A DNA stretch of 48,060 nucleotides from Ruminococcus sp. (GCA_014799675.1 JAAVHM010000014.1:3836-51895); one strand, 5' to 3'. Numbered from the stretch's first letter, positions 1 through 48,060 are shown. The notes: generated from the sequence alone by a model not told the origin. Numbers and translations are program-made.

Positions 1-56
1 TTGGTTATGTATGCTCACGATTGATTTTATTAATGCACATAAAAATCGCTGAAACA

Positions 57-473
57 CTATTTTTTATTTCTTATACGCATTACTGCAAATGCGATCAACG
101 ATACCACAACAAAGCCTACGGTATAGTTGATAAAAATATCTCTGTAAGCGGTACTTGCCAATTCAACTGTAAGCCCTCTCATAAATACATAAAGGAACGC
201 AAGCAGCATTGTCGGTACATAAACACTCAAAGTCTTTAACCAAAAATTTTTGACATGAAGATTTTTTATCAAAGCAAATGCTGTAACAACTATCAGTACA
301 ATTACCGCGCGGTCAAGCTCGTGCCAGTTTCCCGAAGGGTCTTCAAATGTTCCGCCTGCTAAATATATAACACTGTTTGTAATCGTTGCAAGCGTATACA
401 GACCGCAATACAACAGCAAAATGCTTCTTAACCAATCGTTCCATATTTTTTTCATACTGTTTGTTCTCCTCAA
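57..473 (-). CDS. small polytopic membrane protein (DUF3021-like), function unknown
   Basis: 138-aa ORF with about 4 hydrophobic segments and a basic C-terminus. It lies 4 nt downstream of pyrF on the same strand. Family assignment is from memory only. Confidence 0.5.
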   Translation of the reverse strand: MRRTNSMKKIWNDWLRSILLLYCGLYTLATITNSVIYLAGGTFEDPSGNWHELDRAVIVLIVVTAFALIKNLHVKNFWLKTLSVYVPTMLLAFLYVFMRGLTVELASTAYRDIFINYTVGFVVVSLIAFAVMRIRNKK

Positions 474-477
474 AACT

Positions 478-1413
478 CTACTTCTTCAAAGCAGCAACAA
501 ACCCCGTAATATCCTCTCTCATGCGTATGCACTCACGCCTTGCCGCGCCTGCAAAATCATGCGGGTCGCAGCCCTCCTCCTTTTGATAAGCGCACATAAC
601 CGCGCGGGACGAGTTCACAATTGCCCCAAGACCCTTTTGGTCGAAAGCCTTTGCAACGCCCTCTGCGCCGCCGCCCTGCGCTCCGTAGCCGGGGACAAGG
701 AAAAATGTGTGGGGAAGCTTTGCACGCATTTCCACAAGCTGTTGGGGATAGGTCGCTCCCACAACCGCGCCCACTGCGGAGTAACCGTATTCGCCCACGG
801 TTTCCTCTCCCCACTTTTCGCACATATTGCCCATTGTCTCGTAAACCGTTTTGCCGTCATCAAGAACTCTGTCCTGCAATTCTCCCGAAGACTTGTTGGA
901 AGTCTTGACAAGAACAAAAATACCCTTGTCATTTTTCTTGCAAGCCGCCGTAAGGGGAGCGATACCGTCCGTGCCGAGATAGCCGTTTACGGTGAGAGCG
1001 TCTGCGCCGAAGCCCTCGAAAGCCTTGCCGTCCACGTCCGCAGAACCGAGATAAGCGTTTGTGTAAGCTTCCATAGTCGCGCCTATGTCGTTGCGCTTGC
1101 CGTCAACAATGACAAACATACCTTTATTTTTTGCGTATTCAATTGTTTCGTGCAGAGCCTTAACGCCCTGCCAGCCGTACATTTCATAGTACGCCGCCTG
1201 GGGCTTTACCGCGGGGACAATATCGCACACCGCGTCAATAATAGCCTTGTTGAAGCGGAGCAAAGCTTCCGCCGCGCCGTTCAGATCCCTGCCCTTTTCT
1301 GCAAAGGCTTCCTCCCTCAAAAATTCGGGGACGTAGTCCAGCTTAGGGTCAAGTCCCACCACCGTGGGGTTTCCTGTTTCAATAATTTTCTTGATAAGTC
1401 TGTCGAATGACAT
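478..1413 (-). CDS. pyrF: orotidine-5'-phosphate decarboxylase, long (type 2) form
   Basis: 311 aa. N-terminal VVGLDPKLDYVPEF, then FVIVDGKRNDIG and a C-terminal GAIVNSSRAV segment typical of long-form PyrF. ATG at 1411-1413 preceded by AGGAGA. Confidence 0.9.
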   Translation of the reverse strand: MSFDRLIKKIIETGNPTVVGLDPKLDYVPEFLREEAFAEKGRDLNGAAEALLRFNKAIIDAVCDIVPAVKPQAAYYEMYGWQGVKALHETIEYAKNKGMFVIVDGKRNDIGATMEAYTNAYLGSADVDGKAFEGFGADALTVNGYLGTDGIAPLTAACKKNDKGIFVLVKTSNKSSGELQDRVLDDGKTVYETMGNMCEKWGEETVGEYGYSAVGAVVGATYPQQLVEMRAKLPHTFFLVPGYGAQGGGAEGVAKAFDQKGLGAIVNSSRAVMCAYQKEEGCDPHDFAGAARRECIRMREDITGFVAALKK

Positions 1414-1428
1414 AGTATCTCTCCTTTT

Positions 1429-1515
1429 ACAGTTTATAGTTTATAATGTACAGTGTACAGTTGATAGTTTACGCTGACAAATAACTGTCAACTATACACT
1501 GTCAATTGTCAACTG
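1429..1515. repeat. 7-nt-periodic inverted array (AYAGTKK family) forming a long hairpin between pyrC and pyrF
   Basis: Left arm reads ACAGTTT ATAGTTT ATAATGT ACAGTGT ACAGTTG ATAGTTT. The right arm is its complement (ACTGTCA ACTATAC ACTGTCA ATTGTCA ACTG) and overlaps the last 5 codons of pyrC. Confidence 0.7.
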
Positions 1516-2767
1516 CGAAGCGGACTATCCCGTCCGTAATCGTCATAATATTTCTGCCTTTAAGCCTTTCGCCCTTGAACACCGTGTTATGGGACTTTGA
1601 GTGCAGCTCCTCGGGCTTGACCGTCCACTCTCTTTCAAGGTCAACCACCGCAATATTTGCCTTTGCGCCCACCTCGATTTTCGGAACGTCCACACCCAAA
1701 AGCTTTCTCGGGTTCACCGCCATAAGCTGTACGATTTTATTCAGGGAAATTTTCCCCGTGTGGTAAAGCTGCGTAAGAGTTACCGCAAGAGAAGTCTCCA
1801 ACCCCACAACGCCGTTGGGAGCTTTTTCAAAATCAGCCTTTTCGCTTGCGGCGTGGGGAGCGTGATCGGTAACGATACAGTCCACCATGCCGTCCAGAAC
1901 CGCTTCAAGAACCGCAGCCCTGTCCGTCTCCGTGCGGAGGGGCGGGTTCATTCGGTAATCCGCGTCCCGCGCAAGAAGCTTTTCCTCGGTATATGTAAAA
2001 TAGTGGGGACAGGTCTCGCAGGTCACATTTATGCCCCGCCGTTTAGCGTCCCGAATAATTTCGATACTTCCCTTTGTGGAAACGTGGCAGATGTGGATAT
2101 GCGCCCCGCATGAGTCCGCAAGAGCGATTTCCCTCGCTGTAATGCTGTCCTCGGAAGCCCTGTCCATGCCCTTGACCCCAAGCTTTTGGGAAACCTTTCC
2201 TTTGTTCATGATACCGCCGTTTATGATGTGCAAGTCCTCGCAGTGGGAAGCCGCAAGCAAGCCGTTTTCTTTGCTCTGCTCCAACGCCTGCCGCATAAGC
2301 TCGGCGTTTTCAACAGGTCTGCCGTCGTCGGAAATTATCTTCACGCCAAGCCTTTTCCAGTCGTAAAGCTCCCCGCCTTTCATGCCCTTTGTAATGCAAG
2401 CCGCGGGGTAAACCTCAACGCCCGTGTTTTTCGCCTTTTCCAGTATGTAATCCACCGTCTCCCTGCTGTCGATTGGAGGGTTCGTATTGGGCATACAGAC
2501 CACGCCTCCGACGCCTCCCGCAAGAGCCGCCGAACAGCCTGTGAGAACGTCCTCCTTGTGTGTCTGCCCCGGGTCGCGGAAGTGGACGTGCATATCAAAA
2601 AGCGTTGGCATAACCGCAATTTTCCCGCCGCCGTCGATAACCCTGTCTGCCACGTGGCCGAGACCTGCTCCAATTTCCTTTATAACGCCGTCCGCAATAA
2701 AAATATCGCAGATCTTTTCGTTTTCACCGTCAGCCGTTATTACGTTTTTCAGCAAAATTTTTTCCAC
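1502..2767 (-). CDS. pyrC: dihydroorotase
   Basis: 421 aa. Metal-binding HVHFRDPG motif plus a later VTDHAPH motif. GTG start at 2765-2767 lies 6 nt after AAGGAGA, 12 nt downstream of the pyrR stop. Confidence 0.9.
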   Translation of the reverse strand: MEKILLKNVITADGENEKICDIFIADGVIKEIGAGLGHVADRVIDGGGKIAVMPTLFDMHVHFRDPGQTHKEDVLTGCSAALAGGVGGVVCMPNTNPPIDSRETVDYILEKAKNTGVEVYPAACITKGMKGGELYDWKRLGVKIISDDGRPVENAELMRQALEQSKENGLLAASHCEDLHIINGGIMNKGKVSQKLGVKGMDRASEDSITAREIALADSCGAHIHICHVSTKGSIEIIRDAKRRGINVTCETCPHYFTYTEEKLLARDADYRMNPPLRTETDRAAVLEAVLDGMVDCIVTDHAPHAASEKADFEKAPNGVVGLETSLAVTLTQLYHTGKISLNKIVQLMAVNPRKLLGVDVPKIEVGAKANIAVVDLEREWTVKPEELHSKSHNTVFKGERLKGRNIMTITDGIVRFAVDN

Positions 2768-2778
2768 AATTTTTCTCC

Positions 2779-3315
2779 TTATTCAAGAATAATTACCTTA
2801 TCCTCGCCGTCTGCTTCTTTCATCATCACCTTGACCGCTTCGTCCAGCGAGGTTGGAACGTTTTTCCCAACATAATCGGGACGTATCGGCAGTTCACGGT
2901 GTCCCCTGTCAACCAAAGCCGCAAGCTGTATGCTCTTTGGTCTGCCCCGCTTCATAACAGCGTCAATGGCGGCGCGTGCGCTTCTTCCCGTAAAAATAAC
3001 GTCGTCCACGATAATGACCCGCTTGTCCCGAACGTCAAAGGGAATGTCCGTCCTGTCCACATTTTCGGAATATTTTTCGTCGTCCCGATAGGCTGTTATG
3101 TCAAGAATTCCCACCTCTGTAGGAACTCCCTCCAGCTCTTTCACCTTTCCCGAAATTCTCTCCGCAATGTACACACCTCTGGAAAGTATTCCCACAAAAC
3201 AGAGATTTTCCGCGCCCTTGTTGCGCTCGATTATTTCGTATGAAATTCTGGCGATCGCCCTTGAAACGGCGTTTTCGTCCATTATCACAGCTTTTTGATT
3301 AAGATTTCCCTCCAA
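2779..3315 (-). CDS. pyrR: bifunctional pyrimidine operon regulator / uracil phosphoribosyltransferase PyrR
   Basis: NQKAVIMDENAVSRAIARISYEIIERNKG resembles the Bacillus PyrR N-terminus as I recall it; PRTase motif VIIVDDVIFTGRS. I place the start at TTG 3313-3315, 6 nt after GGAGGTG. The GTG at 3324 used by the ORF track lies inside that RBS. Confidence 0.88.
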   Translation of the reverse strand: MEGNLNQKAVIMDENAVSRAIARISYEIIERNKGAENLCFVGILSRGVYIAERISGKVKELEGVPTEVGILDITAYRDDEKYSENVDRTDIPFDVRDKRVIIVDDVIFTGRSARAAIDAVMKRGRPKSIQLAALVDRGHRELPIRPDYVGKNVPTSLDEAVKVMMKEADGEDKVIILE

Positions 3316-3329
3316 GAACGTCACCTCCG

Positions 3330-3366
3330 AAAAAAATACCTGTCCGCAAGAAACAGACAGGTATTC
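3330..3366 (-). terminator. intrinsic terminator of the pyr leader (attenuator)
   Basis: On the minus strand: AATACCTGTC-loop-GACAGGTATT followed by a 7-T run. It sits immediately upstream of the pyrR RBS and downstream of the promoter. Confidence 0.75.
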
Positions 3367-3467
3367 AACTTATACTATTATATTTAATTGCGGAAATTTG
3401 CAAATTGCCCGCAGAAAACACATACTTACAGCTACACCGTACACTATGCGCCTTGTATAAGTGACTG

Positions 3468-3498
3468 CCTTGTCGATCTCACGGGATCAACTTAAAGG
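3468..3498 (-). promoter_or_regulatory. candidate PyrR-binding stem-loop (anti-antiterminator)
   Basis: RNA reads CCUUUAAGUUGAUCCCGUGAGAUCGACAAGG. The loop GAUCCCGUGAGAUC resembles the PyrR box ARUCCAGAGAGGYU, and it is positioned about 10 nt after the predicted TSS. Confidence 0.5.
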
Positions 3499-3514
3499 TT
3501 GTCCAACTTTAAAC

Positions 3515-3543
3515 ATTATAGCACATTTAAAACAGTATGTCAA
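3515..3543 (-). promoter_or_regulatory. sigma-70/SigA promoter of the pyr operon
   Basis: Minus strand has TTGACA (3538-3543), a 17-nt spacer, then TATAAT (3515-3520). Confidence 0.7.
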
Positions 3544-3560
3544 CCGCTTTTTGCCGTTTT

Positions 3561-3663
3561 ATCCTAATTTTTAATCAAAGTGCAGACAAAAAACCCGCGC
3601 AAAACCGCATATACGCAAGCTTTTGCTTGATTTTTTGTGCACTTTTTGATTAAAAATTAGTAT
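3561..3663. repeat. about 100-bp palindromic element, copy A
   Basis: Arms are ATCCTAATTTTTAATCAAAGTGCAGACAAAAAA and TTTTTTGTGCACTTTTTGATTAAAAATTAGTAT, around a core with its own small hairpin (CAAGC TTTT GCTTG). Confidence 0.75.
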
Positions 3664-3700
3664 TAACAGAATAATCACAATTTCTGCCGAACGTCGTCTT

Positions 3701-3801
3701 ATCCTAATTCACGATAAAAGTGCAGACAAAAAATCTGCGTGAAAATCATATGCGCAAATTTTCACTTGATTTTTTGTACACTTTTTATCGTGATTTAGGA
3801 T
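3701..3801. repeat. about 100-bp palindromic element, copy B
   Basis: Arms are ATCCTAATTCACGATAAAAGTGCAGACAAAAAA and TTTTTTGTACACTTTTTATCGTGATTTAGGAT. It is offset 140 nt from copy A with the same architecture, and abuts the stop codon of the 3801-4847 gene. Confidence 0.75.
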
Positions 3802-4847
3802 TACGGGAAGTCTTCTTCCTCTTCTTCGGAAGCCCCGCCGCTGTCCGAGCCTTTATTTTTATGCCTCATTTCCGCCCAACGGATTTTAAGAGTATCCATA
3901 GCCTCGGAATAGGAAACAGACCTAAGCTGCGGGAAAGCCTTTAAAAGTCTCTCAACAGAGCTGTCCTTTATTTCCACAAGCTTTTCAAAACGCTCACGCC
4001 AGTCGCTGATCTTGAAGTCCTCCGCTTCGACAATTTTTCCGTACTCACGCTCTATCTCGTCGATTTTCTGCTTATCCCTTCTGTGGGTAAAGTATTTGTA
4101 ATATTTTTCCTTCCACTCGTAGTAATACTTCTCTTTCCATTCCTGGGTCTTTGCGTCGGCAGACTCCACTATCTTGTCGTAGCGTTCCTTTGTCTCCAGC
4201 GTTTTTTCAGCAAGGTTACCGCCGATCTTTACCGCGCTCAAAAGCATTACCTTTGAAATTTCGTCTATCTGTTTAAGACGGTTGTTAAGCTCGTTTACCG
4301 CGCAGATCGAGGAAATAAGGTCTATAACGATAAGCACCGACCACAGGCAGATAAGTCCCAGACCCATTTTTATGGGTATAAGGTCAACGACCCTTTCCAC
4401 CATTGGGTGGACTATCCTTACCACGATAACGCAGCCCAGTCCCCAAAGAATGGAAATTTCGGGGCATATGTACCCTTTGTAGTTGAATTTTTTGTTGGAA
4501 TAATCCCACCACCTTGCGCCGAACATTTTCTCCATGCCCAAGCCCACAAGCAGTTCAAATGTGGTACACAATATCATTGTAGACAAAAACAGCGGCAGAA
4601 ACGTGTGGGATATGGGACGGAAAAATATTACCACCATAAGCACGCCGAAGCCGTATATAGGGCATATCGGCATATTCAGGAAGCCGCGGTTCTGGTACTC
4701 CCCTGTTTCCAGCGTCATGTCGCAGACCTCTATGCACCAGCCGATAAACGACCAGAAAATAAACATATGAAACATCTGATAAAGACTGTATTCAAGAAAC
4801 GGTATCGTTTCCATAAAATTCCTCCAAAAATCAAATTTGTCAAGCAT
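3801..4847 (-). CDS. polytopic membrane protein (PF06541 'ABC-transporter type IV'-like N-domain) with a charged coiled-coil tail
   Basis: 348 aa. The N-terminal half has about 6 TM segments (FWSFIGWCIEV, NMPICPIYGFG). The C-terminal half is K/E-rich with an internal KEKYY-EWKEKYY repeat and an acidic end, EEEEEDFP. Confidence 0.6.
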   Translation of the reverse strand: MLDKFDFWRNFMETIPFLEYSLYQMFHMFIFWSFIGWCIEVCDMTLETGEYQNRGFLNMPICPIYGFGVLMVVIFFRPISHTFLPLFLSTMILCTTFELLVGLGMEKMFGARWWDYSNKKFNYKGYICPEISILWGLGCVIVVRIVHPMVERVVDLIPIKMGLGLICLWSVLIVIDLISSICAVNELNNRLKQIDEISKVMLLSAVKIGGNLAEKTLETKERYDKIVESADAKTQEWKEKYYYEWKEKYYKYFTHRRDKQKIDEIEREYGKIVEAEDFKISDWRERFEKLVEIKDSSVERLLKAFPQLRSVSYSEAMDTLKIRWAEMRHKNKGSDSGGASEEEEEDFP

Positions 4848-4940
4848 TATATATTATACCACATATAATATACTTGTCAAGGGCTTGAAGAAAATTGTTA
4901 CCGTTTTGAAATAATTTTTCCGTTTTTCCACGGGACATAC

Positions 4941-4964
4941 AAAAAGGCTGTCAAATAACAGCCT
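4941..4964 (-). terminator. intrinsic terminator after purD
   Basis: Minus strand reads AGGCTGT TATTTG ACAGCCT followed by TTTTT. Confidence 0.65.
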
Positions 4965-4981
4965 AATACTGTAGAAAAAGC

Positions 4982-5108
4982 ATAAATTTCCGTTTAGAAG
5001 CTAGATGCAAGAGACTAGAGACTAGAATTGACAGGGGAAAATATTGCTGCGGAAACGTCTTCTAGCTTCTAGCCTCCTGCCTCTTGCCTCTGGTAAACGA
5101 AAATTTAT
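4982..5108. repeat. dispersed about 120-bp palindromic repeat with WAGARGC heptad arms (copy 1)
   Basis: Outer stem is ATAAATTTCCGTTTA / TAAACGAAAATTTAT. Left arm reads AGAAGCT AGATGCA AGAGACT AGAGACT; right arm reads GCTTCTA GCCTCCT GCCTCTT GCCTCTG. The core ACAGGGGAAAATATTGCTGCGGAAACGTCTTC recurs inverted at 37041-37155. Confidence 0.8.
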
Positions 5109-5117
5109 CACCTATAC

Positions 5118-6392
5118 TCATTTATTCAATGCACGCTTGCCAATATCTGTGCGGTAGTGAGCGTTCTCGAAATTAATTTTCTTTACCGCGGCGTAAGATT
5201 TGTCCAAAGCCGCCTGCAAGGTCTCCCCCGTTGCGGTAACGCCTATGACCCGTCCGCCGTTGGTGTAGAACTTTCCGTCCGAAAATTTTGTTCCCGCATG
5301 GTAAACGAAAACGCCGTCCGCCTGACCCTTGTCGTCCATGCCCTGCATTTCAAGTCCCTTGGGGTAGCTCTTGGGGTAGCCGCCGCTTGCCATTACTACG
5401 CAGGAGCAGTACTCGTTCTTCCACTTAATGTCAAGGTCTGCAAGAGTGCCGTTGTACACCGCTTCAAAAATGTCAACCAGATCGGTATCTAAAAGCGGCA
5501 GGACTACCTGCGTTTCGGGGTCGCCGAAGCGGCAGTTGTACTCTATCACCTTTACGCCCTTTGGGGTCGCCATAAGTCCGAAATAGAGACAGCCCTTGAA
5601 AGTCCTGCCCTCGGCTTTCATTGCCTTTATCGTCGGCAGGAAAATATTTTCCATGCACTCCTTTGCGGCGGCTTCGGTGTAGAAAGGGTTGGGAGCGATA
5701 GTTCCCATACCGCCCGTGTTGAGACCCTGATCGCCGTCCAGAGCGCGCTTGTGATCCATTGAGGATATCATGGGGACGACAACGTTTCCGTCCGTAAAGG
5801 AAAGCACGGAAATTTCAGGACCTGTGAGGAATTCCTCAACAACAAGCTTTGAGCCGCTTTCGCCGAAAATTTTGTCCTCCATAATGGAGTGTACCGCGTC
5901 CACGGCTTCCTGCTCGTTCTGCGCGATAATAACGCCCTTTCCGAGAGCAAGACCGTCCGCCTTTACAACAGTTGGGTAGTAATTCTGCTCCTTTATGTAA
6001 GCTATCGCCTTGTCCGCCTCGGAGAAAGTCTCGTATGCGGCGGTAGGTATTCCGTATTTTTTCATAAGGTCTTTGGAGAAAACCTTGCTGCCCTCGATAA
6101 TTGCCGCCGCCTTGTTCGGTCCGAAGGTCATTATACCCTCTGCGCCCAGAGCGTCCACCATACCAAGAACCAGCGGGTCGTCGGGAGCGACCACAACCAT
6201 GTCAACCGCAAGCTTTTTCGCAAGAGCAACAACGCCGTCTATGTCGGTCGCGCCAACGTCGAAACACTCCGCATAGCGGGAAATACCGCCGTTTCCGGGG
6301 GTGCAGTAAAGCTTTTCAACCCGCTTGCTTTCCGCAAGCTTCATGATAATGGCGTGTTCACGACCGCCGCCGCCTACTACTAAAATTTTCAT
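5118..6392 (-). CDS. purD: phosphoribosylamine--glycine ligase
   Basis: 424 aa. MKILVVGGGGREHAI N-terminus, ATP-grasp core and C-terminal GGRV motif. Confidence 0.93.
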   Translation of the reverse strand: MKILVVGGGGREHAIIMKLAESKRVEKLYCTPGNGGISRYAECFDVGATDIDGVVALAKKLAVDMVVVAPDDPLVLGMVDALGAEGIMTFGPNKAAAIIEGSKVFSKDLMKKYGIPTAAYETFSEADKAIAYIKEQNYYPTVVKADGLALGKGVIIAQNEQEAVDAVHSIMEDKIFGESGSKLVVEEFLTGPEISVLSFTDGNVVVPMISSMDHKRALDGDQGLNTGGMGTIAPNPFYTEAAAKECMENIFLPTIKAMKAEGRTFKGCLYFGLMATPKGVKVIEYNCRFGDPETQVVLPLLDTDLVDIFEAVYNGTLADLDIKWKNEYCSCVVMASGGYPKSYPKGLEMQGMDDKGQADGVFVYHAGTKFSDGKFYTNGGRVIGVTATGETLQAALDKSYAAVKKINFENAHYRTDIGKRALNK

Positions 6393-6413
6393 ATTTTCAC
6401 GTTCCTTTCAAAT

Positions 6414-6896
6414 TTATTCGGTAAATTCAAAGCTGTTAAAAATTTCTTCAAAATCTTTCAAGCTTTTGTCGTAGTTACCATAAGGCATAAATGTAATGCA
6501 GTAAGAATTTTTACCTTTGTTTCCTGAATACTGCGTCAACCCGCTGCTGTCCTCAAGCCTTATCCAATCCTGCCCGCCGCGGTTGATTATATCCGCCTTA
6601 AAATCAGTACTCCCCAAATCTTCATATATTTCTTTTTTGATTTTTAATTCCTCATTTATGTCAATATCCGATGCATCGTCATATCCCGTGATAGGAATAA
6701 CTTCAACAAAAAAATATGTACTCTCATTTTCCTTATGGGCAAACTGCACTGCTCCGCTGTCATACTTATAATAAAATTCCCATTTATCGGCGGAATAACT
6801 AAACTCGTACCCCTCGCCGCCGTAGACCTCTTTTCCCCCGCCGCACCCCGTCAGCAAAAGCATTACAGCAAGGGAAAGGAAAAATAATTTTTTCAT
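6414..6896 (-). CDS. lipoprotein, unknown function
   Basis: Signal peptide with lipobox LLLTGC. The C-terminal FEFTE ending is paralogous to the next gene. Confidence 0.6.
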   Translation of the reverse strand: MKKLFFLSLAVMLLLTGCGGGKEVYGGEGYEFSYSADKWEFYYKYDSGAVQFAHKENESTYFFVEVIPITGYDDASDIDINEELKIKKEIYEDLGSTDFKADIINRGGQDWIRLEDSSGLTQYSGNKGKNSYCITFMPYGNYDKSLKDFEEIFNSFEFTE

Positions 6897-6916
6897 TTTA
6901 TAGATCCTTTCAAAAT

Positions 6917-7456
6917 TTAATCCACAAATTCAAAGGTGTCCAAAGCCGTTTTCATTTCCGCAGAAGCAGCTTCAAGGCTGCCGGCAGGCGAAAAGAAATT
7001 CAAAGCGTACTGAACGCCGTTTCTTGCCGTACACAGCATTTGCATAATCTCTCCGTCTCCAATATCCGCAGTAACTCCCGACCACGTTACGCCGCCGATA
7101 GTGACTGTGTCCTCGCTGATGATATCTAATTCCAATTCTTCACACTGCTCTTTTATTATCACGCCGATTTCTTCGGCGGAAATATCGGCATTTTCGGCAG
7201 GCAGGTCATTTTTGCCTATGTTGAAAAACACGCCGTCCGTGCTGTTGTGAAAAAATGTCAGACTGCCGTCGTTTTCAAGAAATTCAGTCCAAACCTCTTT
7301 GTCGGGGGTTATATTGTAATAATGCACAATTTCAACATTTTCGGGCAAAGCATGATCGGACGTATCCCCTGTTGTCTCAACAGCAGTATCATTTTTCCCG
7401 CACCCCGTCAGCGCAAGCGCAAACAGTGCAAGAAACACGCATAAAATCTTTTTCAT
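6917..7456 (-). CDS. lipoprotein, unknown function (paralog of 6414-6896)
   Basis: Signal peptide with lipobox LALTGC, and a similar C-terminal ending (DTFEFVD). Confidence 0.6.
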   Translation of the reverse strand: MKKILCVFLALFALALTGCGKNDTAVETTGDTSDHALPENVEIVHYYNITPDKEVWTEFLENDGSLTFFHNSTDGVFFNIGKNDLPAENADISAEEIGVIIKEQCEELELDIISEDTVTIGGVTWSGVTADIGDGEIMQMLCTARNGVQYALNFFSPAGSLEAASAEMKTALDTFEFVD

Positions 7457-7514
7457 AATGAACTCCTTTTATCGGGACGGCTGCCTGTATTGGCATAAAC
7501 CCGTCCCCTACGCA

Positions 7515-8045
7515 TTAATACGGTAACTTTTCAAAAACCGCCCTGTAGACCTTGGATTTAAACTCACAGCTCCCGTCGATTTTTTGATATGAACCGTATC
7601 CCGAAAAGGTCAAGCCGCACTTTTCCATTACCCTGCCCGAAGCGGGATTGCCCACAGCGTGCTGTGCCATAAATTTTCTTGCGCCGCAGCTTTCAAAGGC
7701 GTACTTTATCATAGCTTTGGTCGCTTCGGTACAATAGCCCTTGTTCCAGCAGTCGAAGCGGAAGCAGTAGCCAAATTCCCAAAAGCCGTCAGTTGCTTCA
7801 TCAGGCGATTTGCTTAGATGTATGTCCCCGCTGCCCATAAGCAGACCGTCCGACTTCCTTACAAAGCCCCATATGCCGCTGCTGCCGTTTTCCAGCCACT
7901 CACGCACTTGCTCCGCCGAGGAATAGGTGCTGTAGTTCATATACTTTGTGACACGTTCATCTCCCGTCCATTGAAAGACAGCCTCCGCGTCGTCAACAGT
8001 CAGGGGACGGAGTATCAGACGTTCCGTCTCAATTGTCGGAATCAT
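7515..8045 (-). CDS. GNAT family N-acetyltransferase (RimJ/RimL-like)
   Basis: The IETERLILRPL opening is typical of RimJ-like GNATs. I prefer the ATG at 8043-8045 over the ORF-track start at 8099. Confidence 0.75.
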   Translation of the reverse strand: MIPTIETERLILRPLTVDDAEAVFQWTGDERVTKYMNYSTYSSAEQVREWLENGSSGIWGFVRKSDGLLMGSGDIHLSKSPDEATDGFWEFGYCFRFDCWNKGYCTEATKAMIKYAFESCGARKFMAQHAVGNPASGRVMEKCGLTFSGYGSYQKIDGSCEFKSKVYRAVFEKLPY

Positions 8046-8164
8046 TGCAATACACTCTCCTTGTGTTTTTGTCAGTCTAAAGCTGTTCCAAAACAACATA
8101 GTAATTATACCATAATATCAAAATTTAGTCAATCGGGAAATGGATATAAATTTTCCCCGCTTAC

Positions 8165-8206
8165 GTAAAACAGACAGATACCTCATAAAAGCATCTGTCT
8201 GTTTTG
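8165..8206. terminator. hairpin terminator between the two GNAT genes
   Basis: AAACAGACAGAT-13 nt loop-ATCTGTCTGTTT, with A/T runs on both sides. Confidence 0.6.
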
Positions 8207-8225
8207 TATGCCGCCTGACATATTT

Positions 8226-8696
8226 TCAATCGGACAAAAAATATTTTTTCATATAAGTATATTCGGAAACCGTCTCTTTAAATCCCAGCGTATCATATAA
8301 ATGATAGCCGTCCCTTGTGGCTTTTAAGTCCACAAAATCCAGTCCGAATTTTTCCGCGTCTGACAGAAGCTCCTGCATTACACGCTTTGCAAGACCCTTT
8401 CGCCTGTAATTCGGAAGCGTGTAAACATTATAGACCGTCCCCGTTCTTCCTGTGATAAAGCTGGGATTTGCAGGCTTTTCCGTTATCACCAAAAAGGCGC
8501 AGGAAACTATAACGCCGTCCTTAGCCGTATAAACGAAAATATCTTTATTCAAATGCTTTTCAAAATATTCGGGCAGGACGCTTATCAGCTTTTGCCTTGT
8601 GTCCTCCGATAAGCCGCCGTGGTCTTCCTCAATATATGCCATTCGCATATCGACCAACGCAGGTATTTCCTCTGCGGTTGCCTTTTCAAATATCAT
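8226..8696 (-). CDS. GNAT family N-acetyltransferase
   Basis: 156 aa with acetyl-CoA binding motif YRRKGLAKRVMQELL. Confidence 0.75.
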   Translation of the reverse strand: MIFEKATAEEIPALVDMRMAYIEEDHGGLSEDTRQKLISVLPEYFEKHLNKDIFVYTAKDGVIVSCAFLVITEKPANPSFITGRTGTVYNVYTLPNYRRKGLAKRVMQELLSDAEKFGLDFVDLKATRDGYHLYDTLGFKETVSEYTYMKKYFLSD

Positions 8697-8732
8697 ATGT
8701 ACGCCTCCGTAAGCTTAGTATAGCTTTATAAT

Positions 8733-9215
8733 TTACTGCAATTTTATTTTATCTGAATAATAATTCAGCCATTTTGAATTTTCACAGCAATAAAAAATCA
8801 TATCAAAATGATGATTGATAGCTATAAACCAATCTAAATCATCATTGAAAATATATACTTCATCTAATTCCCAATAAAAATGCGTCAAAATATCTGTCAA
8901 ATCATTCCTGCTCAATTGTAATATGACGTGCTTGTCATTATCGTCAAAGCAATAACTGTCTATTGCAATTAAATATTTATCTTCAGTAAATATTTCTTTG
9001 ATAGCATTATGGTATTCATTTTGCCTACAGCTTAATTTTTTTTGTGAAATAAATTTCGGAGATTTATAATTACTCCATAAATAATGAATTTCTTTTTTAT
9101 CGGCAATTGAACATAATTTTTCTAACAGCGAAATATTATTTTCATTTTCTAAAAATAACGGTCTGTCCAAAGACAAAGCATAATTCAAAAATTCGTCATA
9201 TGTCAATCTTCTCAC
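8733..9215 (-). CDS. hypothetical protein on an AT-rich islet next to tRNA-Leu
   Basis: 160-aa intact ORF, visibly more AT-rich than its flanks. No recognisable catalytic motif and no signal peptide. Confidence 0.5.
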   Translation of the reverse strand: MRRLTYDEFLNYALSLDRPLFLENENNISLLEKLCSIADKKEIHYLWSNYKSPKFISQKKLSCRQNEYHNAIKEIFTEDKYLIAIDSYCFDDNDKHVILQLSRNDLTDILTHFYWELDEVYIFNDDLDWFIAINHHFDMIFYCCENSKWLNYYSDKIKLQ

Positions 9216-9302
9216 TCCAATTAATATTGGTTTTTAATAAAAAATGTTAATTGTATTATTAAAACGAAAATCGTCCCGAACAAGTCAAGACGATTTCCCT
9301 GC

Positions 9303-9386
9303 TGGTGCGGGTAACAGGACTTGAACCTGCACGTCGGGGACACCAGATCCTAAGTCTGGCGCGTCTGCCAATTCCGCCATACCCGC
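9303..9386 (-). tRNA. tRNA-Leu (anticodon UAG)
   Basis: Reverse complement folds as a cloverleaf. Acceptor GCGGGTA/TACCCGC plus A plus encoded CCA; anticodon stem CCAGA/TCTGG with loop CTTAGGA; long variable arm; T-loop TTCAAGT. Confidence 0.9.
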
Positions 9387-9399
9387 ATATTATACTTGT

Positions 9400-9428
9400 A
9401 TTATATCAGAAAACACATATTTTGTCAA
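9400..9428 (-). promoter_or_regulatory. promoter of tRNA-Leu
   Basis: Minus strand has TTGACA (9423-9428), a 17-nt spacer, then TATAAT (9400-9405), about 13 nt upstream of the mature 5' end. Confidence 0.65.
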
Positions 9429-9443
9429 GCCATACGCCAAAAC

Positions 9444-9472
9444 TTGACTTTTTTCAGAATATGTGGTATAAT
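9444..9472 (+). promoter_or_regulatory. promoter of the AIM24-family gene
   Basis: TTGACT (9444-9449), a 17-nt spacer ending in TGG (extended -10), then TATAAT (9467-9472). Confidence 0.65.
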
Positions 9473-9508
9473 TATTTTATAAAAATTTATTGAAAAGGGG
9501 CAGTTACC

Positions 9509-10189
9509 ATGCAGTATGAAATCAAAGGCACGCCGTTTCCCGTTGTGATTTGCAGGCTTGAACCGAACGAGACCGTTTGCTGTCAGAGGGGCGGTATGTC
9601 ATGGATGTCGCCCAATATGCAGATGTCCACAAACGCAGGCGGAGGTATCGGCAAGATGTTCTCCCGCGCGGTTTCGGGCGAATCAATGTTCCAGAACAAA
9701 TACACCGCTGTGGGCGGCGTTGGTGAGATAGCTTTCGCTTCCTCCGTACCGGGACACATTCTTCCCGTTGAGATCTCCGCGTCTCGGACTATCGTTGCTC
9801 AGAAGTCCGCATACCTTGCTTCAAGTCCCGACGTTGACCTTAGTATTTTCTTCCAGAAAAAGCTTGGCGCAGGCTTCTTCGGCGGCGAGGGCTTTATTAT
9901 GCAGAAGCTTAGCGGAAGCGGCATTGCGTTCCTTGAAATTGACGGAAGCATTGTTGAGTACGACCTTGCTCAAAACGAGTCAATACTTGTTGACACGGGT
10001 TATCTTGCGGCTATGGACGCCACCTGCTCCATTGACATTGAGACCGTAAAGGGTATCGGCAACGCTCTGTTCGGCGGCGAGGGATTTTTCAACACAAGAG
10101 TAAGCGGTCCGGGGCACGTTTGGTTACAGACAATGCCTATTTCGTCCATTGCAGGCTCTATCAGACCTTACATACCGACAGGAAATTGA
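9509..10189 (+). CDS. TIGR00266 / AIM24 (DUF124) family protein
   Basis: 226 aa. GGIGKMFSRAVSGESMF and GGEGFIMQKLSGSG / FGGEGFFNTRVSGPG repeats are characteristic of the family. Confidence 0.75.
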   Translation: MQYEIKGTPFPVVICRLEPNETVCCQRGGMSWMSPNMQMSTNAGGGIGKMFSRAVSGESMFQNKYTAVGGVGEIAFASSVPGHILPVEISASRTIVAQKSAYLASSPDVDLSIFFQKKLGAGFFGGEGFIMQKLSGSGIAFLEIDGSIVEYDLAQNESILVDTGYLAAMDATCSIDIETVKGIGNALFGGEGFFNTRVSGPGHVWLQTMPISSIAGSIRPYIPTGN

Positions 10190-10271
10190 TTTGCATAATA
10201 ACGATCAAGTCCGAGAATTTTTTGTTTTCTGACTTTTTGTTTTTATTAAACTTTCAAATCGCCTGTGTAAT

Positions 10272-10664
10272 TCATAAAAGCATGAACTTTTTGCTCACGT
10301 CCGCCTTAAATTCTCCCTCAAAATCGGAATACTCCGCCGCAAGGGTGTAGGTGTCGTCGATTTCCAAATCCACAAAGCCCCGATACGCCTTTGCCGTACC
10401 GAAATTTTCAACAACGCCGCCTTTGGAATTATACAGCACGAAATTGACCGTGCCGCTTTTAACGTTTGTATTTAGAGAAATTCTTACCCTGTCGCCGCTG
10501 CTGCCCTTGAAAGAAACTTCTGAGCTTGCGGTTTTGGCTTCTCCGACAGGGACGCTCATGCTGATATTTCCCAAGGGCTTGTTTTTCATAAGAATGACCG
10601 TTGTCAGGACTGCTCCAAGCAGGACTGCCGATGATATTGATATTACTGCGATTTTCTTTTTCAT
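10272..10664 (-). CDS. small membrane-anchored/exported protein, unknown function
   Basis: 130 aa with an N-terminal hydrophobic anchor. Its start overlaps the stop of the upstream CPBP gene as ATGA. Confidence 0.5.
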   Translation of the reverse strand: MKKKIAVISISSAVLLGAVLTTVILMKNKPLGNISMSVPVGEAKTASSEVSFKGSSGDRVRISLNTNVKSGTVNFVLYNSKGGVVENFGTAKAYRGFVDLEIDDTYTLAAEYSDFEGEFKADVSKKFMLL

Positions 10665-11524
10665 ATTTTTTGCACCTCCAAATGCTTTTTCTCGGGAACA
10701 TATTTTATAAAAATAATTGCGGCTATAACCGTAAAACCTATTCCGCCGACAATTCCGACCGCACTCGGACCAATAAACGGGTTTGGTTTCGTCTGCATAA
10801 AAAGCACCGACGGCGAAAACTTATCCATTGCGTTGAGCGCGGCATGGAAAACAACGGGACACCACACCGACTGTGTTTTTGAAAACAAAAATGCTTCAAT
10901 AATTCCGAGAATAACACAATGTACCGTCATTGCGAAAATTCCCAATATTTGGTGTTCGCTGCCGTAGTTGAAGCCCATTGCAATTATGGGGGCGTGCCAA
11001 AGTCCCCAAATTACACCGTCGATTATTACAGCGGTTCTGTAACTGAATTTTTGGTTAAGTTTCGGTAGCAGGTAACCTCTCCATGCAAATTCTTCTCCGA
11101 GACATTGGAGAAGTCCCATGATAGGATTTATCAGTACCGCCAGCGGTATCATGACCGCAAGCTGTTTGAAATATTCCGTAACTGTTTCGCTGCCTGTTTC
11201 CAAAGCGTATTGGGACAAAAGCGGCTCCCAATTGTTTCTGAAAATCAGAAAATACACGGCTGCTCCCGCATAAGCGGCGACGGGCGTTCCCAAATAAGCC
11301 GCAAGATACCATTTCAAATTACCCTTAAAATGCGGCTTCAAGTACAGATCTGCAAAGCCCTCCTTTGTGACAAGCCTTGTAATTATCACGCTTGCCGCAG
11401 GGGTAAACATCAAAATTGTAAGGAAAATATTATTCCCGTAAACATAGTACAAGCCGCTGAAAATTGCCAACAATATTAACGCTGAAATTCCAAAACAAAT
11501 AAATCTTTTTTTCTCAATATTCAT
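10661..11524 (-). CDS. CPBP family intramembrane glutamic endopeptidase (CAAX protease/Abi-like)
   Basis: EEFAWRGYLLP, GLWHAP and HAALN motifs. I place the start at ATG 11522-11524 (MNIEKKRF), overlapping the upstream stop as ATGA. The 69-aa N-terminal extension in the ORF track overlaps the upstream gene. Confidence 0.75.
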   Translation of the reverse strand: MNIEKKRFICFGISALILLAIFSGLYYVYGNNIFLTILMFTPAASVIITRLVTKEGFADLYLKPHFKGNLKWYLAAYLGTPVAAYAGAAVYFLIFRNNWEPLLSQYALETGSETVTEYFKQLAVMIPLAVLINPIMGLLQCLGEEFAWRGYLLPKLNQKFSYRTAVIIDGVIWGLWHAPIIAMGFNYGSEHQILGIFAMTVHCVILGIIEAFLFSKTQSVWCPVVFHAALNAMDKFSPSVLFMQTKPNPFIGPSAVGIVGGIGFTVIAAIIFIKYVPEKKHLEVQKI

Positions 11525-12381
11525 GCTGCTTCCCTCCCATGTTTTTTCAGCAAAATTACTGCAATCACCGTAAAAATAAGATACGCCCCTATGGAGACAA
11601 CGGAAGCCTCCGCGCCGAACTCCCCTCCCGTGATAAGGACATTTTTTGTTTCCAGCACATAGTTGAATATGCAGCTGTCCATAGGTTCGGTATAAATATT
11701 CAGAATACCGCTTGCCATGCACATATTCCATATGGCGTGCATAAACGCTGACGACCAGATACTGCCGCTTTCGTATGTTACGAGTGAAAAAAGTATTCCC
11801 ACGATACTTCCCGCAACAAGAAGCTGGATAAAGCTGACAAGAGACAGCTTCCCGTTCAAAGCGTGAGCCGCACCGAACAGCGCGGAGGGTACAATTACCG
11901 CCACGACCTTATTCCAGCGCATTTCAAGGGCTTTCATAATGACACCGCGGAAAACGGCTTCCTCAACCGCGCCAACGGCAAGTCCCGCAACAAATACCGA
12001 GGTGGTTATGCTGTCTGCGATTTGCGCGCCGTCCATTTCGGGGTTGTCCCAATGACCTGCTGTCATTAGAAGTCCGAAAATCACGATCGCGGGCATGATA
12101 AACGCCGACACAGCCCAAATCGGCTTGATTTTGCAGCTTGTGATACGGCAGTCCGAAAGGGTCGCGCCGAGAATTTTCCCGCAGATTATTTTCAGAACGA
12201 CAAGCGCAAGCAGCGGGTACAGAATTGCTGCAAGGACGTTCCCTGCGGCTTTTGGAAGTCCGAGGACGATAATTCCGCTTCCTGCAAGCATTGCAAGAAG
12301 TTGGGTAACGACCAATGCCGCTATTGCCGATAATGCTCCCACAACCGCGCGCCATGCGGGGATTTTTTCTGTTTTGTTCAT
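11521..12381 (-). CDS. CPBP family intramembrane glutamic endopeptidase
   Basis: 286 aa, polytopic, with motifs EEAVFRGVI, FGAAHAL and HAIWN. Confidence 0.8.
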   Translation of the reverse strand: MNKTEKIPAWRAVVGALSAIAALVVTQLLAMLAGSGIIVLGLPKAAGNVLAAILYPLLALVVLKIICGKILGATLSDCRITSCKIKPIWAVSAFIMPAIVIFGLLMTAGHWDNPEMDGAQIADSITTSVFVAGLAVGAVEEAVFRGVIMKALEMRWNKVVAVIVPSALFGAAHALNGKLSLVSFIQLLVAGSIVGILFSLVTYESGSIWSSAFMHAIWNMCMASGILNIYTEPMDSCIFNYVLETKNVLITGGEFGAEASVVSIGAYLIFTVIAVILLKKHGREAA

Positions 12382-12460
12382 ATTAACACTCCTAATTTTT
12401 ATTTTATAATATTATATAATATATAGTATAGGAGTGCAAGCAATTTTAGTTTGCATTTGC

Positions 12461-12490
12461 AAAAAAATTACGCAACTATCGGTTGCGTAA
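12461..12490 (-). terminator. intrinsic terminator after the lipoprotein gene 12517-13326
   Basis: Minus strand reads TTACGCAAC CGATA GTTGCGTAA followed by TTTTTTT. Confidence 0.65.
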
Positions 12491-12516
12491 TAAAATCAAT
12501 TTAAAATTAACATTGG

Positions 12517-13326
12517 CTACTGCTCGTCGCCATAATTGCCTTTGGAAAAATCCCAAAGCTGCCATGTCCAATTTCCGTAAACATCGCTGTAGGCTACCCT
12601 GCGCAAAAATTCCGCCGCATTGTCGTCAAGTATATGTCTGCCGTCCGCTGACGCAAAAACCGCCGTTTTTCTGCCGTCCCTCAAAGGGTAAAGATAAACA
12701 ATAATGTCGAACTCGGGATCGACCGCAGGGACGGTTTCATCATACGGTCTTACGTAATAATCGCTGTCCCAGTCAATTGCGGCAAAATCTTCCATTAGCA
12801 TTTCATAGCTCATCTGCGAAAAAATATTTCCCACAGTCTTAACGTTTTCCGCCAAATCCCAAACAGAATTATCGCAGGAATAAAGCTTGCGGGTAAATGC
12901 GTTTTCGTCAAAGGTATCGCTTTCCGAAGTTCTGTAGGTCATGGTATAGACCGTGCCGTCCTCAAGAATACAGAAAAAATAACTGGCGGATTCGTCCATA
13001 AAGCCGTCGTGATATACCCAGCCCTCCGCGGTCAGCAGCAGGTTGTCAACAGTCAGTTCCATAGCATTTGCAGGGTCATAGGGCGTTGTTTCGGTAAGCG
13101 TGACAGTTGTTTTCGCAGAGGTAACAATTTTTTTCTGTGTGGTCGTAACGGTTGTTTCCTCATTTTTTTCGGTATTGACCGTACTTGCTTCCGTTGTTTC
13201 AGAAACCGTTGTAACGCTTGTTTCTGTGGTTTCTGTCTCGCCGCTTGTGTCATTTTCTCCGCAGGAGGTCATGGTTACTGCAATAAGAAGCGCTGCCAAA
13301 AGCTTGGATTTTTTCATTTTTATCAC
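12517..13326 (-). CDS. lipoprotein with T/E-rich linker, unknown function
   Basis: Lipobox VTMTSCG followed by an ETETTETSVTTVSETTE low-complexity linker. Confidence 0.6.
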   Translation of the reverse strand: MIKMKKSKLLAALLIAVTMTSCGENDTSGETETTETSVTTVSETTEASTVNTEKNEETTVTTTQKKIVTSAKTTVTLTETTPYDPANAMELTVDNLLLTAEGWVYHDGFMDESASYFFCILEDGTVYTMTYRTSESDTFDENAFTRKLYSCDNSVWDLAENVKTVGNIFSQMSYEMLMEDFAAIDWDSDYYVRPYDETVPAVDPEFDIIVYLYPLRDGRKTAVFASADGRHILDDNAAEFLRRVAYSDVYGNWTWQLWDFSKGNYGDEQ

Positions 13327-13415
13327 GTCCTTTCTTATCTTTAATACAATTTAAAAGGGCGAAATTTTTCATATTAAATGTTAATTTTTTACGAAAATTT
13401 ATGTGCAATATAATG

Positions 13416-14516
13416 TCAAATCGTATTAAAAAGTCCCCTGTTAAAATCGGCTATCTTCTTAAAATCCATATCGTCGGTAATGGAAGCCACCCCACCCGCC
13501 TGACTAAAAGTGCCAAGCAAAGGCACATTTTCAAAAGCCGTGCCGATCAGTTCCTTTGAAGCCGCCCACGAAAATTTTTCCGCAAAAATTACCTTGATGT
13601 CCCTGCCGAAATAGCTTTCTATCTTGTAATCAACAGGCTCGGTAAGTCCGCTTGCGTTGTGAAGCTCCGCCGTAAGAGCCTGCGCTTCGGCAAGCTTTTC
13701 CTCCCGCTGTGAAAGGCTTTCTGCGGACAATGCGCCGCTTATCGCCTGCTTGATTTTATCGTCAATATCAAGTTTTCCGAAAGCCGTCCCGAACCATTTG
13801 CTGTAGGGCGCATACGCTTCCTTATACAAAAAGCACAGCCGCATAAGACGTTCGCAAATTCTTGAGCATATTATTTTTGAACCGATATCGTCCCCGCACT
13901 CGCCGCAGCGTTTTACAAAGGCTTGCTCCGAGGCGATTATTTCCCAGTTTGATGCGATAAGGTACAGCTTCACATCTTTCGGGTAAAATTTTATTTTTGA
14001 AATTATTTCGGCGCAGTTCAAACCGTCAGTAAAAAATTTTCCCGACACAAGCGAAAGAAGCCTGTGTTCGGAAAAGGAAAGCCACTCATGTGGCTTGATA
14101 TTATCGAGGTCGGCTGTGCCAATTTCCTCTGTCAAAAATTCCTCAAAGGTCTTAATAAAAACAAGCGAGTTGACCCTTCCCGTACCGATAAGCTTAGGCT
14201 TTTGGACGCCGTTGTCGTTGGGGTTCGGCTCGGTGAAATTCACGCTGTACCCCTCATAAGTATAGGGAAGCCCGCTGCACAAAGCCTGAAAAATTTCGTC
14301 CTTTAGTGAAATATCTTCCTTGCTCAAAAACATATAAAAGCGGGGTCCCCACATATGGTCGGTGGAAATCGGGTCGTCGTACCCCAGCACGTCAGAGCCG
14401 TAGCCTATCAGCCCCGCGGAATATTTCAGCTTGGGAAAATTTTCCTCAATAATTTTTTTGGCGCAGGTGTTGAAAAAGCTTTCGCAAAGCTCCATTCCCT
14501 TTATAAATTTGGTCAT
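13416..14516 (-). CDS. DUF4037-type protein (degenerate nucleotidyltransferase-fold N-domain)
   Basis: 366 aa. GLIGYGSDVLGYDDPISTDHMWGPRFYMFL matches my memory of the DUF4037 family signature. The RBS AAGGAGA overlaps the stop of the TerD-domain gene, leaving a 12-nt gap. Confidence 0.6.
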   Translation of the reverse strand: MTKFIKGMELCESFFNTCAKKIIEENFPKLKYSAGLIGYGSDVLGYDDPISTDHMWGPRFYMFLSKEDISLKDEIFQALCSGLPYTYEGYSVNFTEPNPNDNGVQKPKLIGTGRVNSLVFIKTFEEFLTEEIGTADLDNIKPHEWLSFSEHRLLSLVSGKFFTDGLNCAEIISKIKFYPKDVKLYLIASNWEIIASEQAFVKRCGECGDDIGSKIICSRICERLMRLCFLYKEAYAPYSKWFGTAFGKLDIDDKIKQAISGALSAESLSQREEKLAEAQALTAELHNASGLTEPVDYKIESYFGRDIKVIFAEKFSWAASKELIGTAFENVPLLGTFSQAGGVASITDDMDFKKIADFNRGLFNTI

Positions 14517-14528
14517 TTAAAAATCTCC

Positions 14529-15851
14529 TTAATCCGCAACGATAACCCCATAGCTTTTGCAAATGTCGGACAGCTTCATTGCAACGCCCTTGCCCGAGGG
14601 GACAAGCTCCCAAACGCCGTCCACACGTTCAAAGCCGCAGGCAAGTATCGTCCTGCAATTGATATTTTTTTCAAGCTTCATTCTCATACGGACGCCGTTT
14701 TCGCAGAGGAAGCTTATTTCGCCGTCGATAAGCTTGCTGAACTGCTGCCAATGCTTGTCGCCGTAAATCGAAAACAGCAGGGTCATATGGTTCACGTCCG
14801 CGGGGATACTGCGGAAGTCGATAAACATTGCACGTTCGCCGTTTGCGCTGTCGTTCATGTAGCGGACGCTGCCGCAGGGCGACTGCATATTTCCGAAAAA
14901 TATCATGTCGTTATTTCCCCCGACCTTGCCCCTGTCATTCAGCATGAACAGGTACGCGTCAATGTCAAGCTTCATTCGCATTCCTCTGCAAAGCAGTTCT
15001 ATGCGGTACTCTCTCGGCGCAAGGGGTATCCTCCTGCCGCTGAAAATTTCCGTTTCGTCTGCCTTGGAATAGTTCAGCCTTTCGCTGCGCTTTGGGTTAC
15101 GCTCCTCCTCGGTAAGAACAACACGCTCGCTGTCGGGCGCGGGCATTGCCGACAGGCTTGCTATATCAAGCCCGTCAAGCATTTTCTGATAATTGTATGG
15201 AGCTTCCCTGTCCACCGAATAGAGCATATAATTCTGCGGGGACGGCTCGTCTGCGCCGCCCGCTTCGCCGCTTATGAAAATTTTCCTCGTTATGCCTGTC
15301 ACTGACGAGGTTATAAAAATATTTCCGTAAATAATTGAACCGCTGCGAAATTTCCCGGCGGTAACGGTTATATTGTTGTAGCCTCTTGAAAGTGTATCCT
15401 GGGAAAGCTTTACATCATAAATGCCGCAGCGTATTTCCGCCTCAACGGGAGAATATATCTCCATGGAAAAGGACTCCCTGCGTTCCGCGGGAAGCCTGCC
15501 CAGATCAAGCATTTTGGGGAAGCCCCAGTACTGCTCTTCACCCTGTATGCCAAGAACAGAACCGTTTACCTCAACCTCCGAAAAGACAGCGTTTTTGCCG
15601 CGGCAATAAACCGAGATATACTGCTGCTCGGGAATATTGTCGGAGGTAAGCTCCACCTTTAAATTGTTTACCGTAACAACCTCCGCTTCTATAACAAGCA
15701 CAGGACCCGACGAATTCCACAAAAGCGCGCCGCCGCCGTTTACCGTGCAGCTTTTGCGTATGAAAAATCTTCCCTCGAACTCTCCGCAGGGGAGGTTCAC
15801 AACGCCGCCCTTTGGATCGTCCAGAAGCTTTTGTATATCAATGCCCGACAA
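14529..15851 (-). CDS. TerD-domain fusion protein (unknown about 280-aa N-region plus C-terminal TerD-like domain)
   Basis: The C-terminal about 160 aa read LDIDAYLFMLNDRGKV...DMIFFGN...ERAMFIDFRSIP...MTLLFSIYG, a TerD/TerZ-type beta-sandwich pattern. TTG start at 15849-15851 lies 7 nt after AAGGTGG. Confidence 0.72.
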   Translation of the reverse strand: MSGIDIQKLLDDPKGGVVNLPCGEFEGRFFIRKSCTVNGGGALLWNSSGPVLVIEAEVVTVNNLKVELTSDNIPEQQYISVYCRGKNAVFSEVEVNGSVLGIQGEEQYWGFPKMLDLGRLPAERRESFSMEIYSPVEAEIRCGIYDVKLSQDTLSRGYNNITVTAGKFRSGSIIYGNIFITSSVTGITRKIFISGEAGGADEPSPQNYMLYSVDREAPYNYQKMLDGLDIASLSAMPAPDSERVVLTEEERNPKRSERLNYSKADETEIFSGRRIPLAPREYRIELLCRGMRMKLDIDAYLFMLNDRGKVGGNNDMIFFGNMQSPCGSVRYMNDSANGERAMFIDFRSIPADVNHMTLLFSIYGDKHWQQFSKLIDGEISFLCENGVRMRMKLEKNINCRTILACGFERVDGVWELVPSGKGVAMKLSDICKSYGVIVAD

Positions 15852-15870
15852 TATAACACCACCTTTTAAA

Positions 15871-15966
15871 GTTGATAGTTGACAGTGTACAGTTGATAGT
15901 TGAACTGTAAGTTTAGATTTTATACTTATCGTACCGTACTGTTAGTTTAATATTTGAACCGATAGT
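15871..15966. repeat. AYAGTKK heptad array in the gap between the ATPase-like and TerD genes
   Basis: Reads ATAGTTG ACAGTGT ACAGTTG ATAGTTG AACTGTA, then ...ACTGTTAGT...GAACCGATAGTTT. It fills nearly the whole 115-nt intergenic gap. Confidence 0.6.
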
Positions 15967-18003
15967 TTAAAACGCTATTCCCGCCGCTGTCAGCAGGGCT
16001 GCTGCCGCCGCTGTCAGGATTATTCTGAATATCAGCCATGCCTTGTAATCCGTGCCGAATCTTCCCGAAATAATTATGAAATCCGAAAGACATTTTATAC
16101 CGCACCTTTCCGCCGCCGCGGCGCAAACCGACCGCACCGAGGAAGCCGCCGAGGAAGCCGCAAATGCTGTGTCCACCTCGGTAAGGACTTTTATATCGCG
16201 GAGGATAGCCCCCGCAAAGCAGATCTTCACGCCTGTGTTTCTTGCCGCCTTGACGAGCCGCATTTTGTCACGCTCAACGGCGCACGCAACCGCCTTGATG
16301 TCCCCGAACTTTTTCGCAAGGTCAATATCGCTCATATTTTTAAGCTGTTTCGAGGTAAGAATTACTCCGCCACTCTTTTTTATTCCCGCATATTTTGCTG
16401 TAAAAACAGCGTTCTCGCGGCTGCTTCCCGTAACGAGAACTACCTTTATTCCCGATTTTGAAAGCCGTTCCACGCACTCTGCGGACTCCTCGTAATAGCT
16501 GTCCTGCAAGGCGATAAGCCCGATAAGCGTAAAGCTTCCCTCGGGGAAACGTCCGCCCTTTATTCCTTTATTTGTAAACGCTATTGCTTCCACGTCCTTG
16601 CCCGACAGGGAAATCGCGTCCGCAAGCTTCTGCAAAGCTTTCTTGTTGGTGATCTTATGCCGCTTGCCGTCCGCGCCGTGATAGTCGCCGCACCGTTCCA
16701 GAAGCTTTTCCGACTCGCCTCTTATTATTGTGACAAGCTCGCCGCCGAGGGAGACCGTTGCTCCCTGCAAGCCGTTGTCCCCCGCTTCGGACTGCTTTTT
16801 CAGCACGTCCCTGCGCTTCATGCCGTCCTTGACAAATTCAAGCATGGCGTTGTCAAAGGGGTTTCTGCCCCTAACCGTTCCGTCGGGGAGAAGCTGTGCG
16901 CTGAAAATGCTCAGGACTGCGGTTTTAAGGAGCTTTCCGAGACTGCCGCCTATTTCGCTGAAGCTGGAATATTCCTTGCCGTCGCCGTCGATAAAGCCGC
17001 TTACGGAATATTCGCCCTTTGTGAAAATGCCCGTTTTGCCCGTCAGCAGGACTGTTGTCTTTGCCGCATTTTCAAGGGCTTCGGGCTTTGAAACGGAAAC
17101 TCCCGCCTTTGCAAGCCGCTTTACCGCCTTTGCCGCAAAGGCTTCGCAAGCCAGAGCCTTTCCGCCAATGCAGGAAAACGCCAGCACCGCCGCGCCCAAA
17201 GAAAGTCCCTTTAAAAAGCCGCCGAGGACGCTCCCGCTTGTTGCGCCTATCATCAAAAAAATCACTATGACAATTGCCGCAAGCGCGCCGCCCGCGACAC
17301 CGGAAGAGTTTGCCAAATCGGAAAAATTCTGCTCGGAAATGCGTATCGGCTTGTCCTCGAGACGCTTTGCAAGCTGTGTATTGTCGCCTATCGCGGTAAT
17401 TCTTATTATTCCGCCGCCCGAACAGACCGTTGTGCCGCTGTACACGCAGTAGGGATTGTCGGGGTTTAACATTCCGTTGTCGCGGTAGCCCTCGGGGGCT
17501 GTCCCCTTTTGCATTCTGCCGATAACGCCGAACACGGACTGGTCTACCGTAACCGTGCCGTCCTCCATTATTCCGTCGGCGGGGATAACGTCCTCGGCGG
17601 AAATATATACCAGGTCGCCTACCGTCAGTTCCTCGGCGCGGAGGTCAACGGTCTTGTCCATGCCGCGAAAGACCGCATACACACCGTTTTCGGAGGAACG
17701 CGCCGCCCTGTACAGCAGATTGTTGGAACGGTGACGTATCAAGCCGTTCACCAATGCTGACAAAACCGCAGCTGCGGCGGGGATAACAATTACCTCCGCG
17801 GGGCTTTTTGGGACAGCTTCAAGCAAGCCCAGCATGAAAGTTATCGCACCTATCAATGCCGAGATCACAAAAAGCTTTGCCGTAAGGGAGGTAAAGCCCA
17901 TTATCAGGCTTTGTCCCCAAAAACGGTTATATGAACGGACGTTGCGCCCGTATTTTTGTTTTGACGCTTCTGCTTCTCTTTCTGTCAGTCCCGAAAAAGC
18001 CAT
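15967..18003 (-). CDS. P-type ATPase homolog with degenerate catalytic motifs (predicted non-pumping)
   Basis: 678 aa. The N-terminus GLTEREAEASKQKYGRN and the actuator-like GDLVYISAEDVIPADG...VDQS are P-type hallmarks. However, DKTGT is TGKTG (Gly322 at the phospho-Asp position), TGES is FGVIG, PEGL is IGGKAL, TGD is TGS and GDGxND is AGAILRD. Only one TM follows the P-domain. Confidence 0.75.
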   Translation of the reverse strand: MAFSGLTEREAEASKQKYGRNVRSYNRFWGQSLIMGFTSLTAKLFVISALIGAITFMLGLLEAVPKSPAEVIVIPAAAAVLSALVNGLIRHRSNNLLYRAARSSENGVYAVFRGMDKTVDLRAEELTVGDLVYISAEDVIPADGIMEDGTVTVDQSVFGVIGRMQKGTAPEGYRDNGMLNPDNPYCVYSGTTVCSGGGIIRITAIGDNTQLAKRLEDKPIRISEQNFSDLANSSGVAGGALAAIVIVIFLMIGATSGSVLGGFLKGLSLGAAVLAFSCIGGKALACEAFAAKAVKRLAKAGVSVSKPEALENAAKTTVLLTGKTGIFTKGEYSVSGFIDGDGKEYSSFSEIGGSLGKLLKTAVLSIFSAQLLPDGTVRGRNPFDNAMLEFVKDGMKRRDVLKKQSEAGDNGLQGATVSLGGELVTIIRGESEKLLERCGDYHGADGKRHKITNKKALQKLADAISLSGKDVEAIAFTNKGIKGGRFPEGSFTLIGLIALQDSYYEESAECVERLSKSGIKVVLVTGSSRENAVFTAKYAGIKKSGGVILTSKQLKNMSDIDLAKKFGDIKAVACAVERDKMRLVKAARNTGVKICFAGAILRDIKVLTEVDTAFAASSAASSVRSVCAAAAERCGIKCLSDFIIISGRFGTDYKAWLIFRIILTAAAAALLTAAGIAF

Positions 18004-18020
18004 AGCTGTACTCCTTTTTT

Positions 18021-18103
18021 AGAGATTAGAATTTAGAGGATAGAAATTAGAAGCAAGAATCGAACAGTGTATTTTTATCTTGCTTTATGAATCTTTCCTC
18101 TTG
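18021..18103. repeat. WAGARGC heptad hairpin in the 5' leader of the ATPase-like gene
   Basis: Reads TAGAGAT TAGAATT TAGAGGA TAGAAAT TAGAAGC AAGAATC, faced by the pyrimidine arm ATCTTGCTTTATGAATCTTTCCTCTTG. Confidence 0.6.
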
Positions 18104-18108
18104 AAAAT

Positions 18109-18171
18109 AAACTAACGGTTTCCATTAGCATACTTATAGTTTAATAAACATACTAACAGTTTACTAATAAA
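18109..18171. repeat. AYAGTKK-related array at the kinase 3' end
   Basis: Contains AAACTAACGGTTTC and ACTAACAGTTTAC. These are inverted copies of the blocks GAACCGATAGTTT and ACTGTTAGT at 15925-15966. Confidence 0.5.
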
Positions 18172-19633
18172 TTTTTACTTTTATAAGCATTCCGCGCTCG
18201 CCGCGAAAGGCTCTGAACATAGTTCCGTCCGTGATGCGTATTGCCTGACCTGCGGGGACGGGGTTGCCCGACGGCGACAACAGCCCCTCGGCGTGCTGAT
18301 TTACCAGAAACCACTCGCCGCCGTGGCAGCAGACATACGCCTGCAAGCTTTTGTCCGCCTTTTCGTCGGCAAAAATATTGCTCTGCAAGTGCCACTTGAA
18401 CAGCGGCGTGTTATGTACCACGTCAAGCTCGGAATATTTCCTCCACTCCCCCGAATGCCCCCTGACCTCGGAATTCATCTCAAAGCGGACAATGCTTTTT
18501 TCCGCAATTCTCGTGCCGCAGAACGGACAGACAGGGTTGTTCACGTCATGGAGGACAAACCATTTTTTGTCGCACTGCGGGTTCGCGCATTTGTGGAGCA
18601 AGTCCCATGTTTTCACAAGACCGCGCTCCCACTCCATTGCCGAGGGGCGCAGAGGCGGGTTATGAAGACCGTCCACAAACGCCCTTATAAAAAGGTTTTC
18701 CAGTATGGGTCCCAAGTCCTTAATGGTGGTTTTCAGATTTTGTGGACGGTTCGATGTGTCGTTTGGATTTTCTATAAACAGAGCCATTTCGCCAAGTCCG
18801 AGGAAATCGTCCTTTTCGGCGGATTCCGCGGAGAAAATTTTAGGTCCCATAAGGGGGTGGCGGCAGAAAAGATACTCATAAATAAGCACCGCCAACGCGT
18901 GCAGATCGGTTGATGAGCTTGGTATCATTCGTCTCGGGTCGCTTCGGTCAAGCTCCATTGTTGAGAGGACTTCGGGGGCGATATACCCTCTTGTTCCCGC
19001 GACCTCGGGAGGGAAAAGCCCAGGCACTACCAGCGAGTCGATGTCGATAACAACGCAGTTCCCCGACTTCGGGTCTATGAGGACGTTGTTGTTGGAAAGG
19101 TCGGAATGGGCAAGTCCCGCCTGATGAAGCCGCCTTATTGAACGGGACAGCAGCAGGGACATCTGTATCATGGAACGGAAATCCCCAAGCTCGTTCTTGT
19201 TCAGGAAACGCCTGTTGCCCGAGGTGAACCAGTTGCTCTTTTTGTCCTTGCCCTTAAGGTCGAGGAACTGGGAGGCTTCCTTTTCAAAGAAAAAGCTTTT
19301 CGGGTATGCGGGGGAAACTATGCCGAACTCGGGTGAGACCACCAGATCGGTAGGCCAGCAGAACCTTGCCGCAAAATAGCTTGCAAGCTTTTCGTCGTTG
19401 CCGATCGCCCCTCCCTTTGACTCGGGAATGGTGGGGTTGTAACGTCCGATTATCGCCTCCAAGCGGGCGGTCATGTTGCGGTCTATCTTGTTCGGCTCGT
19501 TGAAAAACTGCACCACATAGGACTTGTCGGGGGCAAAATATGTGTATTTCATACCTCCGCGGGGAGGGTTATCCGTCACTACATAGGGTATTTTTCTGCC
19601 GTCCGCAAGCGTTGCTTCAACGGTCTTTTCCAT
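18164..19633 (-). CDS. atypical Ser/Thr protein kinase-like protein with C-terminal Zn-ribbon and beta-rich domain
   Basis: 489 aa. Catalytic loop HSDLSNNNVL, DFG-equivalent IDIDS, activation-segment GYIAPEV, then CANPQC-x14-CPFC and a 115-aa tail. No clear GxGxxG loop. ATG preceded by GGGAGGA. Confidence 0.8.
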   Translation of the reverse strand: MEKTVEATLADGRKIPYVVTDNPPRGGMKYTYFAPDKSYVVQFFNEPNKIDRNMTARLEAIIGRYNPTIPESKGGAIGNDEKLASYFAARFCWPTDLVVSPEFGIVSPAYPKSFFFEKEASQFLDLKGKDKKSNWFTSGNRRFLNKNELGDFRSMIQMSLLLSRSIRRLHQAGLAHSDLSNNNVLIDPKSGNCVVIDIDSLVVPGLFPPEVAGTRGYIAPEVLSTMELDRSDPRRMIPSSSTDLHALAVLIYEYLFCRHPLMGPKIFSAESAEKDDFLGLGEMALFIENPNDTSNRPQNLKTTIKDLGPILENLFIRAFVDGLHNPPLRPSAMEWERGLVKTWDLLHKCANPQCDKKWFVLHDVNNPVCPFCGTRIAEKSIVRFEMNSEVRGHSGEWRKYSELDVVHNTPLFKWHLQSNIFADEKADKSLQAYVCCHGGEWFLVNQHAEGLLSPSGNPVPAGQAIRITDGTMFRAFRGERGMLIKVKIY

Positions 19634-19648
19634 AATATTCCTCCCGAA

Positions 19649-20926
19649 TTACTTCACGTTTACCAGTACCAGAGTTCTGTCGTCAAATGAACCGCGCTCC
19701 ACATAGTTGTCAAGCCAAAGCTTCAGCATTTCGTGGCGTTCCTTTTCGTGTACAATGTCAAATTTTTCAAGAGAAGCCCTTTTCTGAACGTCGGGTCTCT
19801 GCCAAAGTCCTTTAAGGTCGAATCTTCCCTCGGCAATGATATTTTTTGCATATTGAAGGGCGTACTTGACGTCCCCGTCGTTGACCCAAGGGTAAGCCAC
19901 AGGCTCGGGGATCTTCACCTCGTCCATAAGGGAAATGCCGTTGTCGTGTATATCCATAATTCCGTTAAGCTTCAGGTCGAGGACAAGCTTCAGAAGCTGT
20001 GGGTTGTTGGGGTAATAGTCGTCCGCAACGCCGTCCGTCATAAGCATGAGGGACGTCATTTTGCCCCTGCGTATCTTCGTCCTGCTTTTAAGGCTGTCGG
20101 GGGTACGCATCTGCTCGGAGGTGATAAATTCGGTTTCCCCCGCAAAGCTGCCGCTGTCCGCCCCGCCGAGAATTATCAGGGCATTTTCAAACTCCGCGTT
20201 TTCGTCTACGGCGGCTATCATGCCGTCTCCAAGCTGTATGGCGGCTGTAAAATATTCCCTGCCGTTTTCCGTTTCAACAGGTATTACCGCAGCCACAAGC
20301 AGGGTGCTTGAAAAGTCCTTTAATTCGGGCTTTCTGCCTATCGCCTGCTCAAATTCGGCGATGTCCTTACGCTTGTCAAAAGCCGCGTCCACGGCGGCGA
20401 AAGCCTCGGTGCAGCTGTCCCGCAAAAGTCCCGCAAGCTCCGAGCAGACCGCGGAAAATTCCGTATCGTCAAAGGGCTTGCCCAATGCTTCCCTGTAATT
20501 GGGGGTACTCCGTTCAATGGCGGCAAGCCGCGCCTTTGCGTACCTTATAACAGCGTCGCAAGCCGCCCGCGCGCCTATTCTCGAAAAGGGCTTTGAACCT
20601 GCTCCGTCCGCGGCGGCAGCGACAAGGACGCCGTTTTCAATATCGAAAGCAAAATTATCGTCGCAGTTCGTACCGTCGTGCTTGTGCTTCTTGCCCCTGA
20701 CCGCGGCGGCGATAACGTCAAAATTCCCGTCGCTTTTTGCTTCGCAGGAAAATTCGGGGTACGGCTCGGGACTGTCGGGTACCGGGTTATATTTCCACAT
20801 TGCGGCGGTATGGGCGGTAACGTCGCTGTCGGTCAAAGCTTCGGCAGCATTTTCCGAAACATTTTCAACAACAGCCTCTGCATTATTATTGTTATTATTT
20901 TCCATTTGCCTGACCGTTCCTTTCAC
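19649..20926 (-). CDS. PP2C-family protein phosphatase
   Basis: AAAADGAGSKPF, LMLMTDGVADDY and a C-terminal DDRTLVLV match PP2C metal-binding motifs. The N-terminus is poly-Asn rich. The GTG start at 20926 overlaps the radical SAM stop by 4 nt; an alternative ATG lies at 20905. Confidence 0.8.
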   Translation of the reverse strand: MKGTVRQMENNNNNNAEAVVENVSENAAEALTDSDVTAHTAAMWKYNPVPDSPEPYPEFSCEAKSDGNFDVIAAAVRGKKHKHDGTNCDDNFAFDIENGVLVAAAADGAGSKPFSRIGARAACDAVIRYAKARLAAIERSTPNYREALGKPFDDTEFSAVCSELAGLLRDSCTEAFAAVDAAFDKRKDIAEFEQAIGRKPELKDFSSTLLVAAVIPVETENGREYFTAAIQLGDGMIAAVDENAEFENALIILGGADSGSFAGETEFITSEQMRTPDSLKSRTKIRRGKMTSLMLMTDGVADDYYPNNPQLLKLVLDLKLNGIMDIHDNGISLMDEVKIPEPVAYPWVNDGDVKYALQYAKNIIAEGRFDLKGLWQRPDVQKRASLEKFDIVHEKERHEMLKLWLDNYVERGSFDDRTLVLVNVK

Positions 20927-21696
20927 AATGTTTTTTGAGGTTCAAAGGGAGAGTAATTTTCAATAATATCTAAAATATGGCTTTTATATAAATTTCCGCC
21001 GAGAACGTCTCCGTTGGGACAAACGCTTACAGCGCGTATATCCTCGGGGTTTTCCTCGTATGGGTTTTCCTGCTCTGCACCGTCGGGAAAATATTCTCCC
21101 AAATATTTCAAGGCATTTCCGCTTGGGAAAATAATATTTCCGTCGGCACGTTCTATCCCCATTTTGTCAAATTCCGATAAAATTTCCCGCGTTTTTATAT
21201 TGTAGGGATTGTCGTCCTCTTTGCTCACAAGCCATGCGGGATTGGTACGAATCCACACGCCTGCGGCTTTTACCGCTTCCGCAAAAAGCTTTACCGTATC
21301 GAGAGGGATAGTTTCCTGATGAAAAGCGTCAACAGAGAGCAGTACCGCATTTACGCCGCTGTCCGCAAGATTTTTTGCAACGCGCCGAATTTTATCGTTG
21401 TCTTTGCTGAAAAAACCGTTCGTTATAAGCTGTCTTTTGGGAATACCCATATCCCTTGCGGCAGCGTGAATTTTACAGACCGCTTCGGGGTACAGCAAAG
21501 GCTCACCGCCGAATGTCATCATGGAAGTTATTTCAAACCCGCCGCAAAGCTCACGGACTGCGTTTGCCGCAATATCGCCGTCGATATGCTCGCCGCTGCC
21601 CAAATGTTCTCCCTCGGAGCAGTGCCTGCACCGTCCCGTACAGGCGAAGGTTACAACGAATTCCAGCCTGTTCAGGTTTTTCAGATATTTGTTCAA
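20923..21696 (-). CDS. radical SAM enzyme, small, no SPASM/auxiliary cluster domain
   Basis: 257 aa. CTGRCRHC (CxxxCxxC) at residues 19-26 and a FGGEPLL SAM-binding motif. TTG start follows GGGGGAAAGG, 12 nt after the vWA stop. Confidence 0.85.
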   Translation of the reverse strand: MNKYLKNLNRLEFVVTFACTGRCRHCSEGEHLGSGEHIDGDIAANAVRELCGGFEITSMMTFGGEPLLYPEAVCKIHAAARDMGIPKRQLITNGFFSKDNDKIRRVAKNLADSGVNAVLLSVDAFHQETIPLDTVKLFAEAVKAAGVWIRTNPAWLVSKEDDNPYNIKTREILSEFDKMGIERADGNIIFPSGNALKYLGEYFPDGAEQENPYEENPEDIRAVSVCPNGDVLGGNLYKSHILDIIENYSPFEPQKTL

Positions 21697-21708
21697 AGCC
21701 TTTCCCCC

Positions 21709-22350
21709 TTACGGTACTATCACGAAGCCTTGGGGAGGAGGCGGAAGCTCGATATTTGCCCCAGGCTTTGCGTCAAGGCTCTTTGAGGACATTTTAACGG
21801 AGCTTGAAACCCATGCAAAAAACTGCGCCAAGTCCCCTGCCGATAGGGTGTTCATAAGGAGAACGCACTCGGTTATTTCCTTGAGGACTTTCGTGTCCGC
21901 ATACGCTCCCGCCGCGCAGGCGATAATGTTTGCGGGGTGGGTGCTTTTCAGCTCTGCGGCGGCTTCGCGCCACTCGTCGGTAGGCGCGCCGTCCGTAAGA
22001 ATAAATACCAAAGGCTTCCAGTCGCCCTTTTGGGTCTCGGTGGACTTCCTGACCTCGGAGCGTATACACTCGGTGAGAAGTCTCAGCGCCGCGCCGAGAG
22101 CAGTTGCTCCCCCTGCGCTAAGCTGCGGTTCTTTAAAAAGCATAAGCTCGGTGAGGGGGCTGACCTGCCTTGCGCTGGAATTAAATGTAATTACCGAAAG
22201 ATAAGCTGTTTCAAGAGCCTGGGGGTCTCCCCTAAGCTCGGAAGTAAGCGCGCGGACGCCGTGCTTTACGGCTTCAATAGGGTCTCCCGCCATTGAACCG
22301 GAAACGTCCAGAAGAAGATAAACGGGAAGTCGTCTTGAAAATTCGGACAT
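21709..22350 (-). CDS. TerY-like von Willebrand factor A domain protein
   Basis: 213 aa. MIDAS motif DVSGSM at residues 15-20, ITFNS, ILTDGAPTD, and a C-terminal PPPPQGF tail; the size is typical of TerY/YegL. Confidence 0.85.
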   Translation of the reverse strand: MSEFSRRLPVYLLLDVSGSMAGDPIEAVKHGVRALTSELRGDPQALETAYLSVITFNSSARQVSPLTELMLFKEPQLSAGGATALGAALRLLTECIRSEVRKSTETQKGDWKPLVFILTDGAPTDEWREAAAELKSTHPANIIACAAGAYADTKVLKEITECVLLMNTLSAGDLAQFFAWVSSSVKMSSKSLDAKPGANIELPPPPQGFVIVP

Positions 22351-22410
22351 AATTTATACCTGCTTTCTATTCAAAAAATAAGTCAAGCTTCAAAAACCAT
22401 ATACAATAAA

Positions 22411-22439
22411 ATTATACAACTTTTCGGTAATAATGTCAA
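22411..22439 (-). promoter_or_regulatory. promoter of the vWA-rSAM-PP2C-kinase operon
   Basis: Minus strand has TTGACA (22434-22439), a 17-nt spacer, then TATAAT (22411-22416), about 60 nt upstream of the vWA ATG. Confidence 0.7.
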
Positions 22440-22458
22440 TTAATTTCCGACAAAAAGT

Positions 22459-22480
22459 AATGACTTCGTCAGAAGTCATT
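22459..22480 (-). terminator. small hairpin upstream of the vWA promoter (possible terminator/insulator)
   Basis: AATGACTTC GTCA GAAGTCATT, followed on the minus strand by ACTTTTTG. Confidence 0.4.
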
Positions 22481-22511
22481 CCAGTTTGTCGATAAAGATA
22501 ATAAATTTTAA

Positions 22512-22624
22512 TTAGCGGAACAACGTTTCTGTAGGGGCGGATTCTATATCCGCCCGCTAAACACCATATCAGAACATTTTAAACGGGCGCATACAGGATG
22601 CGCCCCTACAGACGTTTTGTGTTG
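22512..22624. repeat. GTAGGGGCG-type composite hairpin element, copy 1
   Basis: Outer stem is CAACGTTTCTGTAGGGGCG / CGCCCCTACAGACGTTTTG. It encloses two GC hairpins, GGGCGG-ATTCTATAT-CCGCCC and GGGCGCAT-ACAGG-ATGCGCCC. Confidence 0.7.
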
Positions 22625-22641
22625 ATACGCAAAATTTAAAT

Positions 22642-23205
22642 TTAATCCGCATTTATTTCAAGCTTTTCCTCTTCGTTTTCAAGGGCAAAGCCTATCACCT
22701 TTCTGTAAAAGCCGTCGGGGTCGAGCATTATTTTGTCCCTGATAAGCTTAGCCTGCTCCTCGTCGGGAGCGTACAGCGCAAGACGCATAATATCAAAATT
22801 CACGTCCCTTACAGCGAAGCTTACCTCGCAGCCGTTGCTTGTGGGAATTATCTCCATATCCGCGCGGCTCTCTCTGTCAAGGCGTGCAAAATAGTACACC
22901 GCCGTCTTTAAAAGCTGCTTTCGGAAATAGTAGGGAATTGTGTCGTTGAAATAATCCGCGCCAACTCTGCCCTTTTCTTCAAGCACGATATAGGTTTTGC
23001 CGCCGCGCTCCGTCCTTTTTACGGATCGGTTTTTCAGCAGGACGTCCAGAGCCTCGGTGTAATAAAAATAATTTATGACCTCGCTGTCGAGGACTATCTC
23101 ATAAAGCTGTTCCTCGGTAATATCACGGTTCAGCCTGTTCAGCAGAAAGCACAGAAGCACCTTTACGCCGTGTACCGAATTGAATTCGGGAGTAGTAAAA
23201 TCCAT
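22642..23205 (-). CDS. DUF4364-like (PadR-type winged-helix) protein
   Basis: 187 aa. The N-terminal LLCFLLNRLNRDITEEQLYEIV pattern and the size recall DUF4364. Assignment is from memory only. Confidence 0.45.
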   Translation of the reverse strand: MDFTTPEFNSVHGVKVLLCFLLNRLNRDITEEQLYEIVLDSEVINYFYYTEALDVLLKNRSVKRTERGGKTYIVLEEKGRVGADYFNDTIPYYFRKQLLKTAVYYFARLDRESRADMEIIPTSNGCEVSFAVRDVNFDIMRLALYAPDEEQAKLIRDKIMLDPDGFYRKVIGFALENEEEKLEINAD

Positions 23206-23291
23206 ATTTCAGCAACTCCTTTCCTATTTTTACAAAATATCAAGCCCCCTTGACAGGGGGCATTAATTGTGTGCTGAACAAGAATACCTGC

Positions 23292-24020
23292 TCACATCAT
23301 GTTATCAATTTTACGTGTTCCCTTTGGAAGCTCCGTATCTAAGGTAAGCTCCTCCATTTCGGCAAAGCCTGCGGAAACGTACTCGTTTTTCTTTTTCTGC
23401 TCTTTGAGACTGTTTTTTCTGTACTCGCTCTGCTTATAGGTAAGTCCCGTTGTGTTGGACATACTCTGGGGTTCTGTCAGAAGCGGGATAAAATCGGGAT
23501 AGCCGTCCTGTAAAGAAAGGTAATCCAGTTCCTTATATAAGCCCAGTACGAAGCTTTCCAGCCAAACGCCCAACGCGCCGCCCGCAAGAAGATATACTCC
23601 CATAGCAGTCCCGCAGATTCCCGCGAAAAGACCGAAAAGACCGTACAGACAGCCTAAGCCGTAAAAAATCAGCATAGCGATGTTGTACCCTCTTTTTTTC
23701 GACACATAGGAAGCCACCGCCAATATCGCAAGCAGCAGGATATACGCCATAAAGCCGTACGGGTACTCATACACCAATTTATTTGTTACGGCAGACGAGG
23801 AATCGCCGTCTGTAGCCTCTCGGAGAATTAATTCTGCCCACATCATAGTGCTTCCCGCCATGCCTGCAAGGGCTCTTATAAAGTAATATATGCCCATGAC
23901 AAGGTATACCAGTCCCGAAGCTATTACAGACGCAAGAAACCCGAATTTCATGGACTTTCTGATGTTATTCATTCTGCCGCGGTTTACTTCAAGCTCGTAT
24001 TCGATTTTTGCGGAAGCCAT
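23292..24020 (-). CDS. polytopic membrane protein, unknown function
   Basis: 242 aa with 4-5 TM segments. It lies 60 nt downstream of aroC on the same strand. Confidence 0.5.
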   Translation of the reverse strand: MASAKIEYELEVNRGRMNNIRKSMKFGFLASVIASGLVYLVMGIYYFIRALAGMAGSTMMWAELILREATDGDSSSAVTNKLVYEYPYGFMAYILLLAILAVASYVSKKRGYNIAMLIFYGLGCLYGLFGLFAGICGTAMGVYLLAGGALGVWLESFVLGLYKELDYLSLQDGYPDFIPLLTEPQSMSNTTGLTYKQSEYRKNSLKEQKKKNEYVSAGFAEMEELTLDTELPKGTRKIDNMM

Positions 24021-24080
24021 AAGAAATCCTCCTTATATCATATCTGCGTGTATCTTCTTTGGGACTGTACGGCAATGCCG

Positions 24081-25172
24081 TCAAAAGTTCGGATAATTAA
24101 GCATATGCGAAAGAATTGCAATATTTGCCGCCGACTCAACACACGGTACTGCTCTCGGCACTACGCATGGGTCGTGTCTGCCCTTGATGACAAGGGTCTC
24201 GTTTTTGAGCGCGGACAGGTCAACGGTCTCCTGTGGCTTTGAGATAGAGGGAGTTGGCTTGAAAGCCACTCTGAAAACTATTGGCATACCCGAGGAAATT
24301 CCTCCCAAAATGCCGCCGTGATTGTTGGTTTTTGTAAGTACATGACCGTGGTCGTCAACATAAAACTCGTCGTTGTTCTGACTTCCAAGCATTTCCGCAA
24401 CCTCGAAGCCTGCGCCGAACTCGATACCCTTTACCGCAGGGATACCGAAAACAAGCTGTGCAATGCTGTTCTCCAGTCCCTCAAAGATAGGCGAGCCTAT
24501 TCCCGCGGGGACGTTGGTCACTATGCACTCGATAATTCCGCCGAGACTGTCCATAGCCTCACGAGCCTTTGCAATGTCGTTAAACATCGCCGTACCCTTT
24601 TTGTCGTTTATGGTGGGGAATTTCTTGTGCCTTAGCTTAACGATATCCTCTTTGGAAACGCCGCATGGGTCGAATTTTGTATCCTTAATATTGTGTATCT
24701 GCAAAATATGTGCGCCTGTGTAGATCCCTCTGCGTTCCAAAATCTGTCCGCAGACTGCTCCCGCAAAGCAAAGGGGCGCAGTAAGCCTTCCCGAAAAGTG
24801 ACCGCCGCCGCGGACGTCATTGAAACCCTTATATCTGAGCGCGCCCGTATAGTCCGCATGACCCGGGCGGGCAAGCTTTGAAATGTTGCCGTAATCCTGT
24901 GAATGGGTGTCTGTATTGTTAATAAAAGCTGCAAGGGGTGTTCCTGTAGTATAATTGTTATATATTCCCGAAAGTATATTCGGCATATCCGTTTCGCGCC
25001 GCGGCGTGGAAGTTGCGTCCTTTTTGGGAGCGCGTCTTGCCATGAAATTACGGAGCTCCTCTGCGTCAATGTATTCCCCCGAGGGAAGCTTGTCCAGCAC
25101 AACTCCTATTGCGGGACCATGGGATTCGCCGAAAATCGACACTGTCAGATTATGGTTCCAAAATGACGACAT
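24081..25172 (-). CDS. aroC: chorismate synthase
   Basis: 363 aa. FGESHGPAIGVVLD N-terminus, GRHDPCVVPRA near the C-terminus. Confidence 0.93.
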   Translation of the reverse strand: MSSFWNHNLTVSIFGESHGPAIGVVLDKLPSGEYIDAEELRNFMARRAPKKDATSTPRRETDMPNILSGIYNNYTTGTPLAAFINNTDTHSQDYGNISKLARPGHADYTGALRYKGFNDVRGGGHFSGRLTAPLCFAGAVCGQILERRGIYTGAHILQIHNIKDTKFDPCGVSKEDIVKLRHKKFPTINDKKGTAMFNDIAKAREAMDSLGGIIECIVTNVPAGIGSPIFEGLENSIAQLVFGIPAVKGIEFGAGFEVAEMLGSQNNDEFYVDDHGHVLTKTNNHGGILGGISSGMPIVFRVAFKPTPSISKPQETVDLSALKNETLVIKGRHDPCVVPRAVPCVESAANIAILSHMLNYPNF

Positions 25173-25249
25173 CTATAAAATCATTCCTTTCGGGTTAGTA
25201 ATGGATCGCTGTATCGTTTGTGTAAAGTGATTGCTGAAAATTATCCGAA

Positions 25250-26503
25250 TTAATTATTGATAAATTCAAACGTCCCGCCGAGAGAGCGAAAATCATTCCA
25301 GAAATTGGGGTAGCTTTTCTGCACCGCTTCCGCGTCGGTAATAATTATCTCACCCTCCGCCATAGTTGAAGCTATTGCGGAAGCCATAACTATCCTGTGG
25401 TCGTTGCAGCCCTCTATTTTTCCGCCGCGGAATTTCTCCGCAGGTTCGATTTCAAGAGAGTCGCCGCAGACCTTGACCTTTCCGCCGATATTGTTCATTG
25501 CCTCGGAAATAGCCGCAAGCCTGTCACATTCCTTGATCTTCAGGCGTTCCGCGCCGACAATGCGGCTTGTCCCGTCAGTAAAACAGCCCAGCACCGTCAG
25601 AATAGGTACAAGGTCGGGAATGTCGGAAACGTCCGCGGTAAAGGCGGAAAGCCGACCGTTTATCTTATTATAACCCATTTTTTCTATAATTTCAAGGATT
25701 TTTTTGTCTCCCTGCACAGAATTTTCGTTGAGGTTGTCAATTTCGACCTCCGAGCCGAGGGCGTTTGCCGCAAAGAAAAACGCCGCCTGTGAGTAATCTC
25801 CCTCCACCGCGCATTTTGCGCTTCGGTACTTTTGTCCGCCTTTAATGGTGTAAATCGGGAAACCGTTCTCGTCACAGCTTTCCTCAACCTCAACGCCGAA
25901 AAGCTTCAACGCGTCCAATGTCATATCAACGTAAGGCTTCGATTCAAGCCGAGAGGTAAGGCGTATCACCGAATTTTCCCTGCAAAGCGGCAGAGCAAAA
26001 AGCAGTCCCGTAATAAACTGGGAGGAAATATTTCCCTCCAGCTCGTATTCGCCGCCTGTGAGCTTTCCACTCATTGAAAAGGGCATTACTCCCTCTTCAC
26101 GGGTAATTGTAACGCCGTGCTTTCCAAGCTCGCGGATATATGGCGTAATGGGGCGTTCGGGAAGCTTCCCGCTGCCGTGGAATTCACATTCGCAGCCCAG
26201 AGCCGCCGCTACAGGTATGATAAAACGCAGCGTAGAACCGCTTTCGCCGCAGTCCACAACAGCCTTTTTCGCAGGGTCTTTTATGCCCATGACCGTGTAC
26301 ACGCCGTCGTCGCAGTAAACATTCGCGCCGAAAGCGGTCATTGCCGCCGCCGTGGCTTCGATGTCCTTTGAGGAGCTTATATTCGACAGCTCCGACACGC
26401 CTCCCGCAAGAGCCGCGGCTATCATTACACGGTGGGAAGCGCTTTTGGACGAGGGCGCGGAAACCCTGCCTATAAGGCGTTTTGGTGTTATTTTTACTTC
26501 CAT
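25250..26503 (-). CDS. aroA: 3-phosphoshikimate 1-carboxyvinyltransferase (EPSP synthase)
   Basis: 417 aa with PSSKSASHR, GESGSTLRF and NDHRIVMA motifs. Confidence 0.93.
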   Translation of the reverse strand: MEVKITPKRLIGRVSAPSSKSASHRVMIAAALAGGVSELSNISSSKDIEATAAAMTAFGANVYCDDGVYTVMGIKDPAKKAVVDCGESGSTLRFIIPVAAALGCECEFHGSGKLPERPITPYIRELGKHGVTITREEGVMPFSMSGKLTGGEYELEGNISSQFITGLLFALPLCRENSVIRLTSRLESKPYVDMTLDALKLFGVEVEESCDENGFPIYTIKGGQKYRSAKCAVEGDYSQAAFFFAANALGSEVEIDNLNENSVQGDKKILEIIEKMGYNKINGRLSAFTADVSDIPDLVPILTVLGCFTDGTSRIVGAERLKIKECDRLAAISEAMNNIGGKVKVCGDSLEIEPAEKFRGGKIEGCNDHRIVMASAIASTMAEGEIIITDAEAVQKSYPNFWNDFRSLGGTFEFINN

Positions 26504-26565
26504 AAGTACTCCTTTTTAAAAGGTAGAGGTCAGAAAATTTTTCCAGCCCATATGAGGGTCAAGAC

Positions 26566-27645
26566 TCAGTCCTGCTCCGATAATAGTGCAAGGAACGCCT
26601 GCACGTGCATTTTCTTTATCATGGACGCGCCGATATCACAGCATACCACAATGTTAATGTCGTCGCCGAAACGCTTTTTGTCGTTGAGACAAGCCGCGCC
26701 AAGCTGACCCATAGTCGGCTCGATCGGCACGTTCAGCCTGTAAAGGTCAAGGCAGTTTTTCAGCCTTTCAAGCGTTCCCGCCTCGGCAATTCCGTGGCTT
26801 TCGGCAACCTGGGTTATCATTCTCATTCCCGCCGCAACAGCCTGTCCGTGGGTTATTCCCGTGTAATTATAGTACTGCTCTATGGAGTGTCCCAGCGTGT
26901 GTCCGAAATTCAGCTTCATACGCTCTCCCCTGTCGAACTCGTCAGCCTGAACAACGTCCCGCTTTATAGAAATATTTTGGGCGACAACGTCCTCCAAAAC
27001 TTCTTTGTCAGCACGGAGGGACTTTAAGTCATATTTTTCCAGCTTTTCAAAAAGCTTTGCGGACTTTATCATACCGTGCTTAACGACTTCGCCCATGCCG
27101 TCAATAAAAAATTCCTCGGGAAGTGTGTCCAGAGCGTCAATGTCGCAAAGCACTAATTTCGGCTGCTTGAACGCTCCCACAAGGTTCTTTCCGCCGGGGA
27201 GGTCTACTCCAGTCTTGCCGCCCACGGAGGAATCCACCTGTGCAAGCAAGGTCGTTGGGAACTGGACGAAATCCATTCCACGCAGGTAGGAAGCCGCCGC
27301 AAAGCCTGTCATATCGCCTGTTACGCCGCCGCCGAGAGCCACAAGGCAGTCGCTGCGGGTAATGTTATTTTCACACAAAAAATTCCAGATTTTGAGAAGC
27401 GTTTCGGGAGTTTTGGACTGCTCTCCGTGGGGGAAAACAAACTTGCAGACCTCAAAACCCTCGCTTTCAAGGGCTTTCACGACCTTTTCGCCGTGGAAAC
27501 CGTCCACACGGTCGTCGGTTATGACCGCAAGCTTTACCGCCGAGGAAACCTCCCTGACGTATTTTCCGCAGTCGGCAAGCAAGCCTCTGCCGATAATAAC
27601 GTCGTATTTTCCGCTGGCAGTTACTGTAATTTTCTGCATTATCAA
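26566..27645 (-). CDS. aroB: 3-dehydroquinate synthase
   Basis: 359 aa with GGGVTGDMTGFAAA, GGKTGVDL and FGHTLGHSIE motifs. Confidence 0.93.
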   Translation of the reverse strand: MIMQKITVTASGKYDVIIGRGLLADCGKYVREVSSAVKLAVITDDRVDGFHGEKVVKALESEGFEVCKFVFPHGEQSKTPETLLKIWNFLCENNITRSDCLVALGGGVTGDMTGFAAASYLRGMDFVQFPTTLLAQVDSSVGGKTGVDLPGGKNLVGAFKQPKLVLCDIDALDTLPEEFFIDGMGEVVKHGMIKSAKLFEKLEKYDLKSLRADKEVLEDVVAQNISIKRDVVQADEFDRGERMKLNFGHTLGHSIEQYYNYTGITHGQAVAAGMRMITQVAESHGIAEAGTLERLKNCLDLYRLNVPIEPTMGQLGAACLNDKKRFGDDINIVVCCDIGASMIKKMHVQAFLALLSEQD

Positions 27646-27673
27646 GCAGTCCTTTCTTTAACGGTTGCCCCGC

Positions 27674-28690
27674 TTATTTGCCAAGTGTTCTTCCCATATA
27701 TTTCGCCAGATCCTTGACCTTTGTCATGACCTCGGCAAACTTTGCGGGAGTAAGCTGCTGACCGCCGTCGGAAAGCGCGCTCTTGGGGTCGTTGTGTACC
27801 TCGATCTCGAGAGCGTCCGCGCCGGAAACCACCGCCGCAAGGGACATCGGCTCGATGAGGGAAACAATTCCCGTCGCGTGAGAGGGGTCAACGCAAACAG
27901 GCAGGTGAGACTTCTGCTTCAGAAGCGGTACTGCCGATATATCAAGTGTATTTCTTGTCATTGTTTCAAAAGTCCTGATACCTCTTTCGCAAAGGGCAAC
28001 GTTCATGTTTCCCCCTGCCATGATGTACTCGGCGGACATGAGAAGCTCCTCCAAAGTGTTTGCCAGACCGCGTTTGAGCAGTACGGGCTTGTCGCACTCG
28101 CCGAGAGCCTTAAGAAGCTTGAAGTTCTGCATATTTCTTGCGCCGACCTGAATTACGTCAACGTCTGCAAAAAGGTCAAGGTCGGCAATGCTCATTATCT
28201 CGGTAACTATGGGCAGACCCGTTTCCTGCCTTGCTTTGAGGAGAAGCTTGATGCCCTCGCCCTCCAAGCCTTGGAAAGAATAGGGAGAAGTTCGTGGCTT
28301 GAACGCGCCGCCGCGGAGCATTGTTGCGCCCGCTTCCTTGCAGGCGATAGCGGTTGTGATAATCTGTTCCTCGCTTTCAACGGAGCAGGGACCCGCGATT
28401 ATCTGCAAAGAGCCGTTGCCCATAACAGTGTCACGAACCTTGATAACGGTATCGTCGGGGTGGAATTTTCTGTTAGCCTTTTTGTAAGGCTCTTGAACGC
28501 GGCGGACTTCCTCAACGCAGTCCTGCGCGAAAAGGTTGTCCATATCAATTACGGAGGTGTCGCCGACAAGTCCTATAATGCTCTGGCTTGCGCCCTCGAT
28601 AAAGTTTGCGCTTATTCCTTTATTTTCAAGAATTTTTACAAGTCTGTTTACCGACTCCTTCTGCGAGTCCTTTTTAAGAATGATGATCAT
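27674..28690 (-). CDS. aroF: 3-deoxy-7-phosphoheptulonate (DAHP) synthase, type I-beta with N-terminal regulatory domain
   Basis: 338 aa. An N-terminal about 70-aa ferredoxin/ACT-like domain is followed by IIAGPCSVES and a KDO8P/DAHPS-type barrel with LRGGAFKPRTSPYSFQG. Confidence 0.88.
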   Translation of the reverse strand: MIIILKKDSQKESVNRLVKILENKGISANFIEGASQSIIGLVGDTSVIDMDNLFAQDCVEEVRRVQEPYKKANRKFHPDDTVIKVRDTVMGNGSLQIIAGPCSVESEEQIITTAIACKEAGATMLRGGAFKPRTSPYSFQGLEGEGIKLLLKARQETGLPIVTEIMSIADLDLFADVDVIQVGARNMQNFKLLKALGECDKPVLLKRGLANTLEELLMSAEYIMAGGNMNVALCERGIRTFETMTRNTLDISAVPLLKQKSHLPVCVDPSHATGIVSLIEPMSLAAVVSGADALEIEVHNDPKSALSDGGQQLTPAKFAEVMTKVKDLAKYMGRTLGK

Positions 28691-28834
28691 TTTTATTTTC
28701 TCCTTTTAGAAATATATATTTAACCTCTAATAAAAAAATTTGAACATTTGATCCGCCTCCTTGAGGGGGCTTTGACAAAGTAAAATACTATATTTTTTAA
28801 TTTGGGGGTGACGCTCGCCGCGGGGCGTTCCCCG

Positions 28835-29872
28835 CTATTTTGTAACGATGACCGTATCGGGAAGTCTGTCCTGTAAGGATTGAAGCTCGTCCTCGGAGAT
28901 ATCCACGCCTACAAGATAAACCTTTTTAAGATCGACAAGATTTTTAAGGGGGTTAAAGTTTGTTACATGGTTGCCGTCAAGCCTAATCCAGCCGAGAGAG
29001 GTCAGCGAGGTAAGCGGCTCAATATCCGATATGTTGTTGTTGTCAAGGTAGACCTCTGTCAGGTCAGCCATATTTGAAAGCGGCATAATGTCGCTTATGC
29101 TGTTGTTGTGCAGGTGCAGCCTGTCCATTTTCTTAAGACCGCTTAACGCTGAAATGTCGGAAATATTATTGTCGTTGAGCCTTAACAGTTCAAGATTTCT
29201 AAGCTCCGTAAGGGGCGTTATATCGGAAACGCTGTTCTCGGAAAGGTCAAGGACTTCAAGACCGTAAAGCCCGTCAAGAGCAGAAATATCGCTGATATTG
29301 TTTGCTCTTAAATAGAGACCTTTAAGGGAGATAAGTCCCGCAAGAGGCGAAAGGTCGCTGACCTTATTATTGAAAAGCGACAGGTTTTCAAGGTCGGTAA
29401 GTCCCTTGACAAAGGAAATATCTGTAATATTGTTCTGATAAACGTACAGCTCGGTGAGGTTTATCATATATTTCAAGTCCTTGACGTCCTCGTCGGTAAG
29501 ATCCATATTGTTAAGAGTAAGGGAGGTAAGCGCTGTGCTGTACTCCTTGCCCTTTATGGTAATAAACTTCGGCAGGTCAGCCATAGCCTCGGCTTTTGCG
29601 GCGGCAGCGTCGCTTACCGCGGGGTTGTCCTTGCCCATGATAAAGTCATATTTATCTTTGTACTCGATATACGGCACGGTCTCGGCTTTAAGAGACTGCA
29701 CCTGACTTTCAAGCTCGGCTATCCTTGATTCGTAGCCCGCCTCGTCAAACGTTACAGTTGTTGTTATTTCTGTCTCGTCCTTTGAAATAAGTCCCTTGAT
29801 TTTTTCACAGCCTGTTGCTGAAAGAACAAGTACGGCGGCAATTGCCGCAGGAAAAATTTTTCTGATCTTCAT
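28835..29872 (-). CDS. leucine-rich-repeat lipoprotein (internalin-like LRR)
   Basis: Lipobox LSATGC, a coiled-coil stretch, then about 9 tandem 22-aa LRRs (L-x-L-x-N-N-I-S-D-I-x-P-L). Confidence 0.8.
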   Translation of the reverse strand: MKIRKIFPAAIAAVLVLSATGCEKIKGLISKDETEITTTVTFDEAGYESRIAELESQVQSLKAETVPYIEYKDKYDFIMGKDNPAVSDAAAAKAEAMADLPKFITIKGKEYSTALTSLTLNNMDLTDEDVKDLKYMINLTELYVYQNNITDISFVKGLTDLENLSLFNNKVSDLSPLAGLISLKGLYLRANNISDISALDGLYGLEVLDLSENSVSDITPLTELRNLELLRLNDNNISDISALSGLKKMDRLHLHNNSISDIMPLSNMADLTEVYLDNNNISDIEPLTSLTSLGWIRLDGNHVTNFNPLKNLVDLKKVYLVGVDISEDELQSLQDRLPDTVIVTK

Positions 29873-30090
29873 AACAATATTCTCCTTTTCATCGGGGGAA
29901 GCAGCACTCCCATATTACAGCCTTACTTCCGTCACGCAATAATACATATTTTATTATACAGCATTTTCCCACGTAATGTCAAGGAAAAATAATTAATAAT
30001 TAATAGTTAATAATGAATAATTATTTAATGTTTTTTAATAAATAGATTAACAGGTTGAAACGGATAAATTTATATTTATATTTATATTTG

Positions 30091-30182
30091 CAACGTCTCT
30101 GTAGGGCGGGGGCTCTGCTCCCGCCTTTTAAACGAATTTGATATACAAAAGGCGGGAGCAAGCCCCCGCCCTACAGTTGTTG
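30091..30182. repeat. GTAGGGCGG-type long hairpin element, copy 2
   Basis: CTGTAGGGCGGGGGCTCTGCTCCCGCCTTTT pairs almost perfectly (about 30 bp) with AAAAGGCGGGAGCAAGCCCCCGCCCTACAG. It shares the CAACGTYTCTGTAGGG and TTTTAAACG blocks with copy 1, and is preceded by (TTTATAT)x3 at 30068-30090. Confidence 0.75.
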
Positions 30183-30261
30183 GATAAATATGAGAAGTTA
30201 AAATTTATCTGATTGCCGCTGTGCAACTTTTATTGCCCTGTACAAAAATTCCCCCAAAGCC

Positions 30262-30290
30262 TTGATATGCCGCAAATACGCCGCTATACT
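30262..30290 (+). promoter_or_regulatory. candidate promoter of the tail-fibre-like gene
   Basis: TTGATA (30262-30267), a 17-nt spacer, then TATACT (30285-30290). An AGGAAAGGA RBS precedes the ATG at 30329. Confidence 0.5.
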
Positions 30291-30328
30291 GAAAATATGG
30301 GAACAAATCTACAGGAAAGGAAAATCTT

Positions 30329-32473
30329 ATGGAATTAAAAGTTATCGGCAAACGGCTTTTTACCGAGCGTATCGACAAAACTATCACCGAGGGCGAATAC
30401 AACGCCGACGTGATAGGCATAACCCTCGACCGCTTCCATGACGGGGCAGACCTGTCGGAATACAGCTTCCGCATTACGGCTTACTCCGAGGACGGCGAGG
30501 CAATGGCAGAGCAAGTCCTGTCAAAAGACCCTGCGGGGGAAAGCTCCATACGCCTTGTATGGAGGGTCGCTCCCGGCTTTGCGGCGGAAAGCGGCTTGCT
30601 CACCCTTACCCTTGCGGGAGTTTCCCCCGACAATTCCGCGCAGATAAAGTTCACCTCCTCCCCCGTAAGGATAAACGCTGACGGCAGGGCGGAATTTATC
30701 CCCGAAAAAACTGTTGCGGAGCAGTACCTGAACCAAGTCCAGCTTGAGGCGCAGAAAGCGTTGGACGCGGCGGAACGCGCCGAGGAAGCGGCTTCCAAGC
30801 CAATTGAGATAGCTGCCGCGACGGAGGAAAAAATCGGCGGCGTGCTGTCAGGCGGCGACGTTTCCGTTGACGAAAGCGGAAATGTCACGGTAAATTCCGT
30901 TGGCGGAAGGACGGTTGAAGCGGACGTCCCAGCAGACGCAAGGTTCACCGACACGGTGTACACCCTGCCCAAAGCCTCGGAAAACGTTCTGGGCGGCGTT
31001 ATGGTTGACGGAACAACCGTTACCGCTGACGAAAACGGCGTTATTTCGGCGGCAGGTTCGGGAGAAAAGTACGTGCTTCCCGAAGCAACGGAAAACACCC
31101 TCGGCGGCGTTATGGTTGACGGTACTACAGTTACCGTAAAAAACGGCGTTCTCTCGGCGGCAGCGGGGGAAAAATACGTCCTGCCCGCGGCTACCGCAAC
31201 GGTGCTTGGCGGCGTTAAGGTGGACGGAACGACAATTACCGCAAAGGACGGCGTTATTTCCGCAGTTGGCGGAAGCGGCGGCGGGAACGGCGGCAGCGGC
31301 TATGTTCTCCCTGCGGCGACGGACAGCTCCCTCGGCGGCGTAATTGTGGACGGCACAACTATCACAGCCAGCGAAAACGGCGTTATCTCCGTTATCGGAG
31401 GAACAGGCGGCGGAAGCGGTTACGTCCTCCCTGCCGCTGACGAAAACACGCTTGGCGGCGTTATGGTGGACGGCTCGACTATTTCCGCAAGAGCCGGAGT
31501 TATTTCCGTTGAGAATAATTCCCACAGCCACACGGTCGAAAACATCACAGGCTTGCAGGAAGCTTTGGACGGCAAGGCGGATATTTCCGCAATACCAACA
31601 TCAGTTCCCGCAAACGGCGGAAACGCCGACACGGTAGGGGGCTTTACGGTGGAGACAAACGTCCCCGCGGACGCAAAGTTCACAGATACGGTCTACACTC
31701 TGCCCGAGGCGACTTCAAGCGTTCTCGGCGGCGTTATGACGGACGGCTCTACCATTTCCGCAAACGGTGGTATAATTTCCGTTGCGGACAATTCCCACGG
31801 TCACACCATAGCCAACGTTGCGGGCTTGCAGGGCGTTCTTGACGGCAAGGCGGATATTTCCGCAATACCCACTTCTCTCCCCGCAAACGGAGGAAACGCC
31901 GCAACCGTAGGCGGCTTCACCGTGGGCGCGAACGTCCCCTCAAACGCAAAGTTCACCGACACGGTCTATACCCTGCCGAAAGCTACAGCAAGCGTTCTCG
32001 GCGGCGTAAAGGTAGACGGCACTACTATCACCGCAAACGCAAGCGGAGTAATTTCCGCATTGGCTTCGGGGGGAAGCGGCATTACTATCGACAAGATATA
32101 CGAGGACAACGTTTACTGGAGCAGTCACGCCGATTTCCGCTACATAAAGCTGCCCTACGCGTACACCTACTGGGACTACATTTTCGCCACAAATCTTTAT
32201 GTCGTCTCAACCACGCCCTGGTACGGACATTCGGGCTGTATTCTTCTGAAAACCCAGTATATCATCACCGCTTCGAGAGACCCCTCCACATACGCGGCGA
32301 CAAAAGCGCCGATACAGTATAACTTCAACGGCATGGGCAATGAAACGTCCTATCTCCAGTTTTCAAACACAACTCATATCACCGTCAGGGGAGCTGAACA
32401 GCTTGTTATCTGGGGAATAAAAATGCCTAACAAAGCAATGCTCGGTTCGCTTGCTGCCAACGCGACCGCCTGA
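30329..32473 (+). CDS. phage tail-fibre-like repeat protein (orphan)
   Basis: 714 aa with no signal peptide. Eight copies of Y-[VT]-LP-x-A-x(4)-LGGV-x-VDG-[TS]-T-[IV]-x(4,5)-GVIS, two NSH-[SG]-HT-x(4)-GLQ-x-[AV]-LDGKADIS modules, and a unique about 135-aa C-terminal domain. Confidence 0.7.
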   Translation: MELKVIGKRLFTERIDKTITEGEYNADVIGITLDRFHDGADLSEYSFRITAYSEDGEAMAEQVLSKDPAGESSIRLVWRVAPGFAAESGLLTLTLAGVSPDNSAQIKFTSSPVRINADGRAEFIPEKTVAEQYLNQVQLEAQKALDAAERAEEAASKPIEIAAATEEKIGGVLSGGDVSVDESGNVTVNSVGGRTVEADVPADARFTDTVYTLPKASENVLGGVMVDGTTVTADENGVISAAGSGEKYVLPEATENTLGGVMVDGTTVTVKNGVLSAAAGEKYVLPAATATVLGGVKVDGTTITAKDGVISAVGGSGGGNGGSGYVLPAATDSSLGGVIVDGTTITASENGVISVIGGTGGGSGYVLPAADENTLGGVMVDGSTISARAGVISVENNSHSHTVENITGLQEALDGKADISAIPTSVPANGGNADTVGGFTVETNVPADAKFTDTVYTLPEATSSVLGGVMTDGSTISANGGIISVADNSHGHTIANVAGLQGVLDGKADISAIPTSLPANGGNAATVGGFTVGANVPSNAKFTDTVYTLPKATASVLGGVKVDGTTITANASGVISALASGGSGITIDKIYEDNVYWSSHADFRYIKLPYAYTYWDYIFATNLYVVSTTPWYGHSGCILLKTQYIITASRDPSTYAATKAPIQYNFNGMGNETSYLQFSNTTHITVRGAEQLVIWGIKMPNKAMLGSLAANATA
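30821..32059 (+). repeat. in-frame tandem repeats inside the tail-fibre-like gene
   Basis: About 31-40-aa units recur at protein residues 165-577. This includes a higher-order 90-aa (270-nt) duplication at 31514-32056. Confidence 0.8.
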
Positions 32474-32500
32474 TAAAATTTAAAAAACCGCATATCACAA

Positions 32501-32545
32501 ACTGCCAATGCTTTGATAAAAGCATTGGCAGTTTTATTTTTGTTT
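32501..32545 (+). terminator. intrinsic terminator after the tail-fibre-like gene
   Basis: ACTGCCAATGCTT-TGATAA-AAGCATTGGCAGT followed by TTTTATTTTTGTTT. Confidence 0.75.
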
Positions 32546-32589
32546 CGGAACAGAAAAGGCGAGAAAGTAAACATATAGGCAAAAATATA

Positions 32590-33960
32590 TTAAATTAACC
32601 CTTTTTTAACAAGCGCATTAATTGTCTTTTTGTCAATATCATATTGACTTTCAATAACGCCGTCATCATTTCTTTCAAAACGTTTCGCACTAACAATCAT
32701 ATTGTTTTCATAAATATATTTCGTAGAAATGTACATCTGTGGATTCATACCACCGTCAAATAATTCATCAAATTTATCATCATTAGGAAACAACCTATAT
32801 GTATCATCACCTATATCACAGTCAAAGCTGTATGATTCTGCACCAACGCTTTCCAATAACTTTCCGTCAATATAATGGTAATCTTCCATAACGTAAAGTT
32901 TATGTTCATCATACTTAATAAATGACATCAGCTTTCCATTTTTATCATATGAATTTTCTTCGGTAAACATATAAACAAATACTCCGTTTTTTTCCTGACG
33001 ATATTCCGAAAAAACCATTTTATTGTTTTCTCTAAAATATACTCTGCATGAAAAAGGCGGTTTTTGACTGCCATCCAAATAATGTTCGGCATAAATTGGA
33101 TAGTTTTCGTCATCAAGATAATACTTTATAAAATCATCTTTACACTCATCTGCACTTTTCTTCTGAATACCAGTATCAAATTTTCCGGTTTCAAATATGG
33201 GATTTAACCTATAAAAATGTATATCATTGCAGCCTTTTTTATAAAAAACTTCATGACATTTCTCTTTTGCTTCATCAGATATACCTACATACTTGGCATA
33301 TTTTTTTGACATTTCAAAACAATAACCCTTAATTTCCAAAAGCCTGCTGTCTGAGACAAATTTTTCGGCAGAATTGCACTCTTCAAAAAAATCGCACTTA
33401 TTTTCATTTGCTTCGCCATAACTGTAGCCAACAATAAATTTACTTATAATTTTTGAAGCTTCTTTGTCAAAATCCAGAAAACTATGATAGATGTAATTAT
33501 TATTTTTATATTCGTTTATCGTTCTTTCAACAAGTTCTAACAGTATCTCTGTCTGTTCCTCAAGAAAATATGGCTTAAAAATGTTACAGCACGTTCTTAT
33601 ATATTTTTTGGCAAAAGCAGTACTGTTTTCATCTTCCTCATTGCTGCTTTCTACAAATTCATTGTCGGAAAGGAATTCCACAAGCTGACGAAATACAGCA
33701 TTTTCAAAGCTGTCAGCGTAATATTCAGGTTCATCATCATCGTGATAGTATAAAAATATTTTTTCACTGTCATTATCCGCAACCCAAACATCGCCTCCAC
33801 CCGTTACTGCAAAAGGAATTGCATCTTCTGGAATAAAATCAAAAAAAATATTTGATTTTTTCTCACTTATCCATTCCATATCCCTAATCCAAATGTAATT
33901 ATTGCTTGAAGTATCAAAATATCCTGCATTTACCATATCAGTATAACATTTATTTTTCAT
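32590..33960 (-). CDS. AT-rich hypothetical protein with N-terminal SUKH/SMI1-KNR4-like (immunity-type) domain
   Basis: 456 aa. IPEDAIPFAVTGGGDVWVADNDSEKIFLYYHDDDEPEYYADSFENAVFRQLVEFL fits the SUKH C-terminal half pattern (IPFA-x-GGGD ... SFxxF). The gene is visibly far more AT-rich than its flanks (not computed). Confidence 0.5.
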   Translation of the reverse strand: MKNKCYTDMVNAGYFDTSSNNYIWIRDMEWISEKKSNIFFDFIPEDAIPFAVTGGGDVWVADNDSEKIFLYYHDDDEPEYYADSFENAVFRQLVEFLSDNEFVESSNEEDENSTAFAKKYIRTCCNIFKPYFLEEQTEILLELVERTINEYKNNNYIYHSFLDFDKEASKIISKFIVGYSYGEANENKCDFFEECNSAEKFVSDSRLLEIKGYCFEMSKKYAKYVGISDEAKEKCHEVFYKKGCNDIHFYRLNPIFETGKFDTGIQKKSADECKDDFIKYYLDDENYPIYAEHYLDGSQKPPFSCRVYFRENNKMVFSEYRQEKNGVFVYMFTEENSYDKNGKLMSFIKYDEHKLYVMEDYHYIDGKLLESVGAESYSFDCDIGDDTYRLFPNDDKFDELFDGGMNPQMYISTKYIYENNMIVSAKRFERNDDGVIESQYDIDKKTINALVKKGLI

Positions 33961-34131
33961 AAATACTATCCTTTCATTTTTTACATATTTGTAAAAAATA
34001 CTCAGCAGTCAACACAACAATTCTATCTATAGCTTTTTATCATTACATAAAATTATGGTTAATAATCCTAATATCTAACTTGCAAAGATACGAGATAAAA
34101 CAAGAATACCACCAATTTCGCTGCTGTAATT

Positions 34132-34578
34132 TTATTCTCCCTTAAGCTCGGAAATAACGTTTATAAAGCTTTCAACATCGCTGAAATCCTTATACACCGA
34201 GGCGAAGCGCACGTACGCCACCTGGTCTATCTCCTTTAAATTCTGCAAAACTATATCCCCTATCTCGCTGTAGGTTATCTGATTTTCCATGCTGTTTGCA
34301 AAGTAGCTTTCAACGCTTTCCACTATCCTGTCTATGTCCTCAACAGAAACAGGACGCTTTTTCACCGCCGTTGAAAGACCCTTTATAAGCTTGTTCCTGT
34401 CGAATATCTCAATGGAATTGTCCCTTTTCAGCACAAGCTGGACGGGCATTTCCACCGCCTCGTATGTAGTGAACCTTTTTCCGCAGCGGACGCACTCTCT
34501 GCGGCGGCGTTTTTTTCCGTCCACGGGACGGGAATCCACTACCTTTGTATCCTCAAAGCCGCAAAACGGACATTTCAT
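34132..34578 (-). CDS. nrdR: transcriptional repressor NrdR
   Basis: 148 aa. MKCPFCG...CVRCGKRFTT zinc ribbon plus an ATP-cone. GGAGGGA RBS. Confidence 0.93.
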   Translation of the reverse strand: MKCPFCGFEDTKVVDSRPVDGKKRRRRECVRCGKRFTTYEAVEMPVQLVLKRDNSIEIFDRNKLIKGLSTAVKKRPVSVEDIDRIVESVESYFANSMENQITYSEIGDIVLQNLKEIDQVAYVRFASVYKDFSDVESFINVISELKGE

Positions 34579-34591
34579 AAACAGAATCCCT

Positions 34592-34640
34592 CCAAGATGC
34601 CAGAGGCAAGATGCAAGAACAGAGATATTTTCCCTGTTCT
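34592..34640. repeat. partial WAGARGC heptad element in the nrdR 5' leader
   Basis: Reads CAAGATG CCAGAGG CAAGATG CAAGAAC AGAGATATTTTCCCTGTTC. The last part resembles the core of the 4982/37041 repeat and forms a GAACAG...CTGTTC hairpin. Confidence 0.55.
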
Positions 34641-34649
34641 TTATTTATT

Positions 34650-34678
34650 ATTATACATTTTTTGCGGCGGTTTGTCAA
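34650..34678 (-). promoter_or_regulatory. promoter of nrdR
   Basis: Minus strand has TTGACA (34673-34678, overlapping the upstream stop codon), a 17-nt spacer, then TATAAT (34650-34655). Confidence 0.7.
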
Positions 34679-35373
34679 GAATTTTTATCCTTTTTATGTC
34701 TTTTCTTGTAAAAATAATAAACCAAAGCCGAACCTACGGCAAACACTACCTCCACCACCGCGGCTATCCAGAACGCGGGAGAGGTGGGGTGTTCAACGTT
34801 TGCGCCCATTAAAGTAGTTGTGACAAGTCCGGGGAAAATGCCCAAAAACGACCCTGCAAGGTACTTTGCGGGGGAAAAGTCCGTCGAGCCCAAAAACAAG
34901 CTCACCACATCGCAGGGGAGGATATTTATTACCCTCAAAAAATATGCGATAAAAAATTCGTTGTCCGACTTGAATTCACGGAGCTTGTCCGCGTTTTTCT
35001 GCTTGCTGATTATCTTTTCCACAAATTCTCTTTCGGCAAATCTGCCTATCAGATACGGCAGCGTTATCATGACCAGTACCCCTATGCAGTTCACAAGCAG
35101 GGCGGCAAAATAGCTTGGAAAAATGCTTCCCGACGCCGCCACAAGTATAAGCATGGGGAAAAACATTGACAGGGATTTCATGCCGAAAAGACCTATCATC
35201 ACCAATGCCGCAAGCCAGAGGTTGTCGGGGGTGAATTCAAGTATATGCCCGATAGTCACCCCTCTGAAAAATCTGAAATAAATAAATACGCAGACAATTA
35301 TCATTATCACGGGCGCAGCCTGCATAAGCTTCTTTATCGCCGCAGTGCCTTTGAGCTTCCGCACAAAATTCAT
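34675..35373 (-). CDS. TVP38/TMEM64 (DedA-related, VTT domain) membrane protein
   Basis: 232 aa, polytopic, with a basic C-terminal tail. Family call is by overall pattern. Confidence 0.65.
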   Translation of the reverse strand: MNFVRKLKGTAAIKKLMQAAPVIMIIVCVFIYFRFFRGVTIGHILEFTPDNLWLAALVMIGLFGMKSLSMFFPMLILVAASGSIFPSYFAALLVNCIGVLVMITLPYLIGRFAEREFVEKIISKQKNADKLREFKSDNEFFIAYFLRVINILPCDVVSLFLGSTDFSPAKYLAGSFLGIFPGLVTTTLMGANVEHPTSPAFWIAAVVEVVFAVGSALVYYFYKKRHKKDKNS

Positions 35374-35395
35374 CTCCTTTGTCAGCGAATAGAAA

Positions 35396-36964
35396 TCACA
35401 TTAACGGTGCGATTATTCTTAAAATATGTCCCGCTATCCTCTTGAAAACATTGTATTTTTTGCAGTCCTCGACTGTTATTTGAACGCACTTTTCAAGGGT
35501 TTTACGGACGTCGTCCTCAACCTGTCTTACAACGGAATTCATATAGAAATAGCAGGCGCACTCAAAATGCAGGAACAAGCTCCTGTAATCGAGGTTTATA
35601 CTTCCCACAACAGCCCGTATGCCGTCGCTTACAAAGCATTTAGCGTGAACAAAGCCGGGGGTGTACTCATAAATTTTTACCCCTGCCGAAATAAGCTCCT
35701 TGTAGTAAGACCTTGCAAGGATATAGGCGTACTGCTTGTCGGGAATGTGTGGCATGATTATGATTACCTCCACGCCCCGCTTTGCGGCATAGGTCAGCGC
35801 GCTTGTCATCTCGTTGTCGAGAATAAGGTAAGGCGTCATTATGTGGACGTACTTCTCCGCGCGGTTCAGTATGTCAAGATAGACGTTCTGACCCACGTTC
35901 TCGTTGTCAAGGGGACTGTCCCCGTAAGGCATTACAAAGCCGCCTGTGGGGAGGTTTTTCTCGGCAATTTCGGGGAAATCCGTCTTTATGAATTTTTCGT
36001 ACTTGTCCTCACAGCCGTATTCCGTAATATTCCAGTTTTGCAGGAACATCATTGTAAAGCCCGCAACAGCCTCGCCCTTTATCATAACGGCGGTGTCCTT
36101 CCAATGCCCGAACCTGCTGCACTTGTTTATATATTCGTCCGCAAGGTTCACTCCGCCCGTGAAAGCGGTGTGACCGTCCACAACCAAAATTTTCCTGTGG
36201 TCGCGGTTGTTCTGCACCGTGGACAAAACAGGCTTTATTGGGGAAAACATCTTGCACTTTACTCCCTGTGCAATAAGCTTTTTGGGGTAACTGTACGGCA
36301 CAAGCACAAGGCTGCACATTCCGTCGTACATAAAGCGGACGTCCACGCCCTCCCCCGCCTTGCGGATAAGAATTTCAAGTATAGTATCCCACATTTCGCC
36401 CCGTTCAACAATAAAATATTCCATGAAAATAAATTCCTTGGCATTTTCAAGCTCCCGAACCATTGACTCGAAAGCGTCCTCGCCGAGAGGGTAATATTCG
36501 GCGTAGGTATTTTTCCAGACGGGATAGCCTGCGTACTTCCGCATATACACGGCAAGGTTTTTCTCCCTTGTGCTTATTTCGGAAAGCTCCTCTAAAGTCT
36601 TTTCGTCCTGCTCGATAAAGGGTGATGTTTCGCCGATAAGCTTAAGTATACGCTTGTTCATGACGTGAGTTCCCCACTCCATTTTTACGAAAACGTACAA
36701 TATCGTGCCGAACACGGGTATAAGCGTAACGGGGATTATCCACGCAAGCTTGTAGTAGGGGTTTGTGTTGTCGTTTATTATCCATATGATAACAATTGCC
36801 GAAAGCACCGCCGAGGCTATGCTGAAATACACAAAATTATCATAGAAAAAGCTTAAAGCCGAAACGAGAAAAAACACCTGCAATGCAAGCCCCAGCACCA
36901 CTACCATGGTTCTGCCGAAAATTATTCTCACAAGGCTTTTCAGCTTTCTTTTCCATTCTTTCAT
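35396..36964 (-). CDS. cls: cardiolipin synthase
   Basis: 522 aa. Two N-terminal TM segments and two HKD motifs (DHRKILVVDG...GGVNL and VHAKCFVSDG...GSINLD). Confidence 0.9.
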   Translation of the reverse strand: MKEWKRKLKSLVRIIFGRTMVVVLGLALQVFFLVSALSFFYDNFVYFSIASAVLSAIVIIWIINDNTNPYYKLAWIIPVTLIPVFGTILYVFVKMEWGTHVMNKRILKLIGETSPFIEQDEKTLEELSEISTREKNLAVYMRKYAGYPVWKNTYAEYYPLGEDAFESMVRELENAKEFIFMEYFIVERGEMWDTILEILIRKAGEGVDVRFMYDGMCSLVLVPYSYPKKLIAQGVKCKMFSPIKPVLSTVQNNRDHRKILVVDGHTAFTGGVNLADEYINKCSRFGHWKDTAVMIKGEAVAGFTMMFLQNWNITEYGCEDKYEKFIKTDFPEIAEKNLPTGGFVMPYGDSPLDNENVGQNVYLDILNRAEKYVHIMTPYLILDNEMTSALTYAAKRGVEVIIIMPHIPDKQYAYILARSYYKELISAGVKIYEYTPGFVHAKCFVSDGIRAVVGSINLDYRSLFLHFECACYFYMNSVVRQVEDDVRKTLEKCVQITVEDCKKYNVFKRIAGHILRIIAPLM

Positions 36965-37040
36965 TTATGAAAACTTTCCTTTCTTTTTCAAACGATAAGA
37001 ATATTTTAACTCTTATGACGAATATTGTCAAGATAATTTA

Positions 37041-37155
37041 GATAAATTTTCATTTACTAAAGGCAAGAGGCAAGAGACTGGAAGCCGGAAGACGTTTCCG
37101 CAGCAATATTTCCCCCTGTTAATTCCAGCCTCTAGCCTCTGCCCTCTGGCTTCTG
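37041..37155. repeat. dispersed about 120-bp palindromic repeat with WAGARGC heptad arms (copy 2, inverted relative to copy 1)
   Basis: Reads GATAAATTTTCATTTA...GGCAAGAGGCAAGAGACTGGAAGCCGGAAGACGTTTCCGCAGCAATATTTCCCCCTGTTAATTCCAGCCTCTAGCCTCTGCCCTCTGGCTTCTG. It aligns along its length to the reverse complement of 4982-5108 (identity not computed). Confidence 0.8.
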
Positions 37156-37189
37156 ATTGTGATAGGTTAATGAAACATTGAAAAATTAC

Positions 37190-37218
37190 TTGTTATTTGG
37201 ATAATTTTATGGTATAAT
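37190..37218 (+). promoter_or_regulatory. promoter of the Zn-ribbon/DUF2628 gene
   Basis: TTGTTA (37190-37195), a 17-nt spacer ending in TGG, then TATAAT (37213-37218). Confidence 0.6.
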
Positions 37219-37284
37219 ACAAGTACATATATACAGCGTTTTAATAAGCACCGCTGTTGTTTTTATTACGGAGGTTTAACCAAA

Positions 37285-38301
37285 ATGGCAGGTTATATTG
37301 GCACAAGATGTATGGTTTGCAGCGAAAAATTTACAGAGGAAGACGATATCGTAGTCTGCCCCGAATGCGGTACTCCATACCATAAGGAATGTTACAAAAA
37401 AGAGGAAAAATGCGTGAACACCGTCCTGCACGAAAACGGCGGCTCATGGAAGCCCTCATACGATACGGGAAGCGACAGCTCACAGACGGAAAGCGTTGTC
37501 TGCCGCTTCTGCGGGTACTCAAATCCGCCCCTTACCCTTTTTTGCCGCAAATGCGGTATGCCCGCACAGAGCTTGCAGGACATTAACGCCGAAAATATCA
37601 GGAACGAACAGCGCTATGGCGGCGTAAACATCAACAGCGACCCGGGCGCCTACAACGGCAACGCGGGAAGCGGTATGCCCTTTAATCCGTTTTTGATAAA
37701 TTTTTCCGACCCGCTTTGCGGCTTTAACCCAGACGAGGATTTCGACGGCGTCAAAATGTCCGAGCTGGGCGACTTTGTGGGGACGAACACCCATTACTAC
37801 CTACCCATATTCAAACGCTTCAAGGAAAGCGGCAGGCTGCTGACGTGGAACTTCAGCGCAATGCTTGTCCCCGAGCTGTATTTTGCCTACAGAAAAATGC
37901 CGCTTTACGCCTTTGCCGCGCTTATCATGCGGTTTGTTTCGCTTATTCCGCAGCTTATAATGTTCTGCGCTCAAATGCCGCAGTACGGCAGGCTGTACGA
38001 ATTTGCGTCAAAATTTGACTTTACGGGGACTGCTTTCAGCGGCGTTCTTATGCTCTGCTCAATAATAGTGTACGCTTTGATGTTTACATCGGGACTTATG
38101 GGCAACAAGCTTTACTACAACCATACTCTGAAAAAGATCGGGAAAATAAAGTCCTGTTCGGATTCTGCAAACGATATTTATATCCTTAACCGCAAAGGCG
38201 GCACTTCGGGGGGACTTCTTGCGCTGTTTATCTGCCTTATGGCTATACCTTATATTTTATTGCTTTTTGCGGACTTTTTAGCAATATTTGGCAAGATATA
38301 A
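37285..38301 (+). CDS. double zinc-ribbon protein with C-terminal DUF2628-like membrane domain
   Basis: CMVCSEKF...CPECGTPYHKECY (PHD/RING-like spacing) and CRFCG...CRKCG. This is followed by WNFSAMLVPELYFAYRKMPLYAF and 3-4 TM segments. Confidence 0.6.
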   Translation: MAGYIGTRCMVCSEKFTEEDDIVVCPECGTPYHKECYKKEEKCVNTVLHENGGSWKPSYDTGSDSSQTESVVCRFCGYSNPPLTLFCRKCGMPAQSLQDINAENIRNEQRYGGVNINSDPGAYNGNAGSGMPFNPFLINFSDPLCGFNPDEDFDGVKMSELGDFVGTNTHYYLPIFKRFKESGRLLTWNFSAMLVPELYFAYRKMPLYAFAALIMRFVSLIPQLIMFCAQMPQYGRLYEFASKFDFTGTAFSGVLMLCSIIVYALMFTSGLMGNKLYYNHTLKKIGKIKSCSDSANDIYILNRKGGTSGGLLALFICLMAIPYILLLFADFLAIFGKI

Positions 38302-38341
38302 GCTTACCAAATATAAAAAATCTTCCGAAAGGGGTGCAGGA

Positions 38342-39211
38342 ATGAAGATCAGAAAGGCTGTCATAACCGCCGCGGGGTACGGCACAAGAATGCTTCCCGC
38401 AACAAAATCAATGCCCAAGGAAATGCTTCCCATTCTGGACAAGCCCGCCATTCAGTACATTGTTGAGGAATGCGTCTCGGCTGGAATTACCGACATACTT
38501 ATAATTTTATCAAGGGGCAAGCAGATCATTGAAGACCATTTCGACCGCTCCCCCGATTTGGAGCGTCAGCTCCGTAAAAGCGGCAAGGACGGGCTTTGCA
38601 AAAAAATAAAAAAAATTTCTTCCATGGCAAATATTGTATACGTCCGCCAAGCCGAGCAGCTTGGTCTGGGACACGCTGTCCTGTGCGCGAAAAGCTTTGC
38701 GGGGGGCGAACCCTTTGCGGTGCTTTACGGCGACGACGTTATTATCGGCGAAGACCCTGCGATCGCACAGCTTTGCAGAGCCTATGAAAAGTACGGAAAA
38801 GGCATTGTCGGCATAAAGGAAGTCTCCGCGGAGGAAGTTATGAAGTACGACTCAATGAAGCTTGAAGCCCTTGAGGACGGCTGCTTTGAGATAACGGACA
38901 TGATAGAAAAGCCCCTGCCCGAGCAGATATTTTCCCACTACTCCATTTTGGGAAGATGTATTCTTCCGCCCGAGATTTTCGATATTCTGGAGCAAACCCC
39001 TTACGGAAAGGGCGGCGAATTACAGCTTACCGACGCAATGAAAGCTCTTGCGAACCGTGAGACCATGATAGGAGTGGATTTCACGGGTACGCGCTACGAT
39101 ATGGGGAACAAGCTGAGCGCGCTTACGGCAAGCATTGAGGCGGGACTGAAAAATCCCGAAACTGCCGAGGGGCTTAAAGAGTACATCAAAAAGCTTGCCG
39201 AACAGTTATAA
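38342..39211 (+). CDS. galU: UTP--glucose-1-phosphate uridylyltransferase
   Basis: AAGYGTRMLPATKSMPKEMLPILDKPAIQYIVEE. I place the start at ATG 38342 after AAAGGGGTG; the ORF-track start at 38288 overlaps the upstream gene. Confidence 0.9.
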   Translation: MKIRKAVITAAGYGTRMLPATKSMPKEMLPILDKPAIQYIVEECVSAGITDILIILSRGKQIIEDHFDRSPDLERQLRKSGKDGLCKKIKKISSMANIVYVRQAEQLGLGHAVLCAKSFAGGEPFAVLYGDDVIIGEDPAIAQLCRAYEKYGKGIVGIKEVSAEEVMKYDSMKLEALEDGCFEITDMIEKPLPEQIFSHYSILGRCILPPEIFDILEQTPYGKGGELQLTDAMKALANRETMIGVDFTGTRYDMGNKLSALTASIEAGLKNPETAEGLKEYIKKLAEQL

Positions 39212-39225
39212 GGAGTTACAAAAAA

Positions 39226-39996
39226 ATGCCGATACTTACAGCAAAAAACATAACCTGCGGCTACGGCGGCGAGGACGTTATACGGGACGTTTCCTTTACC
39301 CTTGAAAGGGGCGAGATACTTTCCCTTGCGGGGGAAAACGGCTGCGGAAAGACCACCCTGCTTCGGGCTGTCTGCGGGCTTATCCCCGTAAAGTCGGGGG
39401 GGGCTTACATTGACGGAAAGCTTATTTCCGACATACCCTTAAAGGAGCGCGCCTGCCGAATTGCCCTGCTTTCCCAGACGGGAGCAGGGGGAGATTACTC
39501 CGAATACACGGTCATGGACACGGTTCTTATGGGACGATACGCGCGGCAAAAGGGAGGTATTTTTTCGGAAGCTTCCCCCGAGGACATTGCCGCCGCGGAA
39601 AAATACATAGCCGAAACAGGCTTGCAGGGGCTTGAAAACCGTCTTATCACCGAGCTTTCGGGGGGACAGTTACAGCGGGTCTTTCTTGCGAGAGCCTTTG
39701 CACAAGAGCCTGACGTTATTTTTCTTGACGAGCCTGCAAATCATCTTGATCTGAAACGGCAGACTGCGCTTGCGGAACATCTAAAAAAATGGGTCGCGGA
39801 GGGCAAGTCCGTGGTGGGAGTTTTCCATGATCTGGGATTTGCGGCGGCGGTCTCCGACAGGATAATGCTTATAAAGGACGGCAGAGCCGTGCTTTGCGGG
39901 GAGACAAAGGAAGTCCTCCGTTCGGAAGAGCTGAACGAGGTTTTCGGCACAGACGTAAGAGCCTACATGAAAAGTATTGCCGATATATGGAAATAA
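39226..39996 (+). CDS. ABC transporter ATP-binding protein (FepC/FecE-like), no cognate permease in window
   Basis: Walker A GENGCGKTT, signature LSGGQLQRV and Walker B VIFLDEP. Confidence 0.85.
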   Translation: MPILTAKNITCGYGGEDVIRDVSFTLERGEILSLAGENGCGKTTLLRAVCGLIPVKSGGAYIDGKLISDIPLKERACRIALLSQTGAGGDYSEYTVMDTVLMGRYARQKGGIFSEASPEDIAAAEKYIAETGLQGLENRLITELSGGQLQRVFLARAFAQEPDVIFLDEPANHLDLKRQTALAEHLKKWVAEGKSVVGVFHDLGFAAAVSDRIMLIKDGRAVLCGETKEVLRSEELNEVFGTDVRAYMKSIADIWK

Positions 39997-40082
39997 CAGT
40001 AAATTAAACCGTCGCTATAAACGCGGCGGGTAAAAAATTATTTTGTATCCGTATGCAAAATTTGTAAAAACGAGGTGCTTTT

Positions 40083-40880
40083 ATGTTTAAAAGGTTTTAC
40101 GCAGCAGCTGCTGCAATTATTGCAATGCTCACCGCGCCGCAGGGACAGCCTGCCGAGGACAGCTATAAAAATATCGAGATAGAGGGAAAAAATTACACGC
40201 TTTCATTCGAGGACAATTTTGAGGGGGAAGCTATTGACGAGACAAAGTGGGAGCAGTGTCCCGAGCAAAAGCGGCAGGATCTGAACAACTACTGGGACAA
40301 CAGTATGTCCTATCTTGACGGCGAGGGAAACCTTATCATCGGAATGTCCTACGACGAAAGCTCCGACCGTTTTTTAAGCGGCGGGGTGCGCTCAAAGGGC
40401 AGGTTTGAGCAGGCATACGGCTATTTTGAGATACGCTGCACGGTGAACACCGTCCCCGGCTACTGGACGGCTTTCTGGCTTATGGGCGACAGCGTTGTTG
40501 ACGAGACAAAGGGCGGAAAAAACGGCACGGAAATTGACATTATGGAGACGGCATATCTTGAAAAAGGAGAGGTTCAGAACACCCTTAACTGGGACGGCTA
40601 CGGTTCGGCTCACAAGTCCCTCGGCAACGTCAGCAAGGTCAATATTTACGACGGCGAGTACCACACTTTTGCCCTGCTGTGGACTAAAAACGAGTATGTT
40701 TTCTACACAGACGGCAAGGAGACATGGCGTACAAACGCATCTTCCGCGCTTGGTACGTGTGAAGTCCCGCTTTTTCTGAAAATAACCTCCGAGACAGGCT
40801 CATGGACAGGCACGCCCGACCCGAAAGCCCTCCCCGACTTTATGAAAATAGATTATGTAAGAGTTTACCAAGCGGATTAA
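40083..40880 (+). CDS. secreted glycoside hydrolase family 16 (beta-glucanase/laminarinase-like)
   Basis: Signal peptide, catalytic EIDIME motif and WTAFWLMG. Confidence 0.8.
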   Translation: MFKRFYAAAAAIIAMLTAPQGQPAEDSYKNIEIEGKNYTLSFEDNFEGEAIDETKWEQCPEQKRQDLNNYWDNSMSYLDGEGNLIIGMSYDESSDRFLSGGVRSKGRFEQAYGYFEIRCTVNTVPGYWTAFWLMGDSVVDETKGGKNGTEIDIMETAYLEKGEVQNTLNWDGYGSAHKSLGNVSKVNIYDGEYHTFALLWTKNEYVFYTDGKETWRTNASSALGTCEVPLFLKITSETGSWTGTPDPKALPDFMKIDYVRVYQAD

Positions 40881-40926
40881 AATTGCGGACTATGCGTTAC
40901 TTTTAAAAATATATGGGGGAATTAAA

Positions 40927-41883
40927 ATGTCAAAACACAAAATCATCGGCTTGGCTCTTTGCGGACTAATACTTACCTCCTGCGGAAACGGCGGAGAAAA
41001 TACTGCGGCGGAAATGGAAATTCCCGAGACTTCTGCGGCTTCCGAAAGCGTTTCGGAAACCACGGTATCGGAAACGGAAACAGAAACTAATACTGAAACA
41101 GAAACAGAAATTCCCAAAAGCTCGGAGACTGTTACAGAGGAAACGGAAAGCACAGAAAATTTTGACAAGGTAAAGGACAGGATAGTTTACGACGACGGGG
41201 AAAACTCTCTCACGGCGGGACAGTTTATTGACGCACTTGAAAGCTGCGAGGAATTTACTCGTCGGTTCGACTTTTTTCACGATTTTCAAATTATGGATAT
41301 GGACGAAAACGGTATACCTGAAATTATGATTTACTATTCTAATTTTATGTCGTATACAGGTTCAAGGCTTTACACAGTCACAAATGAGGGAAAAGCCAAG
41401 GCTGTGCCGATATTAAATCATGATATTTGCGATAGTTCCGATCACAGCGAATGTTATGACATGATTGGAGAAAATCCGGTTCCATACGAAAAGGACGGTA
41501 AAACCGTGTGGATAAGCCGTTTCAGCGGTTACGGCACAGGCGGCGGAGGAAGCGGAAACTATATACTGAAATACGACGGCAGTGGTATTGACGGCGAAAT
41601 TATTTGCGAATCACGATATGAAAAATGGGGAGCAAATAATGAAAACGGTGATTGGGAATGGTATCGGAATGATTATTACTATATTTTCGGCGAAGAAGTA
41701 ACAGGAGATGAGTTCGACCGCAGAGATAAGGAATATTTTGACAATCTGCAACCCTCGGACGAGCTGTATGTGCAGTCACCCATAGGCGGTTACGACGAAA
41801 ACAGAAATTTTTTAGGAAGTGAGTTCGGGGAAAATCTTTCTTATGTGCTGAACACCTATCTCGATATGCGGGACGGTACGTAA
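40927..41883 (+). CDS. lipoprotein with T/E-rich linker, unknown function
   Basis: Lipobox LILTSCG and an ETETETNTETETE linker. DMDENGIPEIMIYY is an FG-GAP-like motif. Confidence 0.6.
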   Translation: MSKHKIIGLALCGLILTSCGNGGENTAAEMEIPETSAASESVSETTVSETETETNTETETEIPKSSETVTEETESTENFDKVKDRIVYDDGENSLTAGQFIDALESCEEFTRRFDFFHDFQIMDMDENGIPEIMIYYSNFMSYTGSRLYTVTNEGKAKAVPILNHDICDSSDHSECYDMIGENPVPYEKDGKTVWISRFSGYGTGGGGSGNYILKYDGSGIDGEIICESRYEKWGANNENGDWEWYRNDYYYIFGEEVTGDEFDRRDKEYFDNLQPSDELYVQSPIGGYDENRNFLGSEFGENLSYVLNTYLDMRDGT

Positions 41884-41977
41884 AAAACATTATGATGTTC
41901 TTCAAATCAACTTATTACCTACATATTTACTATATTTTATGAAATTTTAAACATTTAAAATTTGGAACGGTTTGCTA

Positions 41978-42006
41978 TTGCATATTACACTAAAAAGGTA
42001 TATAAT
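41978..42006 (+). promoter_or_regulatory. promoter of nifS-iscU
   Basis: TTGCAT (41978-41983), a 17-nt spacer, then TATAAT (42001-42006). Confidence 0.6.
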
Positions 42007-42044
42007 AATAAAGTAGAAAAAAATTTCCGAAAAGAGTGATTTTT

Positions 42045-43268
42045 ATGGAAAAACGATTTATATATGCGGACAACGCCGCCACCACAGCGGTCTCAAAGCG
42101 CGTGCTGGACGCAATGCTCCCCTACATGACGGAGCAGTTCGGCAACCCCTCCAGTATCTACAAGCTTGGTCGGGACGCCGAAAAGGCTATCACGGAAGTC
42201 CGCGAAAAAATAGCCTCCGCAATAGGCTGTTCGGCAAGCGAGATTTTCTTCACAAGCGGCGGCTCGGAAGCCGACAACTGGGCAATTCGTTCCGCGGCTT
42301 TAAGGCTCGGCGCAAAGGGCAAGAAGCACATTATTACAACAAATTTTGAGCACCACGCTGTCCTGCACACCTGTGAATTCCTTGAAAAGCAGGGCTTTGA
42401 GGTAACATATCTCCCCGTTGACGAAATGGGTCTTATTACCGCAGAGCAGGTAAAAAACGCCATTCGGGAGGACACCGCACTTGTTACAATTATGTACGCA
42501 AACAACGAGATCGGCACTATTATGCCAATTAAGGAAATCGGCGAGGTCTGCCGTGAAAAGGGCGTTTGGTTCCATACGGACGCTGTTCAGGCGGTGGGAA
42601 ATGTTCCCATAAACGTCAAGGAACAAAATATCGACCTTATGTCCTGCTCGGGACACAAAATTCACGCGCAAAAGGGTATCGGTTTCCTGTACGTGAAAAA
42701 GGGCATACCCATGACGAACCTGATTTTCGGCGGAGCGCAGGAGCGCGGCAGACGGGCAGGCACGGAGAACGTCCCCGCAATTATGGGACTTGGTGAGGCT
42801 GTGACTGCGGCTTGCGAGAACATACCCGAAAAAATGGAACGTGTTTCCAAAATGCGGGACAGGCTTATTGAGGGCATAACGAAAATCCCCTGCAGCAGGC
42901 TCAACGGCGACCCTGAGCAGAGACTTTGCGGCAACGTGAACATATCATTTTTGGGCGTTGAGGGCGAATCCCTCCTGCTCCTGCTGGACGCTAACGGAAT
43001 ATGCGCTTCAAGCGGTTCGGCGTGTACTTCGGGTTCACTTGACCCGTCCCACGTGCTGCTTGCGCTGGGACTTCCACACGAGGTCGCACACGGCTCTATG
43101 AGACTGACAATTTCCGACGAGACCACCGACGAGGATATCGACTATATTCTGGAAGTCGTTCCAAAGGTGGTTGAGAGAATAAGAGGAATGTCCCCCCTTT
43201 GGGAGGATATCCAAAACGGCAAGGAAAATATTCAAAAGGCAATGAAATTTGTCAGCCCGTTAGAGTGA
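42045..43268 (+). CDS. nifS: cysteine desulfurase (NifS/IscS type)
   Basis: YADNAATT N-terminus, PLP lysine in [10 protein letters not shown], and active-site [12 protein letters not shown] at 42045 preferred over the GTG at 42036. Confidence 0.9.
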
Positions 43269-43330
43269 CGAGGAAAGAATTTTTCCTAAAAAATAAAATA
43301 AAAAAACAGGAGAACAGCGGCGGGCTAAAA

Positions 43331-43368
43331 CTTCTAGCCTCCAGCCTCTTGTCTCTAGTTTCTAGAAG
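43331..43368. repeat. pyrimidine-strand heptad array between nifS and iscU
   Basis: Reads CTTCTAG CCTCCAG CCTCTTG TCTCTAG TTTCTAG AAG and runs directly into the iscU RBS. Confidence 0.6.
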
Positions 43369-43382
43369 AAGGAGTGTTTTTA

Positions 43383-43805
43383 ATGCTTTACAGCGATAAG
43401 GTAATGGATCATTTTGCAAACCCAAGAAACGTGGGTGAAATCGAGGACGCCGACGGTATCGGCGAGGTTGGCAACGCCAAGTGCGGCGACATTATGAAGA
43501 TGTACATTAAGGTGGACAACGGCGTTATTTCCGACGTTAAGTTCAAGACTTTCGGCTGCGGCGCGGCTGTGGCAACATCTTCCATAGCAACCGAAATGAT
43601 AATGGGCAAGACCATTGACGAGGCTTTGAAGCTTACCAACAAGGCTGTAGTGGAGGCTTTGGAGGGACTTCCTCCCCAGAAGCTGCACTGCTCGGTTCTT
43701 GCGGAGCAGGCTATGAAGTCGGCAATTTCCGACTACTACCAGCGTCAGGGTATCGACCCGAAACCAATTGTGGGCGAGATAGGCGAATGCGAGGCTTGCC
43801 ACTAG
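43383..43805 (+). CDS. iscU: Fe-S cluster assembly scaffold protein (NifU N-terminal/IscU type)
   Basis: Three conserved Cys in GNAKCGD, FGCGAAVA and LHCSVLA. ATG at 43383 lies 8 nt after AAGGAG. Confidence 0.9.
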   Translation: MLYSDKVMDHFANPRNVGEIEDADGIGEVGNAKCGDIMKMYIKVDNGVISDVKFKTFGCGAAVATSSIATEMIMGKTIDEALKLTNKAVVEALEGLPPQKLHCSVLAEQAMKSAISDYYQRQGIDPKPIVGEIGECEACH

Positions 43806-43847
43806 AGGATAGAGGCAAGAAGCAAGAAGCAAGAGGCAAGATATAAG
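43803..43847. repeat. purine-strand heptad array immediately after iscU
   Basis: Reads TAGAGGA TAGAGGC AAGAAGC AAGAAGC AAGAGGC AAGATAT and starts at the iscU stop codon. It is complementary in character to 43331-43368 (GCCTCTTG vs CAAGAGGC). Confidence 0.6.
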
Positions 43848-43885
43848 AAAAAACAAGTCTTTCTGACTTGTTTTTTCTTTTTGTG
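43846..43885. terminator. bidirectional intrinsic terminator (iscU / DUF4317 gene)
   Basis: AAACAAGTC-TTTCT-GACTTGTTT, flanked by an A-run upstream and TTTTTTCTTTTT downstream, between convergent genes. Confidence 0.75.
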
Positions 43886-43894
43886 AAACCCCGA

Positions 43895-45028
43895 TCATTC
43901 CACGGTGGTGGTAAGACCGTTTACCGAAATGCTCGGGTCGTCAAGGTCGATAACAAGACAACGCCTGCCGCCGATAACGCTTGTACGAACCTTTTCGGCA
44001 GCGTCACGGCTGATGTTTATTGTAATTTCGGGAGTGGACAGAACCACCTTGTTTTCAATAAGATTTTCTGCGGTAAGTCCCTCCGCTTCGCCCACCTTTT
44101 CCTTGAAAACGGCGGGGAGAGCGTCCAGCTTTTCGCTGCTTACCCCTGCGTCAAAAAGAATGTTGTGGAGCTTGTTGTCGTCGATAAGGGGAAGCTCCGT
44201 CTCGTTTTTGGAATTGTTCACAATATCCCGAATTGCTTCGTTGACCTGTGTTATGACCGTGTAGCTTAATTCGTCCGCAACAACGTCTGTGAGGACTTGC
44301 TGAAAGGTCTCCTTTTCCCGCTGAAAGGACATCACAAAATCACAGCCGAGAACGTCCTCAACTACCGAAATATTGGGCTTTTTCGGAGTTTTTGTGTAGT
44401 ACATAACATTGTTCACGTCGGGAGCGCGGTCGCTGAAAACGGGGTACAAAAAGCCGTCTGTCGGTATCCTGCTGATAATGAGGTCGGTGTTGGCTTTTTT
44501 CACGATAGCGTTCGCTTCGCCGTCGAACATGAGACCGTCGTCCCCCGTGCTGACAGGGCAGACCGCCGCAACGATAAAGTTGTACTCCTCCGTGGCGTCG
44601 TCGTAGCTTTCGTCGTTTTTGTCCTTTGTCATAATGCTGTAGGAGCAGTACCCGATTATCAGGGTGTAACCCATTTCGTACTCCATGTTGTTGATAATTC
44701 TTGTGAGAAGCTTGTCGTTGGCGACCTCGTCCTCAAGCTTGCCTTTCATTGCGGCATACAGGATGTTCTGCGCGCCGTCCTCGTCGTATTCCTCGCGGGG
44801 GAAGCCGTACTCCGTGAGATTTTTTCCCACCCTGCCGCCGAGAACTTTTTTCAGCGACTCCAGCATAACAGCCCCCTCGTCCTCGGGGATAAGAGCGTAC
44901 AGCTTATTGTCCTTGCAGCGGACGTTTTTCTGGGGGTCGACGTAAGCGGACAGAATGTGGTTAAGGGTGAAAAATCCGCTTGAATCGGTAAAATTCTTTT
45001 TGATCTCTGCAACTTCTTTTTTGTTCAT
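43895..45028 (-). CDS. DUF4317-like protein
   Basis: 377 aa, cytoplasmic. The N-terminus MNKKEVAEIKKNF and the size recall the clostridial DUF4317 family (memory only). Confidence 0.5.
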   Translation of the reverse strand: MNKKEVAEIKKNFTDSSGFFTLNHILSAYVDPQKNVRCKDNKLYALIPEDEGAVMLESLKKVLGGRVGKNLTEYGFPREEYDEDGAQNILYAAMKGKLEDEVANDKLLTRIINNMEYEMGYTLIIGYCSYSIMTKDKNDESYDDATEEYNFIVAAVCPVSTGDDGLMFDGEANAIVKKANTDLIISRIPTDGFLYPVFSDRAPDVNNVMYYTKTPKKPNISVVEDVLGCDFVMSFQREKETFQQVLTDVVADELSYTVITQVNEAIRDIVNNSKNETELPLIDDNKLHNILFDAGVSSEKLDALPAVFKEKVGEAEGLTAENLIENKVVLSTPEITINISRDAAEKVRTSVIGGRRCLVIDLDDPSISVNGLTTTVE

Positions 45029-45055
45029 ATGTATAGTTCCTTTCTTTTTGAAATT

Positions 45056-46555
45056 TTAATCGCTTATTTTTTCTATTGCAATGTCACTGTCATTAACAGT
45101 CATTCTGAACATTTCCGTATCATCGTCGTCAAATGGCTGTAAATTCTTTTCTATTTCAGCAATTGAGGCGGTGATGTCAGCTTCGCTGCAAACGGTTTTT
45201 TCGCCGTTTTCATCAACAATGTAAAAATCCTCCGGACCGCTTGTTCCCGTGAAATGAACGTGACTTATCTCGGTAATTTCGTCTCCCACAAAAATAAAAT
45301 TTGTCTCTGACGTTGCATTGGTAAAATGTCCGTAATAGTTGGTATATTTTATTACAAAACGTCCCGCCTCGTTGTCGTATAAAAAAGCAATATTATCGTT
45401 GTCAAAGGCTGAAAAGCTATATAAAAACCGCGGCTCGTCAATATTGTCGATCATGCAGTAGTGTAACCCCATAAACCCAAACAAAACAAAAGCGTCGGTG
45501 TTTCCGTCGTTGTTGAAATCCGTCAGGAGTATTGGAACTTCGTCATCAAGCAGGAAAAAATTATCCGAATCGTTTTCCAAATCGTTGATAATGTAATTTA
45601 CAAGCGTTGTCAAGTGAGGGTACTGCCGCAGAACGTCGCTGCTGTACCATATACTGCCGTCAGGTTCAAGAATTTGCTGCTCTTTCAGGACGACAAATTC
45701 GTCTCCCCACTCGTAAATATTTTTCAGCGTAAATTCGGACATAACCGCTTCTTTGTGGTCTAAAAACCAATTATCAATAACGTCGTGGGATATTAACGGC
45801 AACTCGCCTGATACCCCTCCACCCGTAAAAAACGACGTGCTGAAGCGGTTTTCACCCTCTTTTTCTAATGCGGGCGAGTAAACCGAATTGTATTCCTTGG
45901 GAAGCCGCAGAGTATCATACAACTCCCCGCCGATACTGATTTTCTGCTGAACGACATCGCCCTTTGAATTCAGCGAATACAAACGGCAGTCGCTTCCTCC
46001 CGACAGCGAGCCAAACTGATTTACCGTAATGTCGGGAAAACCGTCGCCGTTGTAATCGTCGACGTACAGCTCAAACTGCTGATTGAAGCTTAACTCAAAT
46101 TCGTCGCTTATATAATCCGTTTGCGTTTTTTCATAGCAGTCGCTTTTGTCGCTTTCGGTCAGTCTGAACCTAAAGCTGCCATTCCACGCCATTTCCCAGA
46201 AGATGTATTGAGAGTCGTAAGAACCCTTCGTCATTTCAAGAACCAAAGACCTTCCATTAAATTGAGGAAAAGCGTCGTCAAAGCTGCAAGCCGCAAAAAC
46301 AACAGGCGTTTCCAAAGAAATTATTTTTTCGTCGTCTTTATTTTTGACAGTTTCATTTTGGACTTTTTCCGTAGCCTTTACAGTAGTTTCCGTTTCCGAA
46401 ATTTTTGTAGTTGCGGTAATTGCCGCCGTTTCTGAAGTAGTCTGCTCCGTTTGGGTTGCTTGCTCCGTCTGTTCTTCCTGCGGAGAATTACCGCAGGAGG
46501 ATATGCAAAGCGTTAAAGCGATTGCCGCAAATGTTATTAAAAAATATTTTTTCAT
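45056..46555 (-). CDS. lipoprotein with FG-GAP/VCBS-like motifs
   Basis: Lipobox CISSCG, a T/E-rich linker, and DDYNGDGFPDITVN and DFNNDGNTDAFVL motifs. Start at ATG 46555 (MKKYF); an alternative GTG lies at 46567. Confidence 0.6.
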   Translation of the reverse strand: MKKYFLITFAAIALTLCISSCGNSPQEEQTEQATQTEQTTSETAAITATTKISETETTVKATEKVQNETVKNKDDEKIISLETPVVFAACSFDDAFPQFNGRSLVLEMTKGSYDSQYIFWEMAWNGSFRFRLTESDKSDCYEKTQTDYISDEFELSFNQQFELYVDDYNGDGFPDITVNQFGSLSGGSDCRLYSLNSKGDVVQQKISIGGELYDTLRLPKEYNSVYSPALEKEGENRFSTSFFTGGGVSGELPLISHDVIDNWFLDHKEAVMSEFTLKNIYEWGDEFVVLKEQQILEPDGSIWYSSDVLRQYPHLTTLVNYIINDLENDSDNFFLLDDEVPILLTDFNNDGNTDAFVLFGFMGLHYCMIDNIDEPRFLYSFSAFDNDNIAFLYDNEAGRFVIKYTNYYGHFTNATSETNFIFVGDEITEISHVHFTGTSGPEDFYIVDENGEKTVCSEADITASIAEIEKNLQPFDDDDTEMFRMTVNDSDIAIEKISD

Positions 46556-46594
46556 CTTATTACCCACTTTTTTATTTTTGACAGTTATGAAAAA

Positions 46595-47047
46595 TCAAAG
46601 TTTTGAGTGTAAAACAAATTTTTGATTGGGATATCCAAACTCTTCTATCAATTCATCTTCCACAAAACCAAACTTTTTATATAAGGCTCTCGGCGCAGTT
46701 CCCTTCGGGTCGTTTTCACGAAATGTCGAGACGGTAATATCTTTATGCCTATCCAACTCGCTTATGGCTTTTTCCAAAAGGAGCGAACCGATCCCGCATT
46801 TCCTGTATTGAGGCGAAACCGCCAAACAGCAAATCATATTATGTCCCCTTGAAAAAAGTATAACGCCTGCAATTTTATTTTTATCCTTAATACATAATGC
46901 TTGTTTCTTGTTCATAAATCGCAAAACTGTTTCTTTATGTTCTTCAATTTTTTCTTCTGTCTCTAATCCGGGAAAGTTCCAGCTTACATCATTTACCAAA
47001 TCCATCCATGAATCAATATCGGACGGTATTCCATATACAGCTGTCAT
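46595..47047 (-). CDS. GNAT family N-acetyltransferase
   Basis: 150 aa with YRKCGIGSLLLEKAI acetyl-CoA motif. Confidence 0.75.
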   Translation of the reverse strand: MTAVYGIPSDIDSWMDLVNDVSWNFPGLETEEKIEEHKETVLRFMNKKQALCIKDKNKIAGVILFSRGHNMICCLAVSPQYRKCGIGSLLLEKAISELDRHKDITVSTFRENDPKGTAPRALYKKFGFVEDELIEEFGYPNQKFVLHSKL

Positions 47048-47074
47048 AAAAAAATTCCTCCAATAAATTCTTGC

Positions 47075-48016
47075 TCACCATTTCCAGTCGGACATAAATC
47101 TTGTTAGTTTTGTATCCTCTCCGCTTTTTTTCTGCTGTTTTTTCAGCTCGTTTACAACGCCCAAAGCGATCAGCGCCACGCCCGCAATCGCAAGATACAC
47201 AAGCCATGCTATGCTGTCAAGACGGGTTATGCTTAGCAGTACCGCCGACACCACCATTGAAGCAACCGCAAGGACAAACCACCGTTTTTTCTTTATCACA
47301 AAGGAAACCGCAAGCATTATAAGCAGTATCGCTCCGATGAAAATTGAGTCGAAATTGTTCCCCGAAAAAAGCGCGTCTACAAAAAGCACGAACAGCGAAA
47401 TTATTGCCGATACAAAGGCAAAATTGTATACCGCAGGCAGAGCGTCTTTCCAGATGAAGCGTAAAATTACACAGAATATCACCACGGGCAGCAGGTTGAA
47501 CTGCACCGCTATAAGTTCGGGGACGGTAAAGAACGGCACAGTCCACCACAGCGGGAACAGGAAAGCCGCGGCAATCGTCAGAATTATTCTGTTGGTTTTG
47601 GAGGTCTGTTCGCGGCGCATTAAATTTGCCGTAAGAAGTGCTGTCGTCAGTGTGCTTAGCCATTCCCAATTGTCGCCGGGCGACTGACCGGGCAAATGAT
47701 TGAAAGCTATTGCTGCGGACAAAAACGCGGCTATGCTGAAAATGTCCATATAGTATTTTTCACGGATCTTTTTGCGGAACAGTACGTGTCCCAAAGCGGC
47801 AAGAATTACCGCAAAAATCAGGGCGGAAGCAGGTGGGTAGCTGTATTCGGCAATGATAGTCATACCTACAAAAACAGGGAAAATAAGCGGCAGGGTATTC
47901 CTGCGGAAAATCGACAGAAGCAGAGCGCAGACCGCTAAAATAATGCCGAAGATCATCAGCGGGAGAATTCCCTCTTCACGGGATATCCACAGCAGAATTC
48001 CCGACAGGGCGGGCAT
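47075..48016 (-). CDS. polytopic membrane protein, unknown function (N-terminus may extend toward the window edge)
   Basis: At least 313 aa with about 9 hydrophobic segments and a basic KKQQKKSGED tail. Confidence 0.5.
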   Translation of the reverse strand: MPALSGILLWISREEGILPLMIFGIILAVCALLLSIFRRNTLPLIFPVFVGMTIIAEYSYPPASALIFAVILAALGHVLFRKKIREKYYMDIFSIAAFLSAAIAFNHLPGQSPGDNWEWLSTLTTALLTANLMRREQTSKTNRIILTIAAAFLFPLWWTVPFFTVPELIAVQFNLLPVVIFCVILRFIWKDALPAVYNFAFVSAIISLFVLFVDALFSGNNFDSIFIGAILLIMLAVSFVIKKKRWFVLAVASMVVSAVLLSITRLDSIAWLVYLAIAGVALIALGVVNELKKQQKKSGEDTKLTRFMSDWKW

Positions 48017-48060
48017 TGCGTACCAAAGGAAATGCTCGGTGTGCTTTGAGGTGTTTTCAA

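Follow-up and report, generated by a model that had tools for sequence, protein, structure and literature searches.

A conserved signalling cassette with a pump-like membrane protein

The window, that is, the whole stretch of 48,060 nucleotides of Ruminococcus sp. DNA that was analysed, carries on its minus strand a run of genes that opens with a TerY-like vWA gene and closes with a gene for a long TerD protein. A promoter-like site (TTGACA-17-TATAAT, positions 22411..22439, minus strand) lies about 60 nt upstream of the vWA gene; it is identified by its consensus match only (12 of 12 positions), and is the likely promoter of the operon. The first gene (21709..22350, minus strand) codes for a vWA protein of 213 aa (PF00092, 50.6 bits; also PF13519), with a DxSxS MIDAS motif in the sequence LLLDVSGSM. 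A radical SAM protein of 257 aa (20923..21696, minus strand; PF04055, 53 bits) follows, and its gene overlaps the start of the next one by 4 nt. The latter codes for a PP2C-family phosphatase of 425 aa (19649..20926, minus strand; PF13672, 123.7 bits, E = 1e-35), and precedes the gene for a Ser/Thr protein kinase of 489 aa (18164..19633, minus strand; PF00069, 43.4 bits). The C-terminal part of the kinase has a zinc ribbon (CANPQC...CPFCG) and then a beta-rich tail, an architecture that agrees with that of the TerY-P kinase (PMC11090510; PMC7159879). The pump-like gene (15967..18003, minus strand) comes next, and the long TerD (14529..15851, minus strand; 440 aa; PF02342, 73.5 bits) is encoded by the last gene of the cassette.

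The order vWA, PP2C, kinase with zinc ribbon, pump-like protein and long TerD was found to be identical in about 25 genomes of the lineage to which the window protein belongs (lineage 1, see below) and in four contexts of a second lineage, with variable flanking genes; the position of the PP2C gene is conserved in all the cassettes compared. Profile searches confirmed the Ter-like module neighbours named in the original prediction, and the same cassette surrounds the pump-like gene in every context examined, wherever the contig is long enough. The radical SAM gene, whose product has weak YydG-, viperin- and MoaA-like matches, was seen only in the window and in one other cassette (L009), and is missing from L010 and from every other cassette. 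It is strain-specific and does not belong to the conserved cassette. The most conserved member is the vWA protein (87-95% identity across both lineages; dN/dS 0.01-0.10), and the pump-like protein and TerD are the fastest-evolving ones. Only the pump-like protein has transmembrane (TM) helices.

The TerY-P triad consists of a TerY-like vWA protein, a PP2C phosphatase and a Ser/Thr kinase with a zinc ribbon (Anantharaman et al. 2012, as cited in PMC11090510 and PMC4978471). The radical SAM insert aside, the three upstream genes of the cassette match it exactly in composition and order. The triads described so far, however, accompany DNA-processing, McrBC/CoCoNuT or secretion modules, and a P-type ATPase-like membrane partner is not mentioned in PMC11090510 or PMC4978471, although Anantharaman et al. 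(2012) may have mentioned one earlier.

A pump fold with degenerate catalytic motifs

The frame at 15967..18003 starts with an ATG, 7 nt downstream of an AAGGAG Shine-Dalgarno sequence, and its translation has no internal stops. It codes for a catalytically dead, C-terminally truncated P-type ATPase homologue of 678 aa, in agreement with the intact 2-kb frame of the original prediction, which gave no strand. In profile searches, the protein scored above the cut-offs for PF00122 (47 bits; cut-off 28.1), PF00702 (28.5 bits; cut-off 26.4) and the generic TIGR01494 (63.1; cut-off 62.3). It fell far under the cut-off of every subtype equivalog, including the top-scoring one, TIGR01524 (91.9 versus 610.75), and TIGR01517 (66.6 versus 507.05). 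Among solved structures, Listeria LMCA1 was the best match (E = 2e-24). An AF2 model (pLDDT 85.8, pTM 0.81) showed a confident pump fold, with the cytoplasmic A, N and P domains mounted on a membrane part made of helices, and in Foldseek this model matched E1-state structures of the P2 pumps SPCA1a, Na,K-ATPase and SERCA with a TMq of 0.75-0.79. Hydropathy and the model place five TM helices in the protein, M1-M4 and one at the C terminus (residues 635-677), and with the alignments they indicate that the chain stops after the M5 equivalent and that M6-M10 are absent. The six-helix core M1-M6 of P-type ATPases is not reached, nor the ten helices of P2 pumps. A single TM segment after the P domain, in place of M5-M10, had been proposed from the sequence alone.

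The register of the motifs was established by a residue-level alignment with LMCA1, by MAFFT alignments with true pumps, and by direct indexing; all coordinates that follow are on the minus strand. The N-terminal landmarks GLTEREAE (residues 5-12) and KYGRN (residues 17-21) precede the M1-M2 hairpin (17695..17892, residues 38-103), which was delimited by hydropathy and by AF2 helices at residues 40-60 and 70-103. The actuator-domain core (17332..17694, residues 104-224; PF00122 match and alignments) preserves the GDxxPADG motif. Residues 129-144, GDLVYISAEDVIPADG, form an actuator-like segment, and the TGES slot holds FGVIG (residues 158-162) within a conserved DQSVFGVIG. M3-M4 (17107..17331, residues 225-299; hydropathy, AF2 and alignments) carry IGGKAL (residues 279-284, in C-I-G-G-K-A-L) in the slot of the M4 PEGL motif, with neither Pro nor Glu. 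The first half of the P domain (16999..17106, residues 300-335) has a degenerate phosphorylation loop, LLTGKTGIFT, in which the phospho-Asp position is occupied by G322 (TGKTG, residues 321-325; codon at 17038-17040). Next come the N domain (16504..16998, residues 336-500) and the second half of the P domain (16102..16503, residues 501-634). The former has RGESEKLLERC (residues 428-438) in the KGAPE slot, with R428 at the Lys position, and D470 where 55 of 55 pumps carry Arg (the equivalent of SERCA R560); the adenine-pocket Phe and Lys have no counterpart in the alignment with pumps. In the latter, TGS (residues 525-527) fills the TGD slot and AGAILRDIKV (residues 597-606) the GDGxNDxP slot, but K580, equivalent to the motif III Lys, and D603, the second Asp of GDGxND, are still present. 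The M5-equivalent helix (15970..16101, residues 635-678; hydropathy, AF2 and alignments) ends the protein.

Thus, the alignments with LMCA1 and with true pumps place GLTEREAE, KYGRN, GDLVYISAEDVIPADG and RGESEKLLERC in the order originally described, and reproduce each of the motif replacements (G322, FGVIG, IGGKAL, TGS and AGAILRDIKV), with the small amendment that D603 survives. That every catalytic signature has been lost holds for this protein but not for its family, in which the phospho-Asp position reads Asp in 17, Gly in 14 and Glu in 14 of 45 sequence clusters. The further suggestion of a nucleotide-binding regulator is now disfavoured, because the ATP-phosphate Arg (SERCA R560) is replaced by Asp in 42 of the 45 clusters, the KGAPE Lys position is variable (R/S/K/C), and the Phe and Lys of the adenine pocket lack a counterpart.

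Two lineages of pump-like proteins and the PMCA-type calcium pumps

An exhaustive search of 1.84 billion representatives sharply delimited the family of the window protein (lineage 1), with members at 708-1082 bits and the next match at 326 bits. Lineage 1 comprises about 45 sequence clusters from Oscillospiraceae-type gut Clostridia. Lineage 2 (the P0161 group) comprises about 40 clusters of short pump-like proteins that occupy the same cassette slot and are less degenerate, for a total of about 85 clusters of conserved length. All members are known from uncultured MAGs or metagenomes. In lineage 1, the Glu of TGES and the first Asp of motif IV are found in none of the 45 clusters, the Asp of TGD is found in one, and the position of the M4 Glu is Gly or Cys in 43. 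The motif III Lys equivalent is K or R in all 45, and the second Asp of motif IV is kept in 31. Some members of the family still read DKTGVLT at the phosphorylation loop. Across the family, what is lost is TGES, PEGL, TGD, the first Asp of GDGxND and M6-M10, and the four motif elements are missing in 26 of 26 family genes from genomes. Lineage 2 resembles lineage 1 in size (654-695 aa) and in the loss of TGD and GDGxND, but is only 21-26% identical to the window protein and keeps both M5 and M6. Its members retain the D-K of DKTGT, and hence Asp at the phospho-Asp position, in 39 of 40 clusters, with an invariant Phe at the last position; the M4 Glu is present in 15 of 40, and the TGES loop is deleted entirely.

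The pump-like gene has a dN/dS of 0.06-0.19 (12 pairs), with no sign of diversifying selection overall. With the fold kept, the catalytic residues missing and the gene under purifying selection, the pump-like protein is by definition a pseudoenzyme. The distribution of constraint is also unlike that of a pump. Mean pairwise identity in pumps is 0.81 for the first half of the P domain, 0.66 for M5 and 0.41 for the N domain, versus 0.33, 0.33 and 0.51 in the pseudo-pump family. The first half of the P domain, the most conserved region of active pumps, is therefore the least conserved one here; among the globular domains the N domain is the best conserved, with the family-specific motifs GFIDGxGKEY, KITNK and GKD(470)V. 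The TM helices are poorly conserved, and R660 is the only conserved polar pore-lining residue. Compared with the pumps, constraint has shifted away from the P domain and the ion path and now lies on the N and A domains. We conclude that the gene is not decaying, as had been surmised from its frame alone. Its relatives in other gut Clostridia recur in the TerY/TerD cassette.

The closest relatives are Firmicutes PMCA-type pumps (TIGR01517, P2B-like), above all those from TerD-TerD-TerD-pump operons, at 24-29% identity. PMCA-type profiles give the family about 212 bits, and MgtA-like or LMCA1-like ones 85-89 bits; it falls inside the PMCA-type clade on a long branch, monophyletic in 200 of 200 bootstraps; its relatives there pass the TIGR01517 cut-off at 540-585 bits. 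Both groups have a GLxxxEAExxRxKYGxN N-terminus, the GDxxPADG motif and the A/N/P/M1-M5 fold, and the F-x-D-K-T-G-x-I-T type of loop of the pumps is still visible in some pseudo-pumps. The pumps differ in being longer (886-906 aa, M1-M10), in keeping DKTGT, PEGL, KGAPE, TGD and GDGVND, and in carrying NGE[AS] at the TGES slot, where the window protein reads GVIG. The phylogeny places the origin of the family within the PMCA-type pumps.

Linkage to TerD genes is also common to the two groups. TerD genes adjoin 32 PMCA-type pumps, among them those of TerD-TerD-TerD-pump operons, and one Selenomonas cluster (L058) combines an active pump with TerDs and the triad. At least four genomes have a TerDx3-pump operon in addition to the pseudo-pump cassette, and on one contig (JAFQIY010000016) the two are about 50 kb apart. 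The direct ancestor was probably a pump already linked to TerD, and not just any pump of the PMCA type.

The TerD partner has degenerated in parallel. The AF2 model of the long TerD has a tandem Ig-like beta-sandwich (residues 1 to about 212), a disordered linker (236-264) and a TerD domain (266-440) with the TerD beta-sandwich fold (Foldseek TMt 0.74-0.75 versus 3IBZ and 2KXT). Its acidic Ca-binding loop, GDNxTGxGxGDDE, is cut to NDSANGE, a 5-residue deletion relative to 2KXT. The loop is present in 87 of 87 short TerDs adjacent to pumps, but in none of 35 long TerDs (0/29 in lineage 1, 0/4 in lineage 2 and 0/2 in Selenomonas). Neither the probable TerD-linked pump source nor this parallel degeneration had been noticed originally. 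Residual co-variation is also stronger between the pump-like protein and TerD than between any other two members (r = 0.86 overall; 0.65-0.72 within lineage 1 alone), a mirror-tree signal that may be a mere product of the fast evolution of both.

Possible roles of the pseudo-pump

Most likely, the pump-like protein pumps nothing and serves a TerY-P/TerD signalling complex as a membrane scaffold or as a conformational subunit, by a mechanism that we infer from the comparisons above. The original reading as a scaffold or sensor is still the best one for a non-catalytic protein that is under selection and embedded in a TerY-P triad/TerD module. In its specific form, in which a PMCA-type paralogue that does not transport is the sole membrane subunit of the five-gene operon and its docking platform at the membrane, we regard the proposal as about evenly balanced. 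An ancestral TerD-associated Firmicutes pump would have lost its phosphoenzyme chemistry, the M4 ion site and M6-M10, leaving an A-N-P headpiece on a reduced M1-M5 stalk that could serve as a membrane-anchored platform for docking and conformational change. The N domain, now the most constrained part, may bind the long TerD that lacks the calcium loop, and would so continue the ancestral partnership between pump and TerD. The soluble kinase/PP2C/vWA switch would thereby be held at the membrane, and phosphorylation of Ser/Thr in trans may have taken over from aspartyl autophosphorylation as the means of control. The pump-like protein is thus a plausible target of the kinase and the phosphatase, as suggested before, and may bind the kinase as well as TerD. 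A headpiece of 630 residues has no obvious use in a pure tether, which would also leave the conserved N-domain motifs unexplained. It is possible, though still doubtful, that the family is a new class, a Ca2+-ATPase E1/E2 machine that lacks the chemistry and half of the membrane domain, and whose conformation is driven in trans by the kinase and PP2C, with the vWA protein as metal sensor, together with a co-degenerated TerD.

Many paralogous pseudoenzymes regulate their active relatives. The pseudo-pump could be a decoy or partner that binds Ca-binding TerDs or heterodimerises with the TerD-linked PMCA-type pump, tuning Ca2+ export as set by the kinase and PP2C. It is a paralogue of that very class of pump, the cassette and the TerDx3-pump operon are both held by at least four genomes, and pump-pump contacts have a precedent in the dimers of MgtA, solved structures of which are among the top fold matches. 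In Oscillospiraceae, however, the gene always accompanies the triad and the long TerD, never the operon of the active pump, and the TM region that would heterodimerise is among the least conserved parts. We consider this role unlikely.

Improbable, in our view, is a membrane effector, a half-pump (M1-M5, without M6-M10 as support and without the machinery for occlusion) that upon activation by the kinase would open or oligomerise into an ion leak, with depolarisation or Ca2+ entry as the output in stress, dormancy or abortive infection. TerY-P-related modules are anti-phage systems (Gao et al. 2020; PMC11090510), and have been proposed to be phosphorylation switches in need of an effector (PMC11090510). 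The pseudo-pump is the only membrane protein of the cassette and, TerD aside, its only component of a non-signalling type. A pump converted into a channel, palytoxin-bound Na,K-ATPase (9vj0), is among the fold matches. The effector or sensor ends of conflict systems often evolve fast, as do the pseudo-pump and TerD; yet the dN/dS values speak against diversifying selection overall, and the TM helices show little conservation, with R660 as their only conserved polar residue that would line a pore. Moreover, the PADLOC defence models matched none of vWA, PP2C, pseudo-pump and TerD (the kinase matched only weakly, and to unrelated kinase models), and the genes flanking the cassette are housekeeping genes, with no defence island seen.

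The N-domain motifs could instead indicate an unknown ligand. A remodelled N domain would then bind a small molecule other than ATP, such as the nucleoside-like compound that has been suggested for Ter systems, and signal to the kinase and PP2C. This too is improbable. The N domain is the most conserved one, with invariant FIDGxG, KITN and GKD in place of the ATP contacts, and a role of TerD domains in recognising specialised nucleotide derivatives has been proposed (PMC7159879), but a protein-protein interface would explain the conserved surface motifs equally well. The radical SAM gene, with its weak likeness to viperin and MoaA, is inserted in the cassette of the window and of L009; it is missing elsewhere and is therefore no general requirement of the cassette.

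That the family still works as a divergent P-type ATPase or HAD phosphatase, at least in its Asp-bearing members, is very improbable. The Asp is kept in 17 of 45 clusters of lineage 1 and 39 of 40 of lineage 2, at times as DKTGVLT, with a motif III K/R in 45/45 and the second motif IV Asp in 31/45 of lineage 1. Since roughly one in three lineage-1 members and almost the whole of lineage 2 keep Asp and the motif III Lys, some residual chemistry is possible there. Against this, the position of the nucleophile is Gly in the window protein. No cluster of lineage 1 has the first Asp of motif IV or the Glu of TGES (0/45 each), one of the 45 has the Asp of TGD, and Asp stands in for the ATP-binding Arg in 42/45. 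The M4 Pro-Glu and M6-M10 are missing, and the phosphorylation loop is the least conserved segment. That D, E and G swap among close relatives is incompatible with an essential nucleophile. A decaying pseudogene or annotation artefact, favoured only by the loss of motifs, can be dismissed in view of the intact 2-kb frame with its Shine-Dalgarno sequence, the roughly 85 length-conserved clusters, the dN/dS of 0.06-0.19, the confident fold and the invariant synteny.

Few membrane enzymes are understood as well as the P-type ATPases. In the literature, we found no family of stand-alone, dead and truncated P-type ATPases under selection, and a stand-alone pseudo-pump appears not to have been described before. 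The nearest cases are fused degenerate modules in alveolate cyclases (PMC5746546) and in Mycobacterium tuberculosis CtpH/CtpI (PMC13460109). The alveolate fusions (Plasmodium GCalpha/GCbeta, Toxoplasma ATPaseP-GC and Paramecium proteins) likewise have a P-type ATPase-like module in a signalling protein, with no activity demonstrated as of a 2017 review (PMC5746546). They differ, however, in being eukaryotic and of the P4 flippase lineage, with a full 10-TM module covalently fused to a guanylate cyclase, neither stand-alone nor truncated, and with no link to Ter, vWA, PP2C or kinase. The N-terminal regions of CtpH/CtpI are a bacterial, P2-type-related "degenerate P-type ATPase" noted from AlphaFold (PMC13460109), but there the module is one part of a very large polypeptide that also contains a canonical functional pump, with no Ter/kinase operon.

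The family has a narrow distribution, in uncultured Oscillospiraceae-type gut bacteria, and the mechanism proposed for it is one that we infer. If its conformation is indeed driven in trans by the kinase and PP2C, this would be the first P-type ATPase turned into a phosphorylation-gated switch, and a membrane signalling or effector device would have evolved from a Ca2+-homeostasis module, linking Ter/TerY-P to Ca2+. The family also serves as a natural experiment on the abilities that remain to an A/N/P headpiece once phosphoenzyme chemistry is lost, and it gives the TerY-P phosphorylation triad, with its ill-defined outputs, a definite membrane component. The genomic link between Ter and Ca2+ pumps, seen in the TerDx3-PMCA operons and in the pairing of a dead pump with a loop-less TerD, makes the old question of what Ter systems sense more testable. 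Finally, the two lineages stand at different stages of degeneration, lineage 2 with M1-M6 and the Asp kept, lineage 1 with M1-M5 and the Asp drifting, and so suggest a stepwise passage from pump to pseudoenzyme.

Motif positions of the pump-like protein and composition of its cassette

The pump-like gene occupies positions 15967-18003 on the minus strand of the window, as an uninterrupted ORF for a 678-aa protein, with an ATG start codon and the sequence AAGGAG 7 bases 5' of it. Its product was matched by the Pfam models PF00122 (47 bits) and PF00702 (28.5 bits) and narrowly passed the generic P-type model TIGR01494 (63.1 against a cut-off of 62.3); it fell five- to ten-fold under the cut-off of every NCBIfam subtype equivalog. 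Judged by its sequence, the protein is a true P-type ATPase homologue, and its best relative with a solved structure is the Listeria Ca2+-ATPase LMCA1 (E = 2e-24).

The original prediction was that each catalytic motif of the pump cycle has been replaced. Alignment against LMCA1 with HMMER, three MAFFT alignments that included real pumps, and direct residue indexing were concordant, which confirms the register and rules out an error in motif assignment. The position of the phosphorylated Asp in DKTGT is occupied by G322 (LLTGKTGIFT), and FGVIG (residues 158-162), IGGKAL (279-284) and TGS (525-527) stand at the positions of TGES, PEGL and TGD, all as predicted; RGESE is found where KGAPE is expected. 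GDGxNDxP is indeed replaced by AGAILRDIKV (597-606), but its loss is not total, since the second Asp survives as D603. Hydropathy and an AlphaFold2 model placed M1-M4 and a single C-terminal helix after the P domain, again as anticipated, and neither contained equivalents of M6-M10. The model is confident (pLDDT 85.8, pTM 0.81) and resembles P2-type pumps in E1-nucleotide states (TMq 0.75-0.79). Because it is devoid of a nucleophile, of the Mg2+ ligands, of the dephosphorylation Glu, of the M4 ion site and of M6-M10, the window protein, as read from its residues, cannot run a Post-Albers cycle.

Four genes lie 5' of the pump-like gene on the minus strand. One is the radical SAM gene described below; the others code for a vWA protein (213 aa; DxSxS MIDAS motif), a PP2C phosphatase and a Ser/Thr kinase whose C-terminal zinc ribbon has the pattern CxxxxC...CxxC. 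A 440-aa TerD-domain protein is encoded on the 3' side. To judge from their predicted products, the vWA, PP2C and kinase genes are a TerY-P triad, defined as vWA, PP2C and a kinase with a zinc ribbon (Anantharaman et al., 2012, as cited in PMC11090510 and PMC4978471). Only the pump-like protein, among the five cassette proteins, has TM segments. A sigma-70 consensus (12/12 match) is predicted 5' of the vWA gene. The spacer between the kinase and pump-like genes (18004-18163) is AT-rich and unusually long, 160 nt as compared to 20-50 nt in most other genomes; it contains a weak hairpin with a T-run (18129-18111) and could act in attenuation or processing internal to the transcript. The PADLOC defence models gave no match to the vWA, PP2C, pump-like or TerD proteins, and a known defence system was discarded on that basis.

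Conservation of the cassette and of the pump-like family

In six look-ups, covering members that are 41-54% identical, and in an ORF and BLAST survey of all fetched loci, every member on a long-enough contig had the order vWA-PP2C-kinase-pump-like-TerD, with flanking genes that vary by genome. Family members thus recur beside TerD and TerY genes in other Clostridia, the point that the original prediction proposed to survey. Two further genes of the window are patchy. A radical SAM gene (20923-21696, minus strand, 257 aa) lies between the vWA and PP2C genes and overlaps the PP2C start by 4 nt; apart from the window, L009 (a 91% relative) is the sole locus to carry it, as it is absent from the close relative L010 and from all other cassettes. 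Its weak best matches are a YydG-type epimerase, prokaryotic viperin and MoaA, and the Ter module may have acquired it recently as an accessory. A DUF4037 gene (13416-14516, minus strand, 366 aa) starts 12 nt past the TerD stop and, by position, could be co-transcribed with TerD; it is missing after TerD in L009, L010 and all distant cassettes, and is therefore a strain-specific insertion. Neither gene can be counted as a cassette member, and the conserved unit runs from vWA to TerD.

A word-indexed search recovered 43 proteins (659-699 aa, 40-94% identical), and below these the score dropped from 441 bits to 103. A HMMER profile search, run exhaustively over 1.84 billion representatives, gave about seven full-length 50%-identity clusters at 708-1082 bits, and the next match was a 900-aa pump at 326 bits, so that the family of the window protein (hereafter lineage 1) is sharply bounded. 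By source labels and by a scan of species-representative genomes, which gave about 23 species, it belongs to Oscillospiraceae-type Clostridia of animal and human guts. Two cassette contigs also occur under Bacteroidota names, namely L002/L030 (GCA_023663025.1, labelled Prevotella sp.) and P0005 (labelled Muribaculaceae); these look like mis-binned Clostridia contigs, since one of the genes on L002 is for a small acid-soluble spore protein.

Nei-Gojobori estimates for twelve pairs (dS 0.4-1.5) gave dN/dS values of 0.06-0.19 for the pump-like gene, a clear sign of purifying selection. These values are similar to those of PP2C and TerD; selection is stronger on the vWA (0.01-0.10) and kinase (0.01-0.08) genes.

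In a tally over 26 genome-derived members and 45 clusters of lineage 1, the Glu of TGES, the Glu of PEGL and the first Asp of GDGxND were kept in none of the 45 clusters and the Asp of TGD in one, and no member extends beyond M5. At the phospho-Asp position 17 clusters have D, 14 have G and 14 have E; Gly characterizes the subclade of the window protein (≥69% identity). That these residues are exchanged among relatives shows that the position no longer holds an essential nucleophile; it also means that the absence of the Asp is not a signature of the family.

Constraint has shifted along the protein. In active pumps the phosphorylation loop region (P1) and M5 are the most conserved parts (mean pairwise identity 0.81 and 0.66) and the N domain the least (0.41). 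The short family shows the inverse, with P1 and M5 least conserved (0.33 each) and the N domain (0.51) and N-terminal A segment (0.56) most. The Arg equivalent to SERCA R560 is present in 55/55 pumps, whereas 42 of the 45 lineage-1 clusters have an Asp there; the KGAPE Lys position is R, S, K or C, and nothing corresponds to the Phe and Lys of the adenine pocket. Invariant motifs specific to the lineage are GFIDGxGKEY, KITNK and GKDV. The inverted conservation, the lost ATP contacts and the new motifs together argue for constraint on a new function of the N and A domains, and not on catalysis or ion binding. The loss of the canonical contact residues also disfavours a canonical ATP-binding N domain, and with it the suggestion that the protein is a nucleotide-binding regulator.

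The weaker matches of the exhaustive search included proteins of 665-690 aa that covered the whole profile; they define a second group of about 40 clusters (lineage 2; 654-695 aa, labelled Oscillospiraceae). Its members occupy the same cassette slot in the four contexts seen (L089, L091, L092 and L093; gene at 8001-~10050 in each). Degeneration has gone less far here than in lineage 1: M5 and M6 are kept, as is the DK of DKTGT in 39 of 40 clusters, with an invariant Phe where the last Thr is expected, and the M4 Glu in 15 of 40. On the side of loss, a deletion has removed the TGES loop, and neither TGD nor GDGxND remains. Identity between lineage 2 and the window protein is just 21-26%, so that active pumps are equally close to the latter; identities to the window's cassette partners are 87-93% for vWA, 70-81% for the kinase, 48-56% for PP2C and 29-35% for TerD.

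Relationship to TerD-linked PMCA-type pumps

The nearest full-length pumps in the representative-genome scan are 886-906 aa long, and 32 of them have TerD genes immediately adjacent. Most of these pumps are in TerD-TerD-TerD-pump operons of Lachnospiraceae, Oscillospiraceae, Clostridium and one Paenibacillaceae MAG (loci L033-L066, L069, L074 and L083; for instance L034:5847-10661). They keep DKTGT, PEGL, KGAPE, TGD and GDGVND, with NGE[AS] standing for TGES, and pass the curated cut-off for PMCA-type Ca2+-ATPases (540-585 bits against 507). Lineage 1 scored about 212 bits with PMCA-type profiles and 85-89 with MgtA-like or LMCA1-like ones; this difference of about 2.4 times supersedes the affinity to MgtA or LMCA1 suggested by the first NCBIfam and PDB matches. 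HMM scores did not separate TerD-linked from unlinked PMCA-type pumps as relatives of lineage 1. In a neighbour-joining tree lineage 1 was monophyletic in 200/200 bootstraps, on a long branch within the PMCA-type clade; its sister was L033 alone in 54/200 and the whole clade in 55/200, the TerD-flanked pump L033 being the most frequent single sister. Selenomonas sp. ND2010 (L058:7920-17470) carries an active PMCA-type pump, a short Ca-loop TerD, long TerDs of 410 and 397 aa and vWA-PP2C-kinase genes in one cluster, which may be an arrangement intermediate between the pump operon and the triad cassette. Locus L074 has the order pump-TerD-TerD-kinase-vWA.

In the model of the cassette TerD, tandem Ig-like beta-sandwiches are followed by a disordered linker and by a TerD domain matching 3IBZ and 2KXT. 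Alignment with 2KXT, the Ca-binding TerD of Klebsiella, shows the acidic loop GDNRTGEGDGDDE shortened by five residues to NDSANGE. The loop is intact in 87/87 short TerDs adjoining active pumps, and in none of the long TerDs of lineage 1 (0/29), lineage 2 (0/4) or Selenomonas (0/2). The active module thus consists of three Ca-binding TerDs with a Ca2+ pump, and in the derived one a TerD without the Ca loop accompanies a dead pump and the phosphorylation triad. The partner TerD has degenerated in parallel with the pump. The pump-like protein and TerD are also the fastest-evolving cassette members, and their residual distance correlation, with the kinase/vWA signal removed, is the highest of the pairs (0.86 overall, 0.65-0.72 in lineage 1), which is suggestive of co-evolution, confounded by the high rate of both proteins. 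It is very probable that the protein is a non-catalytic, selected and cassette-integral pseudo-pump derived from a PMCA-type Ca2+ pump.

Possible roles of the pump-like protein and other features of the window

The observation behind the original prediction is confirmed, and its reading as a repurposed membrane protein is supported in part and sharpened: the protein is selected and folded, and is the obligatory membrane component of the cassette. We infer that it could serve as a membrane-anchored platform whose conserved N/A headpiece would bind the long TerD, carrying on an ancestral pump-TerD relationship. The kinase/PP2C/vWA switch would be held at the membrane by the pump-like protein, or would control it, and Ser/Thr phosphorylation in trans would substitute for aspartyl autophosphorylation. 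To this composite platform model we give about an even chance.

The cassette and the TerDx3-pump operon occur together in at least four genomes, which makes the pseudo-pump a paralogue that coexists with an active enzyme. A role as decoy or regulator of that enzyme is a possible but less likely alternative; the protein's fixed place is in the cassette with TerD and the triad. A leak or effector gated by the kinase is rather unlikely. Sensing of a non-ATP ligand through the remodelled N domain is likewise unlikely. Residual enzyme activity, for which D603 and the Asp found in some relatives might speak, is very improbable in a protein with the other catalytic positions replaced. Decay into a pseudogene, which the original prediction had already rejected, is ruled out by the intact frame, the dN/dS of 0.06-0.19 and the conservation of about 85 clusters.

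The TerY-P triad, TerD and PMCA-type pumps are each already known. In the searchable literature, a scope outside which the primary Ter comparative-genomics paper falls (Anantharaman et al., 2012), no stand-alone family of truncated and inactive P-type ATPases was found described, nor any P-type ATPase-like member of a TerY-P/TerD cassette or any TerDx3-Ca-pump operon. The only inactive, degenerate or truncated P-type ATPases found there are the P4-ATPase-like domains of alveolate guanylate cyclases (PMC5746546) and the degenerate N-terminal pump-like regions of Mycobacterium tuberculosis CtpH/CtpI (PMC13460109); both are fusions, whereas the window protein is stand-alone. A jumbo-phage paper has both TerD and a Ca-ATPase, but it deals with active pumps and draws no connection between the two. 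Members of lineage 1 are named "HAD family hydrolase", "cation-transporting P-type ATPase" or "hypothetical protein" in databases, and are thus mislabelled as pumps in current annotation. Within the limits of a narrow taxonomic range and a mechanism that is inferred only, the case offers a clean conserved pseudoenzyme derived from a textbook enzyme and an evolutionary series that is informative, and it ties Ter systems to Ca2+ handling.

Elsewhere in the window, two tandem Rce1-like CAAX protease genes (10661-12381, minus strand) have maximal ORFs that overlap by 211 nt, so that the downstream gene probably begins further in than its maximal ORF; 5' of them is a small ORF (12517-13326) whose product is lipoprotein-like, with an N-terminus resembling a signal peptide and a Cys. 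A three-gene group between housekeeping operons (28835-33960) codes for a leucine-rich-repeat protein (28835-29872, minus strand), a 714-aa protein with phage tail-repeat and head-fibre-like repeats (30329-32473, plus strand) and a SUKH-1/SMI1-KNR4 immunity-type protein (32590-33960, minus strand), and may be a polymorphic toxin/immunity remnant or a surface-protein island; its homologous region in L009 is directly 5' of the cassette. Finally, a protein with a prokaryotic RING finger (Prok-RING_1, 84.9 bits) and a zinc ribbon is encoded at 37285-38301 (plus strand), directly followed by a nucleotidyltransferase gene with an overlapping start.

Follow-up and report, generated by a model that had tools for sequence, protein, structure and literature searches.

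The spacer in front of the minus-strand gene at 15967–18003 raises the question of what a tract of phased seven-nucleotide units is, and why it should stand directly before a ribosome-binding site. The array (18020–18061, minus strand, with its purine strand on the plus strand) consists of six heptads, which the mRNA of this gene carries as a pyrimidine tract (GATTCTT GCTTCTA ATTTCTA TCCTCTA AATTCTA ATCTCTA). The tract stops 3 nt short of the Shine–Dalgarno (SD) sequence AAGGAG, leaving 17 nt to the ATG at 18003. A degenerate purine-rich partner arm at 18064–18103 (minus strand; CAAGAGGAAAGAUUCAUAAAGCAAGAU in mRNA sense) is predicted to pair with the first three pyrimidine heptads; folded in gene sense, 18004–18110 gives −22.5 kcal/mol (z = −2.8) with 17 pairs, three of the six heptads being paired. 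We analysed this locus within a 48,060-nt stretch of Ruminococcus DNA (the window; C14:3836–51895) and within the 2.24-Mb MAG to which it belongs (G000; 175 contigs, 79% complete). Proteins that cluster with its NrdR carry the names Oscillospiraceae or Ruminococcus sp.

Heptad arrays in the window and across the genome

An earlier note on this DNA had listed six sites with such arrays. Direct reading finds phased heptads of the form N-A-G-A-R-G-M, or its complement, at all six, and both the strict period of 7 and the dispersal of the arrays are as the note described them. Two sites are copies of a composite palindromic element: copy 1 (4982–5112) lies between the minus-strand genes 3801–4847 and 5118–6392, and copy 2 (37038–37168), inverted relative to copy 1 and 89% identical to it, occupies the divergent spacer before the gene at 37285–38301. 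In the nrdR leader, an array at 34594–34628 (minus strand; ...CUCUGUUCUUGCAUCUUGCCUCUGGCAUCUU in mRNA sense) directly adjoins the SD GGAGGG of nrdR (34132–34578), with a core-like ACAGGGAAAATAT hairpin upstream. The iscU gene has arrays on both sides: a solitary pyrimidine-sense array of five heptads (43330–43364, plus strand) in the nifS–iscU spacer ends 4 nt before the SD AAGGAG of iscU (ATG 43383), and a purine-sense array (43803–43847, plus strand) follows the gene, its first heptad TAGAGGA giving the iscU stop codon (43803–43805) and an intrinsic terminator coming after it at about 43849–43880. The arrays are essentially extragenic, as had been claimed, except that some overlap a gene end and provide its stop codon, as at iscU.

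Searching the window for two consecutive HAGARGC heptads (at most one mismatch) returned 20 matches against 0.33 expected, a count reached by none of 100 dinucleotide shuffles. Genome-wide, arrays of at least three phased NAGARGM heptads number 74 under strict and 116 under relaxed matching; the reversed, non-complemented genome, used as a control, yields 0 and 1. Intergenic DNA holds 100 of the 116 (86%; expected 18, p = 8e-64), by a test that rests on crude codon-usage gene calls with 85% coding. An assembly artefact, one of the cases that the earlier note had set against itself, is ruled out by the presence of the same arrays in independent ENA, Logan and NCBI assemblies from other samples. 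A two-heptad match at 20686–20699 (CAGGGGCAAGAAGC) lies within a coding region and looks like a chance hit outside the family. An Rfam gathering scan of the window returned one tRNA and no other curated covariance-model match. Also in the window is a 714-aa ORF (30329–32473) with tandem DNA repeats of 273 nt (×2.2) and 105 nt (×2.7), which looks like a tail-fibre-like repeat protein and has no phage genes nearby.

An unbiased Tandem Repeats Finder scan of the genome found 185 arrays of period 7 with at least three copies, beside 22 of period 6, 20 of period 9 and no more than 9 at periods 8 and 10, with no other period exceeding 22; an order-2 Markov simulated genome contained five of period 7. 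These counts are a better measure than autocorrelation of the whole intergenic DNA, the scan originally proposed, which does give a bump at lag 7 but a small one, because arrays make up only ~1.7% of that DNA. Three heptad families dominate: F1 (NAGARGM), F2 (TGACAGT/CAGTTGA) and F3 (TAATTAA). The WAGARGC arrays are therefore one of at least three period-7 families of this genome, which holds ~250 arrays when both detectors are merged. The other two families are present in the window as well, F2 at 1426–1515 (TGACAGT / TTTACAG units in facing arms, from sequence and repeat scan) and at 15870–15903 (AGTTGAC ×4.9, 18 nt upstream of the start of the minus-strand gene 14529–15851), and F3 at 29988–30023 (AATAATT/TAATTAA ×5.1, from the repeat scan).

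Array size is strikingly uniform. Of the 185 period-7 arrays, 95 have five units and 51 have four, whereas only 5 exceed six; with copy number so narrowly peaked at 4–5, the module is about 28–35 nt. The five-unit mode suggests the defined footprint of some machine, which counts against the selfish or neutral reading discussed below; a primase trinucleotide and an IS5 target (CTAG/TNA) are putative footprints that were considered. The units themselves are degenerate, heptads inside one array differing at 3–4 positions. An F2 variant of 32 nt, defined by the order of its variant heptads (AACTGTCAACTGTACACTGTCAACTGTCAACT), recurs exactly at 10 loci, and F3 includes a cluster of 35 arrays with exact 28-mers in common. 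F1 arrays are nearly all unique combinations of unit variants: a shared 28-mer occurs only among the three copies of the composite element, and comparison of 28-mers found no dispersed identical copies of solitary F1 arrays. Simple copy-and-paste mobility accordingly fits F1 less well than F2 and F3.

Polarity from stop codon to Shine–Dalgarno sequence

Within co-directional spacers, 54 F1 arrays are pyrimidine-sense and 17 purine-sense in the mRNA. The pyrimidine-sense arrays end 12–24 nt upstream of the start codon and, when aligned on the ATG, run into the SD (for example ...ATCTCTA-aaaaa-GGAG and ...GCTTCTA-at-AGGAGG). The gap between last heptad and SD core is 0–4 nt in 17 of 30 cases, and larger gaps are mostly occupied by degenerate heptads. 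Purine-sense arrays start at the stop codon itself (distance −3), as in iscU (...CAC-TAG-AGGATAGAGGC). Each family has its own stop, TAG in F1, TGA in F2 and TAA in F3, and the arm that bears it is no more than 5 nt away from the upstream stop in 7/15 (F1), 27/42 (F2) and 14/27 (F3) cases, against 2/29, 0/20 and 0/21 for the reverse arm. In all three families, the arm of opposite orientation is found 6–30 nt before start codons. One polarity rule therefore serves F1, F2 and F3: the stop-bearing arm sits at the upstream stop and the complementary arm ends at the next SD. As 7 equals 1 mod 3, three stop-bearing heptads give a stop in every frame. A full element, being purine arm, loop and pyrimidine arm on either strand, spans the stop-to-SD gap.

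The genes behind SD-abutting arrays include those for SpoIVA, RecG, topoisomerase I (TopA), IF3, GlmS, PolA, S16, ArgC, a response regulator and an FtsE-like ABC ATPase; NrdR, IscU, ComEC and others are added by sequence hallmarks. This is an unrelated housekeeping mix and not a regulon.

The arrays had been described as usually coming in facing purine and pyrimidine arms able to form hairpins. Some do, but for F1 these are a subset and not the rule. At the DNA level, a clear facing arm lies within 250 nt of 33/55 F3 arrays, 10/53 F2 arrays and 5/44 of the F1 arrays detected by Tandem Repeats Finder; with G–U pairs allowed, about a third of the 30 SD-abutting F1 arrays pair extensively (at least 17 pairs) with a degenerate upstream purine arm. 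Predicted folds range from strong in composite copy 1 (4982–5112; −54.4 kcal/mol, z = −7.7) to marginal in copy 2 (37038–37168; z = −1.9), and the array upstream of iscU (43300–43385) folds no better than shuffles (z = −0.9). For the nrdR leader, a pairing of array with SD (CCUCU:GGAGG) is predicted (z = −3.2). Per nucleotide, F1 spacers show no excess of structure over array-free ones of comparable length (−0.224 versus −0.229 kcal/mol/nt), and the gain in stability of sense over antisense strand, −3.9 kcal/mol in F1 spacers, equals the background of −4.0. As folding equals background, these spacers give no sign of selection for RNA structure. Four distinct sequences of the composite element were compared, revealing one compensatory pair, several broken pairs and hardly any covariation.

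Dispersal and turnover between strains

The composite element is 125 nt long and is built from a TIR (ATAAATTTCCGTTTA), a purine arm, a 27-nt core (GACAGGGGAAAATATTGCTGCGGAAAC), a pyrimidine arm and a second TIR; in copy 1 of the window, the purine heptads occupy 4995–5030 and the pyrimidine heptads 5058–5092. Three identical copies lie on contigs C14, C62 and C158 with unrelated flanks, and two further copies in a public metagenome have different arm heptads. Only this subfamily combines TIRs with near-identical dispersed copies in the manner of MITEs. Its copies show no clear target-site duplication. The C62 copy (G000 C62:10640–10830) lacks the right TIR and is alone in being flanked by a 14-nt direct repeat (TACGCATTGATTTT); this repeat takes in the tail of the upstream terminator and could be a target duplication or a recombination scar.

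Domain searches among candidate mobilizing families returned neither an autonomous partner nor an array-correlated transposase. Y1_Tnp/RAYT (PF01797) is absent from G000 (79% complete) and from two further array-bearing genomes of the class (G048 and G294), TnpB-type domains are likewise absent (the MAG being 79% complete), and DDE_Tnp_1 does not track the array-bearing genomes when these are compared with array-free ones. HutP (PF09021) is also absent from the genome, and in the array-bearing and array-free genomes searched none of these families goes together with the arrays.

Contigs of close strains, recovered by exact-protein look-ups with IscU, NrdR and S16, show the same sites in different states. 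In six strain contigs with identical IscU, the nifS–iscU spacer is empty and 30 nt long (TGA-agataagattttataaaaGGAG...ATG). The window type carries the solitary five-heptad pyrimidine array plus 60 nt of other sequence, and strain contig L158 has a different, complete F1 hairpin (TAGAGAA-type arms), whose first TAG now ends nifS. In L161, the 3′ purine array of iscU goes with an empty 5′ spacer; the two arrays flanking iscU are thus independent events. The same contig rules out a single composite transposon around iscU. Relatives without the 3′ array end iscU in TAA or TGA. The 3′ side of iscU (window 43806 onward; L156–L165) is also a synteny breakpoint, with at least four downstream contexts for an identical IscU.

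The nrdR leader exists in three states behind the same TTGACA-17-TATAAT promoter and in front of an identical NrdR protein: the array seen in the window, an F1 hairpin unrelated to it (L167) and an empty site (L169). For the rpsP leader we count four states or more; three are different F1 insertions, each filling the whole stretch from just past the −10 region to the SD. Strains that have an insertion in common differ at three loci by base substitutions and not by unit number, so slippage is not the visible mode of variation. The proposed comparison of repeat number among strains, once run, returned presence, absence or replacement of whole arrays and no change in unit number; the arrays are young and turn over quickly. 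At the empty sites (nifS–iscU in L159 and L161–L165; rpsP leader in L177) there is one F1-like heptad or mini-palindrome (GAAGATAGAATTTTA; CAGAATTATAATTC), which could be a seed for an incoming array or the remnant of a lost one. Between rpsP (S16) and khpA, a KH-domain gene, all strains have a spacer of 190–300 nt (L176–L185, about 844–1110; G000 C93) with conserved hairpins (gccaatgttcggggcggacagggttcgtccccg...) and, immediately in front of khpA, a terminator-like end; it may be a conserved leader, an attenuator or a small RNA.

Beyond the strain level the distribution is patchy. The search of related species suggested earlier found the strict pattern 20 times in this genome and 0–1 times in each of 24 same-genus genomes. 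The same-genus genome G001 has no genuine period-7 array in 200 kb, where ~16 would be expected at the density seen here, and orthologous iscU flanks in relatives are free of arrays. Among 400 sampled genomes of the class, many F1 arrays occur in only a few scattered genomes, with 21 matches in G337 and 6–7 in G048 and G294. In G337 the arrays belong to a BIME-like mosaic that also includes several small hairpin modules; at L003:3300–3960, tandem ~97-nt units each comprise a 35-nt AGARGC array and a 62-nt conserved module (..GTCATCCTGAGGC..CGAAGGATC..).

Four consecutive AGARGC units occur at a minimum of 120 loci in very diverse phyla, with hosts among Acidobacteriota, Anaerolineae, Verrucomicrobiota, Planctomycetota, Bacteroidota, cyanobacteria, Vibrio, Xanthomonas, Streptomyces, Paenibacillus and rabbit-gut Clostridia. 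These arrays are often longer and perfect, and sometimes adjoin arrays of other heptads. Of the ORFs in this cross-phylum set that end at the purine-sense edge, 10 of 19 take their stop from the TAG of the first heptad. In Aggregatibacter actinomycetemcomitans (L042:4325–4351), four CAGAAGC units directly follow the ATG of an ORF whose N-terminus, to judge from its sequence, looks like a type I restriction–modification methylase; the unit would there be put to a different use, as a classic phase-variable heptanucleotide tract.

Known repeat classes and competing explanations

To our knowledge, bacterial heptamer repeats have been known since 1990, and we know of no explanation for their 7-nt unit, their spread or their function. 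Cyanobacterial STRR heptamers were reportedly described by Mazel et al. in that year. The earlier note, in stating that it knew of no described function for such arrays, had missed that the class itself is already in the literature, as TAACTGA repeats (PMC4679880) and as heptanucleotide LSSRs. MacGregor (2015) counted 169 sets of 2–6 TAACTGA direct repeats in one genome of the marine Beggiatoaceae, mostly a few nucleotides upstream of start codons, with no functional pattern downstream and a patchy phylogenetic distribution that includes some cyanobacteria and Bacteroidetes (PMC4679880). Mrazek (2007), as cited there, found heptanucleotides to be the most abundant long SSR class in most genomes and proposed polymerase slippage, with possibly ~7 nt contacting the polymerase. 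An excess of heptameric repeats, including the G-rich heptamers of Xanthomonas and Nostoc, was reported by Rehm et al. (PMC4692102).

The arrays described here belong to this intergenic heptanucleotide-repeat class, as a fast-changing Firmicute version: 7-nt head-to-tail units occur far above chance, mostly between genes and in many dispersed sets, with one orientation immediately upstream of start codons and close relatives that have none. Likeness to the TAACTGA repeats extends to 2–6 tandem heptamers per set, more than 100 sets per genome, a mostly intergenic position in one orientation a few nucleotides from start codons, the lack of a functional pattern downstream and the patchy distribution. 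There are also differences. TAACTGA is one unit family, whereas here there are three, with degenerate units; TAACTGA repeats overlap the expected ribosome-binding site, and canonical sites are rare in those regions, whereas here a canonical SD is kept after the array. The present host is a gut Firmicute (Oscillospiraceae), in which many arrays are arms of hairpins or of TIR-bearing elements and the upstream stop codon serves as anchor for the complementary arm. From the heptamer class as described, the present case differs in its three degenerate families, the retained canonical SD, the stop-codon anchoring, the frequent palindromic or TIR organization and the Firmicute host.

STRRs, LSSRs and G-rich heptamers likewise have a 7-nt unit, several unit sequences per genome, an intergenic and lineage-specific distribution and a preference for period 7; AGARGC-type units are also found in Calothrix, Moorena, Trichodesmium and Xanthomonas. 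Those arrays are often long and near-perfect, unlike the ones here, which have ~5 degenerate units, are polar with respect to stop and SD and often form inverted pairs. REP/BIME/REPIN sequences and MITEs (Correia, ERIC) resemble them as extragenic, species-specific, hairpin-forming, non-coding dispersed repeats with several families per genome and inverted doublets around a 20–90-nt spacer, and one subfamily here is MITE-like in its TIRs and identical copies. The REP/REPIN unit, however, is itself a short imperfect palindrome; the single arms here are tandem direct repeats of heptads, complementary only between arm pairs, most F1 arrays are solitary, and we found no RAYT, autonomous partner or clear target duplication.

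Proteins that read nucleic-acid repeats in a 7-nt or 7-bp register offer a further comparison, among them TRAP with its periodic RNA sites. HutP reads XAG-N4 ×3 repeats (PMC2425495), and the ribbon-helix-helix protein omega/ParB of pSM19035 reads 7–10 contiguous 7-bp heptads (PMC9499535, PMC2441792). On their purine strands, F1 and F2 consist of NAG-N4 repeats in the manner of HutP sites, yet the HutP gene is absent and most arrays are transcribed in the opposite sense, as pyrimidine tracts. The omega operator has the consensus WATCACW, from which the F1 unit differs, the contiguous 7-bp architecture alone being in common. At ~250 sites that are not conserved, the arrays also depart from the sites of all three proteins.

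The best reading is that F1 is one family of a lineage-specific, fast-turnover intergenic repeat class, with the Beggiatoaceae TAACTGA repeats and cyanobacterial STRRs as its closest known relatives. As to their nature, we put at about an even chance that the arrays are selfish or neutral repeats with fast turnover, tolerated only in the stop-to-SD gap, where their effects on the mRNA would be secondary. The modules, about five heptads (~35 nt) in size, would arise and spread by a mutational or mobile process; as their vehicle we picture small non-autonomous palindromic elements of which they form the arms, purine and pyrimidine on either side of a loop, perhaps with ectopic copying as an added route. 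Selection would retain them only where they are harmless, between the upstream stop codon and the next SD or promoter −10 box, and the first TAG-, TGA- or TAA-containing heptad could itself supply the stop. The SD-like purine strand would mostly be kept away from the position just 5′ of the real SD, leaving the anti-SD-like pyrimidine strand there. In the transcript, a module might fold into a stem-loop joining the stop codon to the SD, or place a CU-rich tract next to the SD, so that effects on mRNA stability or translation would be secondary and locus-specific and not conserved regulation.

Repeated independent gains at the same narrow position, together with the tight abutment to the SD, could nevertheless reflect targeting or a selected function, and a role in translation or mRNA stability is the main rival reading, although we think it rather doubtful. 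The arrays would then be cis-acting post-transcriptional elements, a tract or hairpin 5′ of the SD that tunes translation or protects the mRNA and has spread because it is useful, possibly through CCUCU anti-SD pairing, as a standby or enhancer tract, or as a 5′-terminal or intercistronic stabilizer stem; a multimeric RNA-binding protein with a 7-nt register could be its reader. The strong orientation bias and uniform size of ~five units agree with this, as do the recurrent gains at the rpsP and nrdR leaders, the pairing predicted for nrdR and a subset of other leaders, and the stretch that the rpsP element fills, beginning just past the −10 box and reaching as far as the SD, which is where a 5′ stabilizer would lie; the same idea was put forward for TAACTGA repeats (PMC4679880). 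Yet the sites are not conserved even among strains with identical proteins, the genes are functionally unrelated, folding and sense–antisense bias stay at background, the composite element hardly covaries in the four sequences compared, and three unrelated unit sequences have one common architecture. The earlier suggestion of a target for a repeat-reading RNA-binding protein or RNase may still apply but finds no positive support: the sites are not conserved between close relatives, HutP is absent and most arrays are pyrimidine-sense. It is improbable that the arrays act instead at the DNA level, as contiguous 7-bp repeats that polymerize a small DNA-binding protein in the way of omega/ParB and could serve as roadblocks, nucleoid anchors or subterminal sites of a recombinase that moves the elements. 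The strict contiguous register, the direct and inverted arrangement, the similar unit number and the Firmicute-plasmid precedent of heptad reading all suit such binding, and several families could match several cognate proteins; against it, the units do not match the omega consensus, the ~250 chromosomal arrays are placed by translation signals (stop codons and SDs) and not by promoters, and nothing ties a ribbon-helix-helix protein to them.

Slippage, which the earlier note had raised as a source of variation, underlies the reading we find very improbable, namely that the arrays are simple-sequence contingency loci whose expansion and contraction switch or tune neighbouring genes. In its favour, heptanucleotides outnumber the other classes of long SSR in many bacteria (Mrazek's account as cited above), other phyla have long, perfect arrays of these units, and the Aggregatibacter tract stands just after an ATG; but here units are degenerate where SSR units are near-identical, copy number is tightly peaked, strains with a common insertion keep the same unit number at all three loci, and the neighbouring genes are housekeeping genes. 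We also entertain, as a rather improbable extension, that ~35-nt heptad modules are a cross-phylum intergenic 'punctuation' written by a putative conserved or horizontally moving machine; in this genome the three families would be keyed to TAG, TGA and TAA, and paired SD-like and anti-SD-like arms would physically join a stop to the next ribosome-binding site. The machine could be a polymerase that is templated or prone to slippage, a recombinase, or a multimeric reader whose register is 7 nt.

As selfish or neutral repeats or otherwise, the arrays make this genome an unusually tractable heptamer case, with three families, one stop-to-SD polarity rule and fixed modules of ~five units. Near-identical strains are numerous in public metagenomes (the S16 protein alone occurs in 238 blocks of the sequence collection), and at a given locus their sites may be empty, filled or filled differently, so that rates, junctions and effects on expression are directly measurable and a driver can be sought by phylogenetic profiling. 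For annotation, the arrays mark the edges of functional sequence (stop codon, −10 box and SD) and are not to be taken for regulatory RNAs.
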